Shown: positions 1 to 64,000 of the stretch, one piece after another | Numbering within the stretch: position 1 is the stretch's first letter | How the letters are laid out: each line of letters opens with the position of its first letter | Source: Nemertoderma westbladi | Taxonomy: Eukaryota > Animalia > Xenacoelomorpha | NCBI GenBank assembly: GCA_032718475.1 | Contig: JAUCBJ010006790.1 | Span: 1 to 64,000 of the forward strand | Direction of reading: 5' to 3' | DNA: 64,000 bases | The notes under the pieces: model-generated | What the model was told of the DNA's origin: nothing | The model's database searches: none | Seen by the model: the letters and a program-made list of their open reading frames with translations, nothing else | Position numbers and translations under genes: made by a program

Positions 1-2
1 CG

Positions 3-83
3 ATGCTGACCGGCCAGCTGTACGAGCATGCCGACAAGCTGCGCGCGCTGCTGCTCGCAACGGCGGGGCATTGGAATATCTGA
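3..83 (+). CDS. 3' end of a bacterial-type CDS (...MLTGQLYEHADKLRALLLATAGHWNI*), product unknown
   Basis: GC-rich codon usage; open from the window edge to TGA at 81-83, upstream of the GNAT gene. Confidence 0.4.
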   Translation: MLTGQLYEHADKLRALLLATAGHWNI

Positions 84-228
84 GACGGCCGGCCTTGCGG
101 AAGCGAGCGCGGGCCACGCGGCTTGGACCGCAGGCGGGCGCACCGGTCACGAGAATGGCGCGCGGGCTGCCGGCGGAGCGATTGGATGCCGTGCGTGCCC
201 GCGAAGGCAATACCGGGAAAGAGATGCG

Positions 229-750
229 ATGACCGAAGCGAATATCGAAATCAGACAAGCCGTCCCCAGCGATGCCCAGGCCATCGCGGCAATCCACGTC
301 GCGTCTTGGCGAGCCGACTATGCGAACCTCATGCCGGCCGCGTACCTGGACGGCCTTTCGGTCGAGCGGCGCATACTCGACTGGCGCAACGCGCTCGAAT
401 CGCGGCGCTTGCACGTGGCGCTCGCGCGCGACGCCGACGGCATCGCCGGCTGGATCGCCTACGGCAAATGCCGCGATTCGGACAAAGACGCGACGTGGGC
501 TGAAATCGAAGCACTCTATTTGCATCCCGCGCGCTACGGACAAGGCATCGGCGCATTGCTGATCGAGCACGCGTGCGCAGCGCTCGCAAAAATGGGATAC
601 GCACAGGTATCGCTGTGGGTGCTCGTCGAAAATAAACGCGCGCGGACGTTTTACGAACGTGCCGGTTTCGAGCACGACGAGCGGATCAAGACCTTCGAAC
701 TCGGCGGCGCTCAGCTTGCAGAGACGCGCTATCGACACCTTCTAGGCTAG
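229..750 (+). CDS. GNAT-family N-acetyltransferase (bacterial type, 173 aa)
   Basis: Start MTEANIEIRQA..DA..IAAIHVASW; acetyl-CoA motif LYLHPARYGQGIG; C-terminal LWVLVENKRARTFYERAGF; purine-rich GGGAAAGAG upstream of ATG 229. Confidence 0.88.
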   Translation: MTEANIEIRQAVPSDAQAIAAIHVASWRADYANLMPAAYLDGLSVERRILDWRNALESRRLHVALARDADGIAGWIAYGKCRDSDKDATWAEIEALYLHPARYGQGIGALLIEHACAALAKMGYAQVSLWVLVENKRARTFYERAGFEHDERIKTFELGGAQLAETRYRHLLG

Positions 751-1097
751 CGCGCCCGATCATCGCCACCCTCCGGCCCCCCGGCCGATCGTTCCCGCGA
801 ACAATCGCTAAAGATCAATTTATCGGAACGCGAGCTCACAACGAAAGACAACTCACGTAGGGCAGATAAAATTATTATTTTTGTTACACTTGACAAAGAT
901 ATTCACAATATTTTAATAAGTACGGGATAAGTAGTAGCTGATAATACGCAATAATCTTAATATGGATAACTTCTGCCATTAAAATATTATTGCCTTTATT
1001 ATTTTATTAGGGCGTTCTTATGCAAATTGATAAGAAAGCTGCTGAAGCTGCTGTTAAGTTGCTGAATTCTATAATTTGCATATATTACACATCGTCC

Positions 1098-1170
1098 TGC
1101 ACAACTTCTACTTATCGTAGAAAGGGCTCTAAGGAGTTTGGACTGCATATAAATTGTTCTAAAACATGAC
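1098..1170 (+). pseudogene. Tiny decayed RTE-like RT fragment
   Basis: Translates with one frameshift to AQLLLIVERA/SKEFGLHINCSKT, resembling AQRLLSSLEHAASSVGLFINSRKT in the RTE copy at 7.9 kb. Confidence 0.4.
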
Positions 1171-3699
1171 CGTTAATGTTAAATCAAGCTTGATCACCAT
1201 CTTTAATAATAAACTAAACAAACACGATTGACCATTTTCATTCCCAGAATCTTGCGGTTTTTTTTGGAGGGGTCAGGTGAAGCAAAGGCTGATACAGCGC
1301 CTTCTGTAGTTGACTTCCGCTCTGGATTAGGTTGCACAAATCAACCGAGAAATCCTTCTCAAGCTATTTAGTATTTTGATGTTGAAGAAAACGCCTAAAG
1401 TGAAGATTAACCCCGAGGGAACTATTTTCAACTCCTCGAGTCGTTACAGGACCTACATTAATTACATTGGCGGCGATTGGCATCGGGTCACTTCCATTCG
1501 AGAAACATCAATAAACACTGAATTACCTTTGAGATAATGATGGCTAAACATTTCAGAGGTTGTGTCGTGAATTTATAATGTTTTAAGATAGGTTTACTCC
1601 TTAGCGTAAAATAATTAAATCTAATTAATAATTGAATTCGTAGTAATTGAGTCTTTGGTGGTAATGTTCAGAAAAATTAGTTACCATAACACAATTTACG
1701 TTAAACACAAACAGTTAATCAGAGAGTTTTTAATCAATAACGAAGGGGACTTAGGTTTCCTTTTCACTCCAATTGGAAGTGACTTCGTACATTTATAAAT
1801 ATCGGTGTGTCGTGTAGGCCTAGTGCCTGTTCCGGGCACTATCCGAGCTTCCAGAAGAAATGCACAGCCGTATTTTCCTCTCAACCTTAAAAGTTGCTCT
1901 TCTACACTTTCTGTGGTTGTTATGTGTGATGCCAGCGCGGCAGCCACAGTATTAAATATTTTACAAGTTAATCGCGCGAGTAGGTCTATATTACATATTA
2001 GATAGTTCACGGATTCAAGTAACGATTTTATTATGTAAAACTACTTTTTCTGATTGGTGTACGATAATCTGCTCGAAGAAATTTTCACCTCTGTTGCAGG
2101 CGGACGGTGCAGAAAATACACTGACAGAGCATGGGCTACATATCTACCTACTTAATGTTTTCGCGGTAACATACAGACCTAAAACAGGGAAAACATGTGT
2201 TTGTAGCGAATATGTTTAACTCCAGTTCAGCAGATATTACTGATAAATTAAAAATTAGTCATTCTTCCACCATAAATGTTCATTCGACCACCAAATATGC
2301 AGAGATGGCAGTAGAAAAATAACATCTAGTGCTTTCTCGCGTTTAGATTTAGTAAGATATTACGATTAAAGAAATCTGATTTTACAATTCCGCGAAAATA
2401 CGGATTAAAAAGTCGGACAAAAATATTTTGTAAAAGTAATAGTTATTTATCGGCATTTTTGGAAGATTGATTGGATAATTACCGGTACATTAATGTCTTT
2501 ATTCCCCGCACATTATAGTTTTCAGATTATAGTCTTCAGAAATTTTAATTTTTCCAGATATAAAAACTCTGATATTGTATTCGAAAATCATGAAATGAGA
2601 GTGACAGTTGTAATGATGCGACGCCGTTTTCCAAGTGCCTTGTTTGTCTTCTTTACAGCTCCTCCTTTTGTCAACATCTTGAGAAAACTACGAACTGCGT
2701 ACCAGAGTTTGAGAAATTGGTCATTAAAATTAAACGGTAATGCAATTGTTCAATTAAGCGTGTAGGATCGTGCCAGTTGACAATAGCTGGTGTAAAGAGA
2801 ACCTATGTATTCCTACATCCCGCAGTACAGGAGCAGGTTAGGTCCAAATTCCGAGAGACTAGTACGCAGGACCGGTGCCCTCCCGCCTAAGGTTAATTGA
2901 CAATTAGGCAGTGTTCCTGTCAAGGAGAATGTAGTCCAGGCCACTAACATATGAAGTGTATGGCACGCACCACTAGCAAATTAACGAGGTATGGGGACAC
3001 CTAATTAGAATGCATCCACAGACCGGTCACCATGCATTAGGATAAATAACAGTAACAGTTAATGTAATTACCGTGTATTTCAATTGCTGTGTTTCCTAGA
3101 CGCAATTAGAATGAAACTAAACCAATACGTCAGGAACTCGATTTAATGTCACGCCCAGCAACTGGAAATTGTAATAATATTAATAATAGTTTTAATCTAA
3201 GTCTTCGCGGTGTTCAGGCTTTGAAAACTAGGACGTGGAATAAAATATATATTAAAAAATATAACTTTCTAAAGAGATTTCAATACTGTACTGATACGTG
3301 TGTGGAGTAGACCTATAGTATGCTTGAAGTATTATACTGAAAGTATTATTCAATAGTACATATTTTTCCCAATTAATGGGGGTACTGGCTTGCAAATTTT
3401 TTTCCATTCCTATTCCATCTATATGATATTTTTATTATCAGGATTAAAAATGTAAAAACCGTTATATCTGTTAGATCTCTTATACTACTTAATGTCCCTA
3501 CAACTAATTAATGAACTGCAATTCAGTCGAGGGCGGTTAGTTCAATTAATGTGCCTGCATTCCTTCAAGACCTTCAAACAGTGATATGTTTTCCAGTGAT
3601 AATTGTAAAAATTCCCTTGATATCTAATTATATTAATCTAATTATGTATCTAATTATGAAAATGCATGTAGGTTTTAGACAAACACGCCCCCTGCAGAG

Positions 3700-5440
3700 A
3701 TTGGTGAAGCAAAAAGATAGAAGAGGAGTCTGGAGCGTCAGTTTAGGAAAACAAATCTTGAGGTACATTTGCTTATTAGGGATCAATGTTTATCAGTTAG
3801 CCTACTGTACTAATTTGGTTGAAATTGCCAAGAAAAACTACTATAAGTCAATTGTTCAAGTTCAAGCTAATAGTGGAAATCAAAGACAGCTATTTAAATG
3901 CGTTGGTCAACTAGTTTCTGCTAATCTGAATGGTATTTTGCTTCAAAGGGATAATGATTTAGACCTAGCGAATGATTTTGCTGAGTTTTTTGAGCAAAAG
4001 ATCGACAATATTCATGAGGAATTGATTGATATCAATAATGCAATTCAGGTTAATCCTTGGATGAATTCAACCCAGTATGATACATGGATGCATTGGATTG
4101 CTGTTACCATTGTTTGTAATTATAATTATTCTGTCATTGTCGGTAAGGCAAGTCCCACAACTCTTAAAAGATAGTGTATTGCGTCCATTGATTAAGAAGA
4201 GGCGTCTTAACCCTGACATATTAAATAAATTTCGCCCGGTATCAAACTTGAAATTTCTTGCGAAGATAACTGAAAAGGTTGTTGCACAGCAATTAATAAA
4301 TTATTTACACTTGCATTCTTTATAGGAACCATTTCAGAGCGCAAATATAGGGGATCTCATAGTGTGGAAACGGCGCTGACTGCGTGTAAATAATGATATT
4401 CTCAACAGCATCGATAATGGGTCCTGCGTTCTCCTAATTATGCTCGACTTAAGTGCCGCGTTTGATGCCATTGGCCATTCCATACTATTACAAATTCTAG
4501 AGCATAATGTTGGTGTAACTGGGAATGCTTTAAATTGGTTTCGCTCATACCTTAGTGAGCGTTCTCATCGAGTACTTGTTTGGAGATAGTTATTCACAAA
4601 AAAAATATTTGAAATATGGAGTTCCACAGGGTTCTGTTCTTGGGCCATTATTATTTTCAATGTATTCGCATACATACGCCTTCCTTTTCTAACGTAATTC
4701 GGCGACATGGTCTAAAATATCATCTGTATGCTGATGATACTCAGCTATATGTTTCATTTAAACGTAGTGAGCTTTCGGAGGTCATTGATGTTAGGCAGAT
4801 TGCATTGCTGATATTAAAATTTTATGAATATGAATGCTAATCCGAAGAAAAGTGGTGGAAGGTACTAAATCTGCCAGGAATATTGGTTTTATTGAGGATA
4901 AACACCTGAGGATGGATGGATAAACACCTGAGGATGGATGGATAAACACCTGAGGATGGATGGATAAACACCTGAGGATGGATGGATAAACACCTGAGGA
5001 TGGATGGATAAACACCTGAGGATGGATGGATAAACACCTGAGGATGGATGGATAAACAAATAGCTCACGTAGTTAAGGAGTCTCTTCATTCTACCACATT
5101 CGTAACTTGTCGAGGATTACGAAATATTTGACCAAAAAAGACTTGGAGACTTTATTCTCATCTCGGTTGGACTTGAACAATTCATTATACTTTGGGTTAC
5201 CACACAGAAATATATGAAGAAGCTGCAATATGTACAGAACTGTTCTGCTATATGGCTCTGTAAAGTCAGAAAAAATGACCACAAACCTCCAGTCTTGAAA
5301 AAACTCCATTGGCTACCAGTTCATAGACGAATTGACTACAAGATAACGGTTCTTACTTATAAATGCCTACATGAAACGGCTCCGGATTACTTATCTGAAT
5401 TACTTTCACTTTACCATCCAACACGTAATCTATTCTCTGT
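3700..5440 (+). mobile_element. Degenerate L2/CR1-group LINE ORF2 (reverse transcriptase region), many frameshifts and stops
   Basis: PLIKK..LNPDILNKFRPVSNLKFLAKITEKVVAQQL; LDLSAAFD; GVPQGSVLGPLLF; YADDTQLY; KLHWLPVHRRIDYKI..LTYKCLH..APDYLSELL. Confidence 0.88.
4896..5058 (+). repeat. 22-bp minisatellite (GGATAAACACCTGAGGATGGAT) x7 plus a partial copy, expanded inside the L2 ORF
   Basis: Perfect tandem copies; the flanks read RNIGFIEDKHLRMD/KQIA of the LINE. Confidence 0.95.
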
Positions 5441-5637
5441 AGCCCTGTTAGTGTGGAATGCGCACTTTTTATATTTTTTTATATTTGTACTTTTCATTAT
5501 TATTATCACTATTGATATTATTATTATTATGCAAGCACAAACCATTGTACTATTGTACCATTGTACCACTGTAGTAATGTAATTATAATTAGATGTAATT
5601 ATAACGGTATATCATGGGAGGAGGATGTAGTGGGGAA

Positions 5638-5699
5638 TATAGGGGGGGGGAGGGGGGGAGGGGGGGGGGGTAAGGGGGGGGGGGGGGGGTAAGGGGTGG
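5638..5699. repeat. G-rich low-complexity tract
   Basis: Interrupted poly-G runs. Confidence 0.85.
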
Positions 5700-7526
5700 A
5701 TTTACCAATTACCCTACTGTATGGTGATTGACTTTACTACAGTATTACCGATTTTAAACTCTACTTGGTTCATTGCATTCTAAATTTTGAGTTTTTAGAG
5801 CTGTTACTTATGATTATATTTTATTTATATTTAAAAGTTAAGCGACTAATAGTAAAAACCGCACCGGTAGGTATGTACAACAAGCAAGGACTACTGAAGC
5901 AAAGACTGACACACAGTAAATACAGACTTCGCTAGCGAAGGCCATGTTGTTTATGTTACCTGTAACCAGTTTGAATGATAAACATACACATTCTGGGGTA
6001 AAATATTATGGAGAATATATTTCTGGTATTAGTGTTTCAATTATCTGTTGCTTTCATGAATTATTTTCTATATTTTTTGTGTTTAAATGGCAATTTATTG
6101 GATATGTGTCAATGTGCGGCACGAAAAATACAATGTAGCACAAATTTCATAATCAAAAATCATCACCAAATCAACCTGATTTTTCGACATTAAGGGTTTT
6201 CTGGGACGCTGATCACGAATATAACACTCAAAAATATCGTATTATCCAACCCAATTCAATTTTTGACGTTTGGAATTTTTTGCTACTTGTACTTTTCGTC
6301 TTGGGGTACAAAAATAGCACCAAAAATGATAGTTGCATTGCTAGAAAATATTTTTAACAAGTTTTATCGTGATCAGCGACTTCGATAACCCTTATATATG
6401 AGCCAAGATCTAAAAAATTCTAAAATGACCCCCTTAACCGGGCCAATTACGTTGTAAAATGGCCCGGGCCAGATAGGGTTAATGGATAGCCTTGTATTGC
6501 GACCATATATAATCAAGCTTTGGGGCTATGAGTATGTCTTTGTACTTCAAGTTGTCGAGTCATAAACTCCAACTGACTCTAGTGTTTCGAATTCCCAGAG
6601 CTGCAGAGTCGACGACCTTCCAAATAAGGGATTTGGGATCTGTGTCCCTTTTCACCGTTGTCACAACTTATCTCAATTGCGACCAATGGACAGTTGGTTA
6701 TTTGGTCCCAGGCAGTGTCGCAACGACAGACGATCTGCAGTACATGGCATATCGTGCACCCAGGAGTAGATCCCAGCATCAAGTTCAACAAACCCAGCTA
6801 CCAAGTCCAGAAGTCCTTCGAGTTCCATGAGCTAATCTGTCGTTCTTCAACAGACGGAGTTTGACGTGGCATCCATCAATTCAATTCAATTCAATTCAAT
6901 TTTAGTGTAGCTCTTCTAAAGGTCTAGATTACTGCATGAGATACAAATTAATGAGTACTTACGACAATAGACATAATTAAACCAGTGTTATGGAATGGAG
7001 AGATCATTAAGTATGAAACTTACGGAAATATTAGTTGAGTACGAGATATACTACTGAGGCGAATAATTGGATACACACACAGTTTATTATACACACACAA
7101 TAAGACTTTATACATACAGTACACGCACAGATAAACAGCAATAGCTAGAGTTAACCGAAGTACTCCCAAATAGCATAGCTAGTGCGGGCAATTCTTGGCT
7201 TAATTTGAAGAACAGTGGGCTGCAGATTTGTAGATTTGATTTAATTGAACTTTTAGGTAATGTTATGGTTATGGCAGTTTCTAGATGCTGTTAATTGCAC
7301 TTTTACTAAAGAAAAAAAAGAAAGTAAAATATAGTTGCTGTGCTCATGATGTGTGACATACACTTATTAGATTTAAAATAAACTAAACTCGAAGTACTGA
7401 AGAAACTAAAGTCGAAGGTATACCAGTGTACATGTTGTTGGTACTCCGGGAAATTCATTTAGTGTAACAGTTTGTTGCAACGACCCAACCGGGAACCGGC
7501 CACAGTACCTTTGCTGCAGTACCTTG

Positions 7527-8698
7527 ATCTCGATTGCTGCAAAGCTATACAATAGGATTCTATTAAATCGCATCAGGAATCCCATTGAGAGACTGCTCCG
7601 TGGAAATCAGAATGGGTTCCGTAAAGGTCGTGGGACCATGGAGCCCATTTTGGCACTTAGAAGGATAATTGAAGAGTTATCAAAAAGGAAAGACAGACAT
7701 CTGGCTGTTATGGGGCGTCCTCCAAGGAGACACACTTGCACCATTCTTGTTCATTATTGTGGTTGACTATGTTCTACGCATGTCCTTAGATCATCATAAT
7801 AATGATGGGGTGATGATAACTCCACCTACTGGCTCCAGAAGTCGAGGAAATCCTGCCAAGTACCTAACTGATCTAGACTTTGCTGATGACTTAGGAGTAC
7901 TCTCAGAATCATTAGAGGGAGCCCAACGGCTCCTCAGCTCATTAGAACATGCTGCTTCTAGTGTTGGTCTTTTTATTAACTCCAGAAAGACCAAAATTTT
8001 GACAGTTAACTTTGAAAGTCCTCAGCAAGTCTCTGATCGGATGAGCATAAGCTCAAAGGATGGTATGCTTGAGCATGTGGACGACTTCTGTTACCTGGGA
8101 TCATGGATCCGGAAGTCAGGTGAGGACCTTCGAATACGTAAGGGAAAGGCATGGGCAGCCTTGAATAGGCTTTCCAGGATTTGGAAGTCACCGAGAATTA
8201 ATCGGAAACTTAAGGTCCGATTATTTAGAGCAGCAGTAGTTCCAGTACTCCTCTATGGGAGTCCATGCTGGGCTCTAACTGCTGAGGACACCAAATCTCT
8301 GGATGGCACATTCACAAGAATGCTACGCTGGGTTCATTGTGTCAAGTACAATGCACACATCTCCAACCAGACACTATATAACATTGGAGGTGTCTCATTG
8401 GTTCCCCCAAGCATGACACTAGAACAAAATCGCCTCCGCTTTGCAGGACATTGCTTTCGCCGTGGGGACTAGCCAGTGCATAATCTTGTACTTTGGCAGC
8501 CTCATGGAGTGAATAAGCATGGTGGACAGCCCATGACTTTCTTGAGACGCATGTTAAAGGACACTGGCCTTGAAGATGCGGATGATGTAGCAAATGTCAT
8601 GGGTGATAGGGAGTTGTGGCGTGCTATTTTGTCGATAAGCCGGCAGAGCATTCTTAAAAATGCAGCTGCAATGCAGCATGCCGATCCTAGTAGTAGTA
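7527..8698 (+). mobile_element. 5'-truncated RTE-clade LINE with internal deletion, (TAG)n tail and 10-bp TSD
   Basis: AAKLYNRILLNRI..QNGFRKGR; GVLQGDTLAPFLF; DLDFADDL; RLRFAGHCFR; tail TAGTAGTAGTA; CAGTACCTTG at 7517-7526 and 8699-8708. Confidence 0.88.
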
Positions 8699-9013
8699 CA
8701 GTACCTTGCTGTGCGGAACATCCTCGGGAAACTCTAGCCAGTCAGCCAGTGGGTGATGCAGATGACCGCTTTCTACCCTTCGCCCTTAGATGAAAGCGAA
8801 AGGCGAACCATCATAGTGTCATCCTGTCATCGCCGAGTCGCATTGGCAATGCGGCAAACCAGCTACTAATAACCAAATCAAATTAATAGTTACGGTCTGA
8901 CGGTTGTGTGGCGAAATGTCGTTGGTACTGTACGTGCTTGTGCTACCAGGCTACGGCGCTTCTGAGGGTTACCCGAACTAGGGGGTGTGTACAAAACAAA
9001 GACCTAAGACCTC

Positions 9014-9430
9014 ACAAAAGTAAGACCCCCCTGGTACAAATGTAAGACCCCCTGGTACAAAAGTAAGACCCCCCGGTACAAAAGTAAGACCACCCCTGGT
9101 ATAAAAGTAAGACCCCCCTGGTACAAATGTAAGACCCCCCTGGTACAAAAGTAAGACCCCCCTGGTTCAAAAGTAAGACCACCTGGTACAAAAGTAAGAC
9201 CCCCCTGGTACAAAAGTAAGACCCCCCCCCCCCCTGGTACAAAAGTAAGATCCCCCTGGTGCATATGTAAGACCCCCCCTGGTACAAAAGTAAGACCCCC
9301 CTGGTACAAAAGAAAGACCCCCCTGGTACAAAAGTAAGACCCCCCTGGTACAAAAGTAAGACCCCCCCCCCCTGGTATAAAAGTAAGAGCCCCTCAGGCT
9401 GCCAGGTACAAAAGTAAGACCCCTGGTACA
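9014..9430 (+). repeat. ~21-22 bp minisatellite (GGTACAAAAGTAAGACCCCCCT)n, roughly 18-19 copies
   Basis: Direct tandem copies with variable C-run length. Confidence 0.92.
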
Positions 9431-10859
9431 ACCCTGTCAAACACAGTAGAGTACACGTTCGTGGGGCCTTCGCGCAGCACGAGGCCCAGTTATGAGATAC
9501 AAATTAAAATTGAGCGACTGTATCACAAAATCAGGTTTTGAGAAATTTACCCACACCACCAATCAATCAAAGAAAGGGGGACAGTACGTGTTCACCCCTT
9601 TTAATCCCCCCCCCCCCCCACCCTTCCCAACCACCAATACATAACCGCGACATCTACCACCCAGGGAAGGGTAACACGAACTTATTTCCAATCGCACGTT
9701 CAATATGCAAAGCCAGGTGGTTTATAGGAATATAATAAACGCAGTACTCGTATTCATTATAAGCCTCGTTGCGTTCGTCCTGTTTTGTATTTAAATATAT
9801 TTCTTAAACGCAGGCTAGGACGTTCTTTATAATAATAATAACTAGGGATGCGATCAATATGTGAAGCCAGGTGGTTTATATAATAATTTAGTCAACGCAG
9901 TACTCGTCTTCATTATATGCCTCGTTGCGCTCGTCGCTTGTCCTGTTTTGTTATAAAATATTTTTCCTAAACGCAGACTGACGATCTTTATACAGTTATA
10001 ACTATGCGAAGTTTCGAAACTGTGCGAGTAACTGTTGATACATCTATGTGGATATGTGTGATATGTGGAGATGTGTGATACAACGCCAACGCATCTTATG
10101 CCGATGTAGTAATATGGGTATTGAAATAATATTAAATTAATGTACACTCTTAAAGCTGCAGCGAAAAAATGTAGCTAATTTCCTAGGTTACATATAAAAT
10201 AATAATATTATTTTTAAGAACATTAATTTTACTACTTTGCAAAAATTCAATTAAAAAATAACCAGACATATACATTGTGGAATAAACTAGTTCAGAAGCC
10301 TACACAACAGCCATGCCATGGATAGTATTTATGTTATGATATCTGTCATTCACCTGAGATAGCAATACAACATTTATAGTGAATTTAAAGAATGCTGTCT
10401 GGGCTGGAATAGCAATACTGGTTGTCTATTACTATTCCTCTCTGGTTAGTCTTAGCAACAACTCCCAGCCAGCAGCAGAGACTTGACCAATAATCATTCC
10501 CAGCAACTGGGAATGACACACACATCCCATCTATGTACCAGCATGTTGGCCAATAAATGAGCAGTATTTAATGAGAATAAATTTTTTTTGCCGTTTTAAT
10601 TACTTTAGATCAATTAAAGACACAATTATTAAAGCAAATCACTTGAACTAATTAAAAACTATAATAGAATGGCGTATGGGGATTACATCTGTATAATTTT
10701 TAATTATAATTATTTAAATCTTATACTGTAAAACAATTAATTTCCTTTAAAAGGCAGGTTGAAAATGGTGTTTTTACCGTAATAACTTAATTAACTAATT
10801 AACTGCTATTATCTTAGCTTCTCGAAGGCCACACTGAAATTCTACTTGGAAAATTTCTA

Positions 10860-11070
10860 AACTTTTGCCAAACAACATGTGTACCAAGTTTGGATAGATT
10901 TCATCAAAGATTGGCCGAGTTATTAACGTTTAAAATTGAACGCGACAGAACGACAGAACGACAGAACGACAGAACGACAGAACGACAGAACGACAGAACG
11001 ACAGAACGACAGGTTGATTAATGGTACCACTACGCTAAGGCTCACTCACTTCGTGGCTCGCCCCACAGCC
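10860..11070 (+). mobile_element. Helentron/HINE-like non-autonomous relic with (CGACAGAA)8 microsatellite
   Basis: TGTACCAAGTTTGG motif, 8-bp tandem at 10943-11012, GC-rich stem-loop-like end at ~11030-11066. Confidence 0.45.
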
Positions 11071-11480
11071 TGACAGCAGTACCATGCTGCCATGGTATTT
11101 CAGTCAGTCTGTAAGTAAGTACAGTAGGCCTATGCTGTGCTGGTGCTGTATGATGACTGGTGGCGGGTTATCATTACCGCATTACTGCTGTACGCGTACG
11201 GTACTGGGTACTGGTGCGCGGTACGTAGCAGCCTAGCATTACGCATTATGTCTCTATGTATGGTTTTGTGTTCTGGTTTTGTGACATTACATCCAGACAT
11301 CCTAGTTCAGCAGTTCAACGTTCACCATTTTAAGTAAAATATCATGTTTGCCTGTCTGCCTGTAGCGCTGTAGGTGGTAGGACTACGGTAGTTTAACATT
11401 AGGCCTACTATAAGATTTAGGTTAACTGTAAGCAGTAAGAAGAGTTTCAGTTTTCAATTCTCAGTTTTTTCAAAATATTA

Positions 11481-12065
11481 GGGTAGGCTGGGGTTGTATG
11501 GCCATTTTTTTAACTTTTTTTAATCCCACGGGAGCACAGTTACATGAAACCATCATGGTCAACCCTAGGGAGAAACCTACACATCTCAGCTAAACTTTTG
11601 AAACCTATGGTAATTTTCGATTCCAGGTCCCCAGGGGGGATTTTTTTTTAAACTGGGGTGGCCATACCACCCCAGGGCGGGGTGGTATGGCCACCAATAT
11701 TGTATAAATTTCAAATGCCTTAGCACCTCTCTCATGGGGTTGTATGGCCATTGGAATGACTTTACATTACAATATGGGCAAGCATTAACTTGTTCCAGAA
11801 AGGCACCTGTTAGTGTGTGTTACTCTAAATTCACAAAACCTAAAAGTTGTACTTTTTCATGAACTGGAACTTTGCCATGTCACTGTAAAATAATGGAATC
11901 ATTTGACTGTTTGAAGATATGGTTTAGCTGTCATTTTATTGGAAAATTATTCAGCTTCATTTAGAAGTAATAAAAACTGACCGACATTAAAATAAAGTAA
12001 AGTTATAACACTTTATGTCAAGGGTGGCCATACAACCCACATGGCCATACAACCCCGGTTTACCC
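11481..12065. mobile_element. MITE with ~24-bp TIRs and TA TSD (Tc1/mariner-pogo-like)
   Basis: TA|GGGTAGGCTGGGGTTGTATGGCCA ... TGGCCATACAACCCCGGTTTACCC|TA; further internal copies of the GGGTTGTATGGCCA motif. Confidence 0.8.
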
Positions 12066-12243
12066 TACATTTTGTTCGCATCTGAAGGTTCCCCCATTCC
12101 CACAGATTTCGTAAACTGCTAACGCCAATTTTCCTCAGTATAGTCCTAACTTTTCTTAAACTTTGAGGTGCCGGCAAATACATTATTGTACTAACTATTT
12201 TACACATCAATGTCGCAGCAACGAGAGAAAGCCGCCCCAATAT

Positions 12244-13957
12244 CCACGAAGCTAAGGAAAATCAACTACTTTCGCTAAGAAAGATTTTCCTTAGCTGAGA
12301 TGGTCTATTCATAGTGGGCTATTTTACTTGTGTGAGGCAGATTTAGTGTTTTTTGGTCGGGGAAAAAACTAGCCTTTAAAAGTACCCTGAAATTTTGCAT
12401 GTATATACTACTCATCAAGGCGCGTCGTGTGGGATGGGTCTCATATCCAGGAAAAATCTGGTTTCCATGGCAACGGACTTAGAATAAAGTCTATGTATTT
12501 CAAGTCAATATTTATAACTCTATTTGTAGGAAAACTATAATAGATATAAACTTGGGGTTTCTCAACTCAACTATAAGGTCCATAGCAGAGCCGATTGAGG
12601 TTAAATATAAAATCCAGTTACCTTGGCAACCGGGCTAAACAGATGTTAAAATTTATAAAATGTTAATTTGAAGCCTAAGGTTAAGGTGTTATGACTTGGG
12701 ACCAACCCCTACCCCCACTATATAACTTATTCTGCGTCCGAATTTGATTGTTCTATTTTGCAGTTACCATGACAACCGCTGAAAACATATGTTTTTATAT
12801 AAAAATTACTCATTTGGACATAGACTTCGCGATAAAATTTTACGAAACTGGGAATGCGTTATTTGGACCACTAGTTCGAACTTTTAGTGAAACTCAAATC
12901 ATTCCAGAAATATATAGTTACCTTAGTAACTGTATATTAATAAAGTCTATATCATTCAAGTCTATATTCATAACTCTATTTGTAGAAAAACCACAATAGA
13001 TATAAACTTGGAGTTTCTCAACTCAACTATAAGGGCCATAGCCGAGCAGATTGAGGTAAATTAAAAAATCCTGATACCATGGCAACCAGGCTAGACGATG
13101 TAAAAATTTACAAAATGATAATTTGAAGCACAAGTTAATAGTATTATGACTTGGGACCAATACCTACCCCCACTATATGACTTATTCTGCATACGAATTG
13201 GGTTGTTATATTTTTCAGTTTCCATGGCAATCGCTGAAAACAGATGTTTTGACACAAAAATTGTTCATTTTGTACATAGACTAAACGATAACATTCCCTG
13301 AAACTGGGTATGTGTTATCTGGACTCCTATTTGGAACTTTCTGAAAAACTCAAAACTTCTAGAAATATCTAGTTACCATGGTAACTGGAGTTTATTAAAA
13401 TCTATTACATTAAATTCTATATTATTAACTCTATTTGTACAACAACCATAATAGATCGAAACTTGAAGTTTTTCAACTCAATGATAAGGACAATAGTTGC
13501 GCTTATTGAGGTCAATTAGAAAATTTAGTTACCACGGCAACCAGACTAATGTTCAAATTTATAAAATGATTATTTAAACCATAACATTAAGATATTACGA
13601 CTTGGGACCAACCCCTACACCCACTATATCATCAATTCTGCATCCAATTAACGTTGTTATATTTATCAGTTTCCAAGACAACCTCTGCAAACTGATGTTT
13701 TAACAAAAATACATCTTTAATTTTGGACATCGACTACTCAATGAAACTTCCTTGAAGTCAATTTGTGTCACCTGGAACCACAAACTTGATCTTAATGTAA
13801 AACAGAGCAGTTCTAGAAAACTCCAGTTGCCATGGTAATGGGAGTTTAATTAAGACATATGACTTTTAACTAGGTAAACCAATGAACTGATGAGTCAAAG
13901 TGTGTTTAATTTTCCTTAGCTTCGTGGTTGCATTTCCTTAAGGAAATGCCTTTCTAG
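12244..13957 (+). mobile_element. Helitron/Helentron-like non-autonomous element with three ~456-bp internal tandem units
   Basis: Inverted repeat CCACGAAGCTAAGGAAAAT (12244) / ATTTTCCTTAGCTTCGTGG (~13909-13927); hairpin GCATTTCC-TTAA-GGAAATGC (13930-13949), then CTAG; unit anchors at ~12520, 12976, 13431. Confidence 0.62.
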
Positions 13958-16830
13958 TTAGATTATTACAACAACATATCCATTGGGTAAGAAAGTGGAG
14001 GAGAGCCAGCCCGGCTCTTAATTTTTTACTTTATATTACGCGATCAATTTTCACTCATCTCGTCATGAACCCAACATGTATGTAACCTTTTGTTAAATTT
14101 GTTGGCTATGCGTTTGCGGTTGTTTGGGCGGTGTGTGGTAGGCCTACACTTTTCACACTTACATATTTTGGTTGTGAAATGTTACAGGGCATAGCGATCT
14201 GAGATATTTCATTTATATTTTATTATGAGAGGAAGAAGAACATACAACGTTATTTACTATATATGTAACAAAATAATTGTTTTCGGGTTTAACTTGGAAG
14301 CCTCCCCAAATAGTTGATATACAATTATATTTAAAATTATTTCCATGGTAATGGTCATTCACCCGTCTTTAATTAGAAATTTGTTTGCATGAAAGACAGT
14401 TTAGTTTAGTTTTTACTGATTTATTATCTCTTATCTGACTGGGGTAATAATAAAGGATAGTATAAATGGAAGCAAAGTGTGACAGTAACAAATGTTTCCC
14501 CGTCACCCTAGCATGTCTTAAGTATATGATATATCAAAGGGGGAAGTTTGGATTCACTGCATAAATGCAGTTCACCAAACTTCCCCCGAATGCACACTGT
14601 AACTTTCCCCTTCCCCCAAATATCCACTGTTGAATTAATTTGAAGCGATATAATAAGTACAAAATTGTGCGAGTTTTTAATTGTGTGGTCCATTTGTTAT
14701 TTGATCTCTATTTATTATTTAAAGTGCATTTAATATCACACTGGTTTTTAGAATATTATACTATACAACCTTATGTTTTATTAATTTACCCAATCGAAGC
14801 CTCATAAGGGCCGGTAATTTGTACGCATATCCCCTAATGCGCTCAGTAAGGTCCAAACAACATATTAATATGAAAATAAAGTATCTGCAAAGAAAATAAC
14901 CCAATACTATATAATTTGACCTTATTAAAAAATTTGCACTTTTGCACACTTATTTGTACAAATGCACTTTAGCAGATCGTAATGGTGGCTCTTATTTAAC
15001 AAACTTATGTTTATCCTCTACCGATCTACGATTTCGTATGATCAAGTGTCAGTCGCTAAAAGTGTCAAAAATCCAATTTAATAAATCTGGATTTGCGATT
15101 TTGGACCATATTCATGGACATTTTAAGTCACTTTATAGACATAAAAAGTTAAACAAATGTTACGATTATAGTTAGAAATCATTCCAAACTACATTTTAAT
15201 CCAAAAAATAACATTCTACGATGAATAGAACTGGAAATAGTAGTGTTTGAAATATCAAAAAATGTTCACTATTTAAGTGCATTTTCACTAAGTGCACATA
15301 AGTCTTTTCCCAAGTTTTATCCTATTTCACACACTACAATCTATCCTCTATCCAATGAAAAAAGTTTCCGATCAAACGGCCCAGTAGAACCGAAGTTATT
15401 GATGTTTAAAAATAGTCACTCGAAAATTTCAAATTCTCTTGGTCACATAGTCTAGTGGTTATCAATCACTTTAATGAAACCTAAGTTCGCGGGTTCGAAA
15501 TCCAATATTGACCATTCTTAATTTTTTGCAAAAAAAATTATTTTTATTTTTTCACTAAAATCGCTCTAACTTCGGTTCTGGTGGTCCAAATTCAATAAAA
15601 TTGGTATATTCTTTGCCGTAATTTTTTTCTTAATCTTTTGAGAAGGGGTTATTTTTGGCCCCAAAAAAATTAAAAAAAAGGGCCAAAATAACGCGATATT
15701 TTTCGACCCTTAAAATTCGTAATTTTGATTATATATGTTAAGATAAAAGATAGCGGAGTTAATTTGATACTTTTTACAGGTACAGTACTTTTGGCGCAAT
15801 ACGCTAAATTATAATGGAGTAGCAATTTGTTAAAAAAAAAATTTTTCGTCCCTTTTTATAAATATTAAATTTCACACGATCGCCTGCCGCTCCAGTTGTA
15901 TAATAGCTTCGGCGCTGTAATTAACGCTGTTAGATAGATAATTTAACGCACTATAAGTCTGTGTAAACAAATCTCCCCTAAGTTAAGTTGTTTTCGAGCT
16001 AGACGATTTCCCTGGAAGCAAGTTTGAAGCGCGAAATTATAATTTTGTCCCTCATTTTTTTAATATCATCCTTGGAGCAAAACCGATAGCATATTTGAAT
16101 TCCCCGTATGGATATTGACTGTATAGAATGTACCTTAACCAACTAAAGTTAAAAATAAAAAATTATTCGATAAAAACTACTTTACAAATTCTGGCCCTTT
16201 TTGGCCCCTATTGCCGACATATTTTTTGTACCCCCATTCGATAGGAACGTAGCCCCAATGGTCTTCTACGAATTTCATAAAAGAATTAGTGGATTCCTAC
16301 CCGCGTTGTCGAATTAAACATTTCGGAAATAAGTTTTACAAAAAAGACGGACAAAAACGTAGAAATTTACGGCCCCTTTTTCCACCCGAAATTTTAATAA
16401 ATATCTTACCCCCATTCGATATGAAGGTAGTACCACTCTTCCCCTTTCCAACCGCGTTACTTTCGTCCCCGTACGATTAATATTAGCCGAGTTGTAGCGG
16501 ATCCCGCAAAGTCATTTTGTCCGTTTTTTCAACTTTGACGGACAATTTCGGGAAAAAGGCGTGGTAATCTTTTTTGAAAAAAAAAACGAATTCACTAATT
16601 AATCCCTTCTATCGTATCCCGGCGTCGGCTAAGCAATAACCTAGGGTTTTTTCGAGCTACTGTAGAGCGCCTTTCAAAAAAAATTTAAAATCGTCGAAAA
16701 AATGGCGGTTTTTTTGTCCGCTTTTAGACCCCACTTTTTAATTATTGTGGAGAAATCTATATGATAAATTTATTTATATTAATTTCTGAAATAGAATTAC
16801 TTGGAACTTTGACTGGGATGGGGGGGGGCA

Positions 16831-18377
16831 ATGAGGAATGGTCCGCGGCGTACAAATAAAAGGTATGGAAACACAGGGACCATTATAAATAAAACGATAG
16901 AAAGACTCGTCCAGGAAGCAGGTTCCTTAGGAGACCCACAAAATATCCAGGAGTTCTCAGCATTTCAAAGCTGGGTGAGGGGAGCCAACAACTCGATCAC
17001 GCATCCCCACCCCAGAACCCCGTTTTCTTCAACCCGTCAGTACGATGGCTATCTACATGTCGGAAGAAGAAGATGAGGATGACGATGATTTGGAAACGGC
17101 CGAAGAATGGGCCTGTTTCTTTGCTAACTGGGCCCCAAAACGAGAGAGAATCCCAGAAACTTTCTTATGTATATCCTGCAGCGAGATCCACACTGTCGAA
17201 TTCTGTCAAAAGTTCAAGTATGCAGACTTGATACCCCGCTTCCAAACCATCATGAAGCATCAAGGATGTTTCAAATGTTTGGGAACAGGTCATTACATGC
17301 GAGAGTGTGAAAAAAGATCATATTGCGCCATTTGTAGCGACAATCAACACCACACGTTATTACAAATCCCTGCAAATTTCGACTTCTCTACTCTCCCTTT
17401 TAGAGGGGAAATGAGGAGGGCAAGAAGCACTAAACAACATTAAATCTGGCAAGCCATCATACCACTCCGCATCCAAGGAAGGGGCAAAGAGAAATATAGA
17501 ACTTTATAACTATAGACCAATAAAATATATCACCAATGTTTCACATGTGGTAAACATGGTTCGAAAAAACTATGCGGTATTCGCAAAGGTGATCTCCATC
17601 CGGATCGCCCGACAGTTCGACTAATAGATCGCTAATGACTCTCGCGTTTTTGGACAATGGATCTGATGGAACTATTGTTGACAAAGAGTTTATCAAACAG
17701 CTCGGAATACAGTACGAACCTTACAAGAGGCTGATACAAACGATCAGCGACCATAGAGAAGTCGAATCTGGTGAGGTAGAGCTACAGATTGGCGGTCTAA
17801 TGCGTGGATATGAGGGCGTGAACCTCACAATACGAAATGCATTAGTTCATACAGATCTATGTGTACACTTTCGACAATCGGGGGACTTCGCGTCACTTAT
17901 ACAATTAGACAGAGCCGATGTGGACCTTTATTGTCCAAAGTTGGACGTAAATAAAATCAGCATTCTGATTGGACTCGACACACCAGTATTCCACATACCC
18001 ACAGGCGATATAGCCAGGTCCATCAGACCAAACGATGGGTTCTACGCCGAAAGGACAGTTTTGGGATGGACTCTATGTGGGATCAAAGAGGAAACTGTCG
18101 ACACATATACATATCTCCCAAAATGCCAGATTGAGAATAAACTGGTTAACATTAGACATTGTTTAACGACATTCGAAAGTCAGGATCTATTCCTAGAATC
18201 AGAAAGGACCCAGAAGGAGATGACGAGGTGCTTCAATTTCGAAACCCAGGAATTCGCGGAAAGGGATGAAGCACTGTCCGAGGAAGATCGATTCTGCATG
18301 AAACTCATGGACCAAGCCGAATTCAAGGATGGACATTGGAGATCTCCGATGCTGTGGAAAGACCCGGACAAAGTAAT
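16831..18377 (+). pseudogene. Old Bel/Pao retrotransposon C, 5' part: gag zinc knuckles, aspartic protease, pre-RT region
   Basis: CISCSEIH..C / CFKCLGTGH...C / CAICSDNQHHTLL; AFLDNGS; ERTVLGW; GHWRSPMLWKDPDK; the frame resumes at 44083. Confidence 0.85.
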
Positions 18378-19456
18378 TGTTCGCGCTTTTAAGACCTTTG
18401 GCAGTTTAACCCGCCAAATCTATATGTCTTCTAGGTTATAAATCTACTTTAGCCTAGGACAAGTATTCAACACCTATAATAATTCTAACATTAGCCGAAG
18501 CCAGTCTGTGCGCGACCATTCACCCGCTGGATATACCCGGGAGACTGGATTCGGATGCTTTAATTTGATTGCGGTGCAGGCCTACCGTACTATTCGATTG
18601 ATCGTTAATATATAATCTCTGACAAATATTATTCACTTTCGGGAAATATTAGCAGTTCCTTTAGGACGTGGCGCTCTATCTATTTAAACAGAGCTATGAC
18701 TTACACTATACACAACGGTATGTCTTATAGATCACCAAAGTGCATTCTTTAGGAAATGCTTTGTTACTCGGTCAAGCACACACAGACTATTGCACATAAC
18801 TGCACACTGAATTGCCGATATTCACTGATTTTAATCATATATAAAGAGAATAACAACCGACATTTGTAGGGCCTATTAAGTAGCATTGAACTCATTACAA
18901 ACCACGATAATGTATGTCGCAAATTGTTATATGTAACCGGTCTCTCTAACCTTAGTGTATCAAGAAGATTGGGGTTTCGGATCGTTATCAATATTCTTCC
19001 CAATAATAATATGTAAATGAACGATACAATTAACAACACAGTAAATAGCAGTAAATAATGCGGCGAAAAGCAGTTTACGTCAGGGTGCTTAATCAGGTGC
19101 CTGACAAGCAAGAGTACTTAACCAAGATAACAGTTTGATGATCTTATAATTAAAGACGCTCTAATGTTAGAAAACATTCCACGGCCGGTGTTCTTAGGCA
19201 TGGGGGAAACGTCAGTACTGAATCATGGGATTCTGCTGTACAGCTTTTACACAAAGGGAAAATCTCTGATTGGTCGAACTGACGTGGACACAGCTGATAG
19301 ATGTCGTCATTTGAGCTGAGCAGAACAAAGAACCAAGGCTCCGTGCAGAGGCTCCACGTGTACAGCTCAGCTATTAGCTGTCGTCATAGTAACTACACTG
19401 TTTCAAGAGTATTTCGGCTTTTGCGTCATAGAATTGCTAATTATGTCCGCTAAAGT
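18378..19456 (-). repeat. A1 3' LTR, truncated (lacks ~135 bp present in the other copy)
   Basis: Near-identical to 42866-43944. Confidence 0.88.
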
Positions 19457-19501
19457 CTTCTACAATTGGAGGGAAACATTGTATGATTTCCCTTGGAGCG
19501 G

Positions 19502-21693
19502 TGTTACGGTATATGGCGCTGTATCCATATTATTAGTCATCATGCAGTATGTAATATTAGTCCGTTATGCAGTATGCAATATTAGTCCGTTATACTGTAC
19601 GTAATATTAGTCCATTGTGCAGCATGATATTTTAGATAAGGCATAATAACGCAGTGGTATTTAGGTAGGGAAATCAAAACGCCCATATATTTGAAACCAT
19701 CCATTTTGTATAGTATGTAGCCCTACCTACGTAATTTTGTATTAGGATATATGTAGATAGTTCCAGGGTAGCGAGTTTATTCGGACCCTGGATTTTGTGC
19801 TTGCTGATATTAGTTTGATAGGGCTAGCATATAGGGACGCCGTCCTGGCCATTCAGCAGCCAGAGACGTGAACCATTACCATATATGGTAATAATTTGAG
19901 CAATAGGGCTACAATCCGGCCTCCTTATTGGATTAACTGCTTCCAGGTTGGTCTAATGCTAGCATGGACTGGAGAGCCAATAGGAGAGCGATTGAGTCAC
20001 CCTATTGCATCATCCCATCCGGATCACCTATAAATTGGCGGTGTGCCGGTAGAGCCTATCAATCGATTCAACCTTCACTGCTGTTGTACTTGCTGAGCTG
20101 TCTCTATTCAATTTTGACGGATTTTAGAGTATTTTTGCAATTTGATTAATTTCTTGAAATGATTTGCTAGTGCGATTACTCTTGCTTGTGTTTCTCAATT
20201 AATTCCTTCGATTACTGCTAATTACAACTGAACTATGATTTCTACTTTTGATTAATGGTTCTATGTGATTCTTTCCTGCGCAATAATCCTAAGGGATTTC
20301 TGAGACTGTCAGACTTTGTGATTTGCATGCGCCGCTACGGTAGCTATTAGCGTAATGGAGGGCTAAGGCGCCAGCGGGCGGTGGGCACATCGGGGGGTTG
20401 GGCGACTAAGGGAGAGCGGAGGATTCAAAGCGAGCAACGCTGGCGTGGGGTCACCGTTGCGGTCGGGAAGTTAACGCTGTGGTACGCAGACCAATCGCCG
20501 GTACGGTAATTAGGGGGCTGATGATCCAGGTTTCGTCTCTATTTAGTATTAGGGGGGCAGGAATCAGGTTAGTTAGGAGTCCTATATGTACCCGGGAGAG
20601 GCCTGCACGTATCATAACGTTTCGAACGTTGAGCGTGTAGTACGAATAGTGAGTCGCATAATTGTGGGCTATACAGTAGTTAACTGCATAATTGCGAACT
20701 GTGATTGCTGACGCTGATTGGTGTGTTACTGAAGTGTGCCTATGATTGTGAATGTTTAGGTAGGCGCTCTTTTCTCTTTGATTGATTTCTATTTCTTAGT
20801 TACAACAATTAGTTACTGATTAGGTCAAAGTAATACGGCAATTTAGGCTATTACTAGCGAAACCTGTTGCGTGATAAATTAGAATTACGTATTCTGGAAC
20901 TCTTAGTAATTAGTACGCTGTTAAATATTTGTGACTGTAATTGATTAGTAAAATTAAGAATTAGTACGCAGCATAGCGGAGAGTAGCTAAAGTAATAATT
21001 AAGAGTACTGTAAACTATTCACGCTGAGCGGTTATTTGCATTAGCGGACAATCAGCTAGAACGCACTATTCGGTACGCACGAAACGCTAGTGATTTGCTG
21101 GCCTAAAGCCAGCTGCAGGCAATTTTAGACCCAGAGTGGTACTATCCACGAGAGACAATTACTGTACCATTTTTGATATTTTAAATATTCTCGCATTCAC
21201 ACATTACGTTAGAGAAACCCCCAGTATTCGCGATTAGAAAAGACGTAGGTAATAGCGTGCTTTAATAGTGATAGAATTAGGCGTAAGAATACTCTGAGTG
21301 CAAGGCCTCTCGCACTCGTCTTAAGTAAGCTTAGGGAGCCGACTCGGGTTTATTGTTTTGGTTATTCCTGCGTGGCTCATAGATTCGAACAGTTAGCTCT
21401 CTATTGAGCAATCGGTAGAGAAAGGAACAAGCGATTTTGCAGGAGTTGTGTAAAATTAGTAAATATATTAGCGGACGGCAGATTAGCGCCATCCAACGGT
21501 AAGTAGCGGTTTTGTATTTAGCAACCTTTACAATTTAGTAATATCACGCTCCTGATCCCCTTTACTTAACAGTAGAGCAGTCTTTGTGTCTTATTGGTTA
21601 GGCGAGAGCTCATTAGGTTGGCAGAAGGATATTAACGGGTATTGGTCTGTTCAACAGTTCTGCTGTTAGTATAGAGGTCGCGGTTGTTTATCA
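19502..21693 (+). repeat. Element B upstream LTR
   Basis: TGTTACGG...TTTATCA; identical to 39682-41873 apart from ~3 substitutions noticed; CCAAT (~19977) and TATAAA (~20029) motifs. Confidence 0.85.
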
Positions 21694-22969
21694 GTGATAC
21701 GTGTTATTGGCTGTTGCTTGCAGCGGTCAATAGAGTATTCTTAGGCTGATAGTAGTATCATAGTATTAGGCAATAAATTAGAGCACGTGATCGTCTGCTG
21801 TAGGCTATAGGCTAGCGTACAGTAAGACATTGAGTATATTCCTTTAGGCTGTTAGTTTAGATTACTGTATTCACTGGCTGCGTACACTAGTACAGTAGTA
21901 CATTAGGCTGATTGCTGTTACTGCGTACGGTAGAAGGGACATTTGTTTTGCCGTACCACACACAGTATCATTAGGCTGTTAGGTTGGTGTACTGTTTTAC
22001 TTACTGTACTGCATACAGTGGATGTACGGTAGTGCGTTTTTGCTAATTGCGAATACAGCAGTTCCTTAGGCCTTAGGGCAAACTGTAATTAGTAAGTTTT
22101 TTGAAAATTATTAGCTAGGTTTGCGAGAATTCAGTTTCGGTCAAAATTATTTTGTAAAATTCTAGAGTTTTGTACCGGTATGTTAGGTAACCGCTTAGTT
22201 ATTTTATACCATCTGGAGATACATGGCAAGACGGGACTTCTGAGTTTGGGGTTCGTGTGGGTCTGCGGGTTCGGTTTGCAATCAGCGAAGGGCCTGAATC
22301 TTTGGACGCGGACGTGGAATCTCACAGCAAACAAGGTTAGTTGTTACACACAAATCCGGGGTTAAAACAACTGTGCAATGGTCTTCTATGGGAAATGTTG
22401 TTGTTTTCCCTAGGGCAAAACAACAGAATTTTAGCAAAGCAACTGTCAGACTCATGATTTACCCAAGGTGGCTGTTATAAAGCCCGAGGCGAAGCCGAGG
22501 GTTTATAACATTCACCGAGGGTAAATCTTTGTTACAGTACATATCATTATTGAAACTTTAGAATACGCTACCAGGCTACCGGCTGACCGGTACCTAAGCT
22601 GCCCTGTATATCCTGTAAGGCTGTAAGGGTAAGCTGGTACAGTGGTATGGCTGTATGGCAGTGTGGTGAGGTATTGTACTGCAGTTTGCAGTTCCTGAGT
22701 TCTGAATTCAACATTATGATATTTCCGTACTGCAGTTGCAGTACTGATACCTAAAGTCAGACTGCGTGTGTTTGATTGGTATAGGCGGTAGGGTAGTTGT
22801 GTGTACATAATTCTAGACCAGTAGCAGAGTAGAAATATGTACATACCGGTACCTGTCACAGTGTCACCTGTACTGCAGTACTGCTGTGCCATTTAGTGGA
22901 TACTAACTAAACTAACCTGTTACCTCTGCCATCCTCCTATATACTGATTCTATATAATACTGAAACTGA

Positions 22970-24409
22970 ATGGATATGGATGATTTAGACCTTTTGTCTT
23001 TTTTTGCTGAGTTTGATACCGGTAGTCCTAGAGAACCTGCACCTGAGATGACCAGTACGGCGGCGACAGGAAATCTGATACGTGCAAACTTGTTGAGAAT
23101 TGAGGAATCGGAAGATGGTAGCGTTAAAGGTTGTCCATTGGTGGCTTCATCCCCAGTAAATCCATGTCTCTCTCAGGAGGATACTAGCGACAATGATTAT
23201 ATTATGAATAATAGGAATCAACACACGAAAGACAATACAAAAACAGCTTTTAATTCCTTTAATACTTTTCTAAATGCAATTAAATGTGAGGTTCCGGTTG
23301 ATGCGATGGCCCATGCAGAGTTGGCACACTATTTTAATAGCTTCCTAAAGCGGTACAAGAAGCAGAATGGTGAACGTCTCGAAACAACGTCATTGCACAG
23401 TTACTATTATGGCTGTCTCCGCCATTTTAAGGATCTGGGACGGGGAGATGTACTTCAACTGACTGAGTTTAAAGATACGAAAGACATATTTCGTGTTCGA
23501 ATGGAGCAATTAAAGAAATCCGGAAAGGGCAATTTGCCTAACGCGAGTGATGCTTTTGAAGAGAGGGACTTTCAGGTTTTTAAAGATAAAAACCTTATTG
23601 GATCTTCAACGCCAAAGATGCTCAGTGAAACACTCTATTTGTTGTTTGTGCACCACTTTGGTACACGGCCCGGTCACGAAATGCGTGATGTTAAGGTTGG
23701 CGACGTTGTAAAGCATTACTCCATACATGATGAGTTGTATTTCCTAACCTTAGTCGAGCGTGATACTAAAACACGTCGTGGCTCTAGCGGCCCTAGACAC
23801 TACCAGATCAAGGCGTTTGAAAACAAGGACGATCGCGACTGTTGTATTGTTACTCTGCATGATTTATATATGAAGCACAGGTTCCCCGAAGGCAATGTAG
23901 ATAGTGCATCGGAGTCTCCATACTGGGTTCGGCCAAAACAAGATGTACCTTCAGATGGGGGTAACTGGTTTTCCATTCAACCAATTGGCAAGAATTCATT
24001 CAGCACATTATTCCATAACTTGGTTTCAACGGCTGGAATTAACAAAGACGGACGCAAATTAACCCCAATGAGTTGCCGAAAAACGGCAGCAACGGCCTTG
24101 GTGAAGGGTGGCCAACCAGTCAATTATGTCCAAAGCCATCTTGGACATAAACGCCTTAGTACTACCTCAGCCTATCTTAAACCAACTTCATCCGACCAGG
24201 TGAAGATTAGCGGCACGTTAAACAAGTATCTTTCTGGAACAAGCAGTACTACAGGTAGTCATAACGTTAATGAATCAGGTGTCATGTTGAAACCCGGAGG
24301 GAGTATCTTTAAAGATGTTATATTCAATGCTCCTGTTCAGGTCTTTATTGGAAATGATTCTACCAAGCAGAGCGCGATCTTTACAGATGAAAACGAAAGG
24401 CCCTCCTAA
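22970..24409 (+). CDS. Tyrosine recombinase, Crypton/DUF3504-like (479 aa)
   Basis: HFGTRPGHEMR (catalytic R), ERDTKTRRG, C.V..HDLY..HR, WFSIQPIGKN, PMSCRKTAATAL (HxxR box with H->M), HLGHK and SAY (catalytic Y). Confidence 0.87.
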   Translation: MDMDDLDLLSFFAEFDTGSPREPAPEMTSTAATGNLIRANLLRIEESEDGSVKGCPLVASSPVNPCLSQEDTSDNDYIMNNRNQHTKDNTKTAFNSFNTFLNAIKCEVPVDAMAHAELAHYFNSFLKRYKKQNGERLETTSLHSYYYGCLRHFKDLGRGDVLQLTEFKDTKDIFRVRMEQLKKSGKGNLPNASDAFEERDFQVFKDKNLIGSSTPKMLSETLYLLFVHHFGTRPGHEMRDVKVGDVVKHYSIHDELYFLTLVERDTKTRRGSSGPRHYQIKAFENKDDRDCCIVTLHDLYMKHRFPEGNVDSASESPYWVRPKQDVPSDGGNWFSIQPIGKNSFSTLFHNLVSTAGINKDGRKLTPMSCRKTAATALVKGGQPVNYVQSHLGHKRLSTTSAYLKPTSSDQVKISGTLNKYLSGTSSTTGSHNVNESGVMLKPGGSIFKDVIFNAPVQVFIGNDSTKQSAIFTDENERPS

Positions 24410-25032
24410 TTTATCAAAATGTAATCTAAAGACGCGATTTTATTCTTTTTTCTAAGCTAAGATTCAAATTAACTCCCAATTTAATTTTATATTCATTATT
24501 AGCAGGGAATTTAATTTTATAATAATAATTATTAGCAGGGAATTTAATTTTATAGACCTTAGAGTTCTGTGAGATAAGACTTTATTTGTTTACGTCATTT
24601 ATTTGCACTACAGTACATAACTTGAGAATTTAAGTTAACAAATTTATATTTGATTTCGTTGCAAAGTGTACTCCTGATGTACTGGTGTAGGCCCCATAAT
24701 TTGTGCTATAAAAAAGTCAAATAAATTTGGGAATTGTATTTCATTAATGGGCTGCATTATTATTATGCAATTGATATATCTGATTTTTTTTCTTGAATTT
24801 GCGAATTGTTATTTCAGGCACCCCAAAGACTAATCCCAGAATACCTACAATGGTACAATCCCCAACATATCCTATTATCTGAGCCCGATTTTAGTCCTGG
24901 TGGTGTACAACTTTATTGCTATTTAACTATTTAACTGTCAACTTTATTTAACGCTATTTGGTGTTTTGACTAAAATACTTCGTAGAACACTACGAATCGA
25001 TAGATGCTTTGTTTATTTTGACTACGTACTAA

Positions 25033-25397
25033 CCCCCAAAATATCCATGCCCCATTTTAATACTTTACCCCCAAACAATGCCCTTTTAGAACACTATCAA
25101 TAGTTGTTTTGTTGTTTTGACTACTGTATTATCCCCCAAAATATCCATGCCCCATTTTAATACTTTACCCCCAAACAATGCCCTTTTAGAACACTATCAA
25201 TAGTTGTTTTGTTGTTTTGACTACTGTATTATCCCCCAAAATATCCATGCCCCATTTTAATACTTTACCCCCAAACAATGCCCTTTTAGAACACTATCAA
25301 TAGTTGTTTTGTTGTTTTGACTACTGTATTATCCCCCAAAATATCCATGCCCCATTTTAATACTTTACCCCCAAACAATGCCCTTTTAGAACACTAG
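25033..25397 (+). repeat. 100-bp tandem repeat, ~3.6 copies, inside the Crypton-like element
   Basis: ATATCCATGC recurs at 25041, 25141, 25241, 25341. Confidence 0.93.
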
Positions 25398-26121
25398 GGA
25401 ATCTCTGGTCAGAATGTATGTAACAACAAAATTATTACCCTGTCATTTTGTTATTTACCCGGTTAATTTGACCCTCAGAAATGTTATTTAACCCTTGGAA
25501 CAAGTTATAAACCCTCGGCTTCGCCTCGGGATTTATAACTCGTTCCTCGGGTTAAATAACATTTCTTCGGGCCGTAGTTGTTCTGTTGGCACCATTGTGT
25601 TTGTGGAAGCAGTAAAAAATTATCGGTTGTTTAACTGCGAAGCTGAACTCAATTTATTAGTTAGGATATTTAGGTTTAGCCGGCCATGGTTTTTTGAATC
25701 GCTCAAGTTAGAGAGAGAGTTAGAGAGAGTCGCAACCCGAAGATGTAGCCACGCGCTAGTGGATACATATAATATTTGAAATTAAAATTACGTTGATTAG
25801 AGCTATATATATAAAATTAGAAATATTCGGGCGGCAAGTATATTTTGAATATTTTGTATTAGATTCAAGGTTATTTTGTGCTATACCGGTATTTAATGCT
25901 ATATAGTAGCTATATAATAATATTTTTGTTTAAATATTGTGCTAGTATTTGCTATAACTATATACCCCGGGGCCATTAAATTCACAATATTGCATTGCGA
26001 ATTTATTTGACATTTGGACCAACTGATTATTTGACAAATAATTTGACCGTATTTCGGTTAAATTATATTTATATCTCGAACTTTGCGAGATTTTTGCCGG
26101 AAGGCAAACATTATTTAGACT

Positions 26122-28065
26122 ATGAGTGTCTCAGACAAGGAGGCACTAGAGGACAGCTATGAGACGGCGGCTGGACCGCCGACTGACGATAGCGTCAATA
26201 TTACTGTTGACGACAATGCCGACTATGACGACGCAGCGAGTGACGCTGACGTAAGTGAACAGGAGGACGAGACAGTGACTAGTGAGGAAGAACAGCAACC
26301 TCAAGTAATAGTATTAGGATCCCCTACCGCTACTGTAAGGAAGGACTGTACGGCAGCCCGGACAGAGGTGAGTGATAGGGAGGATAGTGTAGCAGAAGCG
26401 AGAGCCCGGAGCCCGGTTTCCAGACCTGTGGGTATGGTAAGTGCCGTGGTCCCAACGGCTGTAAGGAGTACCCGTAGTTCCCGAAATAATCCTTCAAGTC
26501 CACCGAGTGTAAGTCAGGTAAGTGATAGAGAACTTGATATCGCGATAAAGAAGAAACTTCGCGCGCATGCCGGACATATAACTCGGACGGCGGACAAGGT
26601 AAGGAAAATGTTAGCTGACTCAGCGAACATCGGGAGGGTAGAGTTAGTAGAGGTTAGAAGAGGATATAATTCAGCGTTATTCAAGCAGACGGAGGAGCTT
26701 GCAGTCCTAGCAAAGAAGGCAGTAGAGTCTCAGTCGAGCGACGTAGCAACGAGGATTTACGACAGGGTTTTAGCAGCCTTGTTAGAGCACCGCGAGTTAT
26801 CGGAGCGATTCCGACGAGTTAGGACGGAGAACTGGCTGCTATGGGCATCACAAGCGCAGGCGACTCAGGTGAGTGACGCTGAGTTGAGAGACTTAGTGGA
26901 GCGAGAAGAGATCCAAGATAAGGAAGAGCGCCGTTATCAGAGGGAAGTTACTAGCTGGCTGATGCAGAATGGAGTGGTTGTACCAGGCCAGGTGCTACCG
27001 ACGACGGAGAACATTCAACAGAGGACGTTGACTCCACCCGACGATGCATCCAGAGACAGCGGCGATTCCCAGGTTAGTCACGCGCGAGGGAAAGTTATAT
27101 GTGCTAGATCCCTTGTTTCTCACAACTCGGCGGAGGAGAGAAGACGCCGACTAGACGAACAGCAGGCGGAAGTTTTGCGTGCATCGGAAGCACGGAAGGA
27201 AGCTGAGCGGGAACGGGAGCGCGCACGTAAGTTAGACGCAAAGTTGCGGGAGTTGGAAGACAAAGGTAAGCGTGAGCAAGCGGAACGCGAACGAAAAGAA
27301 CGCGAACTCCAACTGAAACGCGAACAGAAAGAACGCGAACTCCAACTTGAACGCGAACGCGAAGCGAAGAAACGCGAACTCCAACTCGAACGCGATCAGG
27401 AAGCGAAGAAACGCGAACTCCAACTCGAACGCGAACAGAAAGAACACGAACTCGAACTTGAACGCGAACGCAAGGAACGCGAACTCGAGATTGAGAAGGA
27501 GCGACAGATGTTGTATGAAGAAAAGGCGCGACTGGAAGAAGAGAGCGTAGCGAGACGAGTGAGGGAAGAAGAAGAACGTAAACTGGCGCAGTTGGAAAGT
27601 GCGAGATTAAGTTTAGAGAGCGAAGAACGGACTAGGAAGGCGAACGAAATCGCCGAGAAGGGGATGCGAATGATCGAAGAATGTGGGGCGAGTGTAGGGA
27701 CAGAGTTGCGAGAACTGTTCGCACTGCAGAAGGCCGAACAGGAAGCGAGAACTCCGGCTATACGCGAGTCGACGACGACCAGAATTCCTATACCCGGTCC
27801 AGCTATTACGAGTACACGGATCGCTAAACCGTTCTCTACATATCGCACGCCAGTTGGTATTAGTGCTTCACCTATCGCGCAGGATCTACGTCATCGGAAC
27901 ACCGCACCACTATACACCGAACGAGAGAATGAAGAGTTTAGAGAAACTCCGACGGGACGAGTACTTGGCGAACCGCCAAGTTTGGTTTGCGCGGTTGAAC
28001 TTAGCGAACGCTATTTCGAACGCATTGGACATCTTGAGGACGGTGAATCTACCTCATCATGGTGA
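26122..28065 (+). CDS. gag: Element B gag, N-terminal part with long E/R/K coiled-coil repeats
   Basis: First ORF after the leader; RAHAGHITR helix typical of Bel/Pao gag starts; repeated RELQLERE; overlaps the pol frame. Confidence 0.75.
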   Translation: MSVSDKEALEDSYETAAGPPTDDSVNITVDDNADYDDAASDADVSEQEDETVTSEEEQQPQVIVLGSPTATVRKDCTAARTEVSDREDSVAEARARSPVSRPVGMVSAVVPTAVRSTRSSRNNPSSPPSVSQVSDRELDIAIKKKLRAHAGHITRTADKVRKMLADSANIGRVELVEVRRGYNSALFKQTEELAVLAKKAVESQSSDVATRIYDRVLAALLEHRELSERFRRVRTENWLLWASQAQATQVSDAELRDLVEREEIQDKEERRYQREVTSWLMQNGVVVPGQVLPTTENIQQRTLTPPDDASRDSGDSQVSHARGKVICARSLVSHNSAEERRRRLDEQQAEVLRASEARKEAERERERARKLDAKLRELEDKGKREQAERERKERELQLKREQKERELQLEREREAKKRELQLERDQEAKKRELQLEREQKEHELELERERKERELEIEKERQMLYEEKARLEEESVARRVREEEERKLAQLESARLSLESEERTRKANEIAEKGMRMIEECGASVGTELRELFALQKAEQEARTPAIRESTTTRIPIPGPAITSTRIAKPFSTYRTPVGISASPIAQDLRHRNTAPLYTERENEEFRETPTGRVLGEPPSLVCAVELSERYFERIGHLEDGESTSSW

Positions 28066-31000
28066 TCACGCCGAAGTTTTGAAAAGCGTAATAAGACGTC
28101 TAAACATGCGTTACAGACAGAAATGGCGCAAATTAGAGAATAAGTTGGAGGGCCAAGGTAAAGTATTGACACTTCAGCATATTCATGACATGATAGCCAC
28201 AGACGCAGTAGCAGAGATGAAATCAAACTTCTCAGAAGAGAATATGAGGGAGTCTAAACCTGTTACCGGTAAGTCTATGGTAAGTTTTGACGATGACAGG
28301 ACCACTGTGACATTTAACTCAGTAGACAGATATAATTCGAGTACCCCAGCCTTTAGATCAGACTCGCGAGTATGGTCAGGTGAGTGGTTAGATAGACCTA
28401 GGTTAAAGCAACAGGAGTTGCCGGATGGATTTGTAGGTTGCCAATACTGTTTACTAAAGGAGGTAAGATCTGACGACCATAAGTTAGATAGTTGCAGACG
28501 GTTCAAAGAATTAAATTCGGAACAGAGAAGAGTTCAAGTGCGGACGTTGGACACCTGTTGGGCATGTCTTGCGCCAGGCCATGTAAGGCGGCAGTGCCCG
28601 AACAGCAAGGACGGATGCATGGAATGCGGCAGACTACATCACAAGTTGCTACATGCGGATTTCCATACCCCAACGGACCGTTACTTACAGCGAAATCCTC
28701 AAAGGAAGGGGAGCAAAGAACCCGTATCGATAAGGAGGAATACGTACACTGGCATCCAAGACGATGGTTACCAACCAGGTTCGTCGGATGAGGATGGCGA
28801 GTCGAGCGCAAGAGAGGTGACCTGCCAAGGTTTCACCGCGGATAGTTCATCAACCAGCGCGCGGACGTATTTATCATCGGCCACGTCGGAAATATTTAGC
28901 GTGATTCCGGTGAAACTCACTGGAGATAAGGGATCGAAACGAATATATGTGATGTTGGACACTGCGTCCACATTATCTTATATCGACGAGGAAGTGGCGA
29001 GAGCTGTTTCTAGCTTCCAGAACGCTGAGGAGATCCAAATAGAGTTGAAGTCTATGCATGGGGTAGGAGACCTCAAGGGACACAGAATTTCGGTAGAACT
29101 AGACTCCCTACTTCCGAGAGACCAACATACTCGACAAGAACAGAAAGCTTTGCCATTGGACGGATTTAAGTGTCTAGCTATGAAGGGATTCGGCAGGCAG
29201 TTAGGTAAGGTGCCGCCGATGAGTCCCATAGCACAGGAGTATTTTGACAAGCTCAGGATACCCAGACACCAGGTAGGTTATAGGAATGTTTCTATGTTGA
29301 TTGGTGCAGAACAGCTGATCGCACACCAGATATGGGAAACGAGACCAGCTGAGCCGCATGTCAATGGACCACATGCCCATAGGACCATACTAGGTTGGTA
29401 TACACGAGTACCCATGTCTTATGAGTTTACAGGTGGCGACAAGCCAATGAACAGATACGATGAATTACAGCCTATAATTCAACCACCGTTAGTAGAACCA
29501 CCAGACATAGACGAGTTTAGGAGAACCTGTATTGACCACTATAGTGACTTTAGCGAGTCAGACGAGGAGTTGATTCCCGATAATGTTAGGTTGTCGGAAC
29601 CACTTCATAATGACCGGACAGATAGTGAACCCGAGGACTACTGTTATCAGACCCGTGGGTCTGGTTCAGCGGCCCACGCTACCTATTTGACTAACGTTTT
29701 GACTTATACAGACATAGTGGAGGGTCAAGTGGCTAAATATCGAGACCTAGACATTTTCCAATACAGTGAGGAGGAATTACAAAAGGAATTGATACGCCAG
29801 GACCTCGAGACAGGAGCTAGAACCGTCGAATGGCTGGATAGGGACGCAATGGAACCCGGTGGATATGACCTAGCCATGTCTACTGATGAGAAACGGTCGT
29901 TGGAGATGATGGAAGATACCATACGTCTACTACCGACTGGACATTTTGAAGTTGGAATGTTGTGGCGTCGACAACCACCTAAGTTGGAGAACAACTACAA
30001 CTTAGCCTTGAAAAGATTGAACGGAGTAAGGGCTCGGTTGTTGAAGAATCCGGACATTAGGGAGAAGTATTGCGCCCAGATCAACAACTATTTCGCCAAG
30101 GGATTTGCTGGGAAGGTAGAGGACCCTGACTTAGTGACAGACCAGACTTATTACCTTCCACACCACTATGTGACTCACCCTGACAAGCCAGACAAAGTCC
30201 GAGTAGTCAACGACTGCGCAGCAGTCTATAGAGGTATGTCCCTGAATTCAGAGTTGATGGATGGTCCCAACCTGAACAATTATTTGATTGGAATACTGTT
30301 GCGTTTTAGACAGCGGCGATTCGCATTTACTTGTGACATCGAGGCGATGTTCCACCAGGTAAGAGCATGTAAGGCAGACCAGGATAGCCTTCGCTTTCTC
30401 TGGTTTGAGAATGAAGACTTATCCGGCCCAGTGGTTACATACCAGATGTACGTTAGGATATTTGGCGCCCGCGATAGTCCAAATGGCACGCTGTTCGTTT
30501 TAAAGAAAACGGCAACAGCCCAGATTGGTAAGTATCCAGTAGAAGTAATCGAGTCTATATTGAGAAACTTCTATATGGACGACGGATTGGTGTCCAAGGA
30601 CACAGCGGAACAAGCCATAGAAGTGGCTCACGGCCTACAGGAGTGCTTGGCTACAGGGGGTTTTCCTCTAACCAAGTTCACTACGAACTCGGAGGCCCTA
30701 TTAGAGTCGTTCCCGGTAAAGGATCGCGGGAGCGGAGACATAGAATTGGGGGTAGAACCAATCCCCATGGCGCGAGTACTGGGACTCGCTTGGAACCCGA
30801 ACTCAGATAAGTTCCAGGTAAGCGTTAGATTTGAGCCCAGTAGCCCAGACAAAGTTTTGACTAAGAGAATTTGCTTATCGACATTGAGTAGACTATTTGA
30901 CCCGATGAACTTTATCAGTCCGGTTATATTACAGGCACGAGCGTGCATGAGGAAAATTTGGTTGTCCGACTTAGAGTGGGACGAACCAATATCTCCTATA

Positions 31001-32026
31001 CATGCAAAGCAGTGGAGGGAGTGGGAAGCCGAGTTGCATCTATTGAAAAATATAGATGTACCCCGTTCCTACTTTCCGAATCAGCTGGTATTCCCAGCTG
31101 ATTTAGAGCTCCACCTATTTAGTGACGCAAGTGACACCGGCTTTGGTATGGTAGCCTACCTTCGCCGAGAGGTAAGTCAGGACAAGTTTGAGACGGCTTT
31201 TGTGACTTCTAGATCAAAGACAATGCCGGTCAAATACATGACTGTCCCTCGTGCAGAGTTACAGGCGGCTGTAGTTTCGGTCGAGGTAAGTAAGCAAATA
31301 ACTGAGGAGTTAGACACGACATTGACCTTATTCTATTGGACGGACGCATCCTTGGTGTTAGTATACATTGCGGCCGACAATATTGCACTAAAGACATTTG
31401 TGGCCAATAGACGCGCTCAGATCGTTGATTTTTCGACGAAGGAACAATGGAGACATTGTCCGGGAGTGTTGAACCCGGCCGACATAACTTCGAGAGGTGC
31501 AATGCCGGCGGAATTCTGTCAGGAAGAGTCGCAGGAGTTTTGGTTGCATGGACCTGATTTTCTAACGAGGACACAGGAACATTGGCCAGAGCGACTAAAG
31601 ATTGTGACCAATCCGATGCCTGAAGATGCAGAAGTCAAGGTGGAGAAAGTCTCTAAGTCGAAGTCTAAAGCCAAACTCAAGTCATTGGAGCGGCCTGAAA
31701 AGTCATTGGAGCGGCCTGAAGAGTCATTGGAGCGGCCTGAAGAGTCATTGGAGCGGCCCGGAGACCTGTCAGACCAACAGACTTACGTGACTACTAGGTC
31801 AGGAAGGGTAAGTTACGACGTAAAACCACCCTTACAGACTAGACGACAGTCACAGTTGGTAAGTGACGGACAGAAAATGACCGACACAATGGATCCTTTG
31901 GTTTCCAAACCTGTGGGTTTTGATTCGAAACTTCCATTAGTTAGCGGACAACCGTCGCTGGCATTAGAGTCATGCAGTATTTATGACAAATTACTAAATT
32001 CGTCTGCCTCTTGGCTGACAATTTGA
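27854..32026 (+). CDS. pol: Element B gag C-terminus (3 Zn knuckles), protease, RT and RNase H
   Basis: CQYC..H...C / CWACLAPGH...C / CMECGRLHHKLLH; LDTAS protease; YYLPHH, KVRVVNDCAA, DIEAMFHQV, FYMDD; FSDAS, PRAELQAA, WTDA, NPADITSRG; the ORF-track start codon is probably not real. Confidence 0.93.
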   Translation: MVLVLHLSRRIYVIGTPHHYTPNERMKSLEKLRRDEYLANRQVWFARLNLANAISNALDILRTVNLPHHGDHAEVLKSVIRRLNMRYRQKWRKLENKLEGQGKVLTLQHIHDMIATDAVAEMKSNFSEENMRESKPVTGKSMVSFDDDRTTVTFNSVDRYNSSTPAFRSDSRVWSGEWLDRPRLKQQELPDGFVGCQYCLLKEVRSDDHKLDSCRRFKELNSEQRRVQVRTLDTCWACLAPGHVRRQCPNSKDGCMECGRLHHKLLHADFHTPTDRYLQRNPQRKGSKEPVSIRRNTYTGIQDDGYQPGSSDEDGESSAREVTCQGFTADSSSTSARTYLSSATSEIFSVIPVKLTGDKGSKRIYVMLDTASTLSYIDEEVARAVSSFQNAEEIQIELKSMHGVGDLKGHRISVELDSLLPRDQHTRQEQKALPLDGFKCLAMKGFGRQLGKVPPMSPIAQEYFDKLRIPRHQVGYRNVSMLIGAEQLIAHQIWETRPAEPHVNGPHAHRTILGWYTRVPMSYEFTGGDKPMNRYDELQPIIQPPLVEPPDIDEFRRTCIDHYSDFSESDEELIPDNVRLSEPLHNDRTDSEPEDYCYQTRGSGSAAHATYLTNVLTYTDIVEGQVAKYRDLDIFQYSEEELQKELIRQDLETGARTVEWLDRDAMEPGGYDLAMSTDEKRSLEMMEDTIRLLPTGHFEVGMLWRRQPPKLENNYNLALKRLNGVRARLLKNPDIREKYCAQINNYFAKGFAGKVEDPDLVTDQTYYLPHHYVTHPDKPDKVRVVNDCAAVYRGMSLNSELMDGPNLNNYLIGILLRFRQRRFAFTCDIEAMFHQVRACKADQDSLRFLWFENEDLSGPVVTYQMYVRIFGARDSPNGTLFVLKKTATAQIGKYPVEVIESILRNFYMDDGLVSKDTAEQAIEVAHGLQECLATGGFPLTKFTTNSEALLESFPVKDRGSGDIELGVEPIPMARVLGLAWNPNSDKFQVSVRFEPSSPDKVLTKRICLSTLSRLFDPMNFISPVILQARACMRKIWLSDLEWDEPISPIHAKQWREWEAELHLLKNIDVPRSYFPNQLVFPADLELHLFSDASDTGFGMVAYLRREVSQDKFETAFVTSRSKTMPVKYMTVPRAELQAAVVSVEVSKQITEELDTTLTLFYWTDASLVLVYIAADNIALKTFVANRRAQIVDFSTKEQWRHCPGVLNPADITSRGAMPAEFCQEESQEFWLHGPDFLTRTQEHWPERLKIVTNPMPEDAEVKVEKVSKSKSKAKLKSLERPEKSLERPEESLERPEESLERPGDLSDQQTYVTTRSGRVSYDVKPPLQTRRQSQLVSDGQKMTDTMDPLVSKPVGFDSKLPLVSGQPSLALESCSIYDKLLNSSASWLTI
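31681..31760 (+). repeat. 21-bp in-frame tandem repeat x4 (SLERPEE) in the RH-IN linker
   Basis: GTCATTGGAGCGGCC at 31681, 31702, 31723, 31744. Confidence 0.9.
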
Positions 32027-33568
32027 AAAAGAACTGCGTGGTTAAGCCGATACGTTTCGTACCTTTGTTTAAAACATTCGAAACATTTGAGAGAACCATT
32101 GAGCACCAATAGTGAGCGAATTCGGAAATTGAAACAACCTCTGACAGAGGATGAGATTGATCAAGCGGAATTAAAGCATTTGAAACATTATCAAATGTGT
32201 GCCTTCCCGAAAGAATTCCATCTATTATCGGCTCATCGACCAGTTCTCTATAAACCCCTTAGAAAATGGAGTCCATTAATCCATAAGGATTTAATTTGTC
32301 ATAGATCGAGAATCCAGACTGTCGACATAAACTCACAGTTTCGGTTCCCAGTGATAATCCCTAGTCACCCAATAGAATTGCAAAGAGCGATTCTATGGGA
32401 TATACATAAGAGGTTGCATCACGCGGGAAAGTTACACTGTTTGTCGGCAGCGAGACAGCGATTCATTCTATTGCAGCCAAGCAGGGCAGTTGGCACTATG
32501 TACGACGCCTGTCTGGTTTGCAAGAGAGTGAACGCCAGAGTATTGGAACAGGAGATGGCTGAACTCCCGGAAGCGAGAGTGCAGGCATATGACCCACCCT
32601 TTACGAATACAGGGGTGGACTGTTTTGGTCCGATTGAAGCAAAGAGTGGACGGCTGACCCACAAGCGATGGGGTCTGCTACTGACATGTATGGCGAGTAG
32701 AGCCATACATATCGAGCGTGTGGCAGACATGTCGACCAAATCTCTGCTCCTGGCCTTAAAGAGATTTATGGCCAGGAGAGGACTAGTAAAGGCGTTCTAC
32801 TCTGACAAGGGTACAAACTTTGTCGGAGGGAATAGCGAGTTGAACGCGGCTCATAAAGCAGCACAGAATAAGGAAATTTCTGCAGCACTTTTGCCGCAAC
32901 GAGTAGAATGGAGATTCAATACTCCTGAAAGTCCTTGGAGAGGAGGAAGTTGGGAGCGTTTAGTTCGCTCTGTAAAACAGGCCATTGCCAAAACATTGCC
33001 TGTGAACAAACAACTTACCGACGACGAACTGGTCACAGCTTTCATTGAAATCGAGCATACCCTAAACTCGAGGCCGATAGCTATGTTGCCAGACGGTGTT
33101 GCATTAACGCCGAATCATTTGCTAATGCAGAGTCCAGCATTTCTTGTGCCGGCATCAGAACCCATTAGTGCCGACCTATATAGTCGTAAAAGCTGGAAAG
33201 TAACACAGTTTGTGGCGTACACATTCTGGGAATATTGGCGGGAATACTATCTTCCCACCATATCCACCAGAACAAAGTGGTACAAAACGGTTCGGAGTCT
33301 CCAAAAGGGAGATTACGTGTTGATAACCGAACCCATTGTCAAGAGAAAGTATTGGGAGACGGGAGTGATCTTGCACACACACCCAGACGTGCAAAACATA
33401 GTGCGCACAGTCACTGTGAAAATTAGATGCAAGTGTCCGCACCCAAAAAAGTGTAAAACTAATGGTTTACACACCTTGGACCGACCGGTCCAAGATATTG
33501 TGTTATTAGAGGAGACACGTATCGAGACGGGAGATTATAATTTGTCTCCTGCCTCAAAACAGAGTTAG
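32027..33568 (+). CDS. Element B integrase, in frame with pol after a single TGA
   Basis: HH..C..C zinc motif (HKRLHHAG..CLVC), GVDCFGP, SDKGTNF, GGSWERLV (DDE); C-terminal W..EYLP..R.KW. Confidence 0.9.
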   Translation, partial: KRTAWLSRYVSYLCLKHSKHLREPLSTNSERIRKLKQPLTEDEIDQAELKHLKHYQMCAFPKEFHLLSAHRPVLYKPLRKWSPLIHKDLICHRSRIQTVDINSQFRFPVIIPSHPIELQRAILWDIHKRLHHAGKLHCLSAARQRFILLQPSRAVGTMYDACLVCKRVNARVLEQEMAELPEARVQAYDPPFTNTGVDCFGPIEAKSGRLTHKRWGLLLTCMASRAIHIERVADMSTKSLLLALKRFMARRGLVKAFYSDKGTNFVGGNSELNAAHKAAQNKEISAALLPQRVEWRFNTPESPWRGGSWERLVRSVKQAIAKTLPVNKQLTDDELVTAFIEIEHTLNSRPIAMLPDGVALTPNHLLMQSPAFLVPASEPISADLYSRKSWKVTQFVAYTFWEYWREYYLPTISTRTKWYKTVRSLQKGDYVLITEPIVKRKYWETGVILHTHPDVQNIVRTVTVKIRCKCPHPKKCKTNGLHTLDRPVQDIVLLEETRIETGDYNLSPASKQS

Positions 33569-34338
33569 TGCTGGACGCAACTCACTTCGTATGCATTCCT
33601 CGTATGCAAATACAAGGAAATGCATAGGAGCGGGGTTGTGGTGATTTGCGTTGAGTTTTGTCTGGTGGGTATCAAAACAAAATTTTATTTTCAAAATTTT
33701 TGGAAAATTAGAAAATTTTAAAAAATTAAAAGTGAACCCAAGACAATTCCAGACGCTGTGTATAGACGCGTTTTAGAATTCGTCTATAGATAAACAGTAA
33801 TTTGAAAAGTCGTGAAGCCTGGAAAATAGCATTTAGAAACCATGGTGACGGCTATATTACGTAGGAGTGTAAATTGAGTCTAGCAACTTCCACAGATTGG
33901 TGCCAACAGTGCAACTAAGGTGCTAAAGGTTAGTAGCACCAGAGGCGTACATGGACCCCACTCAGTAGTTTGCAGGATGTGTGATGTTCGATTATCAAAC
34001 CTGTGGGTTTGGTATAGTCGAGTATTGTGGCTATAGTCCTTTCTAACTACTGTAGTTTAGTACGAGTAATGGGAGTAGTTTGGGCATCAAAAAGTGAGTT
34101 GGTCACGGCCAGTTTATCTCCAAAGTTTTTGCGCTATGCATGGGAATAGGTTAGAGGATAGTTAGTTAGGAAGAGACGGGATCTAGAGAGTCGAACCTGA
34201 ACTGCTGGAAGGCGGGGGGGGGGGGGGGGGGTTCGGGAGGTCTGTCCTTCGGCGACATCTAACTGATTTACCCACAGTGTAGTTGGTTACGTAACGGCAC
34301 TTATTGGGATATATATATATGTATATACGCGTAACATA

Positions 34339-37300
34339 ATGGAGAGGGATATTAGAGCGCAACCGCGCAGAGGATTTACTGCCAGAGAGGAGGCGGAGCT
34401 ACCATTCGCGCGACCAGGATGTAAAGACTCTAACGTTTACTACCATGGGCGGTCCGTGATGGAGCTGAACGGGAAGTACAAACCAAGTTATGATAAAGAA
34501 TTACGGAGAGAAAGAATGAGAGCGTTGGGGGACCGGATGGAAGTCTTGCGGAGAGAGTATCGCACGCGGTATCCCTACGACTTCGCTTTGGACGTGTGCG
34601 ACATTAGCGCAGATCCGGACGAGGAAATCGCACGACTATACCATATGAATATGTATTTACGACATGAGGAGCCTCTACCTGCAGTCCGAGACCAGTTCGA
34701 CGGAATGCATCTGTATCGGAGGACTCGAGGTGAGGATCAGGAGACGCTGAAAGTCTTCAGCGTGTACAAGCTCTTCTACAAGTGTGGTGAATGCATGAAT
34801 AAACAGGACGTGGCGATTCCCGACCGATTAGACGAGCAACATCCGGAACCGATATTAACGCGATGTCCAGCTCACCAATTCCTTAGATACAACGAGGGAG
34901 GTTACCCGATGAGCAACCCGATGATCAGTATCGACTTCAGCAGAAAGCGACCTCCGAGACTCATTACGCCGACCATTACGACATTAGATCCGTATACGGA
35001 GATTAAACCCTGTTCGACACCCAGTTTGATAGAGACGGCAGCAGCCATTTCGCTGTACCGAGCCTACAAGGATCTAGAGGCGCGGCGCGAAGCGGCGCGG
35101 GACTCGGGTACCAAACCCGCGGGTTTGGAGCTCTCGAGTCCCTGGACTACGTTTACTTCACCTCACCGAATGAGAAGCCTCACGCCTGAGCATCAGGACG
35201 ACATAGACGCGTTGCGGCAGGAGGAGCGAGCGGCGAAGGCGAAAGAGTTATTTGAGAACAGGATAGCGGAGTATAATAAGACCGCGGATAGACATCAAGA
35301 GGAGACGAGGAGAGTGACCGGATTTGTTCCACAGGTCGTATCTCAACCCGGACCGGTGTATTATTCCGACGGCACCGAACCTGCGATATTAGTAGATCAT
35401 CCGGAGTCGCGAGAAGCGATACGATTCTTGCCGATGGTAAGAATGGCGGACCATTGGAACGTTGACTGTCTACGGGAAGTTTTATGCGCGAAGTTCTTGC
35501 GTGATGTCCCAATGCAGATCACAGATTATGACACGTTGGATAAGATTGGAGCTCCGGGGAAGGAGAGTAAGCTATTCGGATGGTTGGATAAGTACATCAA
35601 GGTATGGGTCGCGGTGGCTACATTCCCAGACGACGAGGAGGTAGACCAGATGTGGCTGAGGAGGAAGGGTTCTTATACCCGATATGATGACCACAAGGCT
35701 ATCGAGCGCATGTGGACCCCATCAGACGAGATTCAGCGTCAGTGGAGGAAGACGGAGGAATCGCTGCAGGATTGGAGGGTGATGTTCTACGACAATGAAG
35801 GAGGGTCCCATCAGGAATGTTTGACCAGCAAGTGTATTCAAATTCGTGCGGCCGATGGTGTGACTCATGTGTTTATGCGTGTGAGGGCGGATCGAGAGAG
35901 ACCGGAGCCCATCATAACGACACAATATCGGAAAGGGAAGGATCCTAGGGAACAGATTTTGGAGGTATGCAGGCGAGGAGGTATGCACGGAGCGGAGCGT
36001 ATCGACGCCAGGATGTTACCAAAGAAAGTTAGAGAGGCTATTCTCAACCAAGATTACGTCAAGGTGGGATCGGGAGTCCAGAGCGATTTGGAGAGCGACT
36101 TCAACGCCATGACTGATCTGGAAGATAGATTGCCGAGACCGTTTGTCGACACCAAGCTATTGTTGCTATGGGCACAGGATATTGGAATTTATAGGGAGTA
36201 TCCCAACTCTGCCAAGACTGGTATGGGCTTTATAGCACACTTGTTGTATAATTGGGACTTTAAGTTAAAGACGCAAAAGAAGTATGAGGAGGCGTATGGC
36301 GAATACAACACTCCACCGGGAGCGGAGTTCAAATCCCACTTCAAGCGGCAAGCGTTAGTGTATTGGAACATTTGCGCGCCACCCCGTGCGTCGCTACAAT
36401 ATTATTTGGTGCTTGAGTCGAACACGGTGACTTGTTTATTAGCGGATATCGTTGCGCGAGTTTTGAAGTGTCATCCATTGGTATTTGGAGGAGATCAATA
36501 CGTTCGCTCGAAAGGGGGAATCCAATCCGACGTGATGAAGCGTTTCTTAACCCCGTTCTTCAACCAATCGTTAGAGAATACGTCGATGATTAGGAGAGGA
36601 TTAGCGATATTCGAAGGAGTATATCGACAGAACATCGGAGATTTGGGAGACCGACCGTCGATGGAATATCCGACGCCAGAAGCTTTGGAGAAGTGGTTCG
36701 GGAATCAAACCCGCGGGTTTGGTACTCCCTTCCACTCGGAGGCTGATAGACCTGTTAAGGAGGGCTGGCCGGAAACGTTAGTAGAGGTGTTCGGAGTAGA
36801 TCTTCCGGTGGAGAAGACATATCCGAAACGAACGCGGGAGGAAATATTGGAGATAGAGGACAAGGGCGAGGATGTTTACTTTGTTCCGGATCGACAACCG
36901 TTGACTGGAGAGGACGACATCGTATTAGACATTGGGAAGGAAGGAAGTGCGAAACCGATTGGAGACCTCATATACGAGAGGGCCTGGTTTCCACAAGCGC
37001 GTAGGTGCAAGTTGTGCGGCAGCACAAGGCACAATCTAAAGTCGTGCGACGCGGTAGTGGAGGCGGCACATAAAGTCTGTCGTTGGTGTAATGAGACCGA
37101 CCATTCGTTTCACACGTGCACCGTCTTCATTTCTCAATGTGGATATTGTGGGGTAAAGGGACATCGTAGCGCGAGATGTCAGCTGCGAGATGATTCCTTT
37201 CAAAACCATAGCGCTAACCTACTTCGTGAGATGTTAGACAAGTGGGAGAGTGTGGCGGATTACCATATTCAAGCGCAGATGCGTTGGTTACCATTTAAAG

Positions 37301-37779
37301 CGGGATATGGGTTTTGGGCGGTAGACCCATCGCATGTTGCGTACGAGCCATATCTACAATCGCTACCACAATATCAGGAGCTCATCCTAACTGCTCAAGA
37401 CCTTCCACAAAACACTGGAGTTATCGTAGTTCGAGAGTACTTCAGACAATTGAACATGGACAATAAGTACACATGGAACTTCGTTGCTATTTGCGATCGC
37501 ATCACGAAGGGTGTATTTACGGAGACTAGAAAAGTGGTACGCGCGCGAGGTGATTGGAGGATGGCGGCTATACAATACCGCAACGAATTCTTGTTGACTC
37601 ATGTGCCAGTGGGTTCATTGACCGCCGAGAGGATACAGGAACAAAGGATCGCAGCGACCACAGCGACGACCGCTGGAGCTCAAGGCTCGCGGAAAGAACC
37701 AGGAGGAGGGGTCCAAGACAAGCGTCAAGTCAAGGACGATCACTACCATTCGATACCTAAAGAGGTGAGGTCTCTATAG
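34339..37779 (+). CDS. Extra ORF of B (1146 aa): DnaQ/WRN-EXD-like 3'-5' exonuclease domain plus three CCHC zinc knuckles
   Basis: VMFYDNEGG (ExoI DxE), LPKKVREAILNQDYVKVGSGVQSD (ExoII), FVDTKLL, KTGMGFIA, LQYYLVLE (ExoIII-like); CKLCGSTRHNLKSC, CRWCNETDHSFHTC, CGYCGVKGHRSARC. Confidence 0.75.
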   Translation: MERDIRAQPRRGFTAREEAELPFARPGCKDSNVYYHGRSVMELNGKYKPSYDKELRRERMRALGDRMEVLRREYRTRYPYDFALDVCDISADPDEEIARLYHMNMYLRHEEPLPAVRDQFDGMHLYRRTRGEDQETLKVFSVYKLFYKCGECMNKQDVAIPDRLDEQHPEPILTRCPAHQFLRYNEGGYPMSNPMISIDFSRKRPPRLITPTITTLDPYTEIKPCSTPSLIETAAAISLYRAYKDLEARREAARDSGTKPAGLELSSPWTTFTSPHRMRSLTPEHQDDIDALRQEERAAKAKELFENRIAEYNKTADRHQEETRRVTGFVPQVVSQPGPVYYSDGTEPAILVDHPESREAIRFLPMVRMADHWNVDCLREVLCAKFLRDVPMQITDYDTLDKIGAPGKESKLFGWLDKYIKVWVAVATFPDDEEVDQMWLRRKGSYTRYDDHKAIERMWTPSDEIQRQWRKTEESLQDWRVMFYDNEGGSHQECLTSKCIQIRAADGVTHVFMRVRADRERPEPIITTQYRKGKDPREQILEVCRRGGMHGAERIDARMLPKKVREAILNQDYVKVGSGVQSDLESDFNAMTDLEDRLPRPFVDTKLLLLWAQDIGIYREYPNSAKTGMGFIAHLLYNWDFKLKTQKKYEEAYGEYNTPPGAEFKSHFKRQALVYWNICAPPRASLQYYLVLESNTVTCLLADIVARVLKCHPLVFGGDQYVRSKGGIQSDVMKRFLTPFFNQSLENTSMIRRGLAIFEGVYRQNIGDLGDRPSMEYPTPEALEKWFGNQTRGFGTPFHSEADRPVKEGWPETLVEVFGVDLPVEKTYPKRTREEILEIEDKGEDVYFVPDRQPLTGEDDIVLDIGKEGSAKPIGDLIYERAWFPQARRCKLCGSTRHNLKSCDAVVEAAHKVCRWCNETDHSFHTCTVFISQCGYCGVKGHRSARCQLRDDSFQNHSANLLREMLDKWESVADYHIQAQMRWLPFKAGYGFWAVDPSHVAYEPYLQSLPQYQELILTAQDLPQNTGVIVVREYFRQLNMDNKYTWNFVAICDRITKGVFTETRKVVRARGDWRMAAIQYRNEFLLTHVPVGSLTAERIQEQRIAATTATTAGAQGSRKEPGGGVQDKRQVKDDHYHSIPKEVRSL

Positions 37780-39672
37780 GGGTGTCGAAAACAGGCGGCG
37801 GCGGACTCGTGAGGGTCTGGGGGCACGTTAAATTTGGTATATAGTGCAAGGGAGTCACTGAAGGCCCTCGTGTCTAGCGAACCATGAATTGCCATGGTGC
37901 CGTGGTTCCGTCTAGTCGGCATGTTGCCGTACTGCCAGTCCTGTACACAGTAGGGGTGGTGGCATGGCGTGATTTGTGGTTCATGTGGTGTGAACTGTGA
38001 TTTGTATGTGGGCGATCAGTGGCAGTTGCTTGGGGCTCGGATGGGTTTCCTTTGACCATCAGCTGTTCCGTTTTTTTGATACTATATGTTATTGTCTCCA
38101 TGTTCAGCTGATTGGTTTTTGGGATTTGTTTGGGCCTTTGAGTTTTCTGTTGCTGTGGGTACGTGAGTACACGTGATTGTATGTATGGCCACTGCGAGTG
38201 AGTGTGGGAAACCTTGCCAGTTGGCTCAGTCGCCGCTGGTATTAGTAGGACCATATTTTACTGCGCCCTAGCATACTTTGTGCACACAAAGTTATTTTGC
38301 CCTGACGGCAAAATAAGGTACTCTCGACTCTCATGTTCTCTCTAGTCGATACAACTAGTCCCTCTCGATTTTGACACCGATTTTGTCTTTCCCGATTATG
38401 TCCTCTGTGTGTGCATGGTATGTGTCCAATTTGTGTACTTGATATTGTGAACATCTGTTGAGTACACGTGTACAGTGACTGGTAAGTGGTTACTTGTTCA
38501 GTAGCTTTTGAGCTACAGACAGTATTGTTTTTTCAGGTGAAAACGAGTCAAAATTCCATGTTGGGTAGCGCAAGCCCACATGGGACAAGACCGTCGGTTA
38601 GGCCCAAGGGCGACCTTGGTGCTCGATCGCTATCGACTGGTCCACCTGCCGGTTGACTCTCTGAGTTGGCTCAATGTACAGTCAGGCCACAGTAAGTTGA
38701 CAGTAGCCGACCATCTGGCTACACGTTCGACGAGCTGTGCCGGTGTGATCGGGGAATTGAAAATTGAACCCGGGAAGCATCGGGCCATCCCCCGGCCCGG
38801 TCTGATAATAACATCAGTCGGACTGGCCCCAGGGGTGGTGGAAAGGTGTCCGCCTCGTGGGTGCGCCTCGGGGAGGAGCCCAGAAGGACACAAGCGTATA
38901 GAAGCGCAACGATTGCAGCGTAAGGCGCAGGGAGCGTCGGAGAAGGCGCGAGCGCAACTGCATAAGGAAGAGTTGGCGGAAGCGACCACGGGAGCGCGAC
39001 AATTGGGACGAGGCCGAGGGAGAAGTACCAGCCGAGAATCTGTCGGGGCTGAGGGAACGTCGTCGCCGGTTCCGGGGAGTGACGCCTCACGGACGCCGTC
39101 AACGGAGTCGACTGGAGGTAGATTAGTGTATCTGGGAAGGGGGCGGAAGAGAGGAGCGAGCCCAAAGAACCCAGGAGCGGGTCGATAATACATTATAGCA
39201 CAGGGCGACAGACTCTAGATATATACATCATCGTCGCTCTGATGTATGTTGTAGCATTTGGAAATCTTCGACTAGACTCGTATACACTAGTTGAGCTATT
39301 TGAATTTATATTATGAAAGAGGCGAAGGAAGTGATTGGGGAGACAAACCTGCGGGTTTGGCTTACTCCTTTCACTTGCCCTATCAAATTTTTATATATTT
39401 GATTTTGTATGTAGTAATCATTATGTAGTAGAACGAAAGAGAAACAATATTTTGTAAATTTAATTTGTATGTAATAATCGTTAAACAGTGAGAGAGATAA
39501 TATTTGTAAATTTAATTTGTATGTAATTCATTATGCAATATCTATAGCAATATTTGTAAATAGTAGGACCTATAGTATCAAGTATTTAGATTGGTTGGAA
39601 GAAATTTATTTTGTTTTGTATACATCACCTTATACTCTTCTACAATTGGAGGGAAACATTGTATGATTTCCC

Positions 39673-39681
39673 TTGGAGCGG
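39673..39681 (+). promoter_or_regulatory. Polypurine-tract-like primer site of B
   Basis: TTGGAGCGG directly before the TG of the 3' LTR; A2 has TGGGAGCGG at the same position. Confidence 0.7.
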
Positions 39682-41873
39682 TGTTACGGTATATGGCGCT
39701 GTATCCATATTATTAGTCATCATGCAGTATGTAATATTAGTCCGTTATGCAGTATGCAATATTAGTCCGTTATACTGTACGTAATATTAGTCCATTGTGC
39801 AGCATGATATTTTAGATAAGGCATAATAACGCAGTGGTATTTAGGTAGGGAAATCAAAACGCCCATATATTTGAAACCATCCATTTTGTATAGTATGTAG
39901 CCCTACCTACGTAATTTTGTATTAGGATATATGTAGATAGTTCCAGGGTAGCGAGTTTATTCGGACCCTGGATTTTGTGCTTGCTGATATTAGTTTGATA
40001 GGGCTAGCATATAGGGACGCCGTCCTGGCCATTCAGCAGCCAGAGACGTGAACCATTACCATATATGGTAATAATTTGAGCAATAGGGCTACAATCCGGC
40101 CTCCTTATTGGATTAACTGCTTCCAGGTTGGTCTAATGCTAGCATGGACTGGAGAGCCAATAGGAGAGCGATTGAGTCACCCTATTGAATCATCCCATCC
40201 GGATCACCTATAAATTGGCGGTGTGCCGGTAGAGCCTATCAATCGATTCAACCTTCACTGCTGTTGTACTTGCTGAGCTGTCTCTATTCAATTTTGACGG
40301 ATTTTAGAGTATTTTTGCAATTTGATTAATTTCTTGAAATGATTTGCTAGTGCGATTACTCTTGCTTGTGTTTCTCAATTAATTCCTTCGATTACTGCTA
40401 ATTACAACTGAACTATGATTTCTACTTTTGATTAATGGTTCTATGTGATTCTTTCCTGCGCAATAATCCTAAGGGATTTCTGAGACTGTCAGACTTTGTG
40501 ATTTGCATGCGCCGCTACGGTAGCTATTAGCGTAATGGAGGGCTAAGGCGCCAGCGGGCGGTGGGCACATCGGGGGGTTGGGCGACTAAGGGAGAGCGGA
40601 GGATTCAAAGCGAGCAACGCTGGCATGGGGTCACCGTTGCGGTCGGGAAGTTAACGCTGTGGTACGCAGACCAATCGCCGGTACGGTAATTAGGGGGCTG
40701 ATGATCCAGGTTTCGTCTCTATTTAGTATTAGGGGGGCAGGAATCAGGTTAGTTAGGAGTCCTATATGTACCCGGGAGAGGCCTGCACGTATCATAACGT
40801 TTCGAACGTTGAGCGTGTAGTACGAATAGTGAGTCGCATAATTGTGGGCTATACAGTAGTTAACTGCATAATTGCGAACTGTGATTGCTGACGCTGATTG
40901 GTGTGTTACTGAAGTGTGCCTATGATTGTGAATGTTTAGGTAGGCGCTCTTTTCTCTTTGATTGATTTCTATTTCTTAGTTACAACAATTAGTTACTGAT
41001 TAGGTCAAAGTAATACGGCAATTTAGGCTATTACTAGCGAAACCTGTTGCGTGATAAATTAGAATTACGTATTCTGGAACTCTTAGTAATTAGTACGCTG
41101 TTAAATATTTGTGACTGTAATTGATTAGTAAAATTAAGAATTAGTACGCAGCATAGCGGAGAGTAGCTAAAGTAATAATTAAGAGTACTGTAAACTATTC
41201 GCGCTGAGCGGTTATTTGCATTAGCGGACAATCAGCTAGAACGCACTATTCGGTACGCACGAAACGCTAGTGATTTGCTGGCCTAAAGCCAGCTGCAGGC
41301 AATTTTAGACCCAGAGTGGTACTATCCACGAGAGACAATTACTGTACCATTTTTGATATTTTAAATATTCTCGCATTCACACATTACGTTAGAGAAACCC
41401 CCAGTATTCGCGATTAGAAAAGACGTAGGTAATAGCGTGCTTTAATAGTGATAGAATTAGGCGTAAGAATACTCTGAGTGCAAGGCCTCTCGCACTCGTC
41501 TTAAGTAAGCTTAGGGAGCCGACTCGGGTTTATTGTTTTGGTTATTCCTGCGTGGCTCATAGATTCGAACAGTTAGCTCTCTATTGAGCAATCGGTAGAG
41601 AAAGGAACAAGCGATTTTGCAGGAGTTGTGTAAAATTAGTAAATATATTAGCGGACGGCAGATTAGCGCCATCCAACGGTAAGTAGCGGTTTTGTATTTA
41701 GCAACCTTTACAATTTAGTAATATCACGCTCCTGATCCCCTTTACTTAACAGTAGAGCAGTCTTTGTGTCTTATTGGTTAGGCGAGAGCTCATTAGGTTG
41801 GCAGAAGGATATTAACGGGTATTGGTCTGTTCAACAGTTCTGCTGTTAGTATAGAGGTCGCGGTTGTTTATCA
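39682..41873 (+). repeat. Element B 3' LTR
   Basis: Copy of 19502-21693; followed by GTAGG, which matches the A-family leader sequence (compare 58642). Confidence 0.87.
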
Positions 41874-41932
41874 GTAGGGATAAACTTGGGGATATGAATG
41901 TTGCGAATAATCGCATAAACTCTGAATAATAA

Positions 41933-42510
41933 ATATTACGCTACGCACACAGACTACTCAAACAAAATGCAGACCAAATACTGACAGACTACTATCAAGC
42001 CTAAACAAACTACGGTATATGCAGACTCCGAAATGGTTAGTTAGTATGCGTTCTAACCGAGTAGTACGACTTATTCTTTCAGAGGGGGTTTACCTCACAG
42101 CACTGGAAGCCCCTACGTTCCTAACGGGCACTTTATCGGACATACACTCTACACACAACGCAATCCTTCAGACCTAACAACAGCCAGGCAAAATCCAGCC
42201 TACAAATTATCTAAATAAGAAATATTACGCTACCCGTACAGACTACATAAACAAAATACAGACCAAACGCTGGCAGACTACTATCAAGCCTAAATAAACT
42301 ACAGTATATGCAGACTCCGAAATGGTTAGTTAGTATGCGTTCTAATCTAGTAGTACGACTTATTCTTTCAAAGGGGGTTTACCTCACAGCACTTGAAGCC
42401 CCTACGTTCCTAACTAGCACTTTATCGGACAGATGCTCTACACTACACACACTGCAATCCATTCAGACTTAACAACAGTCAGACAACTATCCAGCCTACA
42501 AATTATCTGT
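41933..42510. repeat. ~289-bp tandem duplication in the A1 leader
   Basis: ATATTACGCTAC at ~41933 and ~42222; single copy in A2 (~58702). Confidence 0.75.
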
Positions 42511-42865
42511 ACAATCTGGGCAGGCTTACACGGCCTTCTACTCAATATCAACTTACAGGCAAATAAAACTAACAGAAATAAGTAAACTATACAAAGGAAT
42601 GAGGGGTGATCAATCCCTAATCCCCTAGCAGCCTACAATATACAATATCACAATCGAAATAGTACTGCTGTACCTGTACTGTTGTAAGTACCGGTCCGGG
42701 TGATCAGGCAGTCAGGCCTACTGGTCACCGGTCGACCGGTACTTTCGACGACTCGATTGCTTACGCCGCAATCAGAAGTTTAACAAACTGTTATTGTTCT
42801 TACCAGAACAATATTAAACTGTATTTATTGCCTACACTGCAATCAAGAATTTTACAAACTGTTAT

Positions 42866-44079
42866 TGTTCGCGCTTTTAAGACCTTTGGCAGTTTAACCC
42901 GCCAAATCTATATGTCTTCTAGGTTATAAATCTACTTTAGCCTAGGACAAGTATTGAACACCTATAATAATTCTAACATTAGCCGAAGCCAGTCTGTGCG
43001 CGACCATTCACCCGCTGGATATACCCGGGAGACTGGATTCGGATGCTTTAATTTGATTGCGGTGCAGGCCTACCGTACTATTCGATTGATCATTAATATA
43101 TAATCTCTGACAAATATTATTCACTTTCGGGAAATATTAGAAGTTCCTTTAGGACGTGGCGCTCTATCTATTTAAACAGAGCTATGACTTACACTATACA
43201 CAACGGTATGTCTTATAGATCACCAAAGTGCATTCTTTAGGAAATGCTTTGTTACTCGGTCAAGCACACACAGACTATTGCACACAACTGCACACTGAAT
43301 TGCCGATATTCACTGATTTTAATCATATATAAAGAGAATAACAACCGACATTTGTAGGGCCTATTAAGTAGCATTGAACTCATTACAAACCACGATAATG
43401 TATGTCGCAAATTGTTATATGTAACCGGTCTCTCTAACCTTAGTGTATCAAGAAGATTGGGGTTTCGGATCGTTATCAATATTCTTCCCAATAATAATAT
43501 GTAAACGAACGATACAATTAACAACACAGTAAATAGCAGTAAATAATGCGGCGAAAAGCAGTTTACGTCAGGGTGCTTAATCAGGTGCCTGACAAGCAAG
43601 AGTACTTAACCAAAATAACAGTTTGATGATCTTATAATTAAAGACGCTCTAATGTTAGAAAACATTCCACGGCCGGTGTTCTTAGGCGTGGGGGAAACGT
43701 CAGTACTGAATCATGGGATTCTGCTGTACAGCTTTTACACAAAGGGAAAATCTCTGATTGGTCGAACTGACGTGGACACTGCTGATAGATGTCGTCATTT
43801 GAGCTGAGCAGAACAAAGAACCAAGGCTCCGTGCAGAGGCTCCACGTGTACAGCTCAGCTATTAGCTGTCGTCATAGTAACTACACTGTTTCAAGAGTAT
43901 TTCGGCTTTTGCGTCATAGAATTGCTAATTATGTCCGCTAAAGTACACATACAGAATGAATGGCCTTTTATGTCCACTAAAACACTGGTACAGTAAGGAA
44001 ACGGCTTTTATGTCCGTTAAAACACCTACAGAGTACTTTACGGGGAAAATAACCAGCTAATTCCGCAAAAGCTTTTACA
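42866..44079 (-). repeat. A1 5' LTR (1214 bp)
   Basis: On the minus strand reads TGTAAAAGCTTTT...AAAAGCGCGAACA. Confidence 0.88.
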
Positions 44080-44082
44080 GTA

Positions 44083-45130
44083 ATGGTGGACAATTCAAGC
44101 ATGGCCCTGAATCGCCTTAAAGGAATCCTGAAAAGGCTTAATACCCAACCTGACCTTAAGGACCAATATAATGAAGTAATGGCTGGGTACTTAAAAAACG
44201 GATTGACAGAGTTGGTACCAGATGAAGAGATTAAAGGATCCTCCAGAACATACTACTTACCAACACACTACGTGATAGAAAAGCGTAAGGCTGGTAAGAT
44301 GAGAGTCGTTAATGACGCCACGGCCTCCTTCCAAGGTGAATCCCTACACAGCCAGTTATACACCGGACCAAACATCTATAGCAACCTGGTTGGCGTATTG
44401 CTTAGATTCAGGCTCAGAACAAGGTGGCTTTTACATGCGACATCAAATCTATGTTTCATCAGGTACGCACACTAGACAGAGACTCTGACAGCTTGCGGAT
44501 ACTATGGACCAACAAGACACTTAATATCTCAGAAATAAACAGCCTCACGCTGAATGATGTTGACATCTTAATAATGGTGGTACGTATCTTCAGTGCAAAA
44601 GACTCGCCAGTCGTGTGCAGTGATATGATTAAGAAAACTGCGGATATGCTGGAAGATAAATATGATCCCAGTGAAATCAGTCGTCACGCCAACTGGAAGA
44701 AATCGCAAGCGTTGGCAGCACACTGGTGGAGGGTATGGTTGCACGAATTTCTGATAACACTCAGAACCCGCCGGAAATGGAATCACATTCACCGAATCAT
44801 CGCGGTTGGAGATATGGTGCTTGTCAAAGATGAACTGAAAGATCGTGTTCATTGGCCTGTGGCGCGTGTTACCAAGATTTTCCCCGGAAAAGTCGGTCTC
44901 ACCCGCACCGTGATGATCCAAACATCAAAGGGCCACTACGATCGCCCGATCCAAGCTTTATGTTTACTAGAAGCAGTTTGTGATGACGTTGTAGAGTGCC
45001 CTGCCAAGGGCCACTACGATCACCCAATCTAAACTTTATATTTACTAGAAGCAGTCGGTGATGACGTTGTAGAGTACCCTGAAAAGAAACACTACGACCA
45101 CCAAATCCAGACTTTGTGTCCTCTCAAGGA
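44083..45130 (+). pseudogene. Old Bel/Pao C, 3' part: RT N-terminus fused by deletion to the integrase C-terminus, ending in three 78-bp repeats
   Basis: ALNRL..LKRL, YYLPTH, KMRVVNDA, LLRFR, DIKSMFHQV, then WWRVWLHEFL..R.KW, WPVARV, YDRPIQALCLL; CACTACG at 44934, 45012, 45090. Confidence 0.85.
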
Positions 45131-45461
45131 TGACCGTAAAATAAAGTAAAGGAGTCAATCAAATAAACTGAGTATTCACATACTATAATGTTGATGAAAA
45201 TAATGGTGATTTAATGACAACGATTATGGACTTTCTTTGACACCCTGTTACCACGCACCTGATTTGGAATTCATTTTCCTCGTGTGATGTATGAAAAGTC
45301 CAGCGTCACCCTGCGGAATGCATCTGCGCAGACTGCAGGGTGGTTTATGTTGACGATGTACAGCTGGATTTAATGGAAATTTGTTGAATGGATATGTTAA
45401 CCTCAAAAATATTTATTATGGATTTCATTGTAATCATCGCGTTGGTTTTCACTCTAGGTGC

Positions 45462-45680
45462 GGGCCCTGGAGCAGTGTAACGAGCCCGCTGCTCTCGTTG
45501 AGTTTGTCTTCCTTCCTACGTGTTGTTTTGTTCCCGATGGTTTTCTTTCTGGGGATGGCCCTGGAGCGGTGTAACGAGCCCGCTGCCATCTCTAGTTTGA
45601 TTTCTGTCCTTCATGTTATCATTGTTCCGTTGAGTCTTCATACCGGGGATGGCCCTGGAGCGGTGTAACGAGCCCACTGC
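45462..45680 (+). repeat. Three ~94-bp units anchored by GGCCCTGGAGCRGTGTAACGAGCCC
   Basis: Anchors at ~45463, 45557, 45651; the intervening sequences are diverged but related. Confidence 0.75.
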
Positions 45681-47265
45681 CATTTCCAACTTGATTTCCC
45701 AACAACCTATGTACAATATGTTTGTCCCGAGGATGAAATATCTAAAAAGACAAAAAAAAGGTGTATAATGAGATAAAAAGGAATATAAAAAGGAAAAAAA
45801 TGATTTGAAAAAGAAAAAGAAAAAAAGGCGTATAATGCGATGGAAAATAAATATAAAAAGAAAATATTGAAGTGAAAAAGATAATGATAAAAAAGATAGA
45901 AATAAAGAAATACGAAAGAACGGACAAAAGAAGTCATAAATAAAAGGACATAAAAAGTAGATCTTAGTAGAAATAGGGTTGTACTGTACAGTACAACAGT
46001 AATATATATTATTACAACAAACAAATACAAACACTAAAAAACACAAAACAAACAATGGCTGTAATACCCACCACCAGGAAACAATCATACTTTAAAAATA
46101 ACTTTTAGGTAGGAGTGGGAAAAGTCCAACAATATATTATTTACAGGTTTATTTACATGGCCAATGTTGGGAGACCGGCCCCGTCCTCAAATCCCAGACC
46201 ACTACGTCACCTCGTGCGAGATCCACGCAGGCAGTGGGACATAAAGGACATAAAAAGTAATTTTGAATGTTAATTGAAAGCTTATGAATTAATGTGGAAA
46301 GTACTACTGGCCTCCAAACCAGCAATAAACCTAATTCAGCAATGCATAACAGGAAAGACAGTTGCTGAGGAATCAGTATTTCCAGACCTTTGATTTCTTG
46401 ATTTCGTAACTTTCCTATTTCACCTGCAACAAATTAACTAAATTACAGTCCCGCTCTCAAAAAGCATTCCTTTGATCAAACTTTGATGAAACATTGATCA
46501 AAATGTGCCCATAGAATAGCATTGAAAGTATATAGCAGTGACATTGAAATGACACTGATGGTATATTGAAATGACCTTGAAATCGACGGACCGAAATTCC
46601 AGACTTTCTGTCTCATATTGAAATGACATTGAAATGTTTAACAGTTTACATCTCGCTTCTGCGGCAAGCCTTTGTACTCAGATTCCCGCCGAGAACTGGC
46701 TTTTATTGCTAATGGCCAAGTCGCTATGTGATTGACATCAGGGCGACGGATGGAGCGTGCTTGATTTTGTGGATGGACATCGATTAGATTTACAAGGTAG
46801 GGCTGTATTGTGGTAGTGTCCCAGACTGAGTCTTGTAGGGCCTATTATTACACTAAACAACTAGTTCAGAAAAACTTTTTTTGGAATATTTTTGAATTAT
46901 TGCTTATTATAAATTTGTTTTAATGTTCCTTAAATCAGAATCAAGGCCAAAGACCTTCATTGGCCAGCGCGATGACTGCCGTTGCATTGTATTTTCTTAT
47001 ACAGTAATTGTTTAAATTCGACAAGCTTGCCCTCTGCCCCTGTGTCTAATTTTCATAATAAATGTAAATAAAGAAATAAATAAATCCATAAAATCTATTT
47101 TTATTTATAATTTGATTATACATAACTGCTTTGTGATCATAAAAAATTCACGTAAGTTGGAAATTGCAAGCTAGAAATGTAGGCCTACGTAATGAGCGGA
47201 CACCATCAAAAATCTTCTAAAAAATTTATGTAATTTGATTTTAATACTCTATCTGATGAGGTATT

Positions 47266-49104
47266 TGTTCGCGCTTTTAGACCTTTAGCAGTTTAACCTG
47301 CCAATTTTAGTTGTCTTTTTGTTTATAAATCGACTTTAGCCTATATCGATTATTTAATGTATTCTTGTATTCTTGTATATATATTTAGCGATTTAAAATT
47401 CACACGGTAGAACTCGTAGAGCACACCAAATTAAGTACATAAACCTAAAAACTGCAGTATATCAAATAATTAAGTACGGGCCTACAGTTGTAAAAATTAC
47501 GCAAATAAGGCACAAAATGCACATAACTAATAATGAGAAAAAAAAAAACATTATAGTAAAAATATACATTGTATACAAATTGTGCAAAAACTGGCTAATT
47601 CTTCTGTTTAAATGGACAATGCAATGAAAGAAATGTAGTCCATTTAATTTATTTTAATACTTGTACCTTAGTTAGGGAGTTTGACTGGATAGGTCTCGAG
47701 TCAGTGTATCCAGGCGAGCCTGGACAATCTGGGACGGTGTAAAGATATGCATCAAGATGCTTTTTAAAAGTCTCCAGTGCGCAGCCTGTCAAGTCTCTTA
47801 TATGTTTTGGGATGGTGTTAAATAATTTAGGTCCAATAACACAAAAACTGTTGTCTATAAGAGAGGAGACGCGACATGTAGCCTTACTTGCAAGGGACGG
47901 TATGGTACAAAGTCGACCTCTGCGGATGTTTTTTGTAGATTTAATTTTATAGGTTAGATCTGAAATATTTGGAACTCTATTTTCGATAATTTTCCATGTA
48001 TATATTATTATATACAATATATTAATGTAATGAAGTTACATCCACCGAAGCCAGTCTGTGCGCGACCATTCACGCACAGTTAAGGGAGACTGGATTCGGG
48101 TGCTTTGACGTTATTGCGTTGTAGACCTACTGTATTATTCGATTGATCGTTTACTATATAATCTCTGACAATATATTTACTTTTGGGGAAATATTAACAG
48201 TTCCTTTAGGACGTGGCACTTTAAGTATAAAAACAGAGTTAAGACTTATACTAATCACAACTAGATGGCTACTGAGTTTCGTAAAAAGCGCATTCTTTAG
48301 GAGATGCTTTATTAACCTTCACACTACTTCACACTACTTCACACTACTTCACACTGATCTGCCGACCATCACTGAATTTGATCATATATAAGGAGGATCG
48401 CAACTGACACATGTAGGGATTATGAAATAGCATTTAATTCACACATAAAACAACTATAATGTAAGTCGCAGTTGCTACCGGTAAACCTGTTCCTCTAACC
48501 TTCAGTAATCAAGAAGATTGTGGGGTTTTATGATTATTCATCGGTATTCTCCAAATATATCAGCAATATACATTAACATAACACCAATTAATAACAGAAG
48601 CAAATAATGGGGTGAACAGTCAGTATGTGTTACTTATGCAGAGTTCCATGAGCAGCAATGTTCAATATGTGATTCGCGTGATGCGTTAATAGTTTTACGT
48701 TCTTGTAATCAAAGCCATCAGATCTTTAGGCCAAAGTCTGAAACTTCCACAATCAGAAGTACAGAAGACTTCCAAGCAGTTCTCTCGCTCAGAAAGGTAA
48801 ACAAAGACCGTAATGCATTGCGCAGTTTTACATAGGCCCTTGTTCAACATAAAGTGAAAATCGCTCTGATTGGCTGAGTAGAACAAAGAGGTTCCACATT
48901 TACAGAAAATCAGCTGACAGATTTCGTCATCTGAGCTCCAGTCTTTTAGAGTATTAGGCGCATTGCGGCAAAAATGACTTGTTATGTCCGCTAAATCACC
49001 TACACGGTACATTGCGGAGAAAAATGACTTGTTATGTCCGCTAAAGTACCTACACGGTACATTGCGGAGAAAAATGACTTGTTATGTCCGCAAAAGCTTT
49101 TACA
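47266..49104 (-). repeat. A2 3' LTR interrupted by a LINE fragment; ~48-bp triple repeat in U3
   Basis: Matches 59324-60483 once 47362-48029 is removed. Confidence 0.88.
47362..48021 (-). mobile_element. 5'-truncated CR1-like LINE 3' end with (TACAAGAA) tail and 8-bp TSD
   Basis: YIIIYTWKIIE..VPN..RRGRLC..SF...GPKLFN.IPKHIR..FKKHLDAYLYTVPD.P; TTAATGTA at 47354-47361 and 48022-48029. Confidence 0.8.
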
Positions 49105-49182
49105 CCGCTCCCAGAAAATGGGATTTAATTCTATAAAATATAAAAAATCACAGTTTCTAAAATATAAAAATACTCTAAACAG

Positions 49183-50736
49183 TTAGTCCTTCTTACGTGA
49201 ACGGCATTTATGCAGTTTTTTGAGGCTAGCAAGAGTCCTTTTCTCTTTGGAGCGAGCCACTTTACTAGGAGGGCTATAACTCCTGGGTGAAGGGTGCAAT
49301 ACAATTGCATCAGAAGGTTTAGGGTTACGGTCGGTGTATCCGCTGGTCGAGCTACCCGGTTGATCGATATCAACCTCAGTGGAACGAGGTCGAACAACCT
49401 TCAGAGCGCGTTTCAAGACAGCAGCTCTTACTGGTCCCTGACGAGTCGTCTGCACGAGAGTGGTAGGTGGACCGTGAGTAGTGAGAAATTTCCTCGGTTT
49501 GATGGTTCTTTCCAACTCGCGTTCTCGGGCTCTATCGGAATCGATATGCTTCTCCTCGAACTGATTTTCCTCCGCTTGTCGTTGAAAGCATTCATCCAAA
49601 ACTCTTGCAGAGAGTAGGGTCGTCCAAGTTCGATATCTTCTTAGAGATTCTGGATTTCCCGATCGAACTGAGATAAAGCTAATTCGTTTACCGCTTGGAC
49701 TTGCTGCTGCAATTTACGTTTCTCTAAACAATCGTAAGTTCCTTTTCCGATCTTTTGTCGAATAGTGTCTAACGCGTTTCGTACAACTCTCTCCTCCACC
49801 TCGGTGACAGGTTGTATAGGATTAAACCGGGACGATTATACAGGTTGAACAGCGATATTAAATGTCTGCGTCCCAATCCGGCTAGGTAGGATGGGCGAAT
49901 ATCTAGGGAGCCCACAACCGGAGTGCCACCGACTAATTGTTCGGGTAACACTAGATCTTTGAACAATGAGTACAGTTCAGGAGGATCCGTCATACTATTA
50001 GGATCAAGAGTCTGAGGTCTCACCAGGGAATGAGGAGGTCTGACCGAGTATTCCGGAACTCGGATCATCGGTTTATTTAAGGATCGTTTGAGTCGAGCGA
50101 GCGCGGGTGATACGTCGAACAAGTTTCGCTCGAAACTCCCGTAAGTATAACGAGTAAAACTGTGTTTAACGCAACGTCTCCGCGGAGGTTTATGTCTTTC
50201 CATTTGTTGGTTGGGTCTAGGGCATTCGTCGCAATAATACCAAAGACGCACGTCTTGTAGGGGAAACGCGGGTGATCTTTCTCCAGTTTTACAATGTTTC
50301 TCTCAAGAATTCCAAATATACGTTGAAGTCACTGCGCTTATCTGGTTCTTCAACGTCTTCTCTTTCGAGTCGGTTTCGAATATAATTTTTCGTGTTCGAT
50401 TCTCAGTTTTTCGTTCCGACTCCGCTGGGTATGATATTTAAATAGGATCATTTCCCTTTCGGTGTCTACATCGTCCGTATCGTGTAAATCGACAGGATGA
50501 CCAGTAGTTAAGAAGTCCATATACGTACCATTACGATGCATATAGCGAGTGGTGAATTTTCTATAGTCCAATTCACGCGTGAGTTGTTCCTTTGACATTG
50601 GCGGTTCGATATAACGGCCATCATCCTCCGTAGTGGGTTGACTAGCGTCGCCGCGTATTAAACTATCAACAAACGCTTGCAATGGTAGGGTATATCGCTC
50701 CCTGATACCAAGATCATCTTCTATCAACTCAGTCAT
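49183..50736 (-). other. Three successive unassigned ORFs (128, 160, 138 aa) in the 3' accessory position of A2
   Basis: Same strand as gag, between the AT-rich spacer and the PPT; protein-like composition; one carries CDEC...C..H. Confidence 0.4.
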
Positions 50737-52373
50737 AGCTGCTATATGAGTTTATCGATATTATAATTAATAATAATTTAGGCTAGCGGTTGTCGCTGCC
50801 TCCCCCTCAATGCCCCCGGACAGCGCAAGCTCCTCAGCGCTGATGTACTGTCGCCGCTGTGTCTCTCGCCAACGTAGTAGCTACACAACACCAACAACAA
50901 CCAGCGCGAGTCACTCCACTGTCCGTCCCAAGGGCTTAGAATTACTTCAGGTTCTTGCTACAGAGGTAGGGCAACTTTCACAACTGCGACTCGCTACTGT
51001 AAACACACTTTAGTAGTAACATTCACCTATAAATGCACAAATTCCACACAACTGTCACAAATTGTACACATTCGGGCCATTTGTCCATTAGTCAAGTGCC
51101 TTCCAGAATGCCACGTTATTATTATGTATCCCTGGATACTAGCAGTGTGCTATTTATTTCGTATGCTATTCAGTGGGGCAAGCTTTCTGTTGTTCTTTTA
51201 ACTCGCTTCTAATTCTAGCGTGGTTGTTGCTATGGTGACGTTATGGAAAGCTAGCAGTAGAATTAGGGTAATTCTCATGCATACAGATCTGGGATGCTAT
51301 TTAATAGTAATTCTTTAATTGTCAATATTCCCCTTTATACATGATTTTATGAATTTTATCGGCTATTGACTATATATTGGAGATTCTCTCGCACTAATAT
51401 ATTTAATAGGGTGAATCTCCGCTCCCATGATCTATTAATTAATGGAATTTTGGGAATGTTATAAATTGTATAAAATGACAATTTATCAAATTCATGAGAG
51501 GATATGAATTTAAATTTATTCCCGTAAATTTTATTATTTAATATTAAAATAGACACAATTTTATTCCAGAGCATGTCTGGGAACTAGGATCCTTAATTCT
51601 AGGAAATTTGTCTTTTTAAGAGTATCGGTAAGTGCTACGATATCTTAATCGACCAGAATTTTAAAGGATCTGAATTTTAACAGATTTTGGATTTCTAGAT
51701 TTTCTTGGTTTACAAACTCCTTAGAGTTTATTTATATGCATTTACTCTATTATAACATTTGTTTTAATAGATTTTTATAAATATTAAATAATTAATATTT
51801 AAGATGGGCACCGAATTATTCCAGAACTTGTCTGGGGACGTTAACCACTGATTCTAGAATTTTGTCTTTCAAGTATATCGGTGGGTGCCGCAATATCTTA
51901 ATCGACTAGAATTACAGATGGTCAAAGGGTTTAACAGATTTATTTTGCGTTTTACGCTAATGTTAAAGGGACATCACACTACTATATGTATTATTTAATA
52001 TACGTTATGAGAGCAATATTGCAAGGAGCAATGTCAGTGAGAAGAGGCAAGTCGTTTCCAAGGTCTACCCAGAGCTTGGTTTAGCCGAGACACGAGGATC
52101 TGAACTTTGCATTCCTAATACTTATTATATATATACTTATTATACTAATAATTATTTCTCGCCATTGCACTAAATATATAATGTTAAGTAATTAAGTAAT
52201 AAACACGAATATATATATTGCACTAATCTACTAAATAATCGCTAAAATAATATTCTACTAAATAAAATTAAAGAAAACGATTATAATAAAATTACGTAAT
52301 AATACATACATAAATATAAAAATAATAAAAACAAATATAAAATAATATAGTCACACACCCACTCCAGGCGCTG

Positions 52374-53929
52374 TCACGTTGAGGAGTCCCTAGATGTTTG
52401 TTGGATTAAGGAGGTGGTCGTGGGAAGAGTATCTTGCCTTCCACAGTCTACGGACAGTTCTCGGTCTCTTTCCAGTAAACATAAACGACCAACTGGGCGA
52501 TTGAGTTGTTGTGTTTCGAATACAATTCCAGGTTTCTTCTTCGTCCTAGAATAGTGATGATGGAAACACCAAGTCCGGCTTTTGGTGAGGAGATCAATTG
52601 TATTTTCCTCATCGTATGGCTGGTTAATATCGTCGTTATCTGAGGAGTATGGTGTTCCCTCAGTTGTGGTCTCTCCCTCACTGATTTCTTCTTCCCATTC
52701 ACTCACCTGATGTACCTTTTCGTTAGGTAGTCTTTCCATGAGTGTTCTACGGGAAGGTCCAGCGAAGTACCAACCTACTCTCGTTCTTCCCGCATATGTT
52801 TGTAATGGTTGCGGTCGAGCAGGCCGTTTTTCTAATGTCTCTAGCGCCTCATGCGCATTTTGGCCGATCAATATCTGTACCCCTGGGTAGTCGGTGTTGA
52901 ATCTAGGGATATCATGCTGCTGGGTAAAATGGTCTTCATCCCAGTTGTAAGGTTCCACTTGGCTGGTAGCAAAGTTCTTTATCGCCACCATTTTTACTGA
53001 CCTTATACTATGTTCGCCTAGTTCATCCTGGGGAGTGGACAACGCGCCTACATAGTAGTCTGTAGCTACTGTGGATTTCCAAACCTGCATAATTCCTGAA
53101 AGGTTCAACTTAGTTCGGAACTTGGGTTGTCCAGCAAAGATGTCTTCGGCTAGTTCTTTGTCGATGAATGTACCTGTGCTGCCGGAGTCAAGGAGGGCGT
53201 TTACTATTAAACTTTTCCCTAGCCCGTGGACTCTCAGCTGCACTACAGGGAATTCCCGGAGTCCGACGTTGGAAGCCGGCGCTTTCCAAGATGGTTGCTG
53301 GTCCGGACTAGTCAGTTGTGCTTCCTTATCGGTATCAGTCTCATACGTAAGTGCTCGATACACTGCAGTGTTTATCATATGACAGGATTCGTTTTCGTCA
53401 GAGAATTCGTCCGTGTAGAATCCTTCCATCTCAGAGCTGTGGTCAGTGTCGTTCACATCACTGAATTGGACATGTAGTTCGGGCTCACTTACCTGACTCG
53501 TGCGGGTTCTTTCAAATTCTGTGTGCAGCAAGATATGATGTTTCGCGCCGCACTTAGCACACCTCGCACCTGAATAACAGGTCCGCCGTTGGTGTCCTTG
53601 TCTGAGACAATTATAACACAACCGCTTATCCCACATGACATTACGTCTATCCTTTAGGGATTTCTTCAAGAATTCATCACATCCACTTAAACGATGGGGC
53701 CCGTCGCACAATGCACATTTGGGTTTGATGTTACTTACTTTAACTTGTGTTGTGTTGTGCACCCTTGTTCTTTCTTTGGGCTTTCTTCCATGAATTCTCT
53801 TAGGAGACGTAGGAGGAGTTGTTACCTGTTCTCTCCTGTCACTGGTTATATATTCTATCTTCTGTTCTCTCCTGTCACTGGTTCGAGACTTAGATTTACT
53901 TACGTCTTTCCTCGGTTTATTGACATAAT
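52374..53929 (-). pseudogene. A2 gag C-terminus (3 Zn knuckles) and aspartic protease
   Basis: CALCDGPHRLSGC, CYNCLRQGHQRRTC, CAKCGAKHHILLH; ALLDSGS; ILIG; RTRVGW. Confidence 0.88.
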
Positions 53930-54179
53930 TAAATAAATTGGAGATCACCTTTAATTACAGTTGCAACAGCTCATCTCCAATTTATTTAATTAATATCACC
54001 TGGCAGCAATACTCGAGCTGAATATTTATTTATTTGTACTTCCCTCCTGTTTCACTCTAGCATACTTGAGGCCGTTAGGTCCACTGTTAGAGATAGAATA
54101 TATGCAACTTAAGACTGCCCGTTCAATAGAAGTGGATTAGGTGGGACTGTGAGTGTCAGGGGCTAGTGGCTGAGCTGGT

Positions 54180-54227
54180 TAGCGCTACTGATGAGGCCTG
54201 TTAGGCCGAAACGTACGTATAGCGCTG
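54180..54227 (+). ncRNA. Type I minimal hammerhead ribozyme, copy 1
   Basis: Stem I UAGCGCUA/UAGCGCUG, CUGAUGA, stem II GGCCU-GUU-AGGCC, GAAA, short palindromic stem III ACGUACGU; predicted cleavage after GUA at 54219. Confidence 0.92.
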
Positions 54228-54520
54228 GTTCAACCCCCGGTGACGCGCTCTCATTTTTTCCACTTCTGAACAAACCCATTATATTACACCTTTAATTACA
54301 GTTGCAACAGCTCATCTCCAATTTATTTAATTAATATCACCTGGCAGCAATACTCGAGCTGAATATTTATTTATTTGTACTTCCCTCCTGTTTCACTCTA
54401 GCATACTTGAGGCCGTTAGGTCCGCTGTTAGAGATAGAATATATGCAACTTAAGACAGCCCATTCAATAGAAGTGGATTAGGTGGGACTGTGAGTGTCAG
54501 GGGCTAGTGGCTGAGCTGGT

Positions 54521-54568
54521 TAGCGCTACTGATGAGGCCTGTTAGGCCGAAACGTACGTATAGCGCTG
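54521..54568 (+). ncRNA. Type I hammerhead ribozyme, copy 2
   Basis: Identical core to copy 1; predicted cleavage after 54560. Confidence 0.92.
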
Positions 54569-54860
54569 GTTCAACCCCGGTGACGCGCTCTCATTTTTTC
54601 CACTTCTGAACAAACCCATTATATTACACCTTTAATTACAGTTGCAACAGCTCATCTCCCATTTATTTAATTAATATCACCTGGCAGCAATACTCGAGCT
54701 GAATATTTATTTATTTGTACTTCCCTCCTGTTTCACTCTAGCATACTTGAGGCCGTTAGGTCCGCTGTTAGAGATAGAATATATGCAACTTAAGACTGCC
54801 CGTTCAATAGAAGTGGATTAGGTGGGACTGTGAGTGTCAGGGGCTAGTGGCTGAGCTGGT

Positions 54861-54908
54861 TTGCGCTACTGATGAGGCCTGTTAGGCCGAAACGTACGTA
54901 TAGCGCTG
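54861..54908 (+). ncRNA. Type I hammerhead ribozyme, copy 3
   Basis: Intact core; one stem I mismatch (TTGCGCTA); predicted cleavage after 54900. Confidence 0.88.
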
Positions 54909-55201
54909 GTTCAACCCCCGGTGACGCGCTCTCATTTTTTCCACTTCTGAACAAACCCATTATATTACACCTTTAATTACAGTTGCAACAGCTCATCTCC
55001 AATTTATTTAATTAATATCACCTGGCAGCAATACTCGAGCTGAATATTTATTTATTTGTACTTCCCTCCTGTTTCACTCTAGCATACTTGAGGCCGTTAG
55101 GTCCGCTGTTAGAGATAGAATATATGCAACTTAAGACTGCCTGTTCAATAGAAGTGGATTAGGTGGGACTGTGAGTGTCAGGGGCTAGTGGCTGAGCTGG
55201 T

Positions 55202-55249
55202 TAGCGCTACTGATGAGGCCTGTTAGGCCGTAACGTACGTATAGCGCTG
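55202..55249 (+). ncRNA. Hammerhead ribozyme, copy 4 (probably inactive)
   Basis: Core GAAA mutated to GTAA at 55230-55233. Confidence 0.75.
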
Positions 55250-55309
55250 GTTCAACCCCCGGTGACGCGCTCTCTACTATTCTTCTGAACAAACCCATTA
55301 TATTACACC

Positions 55310-57374
55310 TATTGACATAATAAGATCTTTCGGTGTCCTTACTGCTGTTTTCATCGTAGGACGTCGTCTGACTCCCACAATCCGTATAACACACTGGTGT
55401 TACCTCTCTCCTAGTAACGGGTTTTTCACTTACCTTACTTTCAGGAGTCTTCTCTCTAGACTGTTTTAGGAGTTGTAATCTTACCTCTCTGTTTAAGAAT
55501 GATAGAAGGTCCATCATGGTTGGATCTCTATGTTGTTGGTCCATCAAATAGAGAACCTTTTTGTCCCAGCGAGTACCTACTCCATCCTTTGGCAAAGTTG
55601 ATGCTAAGGCTCCTACAACCATAGAATTCTGGTATTCATGAGACTTACCCAACCAGTCTAACTGTCTACAGATCTCCTGAATCTCGTCGGAAAACTCTAT
55701 AATCCCGCTGCTAAGAAACTTTCGGGGCGCCATTAATTTCGCATATAAATACCTAGCTATGTTAGTCCTATTACCATACCTGATGTTTAGTGTATCCCAA
55801 ACTTGTCTTAATCCATCTGGATGTCCAATAAACTTTAACGCCATTAACTTGGGAGGTCCTTCCAAGCACTCGATGAGGAATCTAAGTTTCTCTCCGTTGG
55901 ATAGTACAGAGTTCTGTATGTTATCTTTGTAATATTCATTAAAAGGTAACCATTTCATCTCATCTCCATTGAACTTGACGATCTCTCCCACCTTTACCGC
56001 TTGACTGGCTTCAGTTCTAGCCATTTGACGCGTAAAACTTTCTTGGGCCATCGTATTATTTAATATCGAGTTATCAGTATATAAATTTCTCGGATTAGGA
56101 TCAGGTCTATATGGAATATCATTATCAACAGGTTTATAATTACCCTTAATAGGGTTCACTATAGGAGTTTCTACTTCACTAGCAGTATAGATGCGTGTAG
56201 GCTCCACACCTTGCGCATGAAATACTTCAGACCTAACAGGTTGACACATTGTTACAGGGGGTGGTGGTATACCCTTTTGTATATTTACCAATTTATCGCG
56301 TTCTAACGCGATACTCTGCTGCACTTCTTGCAACTCTAACCTACCCTCTCTTACTGTTCCCTTTAACTGCTGAACAGTCCCCTCCAACTCTCGGACCTGT
56401 TGGGAGGAATGTACATGATGTTCCCCATCTGCCCGAGCAGGAGATCCATCACCCGCCGTCGCTCATCCACCCACTCTACCGCCGAAGCGGGAGCCACCAA
56501 CATAGTAGCGGGTAGACGAGGGACGACGGGCGACAAATCGTTGATGTCTTGCTCGGCGTCCAGGACCGGTATTGATTCAGGGGCTGCTCTACTGGGCACA
56601 GGTAGTTTAGTACTGTGCAAAGGGAATTTAGAGTTAAGTTCTGGAAGTACAGGGGTCTCTATTTACAGAGGGGGTGACTTCGAAAACAGGCCTAATTATT
56701 TCAGGCTCATCTACTATAGTAGGGAGTCTGTCTACTCTAATAATTTGGTCTGTGGGTTCATGATTACCTAAGTCTACACTAGCCAGTTGCCTTCTCACCG
56801 CAGGAGGTAAATTAGGTAACTTCTGACGGTGTGGCGTTCTTCTACGTCCGCTTGAACGAGATTTATTACCTCTACCTTCGGGATCTGTTGTATCACCTTC
56901 ATCGGAGGAGGCAAATCCCTGTCTTCTGGGAGTAGATCGACTCAGTAACTGCATCTGAGTAGCTGTCCTTTGTTTCTTCAAATAATCTTGTTTCGCCTGA
57001 AGGTTTTCCAGCTCTTGTTGGGTAGTCGCTTCAGGCGCCTTCCGTTCTGCTTCAGCCACTGCCGCTTTCCTTTCAGCCTCTGCTGCTGCCGCTTTTCTAT
57101 CAGCCGCTGCCGCTTTCCTTTCAGATTCTGCCGCGGCCGCTGACCTTCGGTCTTCTATTTGCCGTTTCTTTAATTGTTCCTCTTGTTCCATTGCCATGAG
57201 GATGCCATGACGGTGCTGTACTAGCCTAGGGTCTGACACTACTACTGTAGGGATGACCTTTCTTACAGTAGGATGGGACTTGGACTTCGGTCTCAGATAT
57301 TCTATACTTCTATCTGATTCACAGACTGTTCTTTCTAGGAGACTATCTGACAGTGTTTGCTTTGTGTCAGCCAT
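55310..57374 (-). pseudogene. A2 gag N-terminus and core (DUF1759-like), frameshifted twice
   Basis: KFNGDEMKWLPFNEYYKDNIQNSVLSNGEKLRFLIECLEGPP..L..RYG; upstream coiled-coil ORF 57374-56634. Confidence 0.85.
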
Positions 57375-59323
57375 GATTTATTTTACAGTTGAATGCCTAC
57401 TACTATAACGACAGTTAAAGTAAGTCTAGTAATTCAGCATCAACTGCAAGCCTAGTGATTAATTACCGATACCGTTACTCAGTGTAACGCGATATATTAA
57501 TATATTAAATACCGGTATACTTATAGTATATATATAAGTATTATTACAGACTAGGATTAGTCACAGAATACCGGTATATAATTTCAGCATAAATTTATAT
57601 AAATATATATAATAAGCCTACCGTAAATACCGGTATACACCTATAGTATATATAAGTATTATTATAGACTAGGATTAGTTACAGAATCCCGGTATATAAT
57701 TTTAGCCTAAATTTATAGAAATAAATATAATAAGCCTATCGTAAATACCGGTAATGTCAATTATTGATGATAACTGAATTTCGGAATTTTAGGGTTACTT
57801 TCCTTTACTTTATTACTGTTATTAAGCAGTAGTCCAACTGATATTAAGACCTAATTGATGTATAACAGGCCTACTATTTTATAAATCGGTTTGAGTTGAT
57901 TTATAATATATTATGTACCCGTACAAGGGTTTCTGACAATATTTGAAATAAATGTTATTATTTCTGGGTAAGGGGGTCACTACACAGAAGCTGAACGCTC
58001 TCAGTGGAGTGCTACCTGTTAGACACTAAAACGAATAATTCTACTTTACTAAGTTACTTATCACTACAAATTACTTACAATTACAGTGTGAGATTACAAT
58101 CTCTAAATAAACACCAAAAGTTACACGTACAAATTTTAGGGTAATTTTACAAGAAATCTACAAACCAGTCTAACAAGGAGTTAGAATTTCTGGTTCTTAC
58201 AAACTGACAGGAATCTACGGTATTTGAAAACAATAAAGCAGTAGTAAGTAAATTGCGTTGTCCAGATAAGAAAATACCACCGTCTGACGACTTATAGTCT
58301 TAAACTATAAGTACTACATTATGTACCCGGAGTGTCCTTACCTAGAAGTTAATTACCGCAGCCAACCAGAGCTAACATGCCTATTATACAACACAAATAT
58401 ACTGCCTACACACTAATTAGGCCTACTTTCGGAAAGCACTGTACGCTAAACCCTAAATTAGGTACAAGTACTTATACAACAAATAACCAGCAGTTAAATA
58501 TACTTGTACAGGTAAAAGAACCACGGTATCTGCTGGAGTGACCAGAGCACAAAATCACCAGTCTTTACCTACGCCAAGCAGCCCTGATGTAGTACCGGGG
58601 TTAATTTAACTATAACGGTATGTATAACAAGCACAATTACTGTAGGAATAAACTTGGGGGTTATGTAGGTTGCGAATACTCGCATAGACTCTGAATAATA
58701 AATATTACGCTACCCGTGCAGACTATACAAACAAAATACAGACCAAATGCTGGGGGACTACTGTCAAGCCTAAATAAACTACAGTATATGCAGACTCCGA
58801 AATGGTTAGTTAGTAGGCGTTCTAACTGAGTAGTACGACTTATTCTTTCGGGGGGGATTTACCTTACAACACTGGATGCCCCCACCTTCCTAACTAGTAC
58901 TTTATCGGACATACACTCTACACACACTGCAATCGCTTCAGACTTAACAACAGTCAGACAACAATCCAGCCTACAAATTATTTGTACAATTTGAGCGGGC
59001 TTACACGCCTTCTGCTCAATATTACACTTACAGATAAATAAAACTGACAGAAATAAATAAGCTCCAAAAGAAATAAGGGGTGTACAGTCCCTACTCTCTT
59101 AAACAGCCTACCAATATACAATATCACAATCGAACTAATACTGGCACCTATAAGTACTGGTTCGGGTGGTTGGGCAGTTAGGCCTACAGGTTACCGTCCG
59201 ACCGGTACATTCGAATTTATTGCCTACGTGCAATCAAGAAACAAAAATATATTATTGTTCTTACCAGAATAATAGACAAAATATTTATTGCCTACTGTGC
59301 AATCAAGAATTTAAAACTATTAA

Positions 59324-60483
59324 TGTTCGCGCTTTTAGACCTTTAGCAGTTTAACCTGCCAATTTTAGTTGTCTTTTTGTTTATAAATCGACTTTAGCCT
59401 ATATCGATTATTTAATGTACTGAAGTTACATCCGCCGAAGCCAGTCTGTGCGCGACCATTCACCCACAGTTAAGGGAGACTGGATTCGGATGCTTTGATA
59501 GTGATTGCGGTGTAGACCTACTGTATTATTCGATTGATCGTTAATATATAATCTCTGACAATATATTTACTTTTGGGGAAATATTAACAGTTCCTTTAGG
59601 ACGTGGCACTTTAAGTATAAAAACAGAGTTATGACTTATACTAATCACAACTAGATGGCTACTGAGTTTCGTAAAAAGCGCATTCTTTAGGAGATGCTTT
59701 ATTAACCTTCACACTACTTCACACTACTTCACACTGATCTGCCGACCGTCACTGAATTTGATCATATATAAGGAGGATCGCAACTGACACATGTAGGGAT
59801 TATGAAATAGCATTTAATTCACACATAAAACAACTATAATGTAAGTCGCAGTTGCTACCGGTAAACCTGTTCCTCTAACCTTCAGTAATCAAGAAGATTG
59901 GGGGGTTTTATGATTATTCATCGGTATTCTCCTAATATATCAGCAATATACATTAACATAACACCAATTAATAACAGAAGCAAATAATGCGGTGAATAGT
60001 CAGTATGTGTTACTTATGCAGTGTTCCATGAGCAGCAATGTTCAATATATGATTCGCGTGATGTGTTAATAGTTTTACGTTCTTGTAATCAAAGCCATCA
60101 GATCTTTAGGCCAAAGTCTGAAACTTCCACAATCAGAAGTACAGAAGACTTCCAAGCAGTTCTCTCGCTCAGAAAGGTAAACAAAGACCGTAATGCATTG
60201 CGCGGTTTTACATAGGCCCTTGTTCAACATAAAGTGAAAATCGCTCTGATTGGCTGAGCAGAACAAAGAGGTTCCACGTTTACAGAAAATCAGCTGACAG
60301 ATTTCGTCATCTGAGCTCCAGTCTTTTAGAGTATTAGGCGCATTGCGGCAAAAATGACTTGTTATGTCCGCTAAATCGCCTACAAGGTACATTGCGGAGA
60401 AAAATGACTTGTTATGTCGCTAAAGTACCTACACGGTACATTGCGGAGAAAAATGACTTGTTATGTCCGCAAAAGCTTTTACA
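59324..60483 (-). repeat. A2 5' LTR (1160 bp)
   Basis: On the minus strand reads TGTAAAAGCTTTT...AAAAGCGCGAACA; related to but diverged from the A1 LTR. Confidence 0.9.
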
Positions 60484-60919
60484 GTATTTTTATTAAAAAC
60501 TTAATTTCCTTTAAAGTAAACTACAGTATGTACATCTTTAGTTACTTAGTTTTTAAATCGTTTAACATATTATTGTAATCATAATTTTTTAAATATTGAA
60601 AATCAAATTGGTTTATTAATACTTATTAAATTATGCTCATTCATTTTTAATTAATGGAGGGTTTTAACCATCCGACAAACCATACTTTTGCTCACAGGTC
60701 GTTGTAAGACAAGACATTCAATATAACCCCAGTTTTCCCATCCCCTCTCTTTTTGTGGACTATTATTACTTGTACAAGCTGCGGACCTGCACGCGCCCCC
60801 CCCCCCCCCCCCCCCATTATAATGTGTTGTAGGTAGCCATCCACCCAACACATTGCATAACTCAGAATATACTCCACAGCCCTTACCCGCCCGCCCTTGC
60901 ATTCATTAGCGCCACATGG

Positions 60920-61080
60920 TGATTCAATTGTGGCTGTTTATTTTCTGATAATTGCTGTAAATTATTATAACCTAGGCGGTCTGGTTTAAATAACGGTTAC
61001 AGCTTACAAACCTATGGTATTATATGGACGTGCTGTCCTGTGTGCTCTACAGACACCCTGTACAGAGTATGTGTAGCATT

Positions 61081-61112
<32 letters not shown>

Positions 61113-61320
61113 TGTGAGGAGATTCAATTGCGGCTGTTATTTTCTGATAATCGCTGTAAATTATTATAACCTAGGCTTTAACTGGTTTAAATAACGGCTA
61201 TAGCTTACAAACCTATGGTATAATATATTGAAGTGGTGTCCTGTGTGCTCTGCAGACATCCTACAGAGCATATGGAGCATTACACACACAGAGAGCAGAG
61301 AGAGAGAGAGAGAGAGTGAG
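60920..61320. repeat. ~200-bp tandem duplication ending in (CA)n(GA)n microsatellites
   Basis: GATTCAATTG(T/C)GGCTGTT at ~60921 and ~61121. Confidence 0.7.
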
Positions 61321-61519
61321 GGCTGCTTGATTGACACACGGCTCAGTGGGAATCTAGACTTTGAAGTGCAGCGCCTTTGGTAGAACTCAATGGCAGGATT
61401 TATAAGCCTGGTACATTTCAATATTTGATCAAATATTGATCAAAGGAATGCTTTTTGAGAGCGGGACTGTAATTACTGAATTAGGTAACTATGACAGAAA
61501 AATTACTGCACGAATTAGA

Positions 61520-63000
61520 ACGGTATATTAAACTATTGCGGTATCACCAGCCCATAGTGGAGGACTTCAAACAACATTGGAAAGAGTGACTAGCGGAGAA
61601 TGTTCGAGTGTTAAAGATCACCGTTCGAGAGGATGTCGATAGGAAGAACTTGCACGCCCTGAAACTTTCCGGAGCTAGTACAAGCCTGAAAAGGATTCGG
61701 AAAGTAACGGAGGTGGATGGGCAGTGCTCATTCTGGGAGGCCTTCAAAGGAGCCGATGAGGAGACAAGCTGCATTATCTACGACAACAAGGGGAAGTCAA
61801 CTGCGGTTTCGAAGGAAGTCGAACTTAGGCGCTGCAGGAGTTCGTCAACAGTCACCCAAAGTTACTCAACTACTACACGGCGACCTTCGATAGTCGGAGG
61901 TATTGTGTTCCACGCGGGTAGAACATATAAAGTCTATGGAAGCCTACCAGGTGGAGTACAACTCACAGAACACCAAAGAACATCAAAGGTTGTAATCTTC
62001 GGCAACCTCGTGGGTTTAGTTTTAATCTGCCAAATTCCTCCACAATCCGAAGATAAACTGGTCGGAGCGTTATGGATCATACCCTCCGATATAAGAAACC
62101 GAATACTGCACGATGGGATCATCAAGATCGGCTCAGATATTAAGAGCAACCTACATAGCAACTTTATCGGTGCTCTGAAAGATCGTAAACGGAAACTGGA
62201 TGTCACCTTCCTAAAAAAATTCGTCGATACGCAAGTGTTGCTCGCCTGGATGAGACACGGTAACTGATGCAACAGTTCCGAGGCATTATGAAAAATAAGA
62301 CTAGCTTAGGGTATCTAGCTGTACTGAATGGCGGTATTGATTTCAAACCCTACCAGTTCCAGGAATACCTCTAATAATCTATCTCAGCCATGATGACCTA
62401 TTCGTTTCATCCAAGAAAGACCCGCGTTGGTGCGATGCAGAGTGGGACTGGTCAATGTACTACCAATGGGAAAACCCCAGCGAACGACACTACATATATG
62501 TCACTATGGAGTCGTTCACTGTCAGGACCCATGTCGGATGAGGAGGTAATGGTGGAGATAGAGTTACTTGGTGAGCCTGCAGTGGATCCATTCGAGGTAC
62601 CATCGGCTAAGCGAATATTCATCTTCGAGGGGAACACCGACGACTGATTTCATAGCCCGGCGAGATCCACCGACGACGCACAAACGCTTGATGTGTTCAA
62701 ATGGCAATGTAAGACAATGTCGCCATGCCGGCTACCGGAAGGAATGGGAATGGGAATGGGCAATGCCTAGTACGAGCCATCAGGATATAGAACCGATGAT
62801 GGTCCACGAGGGGCCTTTCCTACCACCGGCCCCCGAGGATATACTCGGCGTTTCTCGGATGGTTTACCAAGGGTAAACATTGGATTAAAAAGGCCATTGC
62901 CAGAACCCGTAACTGCCGAGGTGCCGCGCGACCCAATGAGACTTACATATTGGTATTTAGAACAAGCCAAATGGATACAGAGACAAATCGGTTTGATCCA
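61520..63000 (+). pseudogene. Degenerate homologue of the B extra ORF (exonuclease-like region)
   Basis: IIYDNKG ~ MFYDNEG; IPSDIRNRILHDGIIKIGSDIKSNL ~ LPKKVREAILNQDYVKVGSGVQSDL; FVDTQVLLAW ~ FVDTKLLLLW; KTSLGYLA..IDFK ~ KTGMGFIA..WDFK. Confidence 0.72.
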
Positions 63001-64000
63001 TATCGATTATGGAATGACCGACCTTATAACCTTATAATCTTATAATATGACTTCATAACCTTATTGAATTAATTATTATTATTAACTATTAAAACCTTAT
63101 TTTATTAACTAAACAAACAAACTAGCTTTTATAATCATAACAATATCTCACTTGATCATAATACATGAATTATATTTCACACATTGTCACACCTACCTTA
63201 AGATAGTGCTTCAATGTCTAGCTCACATTTCTATTAAGTTCTAGAACAATGTCAGTGAATCTACCTTTGACTAAAAATAAATGTAAAATTAAACGTTGGA
63301 TATATGCTAGATACTGTTTACAGTTAATAAGTTTGTGAAAAATTTTAAGTTAATATTTTTTTCTGTAGCGTGATGTTTGGTTTTTAACATATATACTGTA
63401 AGTTTATTATTTTTTACTAAAAAAATAGATGATTACAGCAGTCTCGCATTTACTGAAGAAATTTCATAAGCCAAAAAAAATTCATTCTTCTTGAAAAGCC
63501 ATTCATCTTGCCCTCCAATCAATCCCAAGGAGAGAAGCATAGCTGTTCGAAACTGGGTGGTTAAGAACATGTATGAAAGATGTTCGAATTACACAACCAG
63601 TATACACTTCTCAATCTGCTTCCCAAAAGAAGGGAACGGAACATCATAACACTAGAAAGGCTAGCAAGATTAACCAATGCAATCATCGTCGCACCAATTC
63701 ATTAGATAACCTTCCCTGCACAAAGCCTGTTGCTATTGAAATCGGCTGTGACAGTGAAGCACATAATAATATTAGGCTCAGGCAGCAGTTTATTTATCAA
63801 GAACCAAATCCGAGGAATCCCACTATGAATTCCCCGAAGACACAACCAAAGGAAACATCAACAGAGGCAATGAATATGACTCTGACAAAACTCAGCAAAG
63901 CTATGACATCATATGAATTCATTGAAACAGCCAGGGCGGAGAGCATCATGCAAAATCCAAAAGAAATTTTTGCTAGGTCCCTAGTGCCACTTGGCTTAGA

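Follow-up and report, generated by a model that had tools for sequence, protein, structure and literature searches.

We found that the third open reading frame (ORF3) of a Bel/Pao retrotransposon in the window, the whole 64,000-nt stretch of DNA analyzed here, is a non-env accessory cargo whose residues 470–720 very likely form a DEDDy-type 3′-5′ exonuclease domain. As a tentative explanation, we propose that ORF3 degrades RNA as an exonuclease, aided by its knuckles, and in this way opposes small-RNA silencing by the host.

The element carrying ORF3 is a young, many-copy Bel/Pao retrotransposon of 22.4 kb, or ~19 kb without a nested insert. In a Pfam search its pol matched Peptidase_A17 (E 3e-39) and DUF5641 (E 1e-17), and its motifs follow the order PR-RT-RH-IN. 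Relatives of the pol numbered 738 at E 1e-20 or better, with PF05380 in 120 of 120 listed and a top identity of 43% among the matches listed. The element is filed under Bel/Pao because of this pol, and not as a typical semotivirus. Its features, together with those of a related locus in the window, are the following.

19480..21693 (+), 5′ LTR of 2214 bp, TG...CA, with three differences from the 3′ LTR
20605..20615 (+), candidate self-primer segment in the LTR, pairing with 21694–21704; TATATG at 20583
21694..21704 (+), primer-binding position without a TGG start, placed by pairing with the element's own LTR
22458..25555 (+), CryptonA-like nested tyrosine-recombinase element with imperfect inverted ends (ORF 22970–24409), from DUF3504 (E 8e-13), Phage_integrase (E 2e-10) and the inverted repeat
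26119..28065 (+), gag N-terminal frame with coiled-coil repeats, placed by its location 5′ of the Cys-His motifs
27698..33568 (+), gag Cys-His motifs, protease, RT (YMDD at 30572), RNase H and integrase, from ORFs, Pfam, pol relatives and motif order
34258..34277 (+), candidate branch point and splice acceptor, 61 nt 5′ of the ORF3 ATG, from sequence only
34339..35745 (+), N-terminal 469 aa of ORF3 with CX2C-X23-CX2H (aa 149–179) and a charged stretch, from sequence
35746..36498 (+), DEDDy-like exonuclease domain of ORF3 with two insertions, from profile, HMM, homologue, guided-model and selection tests
37006–37047, 37078–37119 and 37138–37179 (+), three CX2CX4HX4C knuckles, from a motif scan
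39648..39656 (+), polypurine tract ahead of the 3′ LTR
39660..41873 (+), 3′ LTR of the 2214-bp pair
61590..62560 (+), broken, divergent third member of the ORF3-exonuclease group, from tblastn (E 4e-6), profile and motif order

The gag-PR-RT-RH-IN order, Peptidase_A17, DUF5641, the LTRs, the polypurine tract and the position of the third gene are shared with described Belpaoviridae (PMC8742986; PMC3118150). In contrast to these, the present element is 22.4 kb long, has 2.2-kb LTRs, lacks a tRNA-type primer site and has an enzyme-like third gene. The family is given genomes of 4.2–10 kb, LTRs of 0.2–1.2 kb and a third gene described only as env-like (PMC8742986), and the element exceeds both ICTV ranges (22.4 kb; 2214 bp). 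The junction at the 5′ LTR looks rearranged, since there is no target-site duplication and a 24-nt polypurine-tract sequence (19456–19479) precedes the LTR. A Pfam search with the gag N-terminal frame gave nothing above the cut-off. The pol of this copy is broken by an in-frame stop (32024–32026), which an earlier sequence-only reading of this DNA had missed and which looks private to this copy.

With its start 770 nt past the stop codon of integrase (33568) and its end 1.9 kb short of the 3′ LTR, ORF3 (34339–37779, plus strand) falls between integrase and the polypurine tract, a position that may be taken by an envelope gene. The sequence-only reading had claimed an intact 1146-aa frame here, with neither an obvious signal peptide nor an obvious transmembrane segment, and both points held. 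The frame is open for 1146 codons (chance at this base composition ~2e-27), its 19-residue hydropathy peak is 1.46, and its N-terminus has no hydrophobic core. Hydropathy analysis and a motif scan for env-like hallmarks found no membrane segment and no R-x-[KR]-R site. The charged stretch in the N-terminal 469 aa is probably helical; no family matched this region, for which the large homologue searches began at aa 360. From the sequence, ORF3 is probably translated from a spliced mRNA of its own. Candidate splice donors occur at 20649 and 21499. One read run, X4 (RNA by guess), gave low cover along the whole element and was uninformative on transcription. Summed contig depth over ORF3 was ~0.4 of that over pol, a measure that cannot rank parts of an element. 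Some copies carry internal ORF3 deletions, as seen from sequence joints.

The assignment of the domain combines several tests, each sequence test being modest on its own. The DEDD-like motifs reported earlier are present as D-N-E at 35791–35799 (D485, E487), GVQSD at 36073–36087 (D583) and Y-x-x-x-E at 36403–36417 (Y689, E693). However, the fourth acid is Glu: at ExoIII (Y-x-x-x-D) the Tyr is kept and the Asp position is Glu in ORF3, in its database relative P0122 and in the broken third member, so the motif reads as a DEDE-y variant and not as canonical DEDDy. ORF3 matches 6 of 7 key columns of 19 bacterial DEDDy domains, and P0122 matches all 7 in the bacterial alignment. Motif letters alone are weak evidence because 5 of 120 shuffles of ORF3 also reach at least 6. 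At ExoII, K575 and D583 were aligned in 15 of 15 test alignments, and this region was scored by an HMM of 47 bacterial DEDDy domains. At ExoI, D485, E487 and Q501 of the conserved (L/I)Q strand are in register in alignment A7, a register that was unstable in other alignments; alignment A2, with ExoI out of register, was rejected.

Under the 47-domain HMM, ORF3 scored 7.2 bits and P0122 9.6 bits, each above 500 of 500 shuffles and 120 of 120 pol proteins, and ORF3 ranked top of 418 window segments (E 0.09). The ORF3 profile matched 13 bacterial RNase D domains at E 8.9e-5 (probability 59.6); comparisons with PolA (probability 5) and with six WRN-like domains (probability 19.8) were weak. Subfamily HMM scores were near-equal, 3.2 bits for WRN-like and 3.7 bits for RNase D. 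ESM-Atlas neighbors were PF01612 clusters for both ORF3 (0.91) and P0122 (0.94). The domain had no significant match in sequence searches of Pfam, NCBIfam, PHROGs and PDB. A match of ORF3 to rotavirus VP4 (E 0.056) was taken as chance.

An unguided two-sequence model of the domain was of low confidence (pLDDT 34.7). A guided model reached pLDDT 66.8 and pTM 0.66, and is partly circular because its alignment was picked for motif register and steered by known exonucleases. With it, all 50 fold-search rows were 3′-5′ exonuclease folds (best Z 10.9, rmsd 3.5, 157 residues), including Egalitarian (Z 8.9), EXD1 (Z 9.4) and proofreading domains. With Foldseek, nothing reached E 0.001 (TM 0.22–0.41); the best viral match (E 0.097) was below significance. 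ExoI, the IQ strand, ExoII, the D-T strand and the ExoIII helix follow one another in the sequence and at the distances seen in WRN, EXD2, Nibbler (Mut-7), EXD1, Egalitarian, RNase D and Rrp6, a group whose matches to the guided model are all tied (Z 8.5–10.9). Unlike that group, ORF3 has Glu at ExoIII and insertions of ~45 and ~28 residues. The sequence tests by ESM-Atlas, the RNase D profile and the DEDDy HMM agree with the DnaQ-like (DEDDy) fold proposed earlier, as does the partly circular guided model, and the domain very likely adopts it. Catalysis by D485, E487, D583, Y689 and E693 is reasonably probable.

All three CCHC knuckles that had been noticed at 37006–37179 were located, and the W...GF tail that follows them is also present in P0122, whose knuckles match retroviral nucleocapsid (E 1e-4). 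An exonuclease joined to a CCHC array is a solved architecture in TbRND, the RNase D of Trypanosoma brucei (PDB 7c42), in which the array boosts RNA binding and cleavage (PMC7797062). Against the guided model, 7c42 gave Z 10.3 over 178 residues, the longest alignment of the top ten. The likeness is of architecture only: TbRND is a cellular enzyme of mitochondria that keeps canonical DEDD and has a 28-residue linker and four fingers (PMC7797062), whereas ORF3 has three knuckles ~170 residues past the domain and a long N-terminus. By analogy with TbRND, the substrate of ORF3 is probably RNA, with the knuckles raising affinity.

P0122, 27% identical to ORF3 and of the same architecture, keeps the D, E, D, Y and E residues at the catalytic positions and is the only database relative found. 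A search of 1.84 billion representatives gave no close relative save this one. A word-based protein search among lengths near the query found no relative of ORF3 aa 360–1000, and for P0122 only itself. Scans of viral and metagenome contigs gave no related locus, 201 bacterial genomes no match, and phages a best E of 0.6.

The third member lies in the window itself. A two-sequence profile found it at E 2.9e-9, the best non-self match of 1981 segments. Its motifs stand in the same order, spread over three frames; they rest on order, spacing and pattern count, small ExoI and ExoIII profiles having missed them. Lys and Asn occupy two of the four acidic positions, which may reflect decay or a dead variant. 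Upstream of it is the pol of a second and distant Bel/Pao relic (16979–18377 and 44080–45032), for which no LTR was detected in the window. The pol of this relic is not especially close to that of the ORF3 element (rank 6 of 121 and 65 of 122). The suggested linkage to Bel/Pao pol is seen for ORF3 beside its own pol and for the tblastn-detected third member behind another. In the ORF3 domain, 34 of 40 listed differences in other copies are synonymous (23 of 23 at a share of at least 3%; neutral expectation 0.34) and none falls in a catalytic codon, so ORF3 is clearly under purifying selection.

In Belpaoviridae the primer site is 18 nt long and can pair with the 3′ end of tRNA-Arg or tRNA-Gly (PMC8742986). 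No such ICTV-type site, with TGG at the LTR edge, is present here. Instead, 20605–20615 and 21694–21704 form 9 Watson-Crick and 2 G.U pairs (chance of such a 9-mer 0.016). Pair probabilities were 0.68–1.0 when the RNA started at 20605 and 0 when it started at 20060; we infer a transcript start near 20605 from the sequence. The outer G.U pair is Watson-Crick in other copies (at 40795, the full depth of X1 and 14791 of 15022 in X3). The energy of the duplex is ordinary, being equaled by 39% of 102 control 17-mers. Priming by an inner tRNA piece may occur instead. In two Bel/Pao copies on the minus strand of the window, matches of like kind are perfect over 12 and 11 nt; neither copy has an ORF3 match, and both are internally deleted. 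Tf1 and Tj1 likewise have a primer site complementary to a 5′ LTR segment, and are drawn with Gag, PR, RT and IN only (PMC4600332). Unlike the present element, with its predicted loop of ~1.1 kb and inferred start, they belong to Ty3/Gypsy.

Exonuclease cargo has precedents in other mobile elements, among them Juno and Vesta, which we take to be Gypsy-like LTR lineages. DEDDy ORF3s were published in the bdelloid rotifer elements Juno1/2 and Vesta2/5 and are shared with Athena/Terminon (Rodriguez, Kenefick and Arkhipova 2017, PMC5408684). They are also separate non-env ORF3s after pol, with one D-to-E change and no transmembrane segment. In contrast, their carriers are Juno/Vesta LTR lineages and Penelope-like elements rather than Bel/Pao, their published motif is DEED rather than DEDE-y, and a CCHC array is not reported for them (PMC5408684). 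The rotifer ORF3 types that were sequenced (env, GDSL) showed no clear departure from neutrality, unlike the Bel/Pao ORF3 with its clear purifying selection, and the DEDDy types had no clear tie to copy number or small-RNA cover; the authors weigh RNA 3′-end processing and a Mut-7-like role (PMC5408684). Terminons of 40 kb also bear DEDDy genes (PMC6431247), and according to a review the DEDDy exonuclease is well known as an accessory domain (PMC6338049). In Laccaria and Ectocarpus, Dada DNA transposons carry a DEDDy domain too, but inside the DDE transposase and with all four DEDD residues kept, and DNA-end processing was proposed for it (PMC3706591). The majority of Bel/Pao elements lack such cargo (PMC8742986). 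Nibbler, a DEDDy relative, trims piRNA 3′ ends (PMC13269885). Our literature search, which partly missed the slash-spelled family name, returned no report of an exonuclease ORF3 in Bel/Pao, as the earlier reading had supposed. Bel/Pao thus joins the known carriers of exonuclease cargo. The literature surveyed gave no activity or target for such cargo in mobile elements.

In the explanation we tentatively favor, the predicted domain would be a metal-dependent DEDDy-type 3′-5′ exoribonuclease, the three knuckles would grip single-stranded RNA, and the protein would work in trans on the short RNAs used by the host for silencing. If it is active, there is a little less than an even chance that it targets precursors of small RNAs, or sliced element fragments whose 3′ ends are unprotected, and that losing these would dampen silencing of the family. 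A host-facing target is favored because DEDDy cargo is found repeatedly in elements with different modes of replication (Juno, Vesta, Terminons, Dada) and most Bel/Pao elements are without it. Mature piRNAs bear 2′-O-methyl ends that resist such enzymes, which counts against a small-RNA target. It is unlikely, as a wider proposal, that an old Bel/Pao-borne nuclease family (DEDE-y plus three CCHC) serves as a suppressor of piRNA/siRNA silencing and helped an oversized, tRNA-independent family multiply. Doubtful, too, is a pseudo-nuclease adaptor that binds RNA with little or no cutting, as Egalitarian and EXD1 do, and through its knuckles and helical N-terminus links element RNA to sites of transport, packaging or germ granules. 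The non-canonical Glu in all three members, the two large insertions, the two acids missing from the broken member, the ~800 of 1146 residues outside the domain and the fold matches to Egalitarian and EXD1 point that way; yet ORF3 and P0122, though 27% identical, have five catalytic-position residues in common, which would be unexpected of a dead enzyme.

ORF3 might alternatively serve replication of its own RNA, being carried into particles by its nucleocapsid-like knuckles and shortening the self-primer at its 3′ tail as far as the 11-bp duplex, or clearing RNase H fragments. We consider this rather unlikely. The missing tRNA-type site, the pairing with the LTR and its outer pair in other copies, and the nucleocapsid-like knuckles of P0122 agree with it, but primer trimming loses support because the signature is shared by two further Bel/Pao copies and self-priming of the Tf1 type is described for elements that have no such cargo; the ordinary duplex energy also speaks against it. 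A role as a DNA exonuclease, polishing the 3′ ends of cDNA or proofreading the reverse transcription of a long element, like ExoN in large RNA viruses, is improbable. ExoII (KVGSG..SD) resembles the WRN-like KVGVG...D, proofreading domains are among the fold matches, the element is about twice the stated family size, and the large Terminons also bear DEDDy genes. However, most of what makes the element long is ORF3 itself, the LTRs and the leader, Juno and Vesta of rotifers hold the cargo with short LTRs, CCHC arrays indicate RNA, and the best viral fold match is insignificant. That ORF3 is a host gene fragment captured by chance, a functionless passenger, is largely refuted and very improbable. 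The single relative and the internal deletions in some copies would fit such a fragment; the strong synonymous excess, the lack of introns, the 1146 codons left open although pol of the same copy is broken, and the distant member likewise placed behind another Bel/Pao pol oppose it.

If ORF3 attacks small RNAs, as we tentatively favor, this would be a rare case of enzymatic counter-defense by an LTR retrotransposon of animals. Should it act on the self-primer or on cDNA ends, Bel/Pao replication, described by ICTV as poorly understood, would gain a step. The exonuclease and knuckle module is compact and intact, and can be expressed and assayed alone.

Other insertions were also seen in the window. 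The tyrosine-recombinase element, missed by the sequence-only reading, sits in the leader of the Bel/Pao copy, and nested inserts in the second Bel/Pao relic are flanked by target-site duplications.

The Bel/Pao retrotransposon at 19480-41873 measures 22.4 kb from LTR to LTR on the + strand and consists of the following parts.

Parts of the element
19480-21693, + strand: 5' LTR, 2214 bp, TG...CA
22458-25555, + strand: CryptonA-like tyrosine-recombinase element (DUF3504 and Phage_integrase), nested in the leader
26119-28065, + strand: gag frame
27698-32026, + strand: three gag-type Cys-His motifs, protease, reverse transcriptase (RT) and RNase H, in one frame
32024-32026, + strand: in-frame stop in pol
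32027-33568, + strand: integrase, in the frame of the upstream pol, after the stop
34339-37779, + strand: ORF3
39660-41873, + strand: 3' LTR, 2214 bp, TG...CA

Bel/Pao elements have been described from animals only (PMC8742986). The pol gene was assigned to this group by Pfam matches to Peptidase_A17 (PF05380; E 3e-39) and DUF5641; it has 738 relatives, and among the 120 listed all carry PF05380 and the best identity is 43%. Three differences separate the two LTRs. Copies of the family are numerous: a 741-bp piece of ORF3 was matched by 877 contigs in one run and 395 in another. Contigs of three runs read otherwise at the pol stop, which looks private to the window copy; because of this stop the copy is non-autonomous. 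Near 27975-27994, in the gag/pol overlap, contigs end or run loose, and there may be a second lesion or a natural overlap. The CryptonA-like element has imperfect inverted ends with a palindrome in each, and a 100-bp tandem repeat.

A sequence-only reading had described ORF3 as an intact gene between integrase and the 3' LTR, without a membrane segment and with DEDD-like motifs and three CCHC knuckles, and each of these features was confirmed. ORF3 is open over 1146 codons (chance ~2e-27). Its hydropathy stays at or below 1.46 in every segment, a motif scan found no furin site, and three CX2CX4HX4C knuckles lie at 37006-37179. The motifs are D485-N-E487, D583 and Y689-x-x-x-E693. Taken alone these letters prove little, since ORF3 matches 6 of 7 key columns and 5 of 120 shuffles also reach at least 6. 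A CX2C-X23-CX2H motif in the N-terminal part, which has no assigned family (34783-34875), is, from its sequence, a possible fourth zinc site.

The exonuclease-like domain (aa 470-720) matched no curated family (Pfam, NCBIfam, PHROGs) and no PDB sequence. A full HMMER scan of aa 360-880 against 1.84 billion representatives returned a single match, P0122 (648 aa, on a 9449-bp contig; E 1.6e-6, 27% identity), whose plan is the same: an exonuclease-like domain, then a linker, three knuckles of which the first is shortened, and a W...GF tail. P0122 fits all 7 key columns; of 120 ORF3 shuffles, 1 did so too. Both proteins have Glu as the fourth acid, which makes the motif DEDE-y. ESM-Atlas neighbours included PF01612 clusters for ORF3 (0.91, share 50%) and P0122 (0.94, share 34%), outranked in both cases by unnamed fungal clusters. 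Compared with a profile built on 13 RNase D domains from bacteria, the pair gave E 8.9e-5. An HMM of DEDDy 3'-5' exonucleases, built from 47 bacterial domains only, gave low scores (7.2 bits for ORF3, 9.6 for P0122), both above 500 of 500 shuffles and 120 of 120 pol proteins, with matches in the same ExoII region.

AlphaFold gave pLDDT 34.7 on the two-sequence alignment, and pLDDT 66.8 and pTM 0.66 with 31 bacterial rows added, in an alignment picked from many trials for motifs in register. With this guided model, 34 of 35 Foldseek rows showed the DnaQ-like fold suggested by the sequence-only reading, although no row reached E 0.001, and so did 50 of 50 VIA rows (best Z 10.9); the family labels of some rows are presumed. 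As a model, it shows that the sequence is compatible with the fold, but is no independent proof. All tests combined, a DnaQ-like exonuclease fold for the cargo is very likely; the tests run do not allow a DEDDy subfamily to be named.

Selection was examined with contigs from four runs over 35740-36480 of ORF3 only. Among 40 listed differences (29 others were not displayed) 34 were synonymous, as were all 23 whose share in run X1 was at least 3%, against 0.34 expected for transitions under neutrality (p 6e-11, overstated because rows share haplotypes). The six replacements had shares of at most 1.2% in X1, and a single contig of run X6, which bears a frameshift and deletions as well, carries all of them. 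The five catalytic codons are unaffected by any of the 40 differences. The exonuclease region of ORF3 is under purifying selection.

A third family member lies in the same window.

Third member, relic and nested insertions
16979 (gag), 17593 (protease) and 44089-45032 (RT and integrase pieces), + strand: Bel/Pao relic upstream of the third member
18378-44079: Bel/Pao copy harbouring the element, GTAAT duplication
46446-61469: inverted-repeat element, TA flanks, CAGT ends
47266-60483, - strand: Bel/Pao insertion, GTATT duplication
~61590-62560, + strand: third ORF3-family member, broken and divergent (tblastn E 4e-6; profile E 2.9e-9)

Its motifs (in order YDNKG, KIGSD, FVDTQ, KTSLG and Y-x-x-x-ES-x-TV) are spaced similarly to those of ORF3 and spread over three frames; two of its four acidic positions are taken by Lys and Asn, and the sequence downstream showed no knuckles. 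The relic RT is 43-45% identical to that of the element. Clean nested insertions separate relic and third member; with these removed, the ExoI motif lies ~1.7 kb behind the relic integrase, compared with 2.2 kb in the element. No relic LTR turned up in the window; judged by position and strand, the third member probably belongs to the relic, in which case two distant Bel/Pao families would hold the gene in the same slot. The inverted-repeat element, which we take to be Tc1/mariner-like, is split by the 13.2-kb minus-strand insertion.

The literature already describes DEDDy ORF3s in the Juno and Vesta elements of bdelloids and in Terminons (PMC5408684), and an excerpt of another paper calls them a well-known accessory domain (PMC6338049). 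The element here differs in being Bel/Pao and in its DEDE-y motif. Third genes are env-like only in the ICTV Bel/Pao profile (PMC8742986) and in the accessible portion of a metazoan survey, where the word exonuclease occurs 0 times (PMC3118150). The open-access text searched gave no report of an exonuclease in Bel/Pao, in agreement with the earlier claim; Repbase, GyDB, subscription journals and supplements could record one. Within that searched text, this cargo is new for Bel/Pao.

Eleven ATGs in the spacer between pol and ORF3 make scanning from pol unlikely.

Candidate expression and priming signals
20649 and 21499, + strand: candidate splice donors
34277, + strand: candidate splice acceptor, with branch-point-like sequence
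42855-42865 with 43615-43625, - strand: primer position/LTR complement, 11 nt, related Bel/Pao copy
59312-59323 with 60066-60077, - strand: primer position/LTR complement, 12 nt, related Bel/Pao copy

The splice signals, read from sequence only, suggest that ORF3 may be made from a spliced message. A six-codon upstream ORF (34319-34341), adjoining an AT microsatellite, has a stop overlapping the ORF3 start (TAATG). The primer position has no TGG start; 21694-21704 pairs with LTR 20605-20615, itself 22 nt after TATATG. The 9-mer in this pairing has a chance of 0.016, and the duplex energy is not unusual (39% of 102 controls do as well). RNA folding predicts the helix for a transcript that begins at this LTR segment, and its outer wobble is a Watson-Crick pair in the other element copies compared. 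Self-priming of the element is plausible on these grounds. In each of the two related copies the primer position is perfectly complementary to the copy's own LTR, with different letters, so that a second family shows the signature of self-priming.

The best explanation includes a host-facing role for ORF3, a tentative reading by analogy with a weak last step. A working two-metal nuclease site is predicted because D, E, D, Y and E are retained at 27% identity; the same retention argues against an RNA-binding pseudo-nuclease, which we regard as doubtful. Trypanosoma brucei RNase D has a DEDD domain and C-terminal CCHC fingers that raise RNA binding and cleavage (PMC7797062, in part), and may serve as a model for what such a plan can do. 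The product would act on a host-side target, preferred because exonuclease cargo recurs in elements of differing replication mode (PMC5408684, PMC3706591), most Bel/Pao elements manage without it, and Nibbler, a relative, trims piRNA ends (an extract of PMC13269885). That ORF3 trims the primer or RNA of the element itself is unlikely: two other Bel/Pao copies show the primer signature, so self-priming is not tied to the exonuclease gene. DNA-end polishing or proofreading would be more unlikely still. The ORF3 cargo is real and selected, with a motif variant and knuckle array of its own; that it is a passenger without function is hardly credible.

The 24 nt directly before the 5' LTR (19456-19479) repeat the polypurine-tract region of this same element, and no target-site duplication around the element was found at this junction. 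The cause could be aberrant plus-strand priming or, in a tandem pair, a later deletion. Most of the Bel/Pao copy around the element is missing. Run X6 shows far more contig depth over 37546-39700 than elsewhere in the element, and joints that skip from the ORF3 end to ~38897 occur in several runs; together these possibly reflect a non-autonomous derivative. Before the 3' LTR, 38482-39188 holds a candidate 55-nt GT-AG intron and a basic, Gly-Arg-rich open frame of 215 codons without ATG and without a Pfam match, possibly a spliced fourth gene.

Positions 1-843 are 99.2% identical to an uncultured Burkholderia contig (GNAT acetyltransferase gene), with an abrupt change thereafter to AT-rich, eukaryote-like DNA, and represent a record junction or contamination. 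One further feature was found.

7669-8472: non-LTR reverse transcriptase fragment (RVT_1 E 4e-10, DUF6451)

Follow-up and report, generated by a model that had tools for sequence, protein, structure and literature searches.

Two related BEL/Pao-type LTR retrotransposons in the Nemertoderma westbladi assembly, A1 and A2, carry at the primer-binding site (PBS) position, directly after the 5′ LTR, a short sequence that is perfectly complementary to a site inside their own LTR. This PBS/LTR-site complementarity is real and conserved by compensatory change between the two elements. On balance, the sequence evidence favors both elements probably priming minus-strand DNA synthesis with their own RNA rather than with a tRNA.

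Two related elements in a nest of BEL/Pao retrotransposons

The window, i.e., the whole 64,000-nt stretch of DNA analyzed, is a nest of BEL/Pao LTR retrotransposons, and the named relatives of its single long pol come from marine invertebrates (~36–44% identity). The features defining A1 and A2 are as follows.

42866..44079, minus strand: A1 5′ LTR, 1214 bp, with TG...CA ends
18378..19455, minus strand: A1 3′ LTR remnant, first ~135 bp missing, with the self-complementary site at 19127-19137
18373..18377 (left copy) and 44080..44084 (right copy), unstranded: A1 target-site duplication GTAAT
60483-47266, minus strand: sister element A2 as a whole, target-site duplication GTATT
59324..60483, minus strand: A2 5′ LTR, 1160 bp
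47266..49104, minus strand: A2 3′ LTR, split by an insert; 0 extra bases separate the purine tract from the TG start of the LTR
55185..56462, minus strand: A2 gag piece with DUF1759 (E 1.5e-13)

A1 has a ~1 kb leader next to its 5′ LTR and is inserted within the start of the RT region of a further BEL/Pao element. Since its 5′ and 3′ LTRs differ by only 8 mismatches over 1078 nt, the insertion is young, and because another element, B (19456-41875), replaces its interior, A1 is without coding sequence. Its assignment to BEL/Pao follows from 78% identity to A2 over 1378 nt of LTR and leader, the gag of A2 carrying DUF1759; the position of this gag on the minus strand also confirms the orientation of A1. 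Typical BEL/Pao features are present, including paired LTRs with TG...CA ends, 5-bp target-site duplications, and a purine tract, along with the DUF1759 gag, a zinc knuckle, and a protease in A2, whose knuckle/protease ORF matches BEL/Pao polyproteins at E 2e-20. Within the window, neither A1 nor A2 retains an RT, RNase H, or integrase core, and homologue searches with the A2 gag and the A2 protease returned no match. A1 is a young BEL/Pao-type LTR element whose coding region has been lost.

Several other structures were observed in the same nest. In A2, four 341-bp tandem copies are inserted between the gag and protease ORFs (53946-55310), and the long 3′ region (49183-50751, minus strand) carries short ORFs, of which 49183-49713 and 49769-50302 had no Pfam match. 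Both A2 (52374-53954) and a further element, C (16979-18377 plus 44085-45032), contain in-frame-looking internal deletions that fuse protease or early-RT sequence to the integrase C-terminus, i.e., several non-autonomous derivatives lie in one window. Element B, on the plus strand, also belongs to BEL/Pao and has LTRs measuring 2.19 kb or more. The purine tract and the 46 nt preceding it form part of its left copy, and the element lacks a target-site duplication, which suggests a tandem or recombined arrangement that removed the A1 interior. There are two candidate ends for the B LTR: 2 nt past the one at 21729 begins a 12-nt sequence complementary to 21284-21295, by itself weak evidence, and TGG follows the one at 22223. 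Downstream of the B integrase, at the position of an env-like gene, lies an extra ORF of 1170 aa (34267-37779, plus strand) with no Pfam match and no convincing PDB match. The B leader also hosts a Crypton-like insertion (~22458-25555) with DUF3504 and a tyrosine recombinase at 22970-24409, 68-nt imperfect inverted ends, and a 100-bp tandem array.

The PBS position is complementary to a site in the same LTR

The sequences proposed to pair are located as follows.

42855..42865, minus strand: A1 PBS position, 11 nt ATAACAGTTTG, no TGG, directly abutting the LTR end
43615..43625, minus strand: A1 self-complementary site (candidate self-primer), CAAACTGTTAT, LTR position 455-465
43630..43634, minus strand: 5′ arm (TAAGA) of a second, 5-bp helix, pairing with 42844..42848
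42844..42848, minus strand: 3′ arm (TCTTG) of the second helix
59313..59323, minus strand: A2 PBS position, TTAATAGTTTT; pairing extends to 12 nt
60066..60076, minus strand: A2 self-complementary site, homologous to the A1 site by alignment; 3′ LTR copy at 48686-48696

An initial annotation of this DNA, made from the sequence alone, had reported that the A1 LTR is followed by ATAACAGTTTG instead of TGG, and that CAAACTGTTAT, an 11-nt perfect complement, recurs in both LTRs. The coordinates check, and both copies of the complement were recovered, at 43625-43615 (LTR position 455) and at 19137-19127 in the 3′ LTR. The additional TCTTG/TAAGA pairing that it had described can likewise form between 43634-43630 and 42848-42844, with one of the pairs being G-U. 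Pairing with a mature tRNA end requires TGG, which first occurs at +61 (A1) and +58 (A2) after the LTR, and the 18-nt PBS of the ICTV profile, complementary to the 3′ end of a host tRNA, is absent in both elements. ARAGORN detected no tRNA gene in the window, and Rfam returned no match at E up to 1 over 41800-44200.

The A1 site is the sole perfect complement, within the LTR, of the 11 nt that follow the LTR. Among the 117,228 11-mers of the window located outside the LTRs, 50 complement the A1 LTR (4.3e-4, both PBS copies counted), the mononucleotide expectation for such a complement being 6e-4, and across 340 scanned positions of the A1 leader, an LTR complement of at least 10 nt is reached only by the PBS and its downstream copy. 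The geometry is primer-like, with the 3′ base of the LTR site pairing with the first base after the terminal CA of the LTR, and A-U pairs dominate the duplex, with 3 and 1 G-C pairs among the 11 in the two elements.

Compensatory change and conservation around the site

The PBS sequences of A1 and A2 differ at positions 1, 5, and 11, and all three differences are compensated in the element's own LTR. Each PBS pairs with its own LTR site at 11/11 positions, compared to 8/11 for cross-pairing and 3–5 of 11 for slid registers, and the chance of the same three positions changing to complementary letters is ~2e-4, with within-family covariation here being a comparison of two elements, A1 and A2. 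Conservation is also focused on the site: the 25-column block that contains it is identical at 18/25 columns between A1 and A2, versus 7–11/25 for seven upstream blocks and 3/25 for the next block downstream.

Contigs from public DNA runs indicate that the A family is abundant and diverse, although these pieces are too short for phasing a PBS with its LTR site. A single variant contig, spanning 43463-43699, has 13 of its 15 substitutions, along with both of its gaps, in the 30 nt immediately 3′ of the site, and is free of substitutions in 43615-43655. At 43614, the A1 3′ LTR and all contigs listed share a letter that differs from the A1 5′ LTR; the twelfth pair seen in the A1 5′ LTR is private to that LTR, and the shared letter implies that, in the family, the duplex extends no further than the LTR boundary. 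One contig joint of low depth leaves out 50 nt (43565-43616) from the 3′ edge of the site, with a side of 23 nt and not at a GT-AG boundary.

A duplicated motif in the leader

The leader next to the PBS includes three further conserved or repeated features.

42827..42843, minus strand: small conserved hairpin (ATTGC, 7-nt loop, GCAAT) immediately downstream of the PBS, with a second copy after the duplicated PBS
42783..42799, minus strand: duplicated LTR-end/PBS motif, 71 nt downstream, intact in A1 and degenerate in A2
42799..42804, minus strand: splice-donor-like GGTAAG in a hairpin loop, conserved in A2 (59265); a putative donor

The repetition of the LTR-end/PBS motif further into the leader, also noted initially, corresponds to a 17-nt copy at 42799-42783 with a period of 71 nt, and the GGTAAG hairpin is located between the two motif copies. 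A ~70-nt unit composed of LTR end, PBS, and small hairpin occurs twice in tandem in A1 as well as in A2, so that the duplication predates their split. The second copy still matches the LTR site in A1 (-19.9 kcal/mol) but not in A2 (-9.5 kcal/mol); since the A2 copy has lost complementarity, the repeated motif is unlikely to be required as a second PBS and probably does not function as one. Some low-depth contigs lack 70 nt at the duplicated motif, and in one of the distant relatives described below, an element of the spliced type (L018:1067-1135), the motif at the PBS position is likewise tandemly duplicated, with a period of ~52 nt.

RNA folding of the LTR and leader

Folding of the LTR and leader, the check suggested by the initial annotation, recovered the duplex in part. 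RNAalifold on the A1+A2 consensus picks the long-range PBS/LTR duplex together with the second helix, and the energies of the isolated duplexes are -18.3 (A1) and -23.1 kcal/mol (A2). Single-sequence folds did not reproduce this for A1, with a duplex probability of 0.0 in 9/9 folds (and 0.72 for the duplicated copy in 1/6), and were mixed for A2, in which the three folds starting 12 nt upstream gave 0.93, 0.91, and 0.22 and the other six at most 0.12, i.e., a strong duplex in 2/9; the folded regions span 800–1100 nt, a range at which predictions are weak either way. That whole-region folds form the duplex so unreliably counts against the self-priming reading. In A1, the LTR end can instead pair locally with the PBS in a hairpin that competes with the long-range duplex. 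One flanking helix was found, its LTR arm being upstream of the site, as well as a conserved hairpin near the end of U5, whereas a conserved structure in 43565-43255 was unsupported (z +1.5 in A1, -1.3 in A2).

Distant BEL/Pao relatives from metagenomes

We fetched 70 metagenome loci with a BEL/Pao alignment, six of which had LTR ends fixed within the contig by two-LTR comparison (the LTR end of L010 was set by eye); 33 others were scanned without a fixed end, and the remainder lacked 5′ sequence or were unused. A self-complement of 11–15 nt, starting 2–3 nt after the LTR, was detected in five of the six fixed-end elements, and for each of these five, 0/60 null windows reach its score. In four of them the complement exists only across a GT-AG junction inside the LTR (12 nt in L002, 11 in L010, 12 in L011, and 15 in L032), while L013 has a contiguous 11-nt self-complement; the sixth element, L063, has no self-complement and shows TGG at +6. 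Among the 33 loci without fixed ends, 12 match versus 2.5 expected, of which some are probably chance: L009 and L052 repeat the L011 junction and are not independent, and L022 and L054 have null rates of 0.4. The splice-motif filters behind both the fixed-end and the 33-locus counts were chosen after a first look at the data. A tRNA-type PBS is also absent in 5/6 coding BEL/Pao relatives.

A1 and A2 are of the contiguous type. A splice-junction primer was considered for them and rejected, the best spliced complements being 0 and 6 nt versus contiguous ones of 11 and 12 nt. Pairing starts at +1 in both, compared to 2–3 nt after the LTR in the relatives, and the number of extra bases at the purine tract fits this PBS offset roughly (0 and 0 in A2; 2–4 and 2–3 in relatives), although L026, a test case for this idea, gave no match.

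In a knuckle/protease tree of 32 rows (L070 gave no match), A2 sits on a long branch outside the metagenome elements, paired with B without starred support. With A2 so placed, the tree cannot order the contiguous and spliced forms, and the distance of A2 from the metagenome elements makes the analogy with them a loose one. The 21-nt family motif had 0 matches in the metagenome contigs, and scans of viral contigs found no relative. Seven prokaryote genome bins (L064-L070) hold contigs with BEL/Pao elements, which are probably animal host DNA that was binned in.

Start-site motifs and alternative readings

Two sets of promoter-type signals flank the site.

43757..43763, minus strand: NF-Y-type CCAAT box, ~136 nt upstream of the site (~177 nt upstream in A2)
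43248..43331, minus strand: conserved TATA-like box (43331), TCAGT, and AACAAA, past the site; competing candidates for core promoter and poly(A) signal

Motif evidence on where transcription would start points both ways. The CCAAT box is conserved within an otherwise diverged stretch upstream of the site. TATAWAW boxes of A1 and A2 occur only downstream (LTR positions 749/714, and again 978/934), where ~300 nt past the site TATA is followed, 33 nt later in both elements, by TCAGT and then by AACAAA (A1) or AATAAA (A2). This order of TATA, TCAGT, and poly(A)-like signal is the textbook U3-R-U5 layout and would place the site in U3. In that case the genomic RNA would contain the site only close to its 3′ end, and pairing of the site with the PBS would circularize the RNA or connect two packaged RNAs; a cut could still yield an element-derived primer, from the 3′ end or in trans, though not Tf1-style. 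Favored by the conserved downstream signals with their identical spacing and by the lack of a TATA box upstream of the site in A1 and A2, such a placement in U3 is nonetheless unlikely, if still a credible alternative. A cut in the 3′ U3 would separate the R needed by strong-stop DNA, so that a second intact RNA would be required, and a consensus NF-Y box is conserved upstream of the site. Relatives with a clear TATA box also argue against it: in three of the four with a TATAWAW call (L010, L011, and L032) the box precedes the primer, which is thereby placed in R, the TATA of L004 falling inside the intron, and the distance from the TATA box to the downstream primer exceeds 100 nt in spliced relatives. 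Moreover, Tf2 is reported, in the accessible part of PMC5341516, to use two start sites, one of them downstream of its self-primer, so that a downstream promoter is compatible with an upstream one also being used.

The remaining alternatives concern the nature of the duplex itself. It could be regulatory or structural (in packaging, dimerization, or as a switch hiding the PBS), with a host RNA, e.g., an internal tRNA fragment, as the real primer. Half-tRNA priming is described for several Ty1/copia lineages (in the accessible text of PMC6317226) and the ICTV lists tRNA priming for the family (PMC8742986), yet a single host RNA would need to match both PBS versions, which differ at 3/11 positions, as well as the unrelated PBS sequences of five distant elements. 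The sites are, in addition, very AU-rich, and the duplex begins at most 3 nt from the LTR end in 7/7 positive elements, precisely where a primer end must lie, which together make a host primer improbable. Finally, short AU-rich matches do occur and the site is only 11 nt long, so that the complementarity might be functionless, arising by chance or from a single inverted copying event at the DNA level. The compensatory changes already make this unlikely, and with the 4.3e-4 chance of such a complement and the recurrence of self-complementarity with different letters in distant elements, we consider it very improbable. The reading implied by the initial annotation, namely a self-complementary PBS with tRNA-independent priming, is strongly backed by the compensatory changes between A1 and A2 and by the five distant elements; its assumption that the 5′ part of the transcript includes the site would hold only for a start upstream of it, on which the motif evidence is split.

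Proposed mechanism of self-priming

For the preferred reading, priming by the element's own RNA, the simplest form is a Tf1-like chemistry with an internal primer, in which start, cut, and priming are all predictions. The transcript would begin behind the conserved CCAAT box, anywhere from a few tens of bases to ~100 nt before the site, which would thereby fall within R. Because one arm of the second helix comes from bases preceding the site, the site itself is probably internal to the RNA. The site would fold back ~750 nt onto the PBS, probably helped by Gag, and the RNA would be cut just 3′ of the site by the RNase H of the RT, by analogy with Tf1; the sharp drop in conservation 3′ of the site offers indirect support for cleavage there. 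The new 3′-OH would be extended through U5 and R, and the strong-stop DNA would then jump to the 3′ R. If replication follows the general scheme for LTR elements, the next PBS would be copied from the primer during plus-strand synthesis, and this would account for the joint change of PBS and LTR site. As its coding region is lost, A1 would need proteins in trans.

Implications and comparison with known self-priming elements

Extending this reading beyond A1 and A2, we tentatively propose, as a possibility slightly less probable than its opposite, that, across marine animals, much of the family Belpaoviridae has given up tRNA priming in favor of an internal self-primer excised from the element's own RNA, with many lineages assembling this primer by host splicing at an exon-exon junction in the LTR and A1/A2 being intron-free. 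If true, self-priming would have arisen independently in a third superfamily, using a primer other than the first bases of the RNA and with splicing acting as a replication switch. It would change the textbook description of a whole Ortervirales family and bring Tf1-type cleavage of an RNA duplex to a third superfamily. Self-priming would also explain why PBS-based annotation can miss such elements, and self-primed elements would escape control by 3′ tRNA fragments. The contiguous form found here, beside splice-junction relatives, provides a direct way to ask how the mechanism evolved, and the claim is easy to test since the primer end is predicted to the base.

Self-priming of BEL/Pao elements did not turn up in our literature search, whose scope excluded Repbase Reports, GyDB, and subscription journals, so that an earlier description there is possible. 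The main text of PMC3118150 has 0 occurrences of primer, PBS, or tRNA, PMC554778 has no PBS passage, and the accessible parts of PMC3601003, PMC3286476, and PMC5443660 add nothing on BEL/Pao priming. The ICTV profile assigns Belpaoviridae an 18-nt PBS for tRNA-Arg or tRNA-Gly and calls their replication poorly understood (PMC8742986). A1 and A2 share LTR, target-site duplication, and gag features with this family (genus Semotivirus; BEL, Pao, Tas, Suzu, Sinbad, Dan, and Flow lineages), and their LTRs are at the upper size limit of the profile (1.2 kb), but they are without the 18-nt tRNA PBS, which is descriptive in the profile (PMC8742986).

In the accessible portions of the corresponding sources, self-priming is described for Tf1/sushi, Tcn1, and TAR copia elements (PMC6317226, PMC4600332, bioRxiv 2022.12.06.519325), being a prediction for the Tcn1 chromoviruses and the TAR (Houba, Osr-1) plant Ty1/copia elements (PMC6317226). 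For the latter two, the criterion is a complement of at least 10 bp located 0–5 bp after the LTR, an arrangement also found in A1 and A2; Tcn1 and TAR belong to other superfamilies and hosts, and the accessible text of the same source mentions no splice-junction form (PMC6317226). Tf1 and Tf2 of Schizosaccharomyces pombe and Tj1, i.e., the Tf1/sushi Ty3/gypsy chromoviruses, have no tRNA PBS, and A1 and A2 resemble them in that ~11 nt after the 5′ LTR are complementary to an LTR site, with helices beside the central duplex (accessible parts of PMC7175516, PMC4600332, bioRxiv 2022.12.06.519325). In contrast to Tf1/sushi, whose primer is the first ~11 nt of the transcript and whose three-duplex "pretzel" draws its flanking helices from LTR sequence downstream of the primer, the second helix of A1/A2 uses sequence upstream of the site, the loop is ~750 nt, and distant BEL/Pao relatives form the site only across a splice junction. 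Since Tf1/sushi elements encode Ty3/gypsy chromovirus proteins whereas A2 carries BEL/Pao domains, A1 and A2 are, as judged from these domains, not members of the Tf1/sushi group.

What the first reader, a model, noticed from the sequence alone, without database searches (positions are those of the whole stretch)
53918..55321. Recent hammerhead retrozyme-like array predicted to release ~341-nt (circular) RNAs
Seen: four near-identical non-coding units, each with a type I hammerhead whose tiny stem III is the palindrome ACGUACGU, plus extended stem I pairing, a 12-bp TSD and a short inverted 5' segment. Established: metazoan non-LTR retrozymes and Penelope pLTRs carry such minimal hammerheads, which cleave as dimers, and retrozymes yield circRNA. 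Inference: cleavage at 54219, 54560 and 54900 gives 341- and 340-nt monomers, and the array arose by rolling reverse transcription of a circle by a Penelope-like RT. Copy 4 has a dead core.
Basis: partly seen in the sequence, partly recalled or inferred. Interest (0 to 1): 0.8.

Follow-up and report, generated by a model that had tools for sequence, protein, structure and literature searches.

The report
Retrozyme with hammerhead inside tRNA promoter
This is one young insertion of an abundant, non-coding 341-base animal repeat, likely pasted in by a Penelope-type jumping gene, and its predicted self-cutting RNA motif sits between the two halves of a tRNA-type promoter motif, so cutting would split the element's own likely promoter.

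Summary
Four 338-341-bp units each carry a type I hammerhead. They sit between a 12-bp target duplication, with a 16-bp inverted arm, inside a Bel/Pao gag-like gene. Contigs of other host-element copies lack the insertion, and the unit is an abundant family. It is a metazoan non-LTR retrozyme. The two ends, 38-43 nt apart in the unit, and the symmetric AT-rich target fit Penelope-type copying. This scan has reported such arrays often on other DNA (257 notes match the words).

The 'extended stem I' is a Pol III A box paired with a B box. The hammerhead lies between them, where a tRNA's anticodon arm would be, and a T6 run follows (box pair in 2 of 30,000 shuffles). The predicted main RNA is therefore about 100 nt; 341-nt circles need read-through. 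Cleavage would split the promoter, so only uncut or re-ligated RNA could found an active copy.

No RNA, cleavage or autonomous partner is shown. Schistosome Sm-alpha is described as a promoter followed by a hammerhead; I could not read the original paper. Verdict: new variant of a known kind.

The parts
53918..53929 (.). Left target-site duplication (11-12 bp)
   Evidence: Only two copies in the window; 21 contigs of X1 and 10 of X3 leave the window here and continue with the right flank (table 7)
53930..53945 (-). Inverted short arm, unit positions 28-43; the 4 last TSD bases also match the unit (positions 44-47)
53946..54286 (+). Unit 1 (341 bp)
54287..54626 (+). Unit 2 (340 bp)
54627..54967 (+). 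Unit 3 (341 bp), stem I change at 54862
54968..55309 (+). Unit 4 (338 bp) plus 4 bp of a fifth; core change at 55231; T6 run replaced at about 55272-55281
55310..55321 (.). Right target-site duplication
54160..54178 (+). tRNA-like 5' part with Pol III A box at 54167-54178 (also 54508, 54848, 55189)
54181..54226 (+). Type I hammerhead, predicted cut after 54219 (also 54522-54567, 54862-54907, 55203-55248)
54227..54237 (+). Pol III B box and T-arm remnant (also 54568, 54908, 55249); the only four B boxes in the window
54254..54259 (+). T6 run, predicted Pol III terminator (also 54594-54599, 54935-54940; absent in copy 4)
53826..53883 (.). 22-bp duplication around a 14-bp spacer, 13 bp of which are the reverse complement of unit positions 146-158
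   Evidence: (table 5)
52377..56462 (-). Interrupted gag-like coding region of the host Bel/Pao element (DUF1759 on the right side, weak aspartyl protease match on the left)
48009..60483 (-). Host element, bounded by a likely LTR pair (48009-49104 and 59400-60483; 25 substitutions in 1083 aligned bases)

Best explanation
This is one young insertion of an abundant non-coding repeat family whose unit holds a type I hammerhead between a Pol III A box and B box, likely a non-autonomous passenger copied into the genome by a Penelope-type reverse transcriptase-endonuclease. Shown: array, TSD, empty sites, abundance, motifs and their order. Inferred: (1) Pol III starts near 54150-54160 and mostly stops at T6, giving an RNA of about 100 nt (p about 0.6); unit-length RNA needs read-through of one T6 or Pol II read-through. 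(2) The hammerheads cut as dimers through the ACGUACGU palindrome (p about 0.75), and monomers are ligated to circles as in other retrozymes (p about 0.5). (3) The Penelope enzyme nicks both strands of the AT-rich target and starts cDNA at two internal sites, unit positions 4-5 and 43-47. One cDNA ran four units, the other 16-20 nt (p about 0.8 for Penelope-type insertion). (4) The four units came from one template, most likely a circle (0.45; uncut multimer 0.35; local amplification 0.2). Because the cut falls between the boxes, only uncut or re-ligated RNA would restore the order A box, ribozyme, B box.
For: Insertion: TSD unique in the window; empty-site contigs, 21 in X1 and 10 in X3. Family: 3104, 1490, 7 and 110 contigs laid in X1, X3, X4 and X5 on unit plus flank, with head-to-tail joints in 3 of 4 runs. 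Penelope anatomy: an adjacent inverted 5' copy and a 30-40-bp tail are typical (Craig et al.). The anole PLE nicks and extends both strands at ATT and starts at two internal sites (PMC11167929). Here the ends map 38-43 nt apart and both lie away from the hammerhead cut. The target has 5-bp inverted arms (53917-53921, 55319-55323); such arms occur at 1 of 2667 positions of the host coding region. One template: no variant is shared by a subset of copies, and all four read T at unit position 335 where 95%, 98% and 76% of depth in X1, X3 and X5 reads A. Promoter: strict A+B pair in 2 of 30,000 unit shuffles and 0 of 30,000 local shuffles. The cassette halves match 369 phage tRNAs in register; 0 of 200 shuffles scored as well on a sample of 60. 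ARAGORN at 85% threshold of 4 copies against 29 of 1000 shuffles. The one frequent A-box variant keeps the purine.
Against: No autonomous Penelope partner could be sought: no genome is held, and none of 160 window ORFs scanned has a GIY-YIG match. The circular monomer folds no better than shuffles (z 0.02 and 0.57). The dimer's energy gain is ordinary (34 of 100 shuffles as good). Stem III pairs at only 0.02 in the monomer. The Rfam score is below gathering. Default ARAGORN finds no tRNA, and the acceptor strands no longer pair in tRNA register. Conservation of the boxes is not significant: 1 of 34 listed variant rows against about 2 expected. Five G>A rows break predicted pairs of the outer rod, and one breaks stem II (partners not phased). 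T6 in each unit argues against Pol III multimers. In Xenopus only 1 of 9 retrozyme dimers cleaved in vitro, and in the anole PLE cleavage was not needed for insertion. The two start points rest on one locus.
Confidence: 0.68

Rival explanations
1. The unit is the pseudo-LTR of an autonomous Penelope-like element, and this locus is a 5'-truncated tandem of it. It is not an independent retrozyme family.
For: Inverted 5' piece, large TSD and internal start sites are PLE traits; Xenopus retrozymes are sister to pLTRs.
Against: Four complete head-to-tail units with no ORF sequence between them. Head-to-tail joints in 3 of 4 runs. A canonical, not minimal, hammerhead. No listed loose end shows a common ORF-like neighbour, but only part of those tables is shown (578 and 393 rows hidden).
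Confidence: 0.14
2. A Pol III SINE-like element of the Sm-alpha kind that makes only short linear RNAs. One or two units were inserted and later amplified in place; circles play no part.
For: A/B boxes and T6. The long arm begins and ends at the same CACCT 5-mer, an integer number of units. No circle-like fold advantage. Three listed contigs match only the cassette, about 54152-54249, with unlike flanks (table 8).
Against: Star-like copies with no nested shared variants. No poly(A) or simple-repeat tail. Ends lie at neither the predicted start site nor the terminator. The inverted arm is primed at the TSD end.
Confidence: 0.13
3. The box-like motifs are relics or by-products of stem I pairing, and the element is an ordinary promoter-less retrozyme read through by Pol II.
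For: A and B boxes pair with each other in the predicted fold; no cloverleaf at default threshold; retrozymes are said to lack promoters (PMC7761336).
Against: Shuffle tests, in-register match to real tRNA halves, and a T6 run 17 nt after the B box. tRNA origin looks real even if the promoter is dead.
Confidence: 0.2

Closest known systems
Metazoan non-LTR retrozymes (Cervera and de la Pena 2020, PMC7229834, parts 2-4 of 6 read; Li, Clavereau and Pollet 2026, bioRxiv 10.64898/2026.07.22.740005, parts 1-3 of 5 read)
   Same: Tandem non-coding units of 150-450 bp, GC below 50% (44%), canonical type I hammerhead with a 2-bp helix III and palindromic loop, TSD longer than 4 bp, few units per array, abundant family.
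   Different: Carries Pol III A and B boxes and T6; the 2020 main text names no internal promoter and a review says retrozymes seem to have none. The circle is not unusually stable. RNA not shown.
Schistosoma Sm-alpha / Sj-alpha SINE-like hammerhead repeats (passages of PMC6765202 and PMC2770079; the original papers were not read)
   Same: tRNA-derived Pol III promoter and type I hammerhead in one tandem unit.
   Different: There the review describes a promoter followed by the hammerhead, and copies are still called as tRNA-Gln genes. Here the hammerhead lies between the boxes, the anticodon arm is gone, and T6 follows. The order in Sm-alpha is taken from the review only.
Penelope-like elements (Poseidon of anole, PMC11167929, parts 1-2 of 4; Craig et al. 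2021, passages; PMC4209133, parts 1-2 of 4)
   Same: Inverted 5' piece next to a tandem, two internal start points 30-40 nt apart, nicks at ATT/AAT on both strands, hammerhead upstream of the start points.
   Different: No ORF; canonical rather than minimal hammerhead; tRNA-derived cassette.

Membership tests
Metazoan non-LTR retrozyme | Tandem units of about 150-450 bp, each with a type I hammerhead, at least two consecutive complete motifs | tested here: met
   copies 1-2 intact, copy 3 weakened, copy 4 core-changed
Metazoan non-LTR retrozyme | No protein coding, no LTR/PBS/PPT layout, GC below 50% | tested here: met
   Longest stop-free stretch 48 aa, GC 0.44; PBS and PPT were not searched for separately
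Metazoan non-LTR retrozyme | TSD longer than 4 bp; dispersed multicopy family | tested here: met
   (contig counts, not copy numbers)
Metazoan non-LTR retrozyme | Highly self-paired circular RNA fold | tested here: inconclusive
   58% paired, z about 0 for the circle; the rod around the hammerhead has z -3.0; no known retrozyme was folded as a control
Metazoan non-LTR retrozyme | Self-cleavage and linear or circular monomer RNA in vivo | not testable with these tools
   needs bench work or raw RNA reads
Penelope-like element (autonomous) | ORF with telomerase-like RT and GIY-YIG endonuclease | tested here: not met
   none inside the TSDs; no GIY-YIG match among 160 window ORFs; rest of genome not held
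Penelope-like element (autonomous) | Minimal hammerhead (no helix III, long helix II, extra base before 10.1) | tested here: not met
   sequence against the definition
Penelope-type insertion footprint | Tandem with adjacent inverted 5' piece, two start points 30-40 nt apart, AT-rich nicks | tested here: met
   at this one locus only
tRNA-derived SINE / Sm-alpha type | Internal A and B boxes at tRNA-like spacing | tested here: met
   48 nt between boxes; fits the TRGCY..YGG and GGTTC motifs given in PMC10886601
tRNA-derived SINE / Sm-alpha type | Promoter wholly upstream of the hammerhead, tRNA head still recognisable as a tRNA gene | tested here: not met
   hammerhead lies between the boxes; default ARAGORN finds none
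tRNA-derived SINE / Sm-alpha type | Transcription by Pol III | not testable with these tools
   motifs only

The most novel reading that the evidence does not exclude
The hammerhead has taken the place of the anticodon arm of a tRNA-derived Pol III gene, possibly growing out of its anticodon loop. The element is a self-transcribing retrozyme whose ribozyme cuts its own promoter in two: only re-ligated circles or uncut RNA can found active copies, while tRNA-sized terminated RNAs pair and cut each other.
Probability: 0.3. Interest if true: 0.75.

Novelty: new variant of a known kind. Interest (0 to 1): 0.5.

Why it matters
Who transcribes animal retrozymes, and whether circles or uncut RNA are the copying template, are open points in the papers read. 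A unit with its promoter wrapped around the cut site makes both testable in one construct: box mutants, terminator mutants and core mutants predict different RNAs and different insertion products. A tRNA origin of the cassette would also give a concrete route by which a hammerhead can arise in a SINE-like head. Without that feature the locus is an ordinary retrozyme.

Tried and rejected
No whole genome is held, so copy number, end clustering and the autonomous partner stay open. No RNA holder was listed. X4 (RNA only by guess) has one 371-nt contig that closes on itself over the unit, but it also covers the flanking element and a tandem array gives the same contig, so it is not used as evidence of a circle. 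Family-specific metagenome scan: 0 hits. Loose pattern: 0 in viral contigs and 40 in metagenomes, of which 1 passed a strict stem filter and none shared more than 31 bp with the unit. Phage similarity search: one chance-level hit. The type III Rfam hits (E 0.6) were set aside for the better type I fit, and the miRNA hits there come from the inverted arm. Host lineage is unresolved: the atlas gave no answer five times, one protein had no relative at 1e-30, and another had relatives at 31-42% identity whose named rows are fish, crustacean, cnidarian, echinoderm, hemichordate and insect, so 'animal' only. tRNA isotype is unresolved: Phe ranks first with the loop and second without it, the Phe set was selected by my own pattern, and the panel is viral, not animal. 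Dimer energy is no evidence. CpG decay is a weak dating aid: 3 of 7 private substitutions are at CpG, but window CpG o/e is 0.93. Ferbeyre 1998 is not held; the supplement of PMC7229834 was unreadable and may show unit structures that bear on novelty. No paper with a hammerhead between A and B boxes appeared in the listings of searches; most listed papers were seen as listing only.
Full report
Observation. TRF finds four units of period 341 at 53946-55310. Each has a type I hammerhead: stem I of 7 bp, CUGAUGA, stem II of 5 bp, GAAA, and a 2-bp stem III inside the palindrome ACGUACGU. A simple descriptor hits copies 1-3 and is expected 0.005 times per 64 kb. Rfam's type I model matches end to end at E 7.8e-4, below its gathering score. 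Copy 4 has GTAA for GAAA, a private change; that this kills cleavage is recalled knowledge, not tested. Copy 3 has a weakened stem I. By the definitions in PMC4209133 the motif is canonical, not minimal.

It is an insertion. The 12-mer TATTGACATAAT occurs only at the two ends. The flanks are a Bel/Pao gag-like region (DUF1759). In public contigs of the same coded organism, 21 contigs of X1 and 10 of X3 pass from the left duplication straight into the right flank. The unit is an abundant, varied family: 3104 and 1490 contigs were laid on unit plus flank in X1 and X3, with head-to-tail joints in 3 of 4 runs. These counts are not copy numbers. The copies differ by 1.0-1.3% pairwise and the host's likely LTRs by 2.3%, so the array is roughly half the age of its host element; this is a rough figure.

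One template. Every difference among the four copies is private to one copy. All four share a base at unit position 335 that is rare in the family. That fits one copying event or a quick local amplification, not stepwise growth.

Penelope-type footprint. The long arm ends at unit position 4-5, 72 nt past the predicted cut. The inverted arm starts at position 43-47, with four bases shared with the end of the TSD. Neither end is at the cut site. The anole Poseidon protein nicks and extends both strands at ATT and starts at two internal sites that bound a 30-40-nt tail; it does not need hammerhead cleavage in vitro (PMC11167929). An adjacent inverted 5' copy is typical of Penelope-like elements. 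The target here is symmetric, with 5-bp inverted arms; such arms occur at 1 of 2667 background positions. Unit positions 6-81 show no listed variant (4 rows hidden), as a binding region might. Earlier notes of this scan describe two fixed start points in other families; I tested this at one locus only. The long arm also begins at the same CACCT at which it ends. A rolling enzyme would do that by chance about 3% of the time (my estimate), so a stop at the start site, a deletion between the two CACCT words of the unit (positions 1 and 52), an uncut multimer or local amplification must be considered.

What was missed. A motif scan found an A box at unit positions 222-233, a B box at 282-292 and T6 at 309-314 (the consensus patterns are recalled, and agree with the motifs in PMC10886601). 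The strict pair appears in 2 of 30,000 unit shuffles and 0 of 30,000 local shuffles; in the window it occurs only in the four units. Against 369 distinct tRNAs from 122 viral loci, the 5' part aligns from tRNA position 1 through the D loop and the 3' part to the T arm; 0 of 200 shuffles scored as well on a sample of 60. ARAGORN calls nothing at default, 1 of 4 copies at 90% (shuffles 3 of 1000) and 4 of 4 at 85% (29 of 1000). Three listed contigs match only this cassette, with unlike flanks (table 8; most pieces are hidden). The isotype is unresolved. In the panel only Phe loops fit CUGANGA (102 of 106 Phe, selected by my pattern; 0 of the 262 others with a named isotype), and the box lies 3-4 nt closer to the D loop than an anticodon loop would. 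An origin from the loop is therefore a hypothesis.

Results against. The circle folds no better than shuffles, though the rod around the hammerhead does (z -3.0). The two-molecule minimum-energy fold contains the 8-bp shared helix III, but its energy gain is ordinary. Box conservation in the family is not significant (1 of 34 rows against about 2 expected). Six listed variants break predicted pairs. Most Xenopus dimers did not cleave in vitro. No partner element could be sought beyond the window.

Mechanism. Most likely Pol III makes a short RNA of about 100 nt from each cassette, and occasional read-through gives multimers. Dimeric hammerheads would cut these to 341-nt monomers, which a tRNA ligase would close, as shown in vitro for axolotl and mussel units. 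A Penelope enzyme would then copy the RNA from two internal sites into a doubly nicked AT-rich target. A cut monomer has the boxes in the order B then A, so only uncut or ligated RNA would give a working promoter. All these steps are inferred.

Comparison and novelty. The locus meets the tested sequence criteria of non-LTR retrozymes, and this scan holds 257 notes with the same words. A review says retrozymes seem to lack promoters. The nested order did not appear in six paper searches or in two look-ups of earlier notes. But the original Sm-alpha papers and the 2020 supplement could not be read. Papers seen: PMC7229834 parts 2-4 of 6 and passages; the 2026 preprint parts 1-3 of 5; PMC4209133 and PMC11167929 parts 1-2 of 4; passages of Craig 2021, PMC2770079, PMC6765202, PMC7761336, PMC10886601, PMC2220036 and PMC8782182; the rest as search listings. 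Verdict: new variant of a known kind, interest 0.5.

Noticed in passing
window 53826-53883: A 22-bp duplication encloses 14 bp, 13 of which are the exact reverse complement of unit positions 146-158 (2 of 20,000 unit shuffles; any 13-mer shared with the flanks in 6 of 3000). Contigs in all four runs skip this stretch. Likely a repair-type templated insertion or an aborted second priming 35 bp from the main site; it is also in frame within a repetitive part of the host gene, so a host repeat variant is not excluded.
   Followed up: partly
window 55272-55281: Copy 4 has a private replacement of the T6 run about 30-38 nt from the 3' end of the insertion; its source is unexplained.
   Followed up: partly
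window 1-850: A 65% GC stretch with an intact bacterial-looking GNAT acetyltransferase ORF abuts AT-rich animal DNA: contamination, a chimeric join or a transferred gene.
   Followed up: no
window 19456-41875: Two 2240-bp direct repeats (99.9%) enclose a tyrosine-recombinase ORF (DUF3504 plus integrase, 22970-24409; no relative at 1e-30), a second Bel/Pao gag-pol region (26119-33568; relatives at 31-42% identity) and a 1170-aa ORF without Pfam match (34267-37779). All are nested in another repeat pair.
   Followed up: partly
window 54192 (table 5): Two different opposite-strand joints in family contigs both end at the hammerhead core (54192); possibly further inverted insertions.
   Followed up: no
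L028 2588-2618: An unrelated AT-rich metagenome contig holds a type I hammerhead-like motif with a similar palindromic stem III and paired stems I and II, near other tandem repeats.
   Followed up: no
window 12483-13710, 24996-25396, 60921-61321: Other tandem repeats (455, 100 and 201 bp units) without a CTGATGA core.
   Followed up: no

Follow-up and report, generated by a model that had tools for sequence, protein, structure and literature searches.

The window analysed here, 64,000 nucleotides of contig JAUCBJ010006790.1 from Nemertoderma westbladi, is laid out as a set of nested LTR elements (Table 1). Element A2 lies on the minus strand between copies of a 5-bp target duplication, AATAC, at 60484-60488 and 47261-47265, and its two LTRs are 96.4% identical. 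The 3' LTR carries an insertion of about 650 nt (47362-48008) with a duplication of about 20 nt on its flanks, and the gag region is broken up by four 341-nt tandem copies at 53946-55310. Domain searches and reading of the translations indicate that RT, RNase H and most of integrase are missing from the coding region of A2, so RT would have to come in trans. Most of the interior of element A1 has been replaced by element B. The pol of B is broken by a stop at 32024-32026, and no target duplication was found at its rearranged flanks. A stretch of 46 nt that includes a PPT (19456-19501, plus strand) directly precedes the left LTR of B, which for this reason looks as though it had once been the 3' LTR in a tandem or recombined pair.

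Table 1. Features of elements A1, A2 and B in the window
Feature	Position	Strand	Remarks
A2 element	60483 to 47266	-	
A2 5' LTR	60483-59324	-	1160 nt, TGT...ACA
A2 3' LTR	47266-49104	-	directly after PPT ending GGAGCGG
A2 gag and protease	52374-57377	-	in pieces; DUF1759, three Cys-His motifs
A2 PBS core	59312-59323	-	12 nt, flush with LTR end, no TGG
A2 predicted self-primer segment	60066-60077	-	predicted 3' end 60066; putative priming role
A2 second helix, PBS side	59304-59309	-	pairs with 60080-60085
A2 second helix, LTR side	60080-60085	-	
A2 LTR-internal partner of primer segment	59670-59706	-	predicted fold; two 7-nt arms around a hairpin, overlaps AATAAA
A2 candidate promoter	60180-60253	-	CCAAT and weak TATA-like motifs upstream of primer segment, from motif reading
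A2 rival start site	59735-59771	-	TATA-like and initiator-like motifs, conserved in A1 and A2, from motif reading
A1 element	44079 to 18378	-	5-bp target duplication ATTAC
A1 5' LTR	44079-42866	-	
A1 3' LTR	18378-19456	-	5' end cut by element B; primer copy 19127-19137
A1 PBS core	42855-42865	-	11 nt
A1 predicted self-primer segment	43615-43625	-	
A1 LTR-internal partner of primer segment	43217-43260	-	homologous to A2 partner
B left LTR	19502-21693	+	2.2 kb
B partner LTR	39682-41873		99.9% identical to left LTR
B PBS	21694-21704	+	9 Watson-Crick pairs and terminal G-U with 20605-20615
B gag and pol	26119-33568	+	protease, RT, Peptidase_A17, integrase, DUF5641

Other reading frames and fragments lie in and around these elements. 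Within B, a 479-residue ORF (22970-24409, plus strand) matches DUF3504 and Phage_integrase and is flanked by palindromic repeats, related to each other, at about 22458-22525 and 25477-25566; we take it to be a Crypton-like tyrosine recombinase. Between the pol and the 3' LTR of B is an intact extra ORF of 1170 residues with Cys-His motifs (34267-37779, plus strand). It has no Pfam match above the cut-off and its middle part no convincing match in the PDB; a weak lead in the Atlas points to clusters of 3'-5' exonucleases (PF01612; score 0.87), and a related fragment occurs near 62076-62249. Another Bel/Pao fragment, with a piece of RT and DUF5641, occupies 44089-45698 on the plus strand. After it come three repeats of 94 nt; two of them include the word GGAGCGG-TGT that joins PPT to LTR start and is also present in A2 and B. 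A GNAT acetyltransferase frame at 10-750 and an RT fragment with a weak DUF6451 match at 7669-8472, both on the plus strand, lie at the beginning of the window.

The protein domains are those of Bel/Pao elements: DUF1759 in A2 (E = 1.5e-13), and Peptidase_A17 (3.4e-39) and DUF5641 (1.2e-17) in B. The RT-RNase H region of B is 37-43% identical to the 120 matches listed, all of which have PF05380, and the named relatives of its RT in this range belong to cnidarians, echinoderms, a brachiopod, a limpet, tunicates and a fish. Three Cys-His motifs in Gag mark Bel/Pao, and these motifs, with the order protease-RT-RNase H-integrase, can be read from the translations of B and A2 taken together (A2 lacking RT and RNase H). 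LTRs of the TG...CA type and a PPT are present; target duplications are found in A1 and A2 only. Since the coding region of A1 is missing, that element is placed by the identity of its LTR and leader to those of A2. The ICTV profile of the Belpaoviridae, which calls Bel/Pao replication poorly understood, describes the same gag-pol order, TG...CA LTRs, PPT and Pfam domains, and has replication primed by a host tRNA to which an 18-nt PBS is complementary (PMC8742986). No such 18-nt tRNA-complementary PBS was found in A1, A2 or B. Their membership rests on the proteins, and the PBS is the feature in which they depart from the family.

The original prediction held that the sequence following the 5' LTR of A2 has no TGG and is complementary to a segment of the LTR itself, as if the element primed minus-strand synthesis with its own transcript. 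TGG is indeed absent within 9 nt of the LTR end in all three elements, and no tRNA gene or Rfam family was matched within the window. The 20 nt that follow the A2 LTR (59323-59304) pair with 60066-60085 through 12 contiguous pairs, two mismatches and six further pairs, the 18 of 20 that had been claimed, and the copy in the 3' LTR (48686-48705) pairs identically. Not one of 1000 dinucleotide shuffles of the LTR reaches 12 Watson-Crick pairs; with G-U allowed, 37 of 1000 do. Contig depth over the A2 LTR is high (four contig runs), and among the contig rows listed no variant falls at the PBS or the primer segment.

A1 differs from A2 at both sites and yet pairs, 11 of 11 contiguous. Three positions, 1, 5 and 11, distinguish the two PBSs, and exactly these three are changed between the LTR sites, which are homologous in alignment; exchanging the partners between A1 and A2 destroys the flush pairing. 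B is, as foreseen, a weaker third case, with 9 Watson-Crick pairs beginning at the second base after the LTR end and a possible G-U at each end. Six of 1000 shuffles equal this pairing at its offset, and the self-pairing of B is only suggestive. The segment lies about 740 nt from the LTR end in the A elements and 1080 nt in B, as against 61-360 nt in those relatives where the distance was measured. The leader after the 5' LTR contains a duplicated unit with a second PBS (42784-42865 in A1 and 59230-59323 in A2, both on the minus strand). The unit is intact in A1, where the second, identical PBS copy (42784-42794) is preceded by GAACA, mimicking the LTR end, and has decayed in A2. A 19-nt motif common to the A1 and A2 LTRs had no match in the viral or genome contigs searched, and protein scans of the viral contigs returned no relatives.

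To gather relatives, the RT-RNase H region was aligned and, with only the best 80 of 546 stretches kept, 78 loci on metagenome contigs were obtained; 66 could be scanned, the other 12 having too little sequence upstream of RT. When the LTRs were read by eye, the match to the PBS was often seen to stop at a pyrimidine tract and AG and to resume before an upstream GT. Over 115,842 positions, every one upstream of RT in the 66 loci, a strict junction scan yielded 35 rows. Of these, 26 (23 loci, 20 families) were accepted on the grounds of a start 0-4 nt from a preceding CA or TA and a location 2.5-3.9 kb before RT, a choice made by position after the scan, and 9 were off target. In each of the 20 families the PBS pairs with its own LTR over 10-15 nt across a predicted GT-AG joint, compared with 4-9 nt unspliced. 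The predicted introns measure 71-426 nt, and the donor reads GTAAG in 16 of the 20 accepted cases against none of the 9 off target. Four loci begin in or near the intron and show the acceptor half only; loci whose LTRs were unreadable, or for which nothing was returned, were left unclassified. A loose TGG pattern in the relatives proved to be mostly noise, tRNA-like only in L005 and L053.

Together with the contiguous cases A1, A2, B, L002 and L018, the junction families make up 25 families with 23 distinct primers. Own pairings span 9-15 nt, whereas 600 foreign pairs average 3.7 nt; the 12 foreign pairs that reach 10 nt all fall inside two groups of close relatives. A fixed-end test, in which the LTR end is set by two LTR copies independently of pairing, gave 8 self-pairing loci (6 of junction type, 2 contiguous) and 1 of TGG type among 9 in this first set, where the LTR end of L016 was moved after the sequence had been inspected and the LTRs of L002 are only 74% alike. 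Eight loci of a second set of 40 (L079-L118) likewise have ends fixed by two copies: three are of TGG type, three self-pair over 11-12 nt and two are partial. L088 pairs over 11 nt across a GTAAGT intron (8+3, under the strict filter), L089 over 11 contiguous nt at offset 4, and L115, whose LTR end is uncertain, over 12 nt across an intron, while L080 and L085 have acceptor-anchored matches of 7-8 nt and no clear donor. Self-pairing reaches at most 7 nt in L101, L109 and L112, which are of TGG type. The strict scan of the second set gave 15 rows in 58,481 positions, 3 of them counted on target. Covariation of PBS and LTR, which the original prediction had proposed to look for across Bel/Pao families, is positive in two separate sets of loci. 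The 40 contigs of the second set, filed as bacterial or archaeal genomes, encode relatives of Bel/Pao RT, several with paired LTRs; these contigs are probably host DNA within the bins.

Since the primer is intron-split in most readable relatives, A1, A2 and B appear to be an intron-less form of a wider arrangement. Spliced primers were tried for these three as well, and the best reach 7, 6 and 4 nt in A1, A2 and B at the flush offset; the contiguous site is better in A1 and A2, and a spliced primer was therefore rejected for these elements. L018 has an acceptor-bearing LTR at one end and an intron-less LTR at the other, as expected if a spliced copy is sometimes reverse-transcribed, although its contig may be a chimera of copies. 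In an RT tree of 90 rows (FastTree, midpoint root) the junction-type families are scattered across the sample and B stands on a long branch near L001 and L048 (support 0.905); the tree has no outgroup and so does not give the order of intron gain or loss.

The position of the transcription start bears on how the segment could act; the original prediction has it, as a candidate, near 60085-60090. In 22 of 25 families the helix has a pyrimidine-purine step at its 5' edge, against a background of 0.43 (p = 5e-6, relatedness being ignored), which would fit a start there. The 14 nt upstream of the segment also pair better with the 12 nt after the PBS of their own family (permutation p = 0.0016, 20 representatives; p = 0.56 for a control window). 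For such a second helix the upstream nucleotides would have to be in the RNA, and the start would lie at least about 10 nt further up than the edge of the core helix. Candidate promoter motifs in A1 and A2, CCAAT and weak TATA-like sequences, occur about 100-190 nt upstream of the segment, and a conserved pair of TATA-like and initiator-like motifs about 330 nt downstream. If transcription began at the downstream pair, the segment would fall in U3 and simple fold-back of the 5' end would fail. No consistent TATA was found 30 nt upstream of the segment across families. An initiator, TCAGT, was considered as the start of the segment and rejected, since the AG in question is a predicted splice acceptor.

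Folding predictions add a second partner for the segment, inside the LTR. Among the 12 pairs of this internal partner that are homologous in A1 and A2, three changed on both sides, one became G-U and none was broken; the AATAAA of A2 is AACAAA in A1, matching the change in the segment. Predicted binding energies are -9.4 and -17.1 kcal/mol for the segments with their own partners and -2.1 and -4.1 with the partners swapped. Measured against shuffled LTRs the internal partner is significant in A1 (0 of 40) and marginal in A2 (3 of 40), and the A2 segment finds an equally good window in the A1 LTR. Among the families as a whole such partners occur unevenly (p < 0.05 in 7 of 25; mean z -0.87). 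At equilibrium, the primer-PBS helix of A2 has a pair probability of 0.6-1.0 in RNA from 60095 and of 0 from 60185. A2 with a short leader is the one case in which folding favours such a helix; the energy needed to force it is 8.5-13.9 kcal/mol in A1 and 0.3-8.9 in B. The fold with the internal partner outcompetes the PBS helix in A1, and in A2 with a long leader. In these predictions the internal partner would compete with the PBS for the segment in both elements, which argues against spontaneous pairing in cis; a chaperone, for example nucleocapsid, would presumably be needed.

Self-priming of this general kind is known outside Bel/Pao. In Tf1 the transcript's first 11 bases pair, with RNase H cleaving between bases 11 and 12, according to the consulted portions of PMC7175516 and PMC4600332. 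Tf1 and Tf2 of S. pombe, Tj1 and the Tf1/sushi group of Ty3/gypsy elements are described, in the sections available, as likewise having no tRNA PBS and an LTR segment of about 11 nt complementary to the PBS, and the elements here share this complementarity between the PBS and some 11 nt of their own LTR. The elements of the window differ from Tf1 in several respects. Their Pol is of the Bel/Pao type and not that of Ty3/gypsy chromoviruses, their LTRs measure 1.2-2.2 kb, and the segment is only a candidate for the first bases of the transcript. Moreover, their relatives build the segment across a predicted intron, and A1 and A2 have a competing internal partner. A1, A2 and B likely work like Tf1 and yet are not members of the Tf1/sushi group. 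Self-priming has also been predicted for plant Tcn1 (gypsy) and TAR/Houba/Osr-1 (copia), by the criterion of at least 10 nt complementary to the LTR and starting 0-5 nt after it (PMC6317226, in excerpt). The same criterion describes A1 and A2, but the plant elements belong to gypsy and copia, and the excerpt mentions neither Bel/Pao nor an intron. Bel/Pao self-priming is likewise not mentioned in the portions consulted of PMC554778, PMC3118150, PMC2774666, PMC8220671, PMC3601003 and PMC6934838, and no report of it was found in the literature searched (most subscription papers, supplements, Repbase and GyDB being outside its scope).

The pairing, the compensated changes and the survey of two sets support the tRNA-independent reading put forward originally. 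It is likely that A1 and A2 are Bel/Pao LTR retrotransposons that prime minus-strand DNA with their own RNA, as Tf1 does and with no tRNA, and B probably does the same. Complementarity, register, covariation, family specificity and absence from TGG-type relatives are established by sequence; we infer transcription of the segment, splicing, fold-back, cleavage by RNase H, priming and use of the primer as template for the next PBS. Fold-back of the LTR transcript would let the segment anneal flush with the LTR end. If RNase H then cut at the segment's 3' end, as in Tf1, a 3'-OH would be freed, from which RT could copy U5 and R. Later the primer would itself be copied into the new PBS, keeping the two matched. 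Copying of a primer into the next PBS is known from retroviral replication, and here it would account for unbroken Watson-Crick cores near 11 nt and for the presence of the spliced letters in the PBS. Most readable relatives would possess the segment only after removal of the LTR intron by splicing. An intron upstream of the cut could still be inherited, presumably because minus-strand DNA copies that part from the 3' LTR. In the intron-less A1 and A2 the internal partner is predicted to hold the segment until the PBS takes over.

Part of the evidence would also fit a primer of the same sequence supplied in trans, either by a short transcript of the LTR that stops at its poly(A) site or by the U3 at the 3' end of a co-packaged genomic RNA. 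The conserved downstream TATA-initiator-like pair, the long loop of 740-1080 nt between segment and PBS, the disfavoured cis helix in the A1 fold and the many LTR copies in the host implied by the high contig depth all point in this direction. On the other hand, the short intron-bearing LTRs of the relatives put the joint tens to a few hundred nucleotides before the PBS, which suits pairing in cis, and the intron would be most simply kept up over generations with splicing of the 5' copy and use of the 3' copy as template. We regard priming in trans as unlikely, and it is still self-priming in the broad sense. A somewhat less probable alternative is that the pairing forms a structural or regulatory helix, acting in packaging, dimerisation or translation control, while some other primer is used. 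The segment does belong to a structured region, as its internal partner indicates. However, the helix terminates no more than 4 nt from the LTR end, just where DNA synthesis must start; its unbroken Watson-Crick cores of 9-15 nt are mostly 11 nt, the length of the Tf1 primer; and the pairing is absent in TGG-type relatives.

Half-tRNA primers have been reported for some Ty1/copia lineages (PMC6317226, in the part consulted), and by extension a fragment of a host tRNA or another small RNA might prime these elements, the match to the LTR being a by-product. For this, 23 separate host RNAs would be needed, every one of them with a match in the LTR of its element and often only across an intron, and the mirrored changes in the A1 and A2 LTRs would be left unexplained; it seems very improbable. 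Least credible of all is that AT-rich LTRs are complementary to the PBS by chance. Once G-U counts as a pair, the run lengths of A1 and A2 are reached by 2-4% of shuffles and that of B by 32%, but the absence of any equal among 1000 Watson-Crick shuffles, the three compensated changes, and the swap and out-of-sample controls stand against it. Chance pairing is rejected for A1 and A2; for B taken alone it may still apply.

Priming by the element's own RNA may be part of a more general scheme. As a tentative proposal, which we hold with somewhat less than even confidence, a large branch of Bel/Pao in aquatic animals could use a gated self-primer, the gate being splicing in most families and a co-evolving RNA switch in the intron-less A lineage. 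Only the spliced 5' copy would pair with the PBS, so that the unspliced 3' copy would be spared and would pass the intron on; in the A lineage the switch would also cover the position of the poly(A) signal.

If the self-priming reading is true, this mode of initiation is present in a third superfamily of LTR elements, and the lack of a detectable tRNA PBS in such elements is explained. Were the spliceosome to make the primer, the onset of reverse transcription would be coupled to splicing by the host. How the primer is controlled where splicing plays no part could then be seen by natural comparison in the intron-less A family, whose segment has two co-varying partners.
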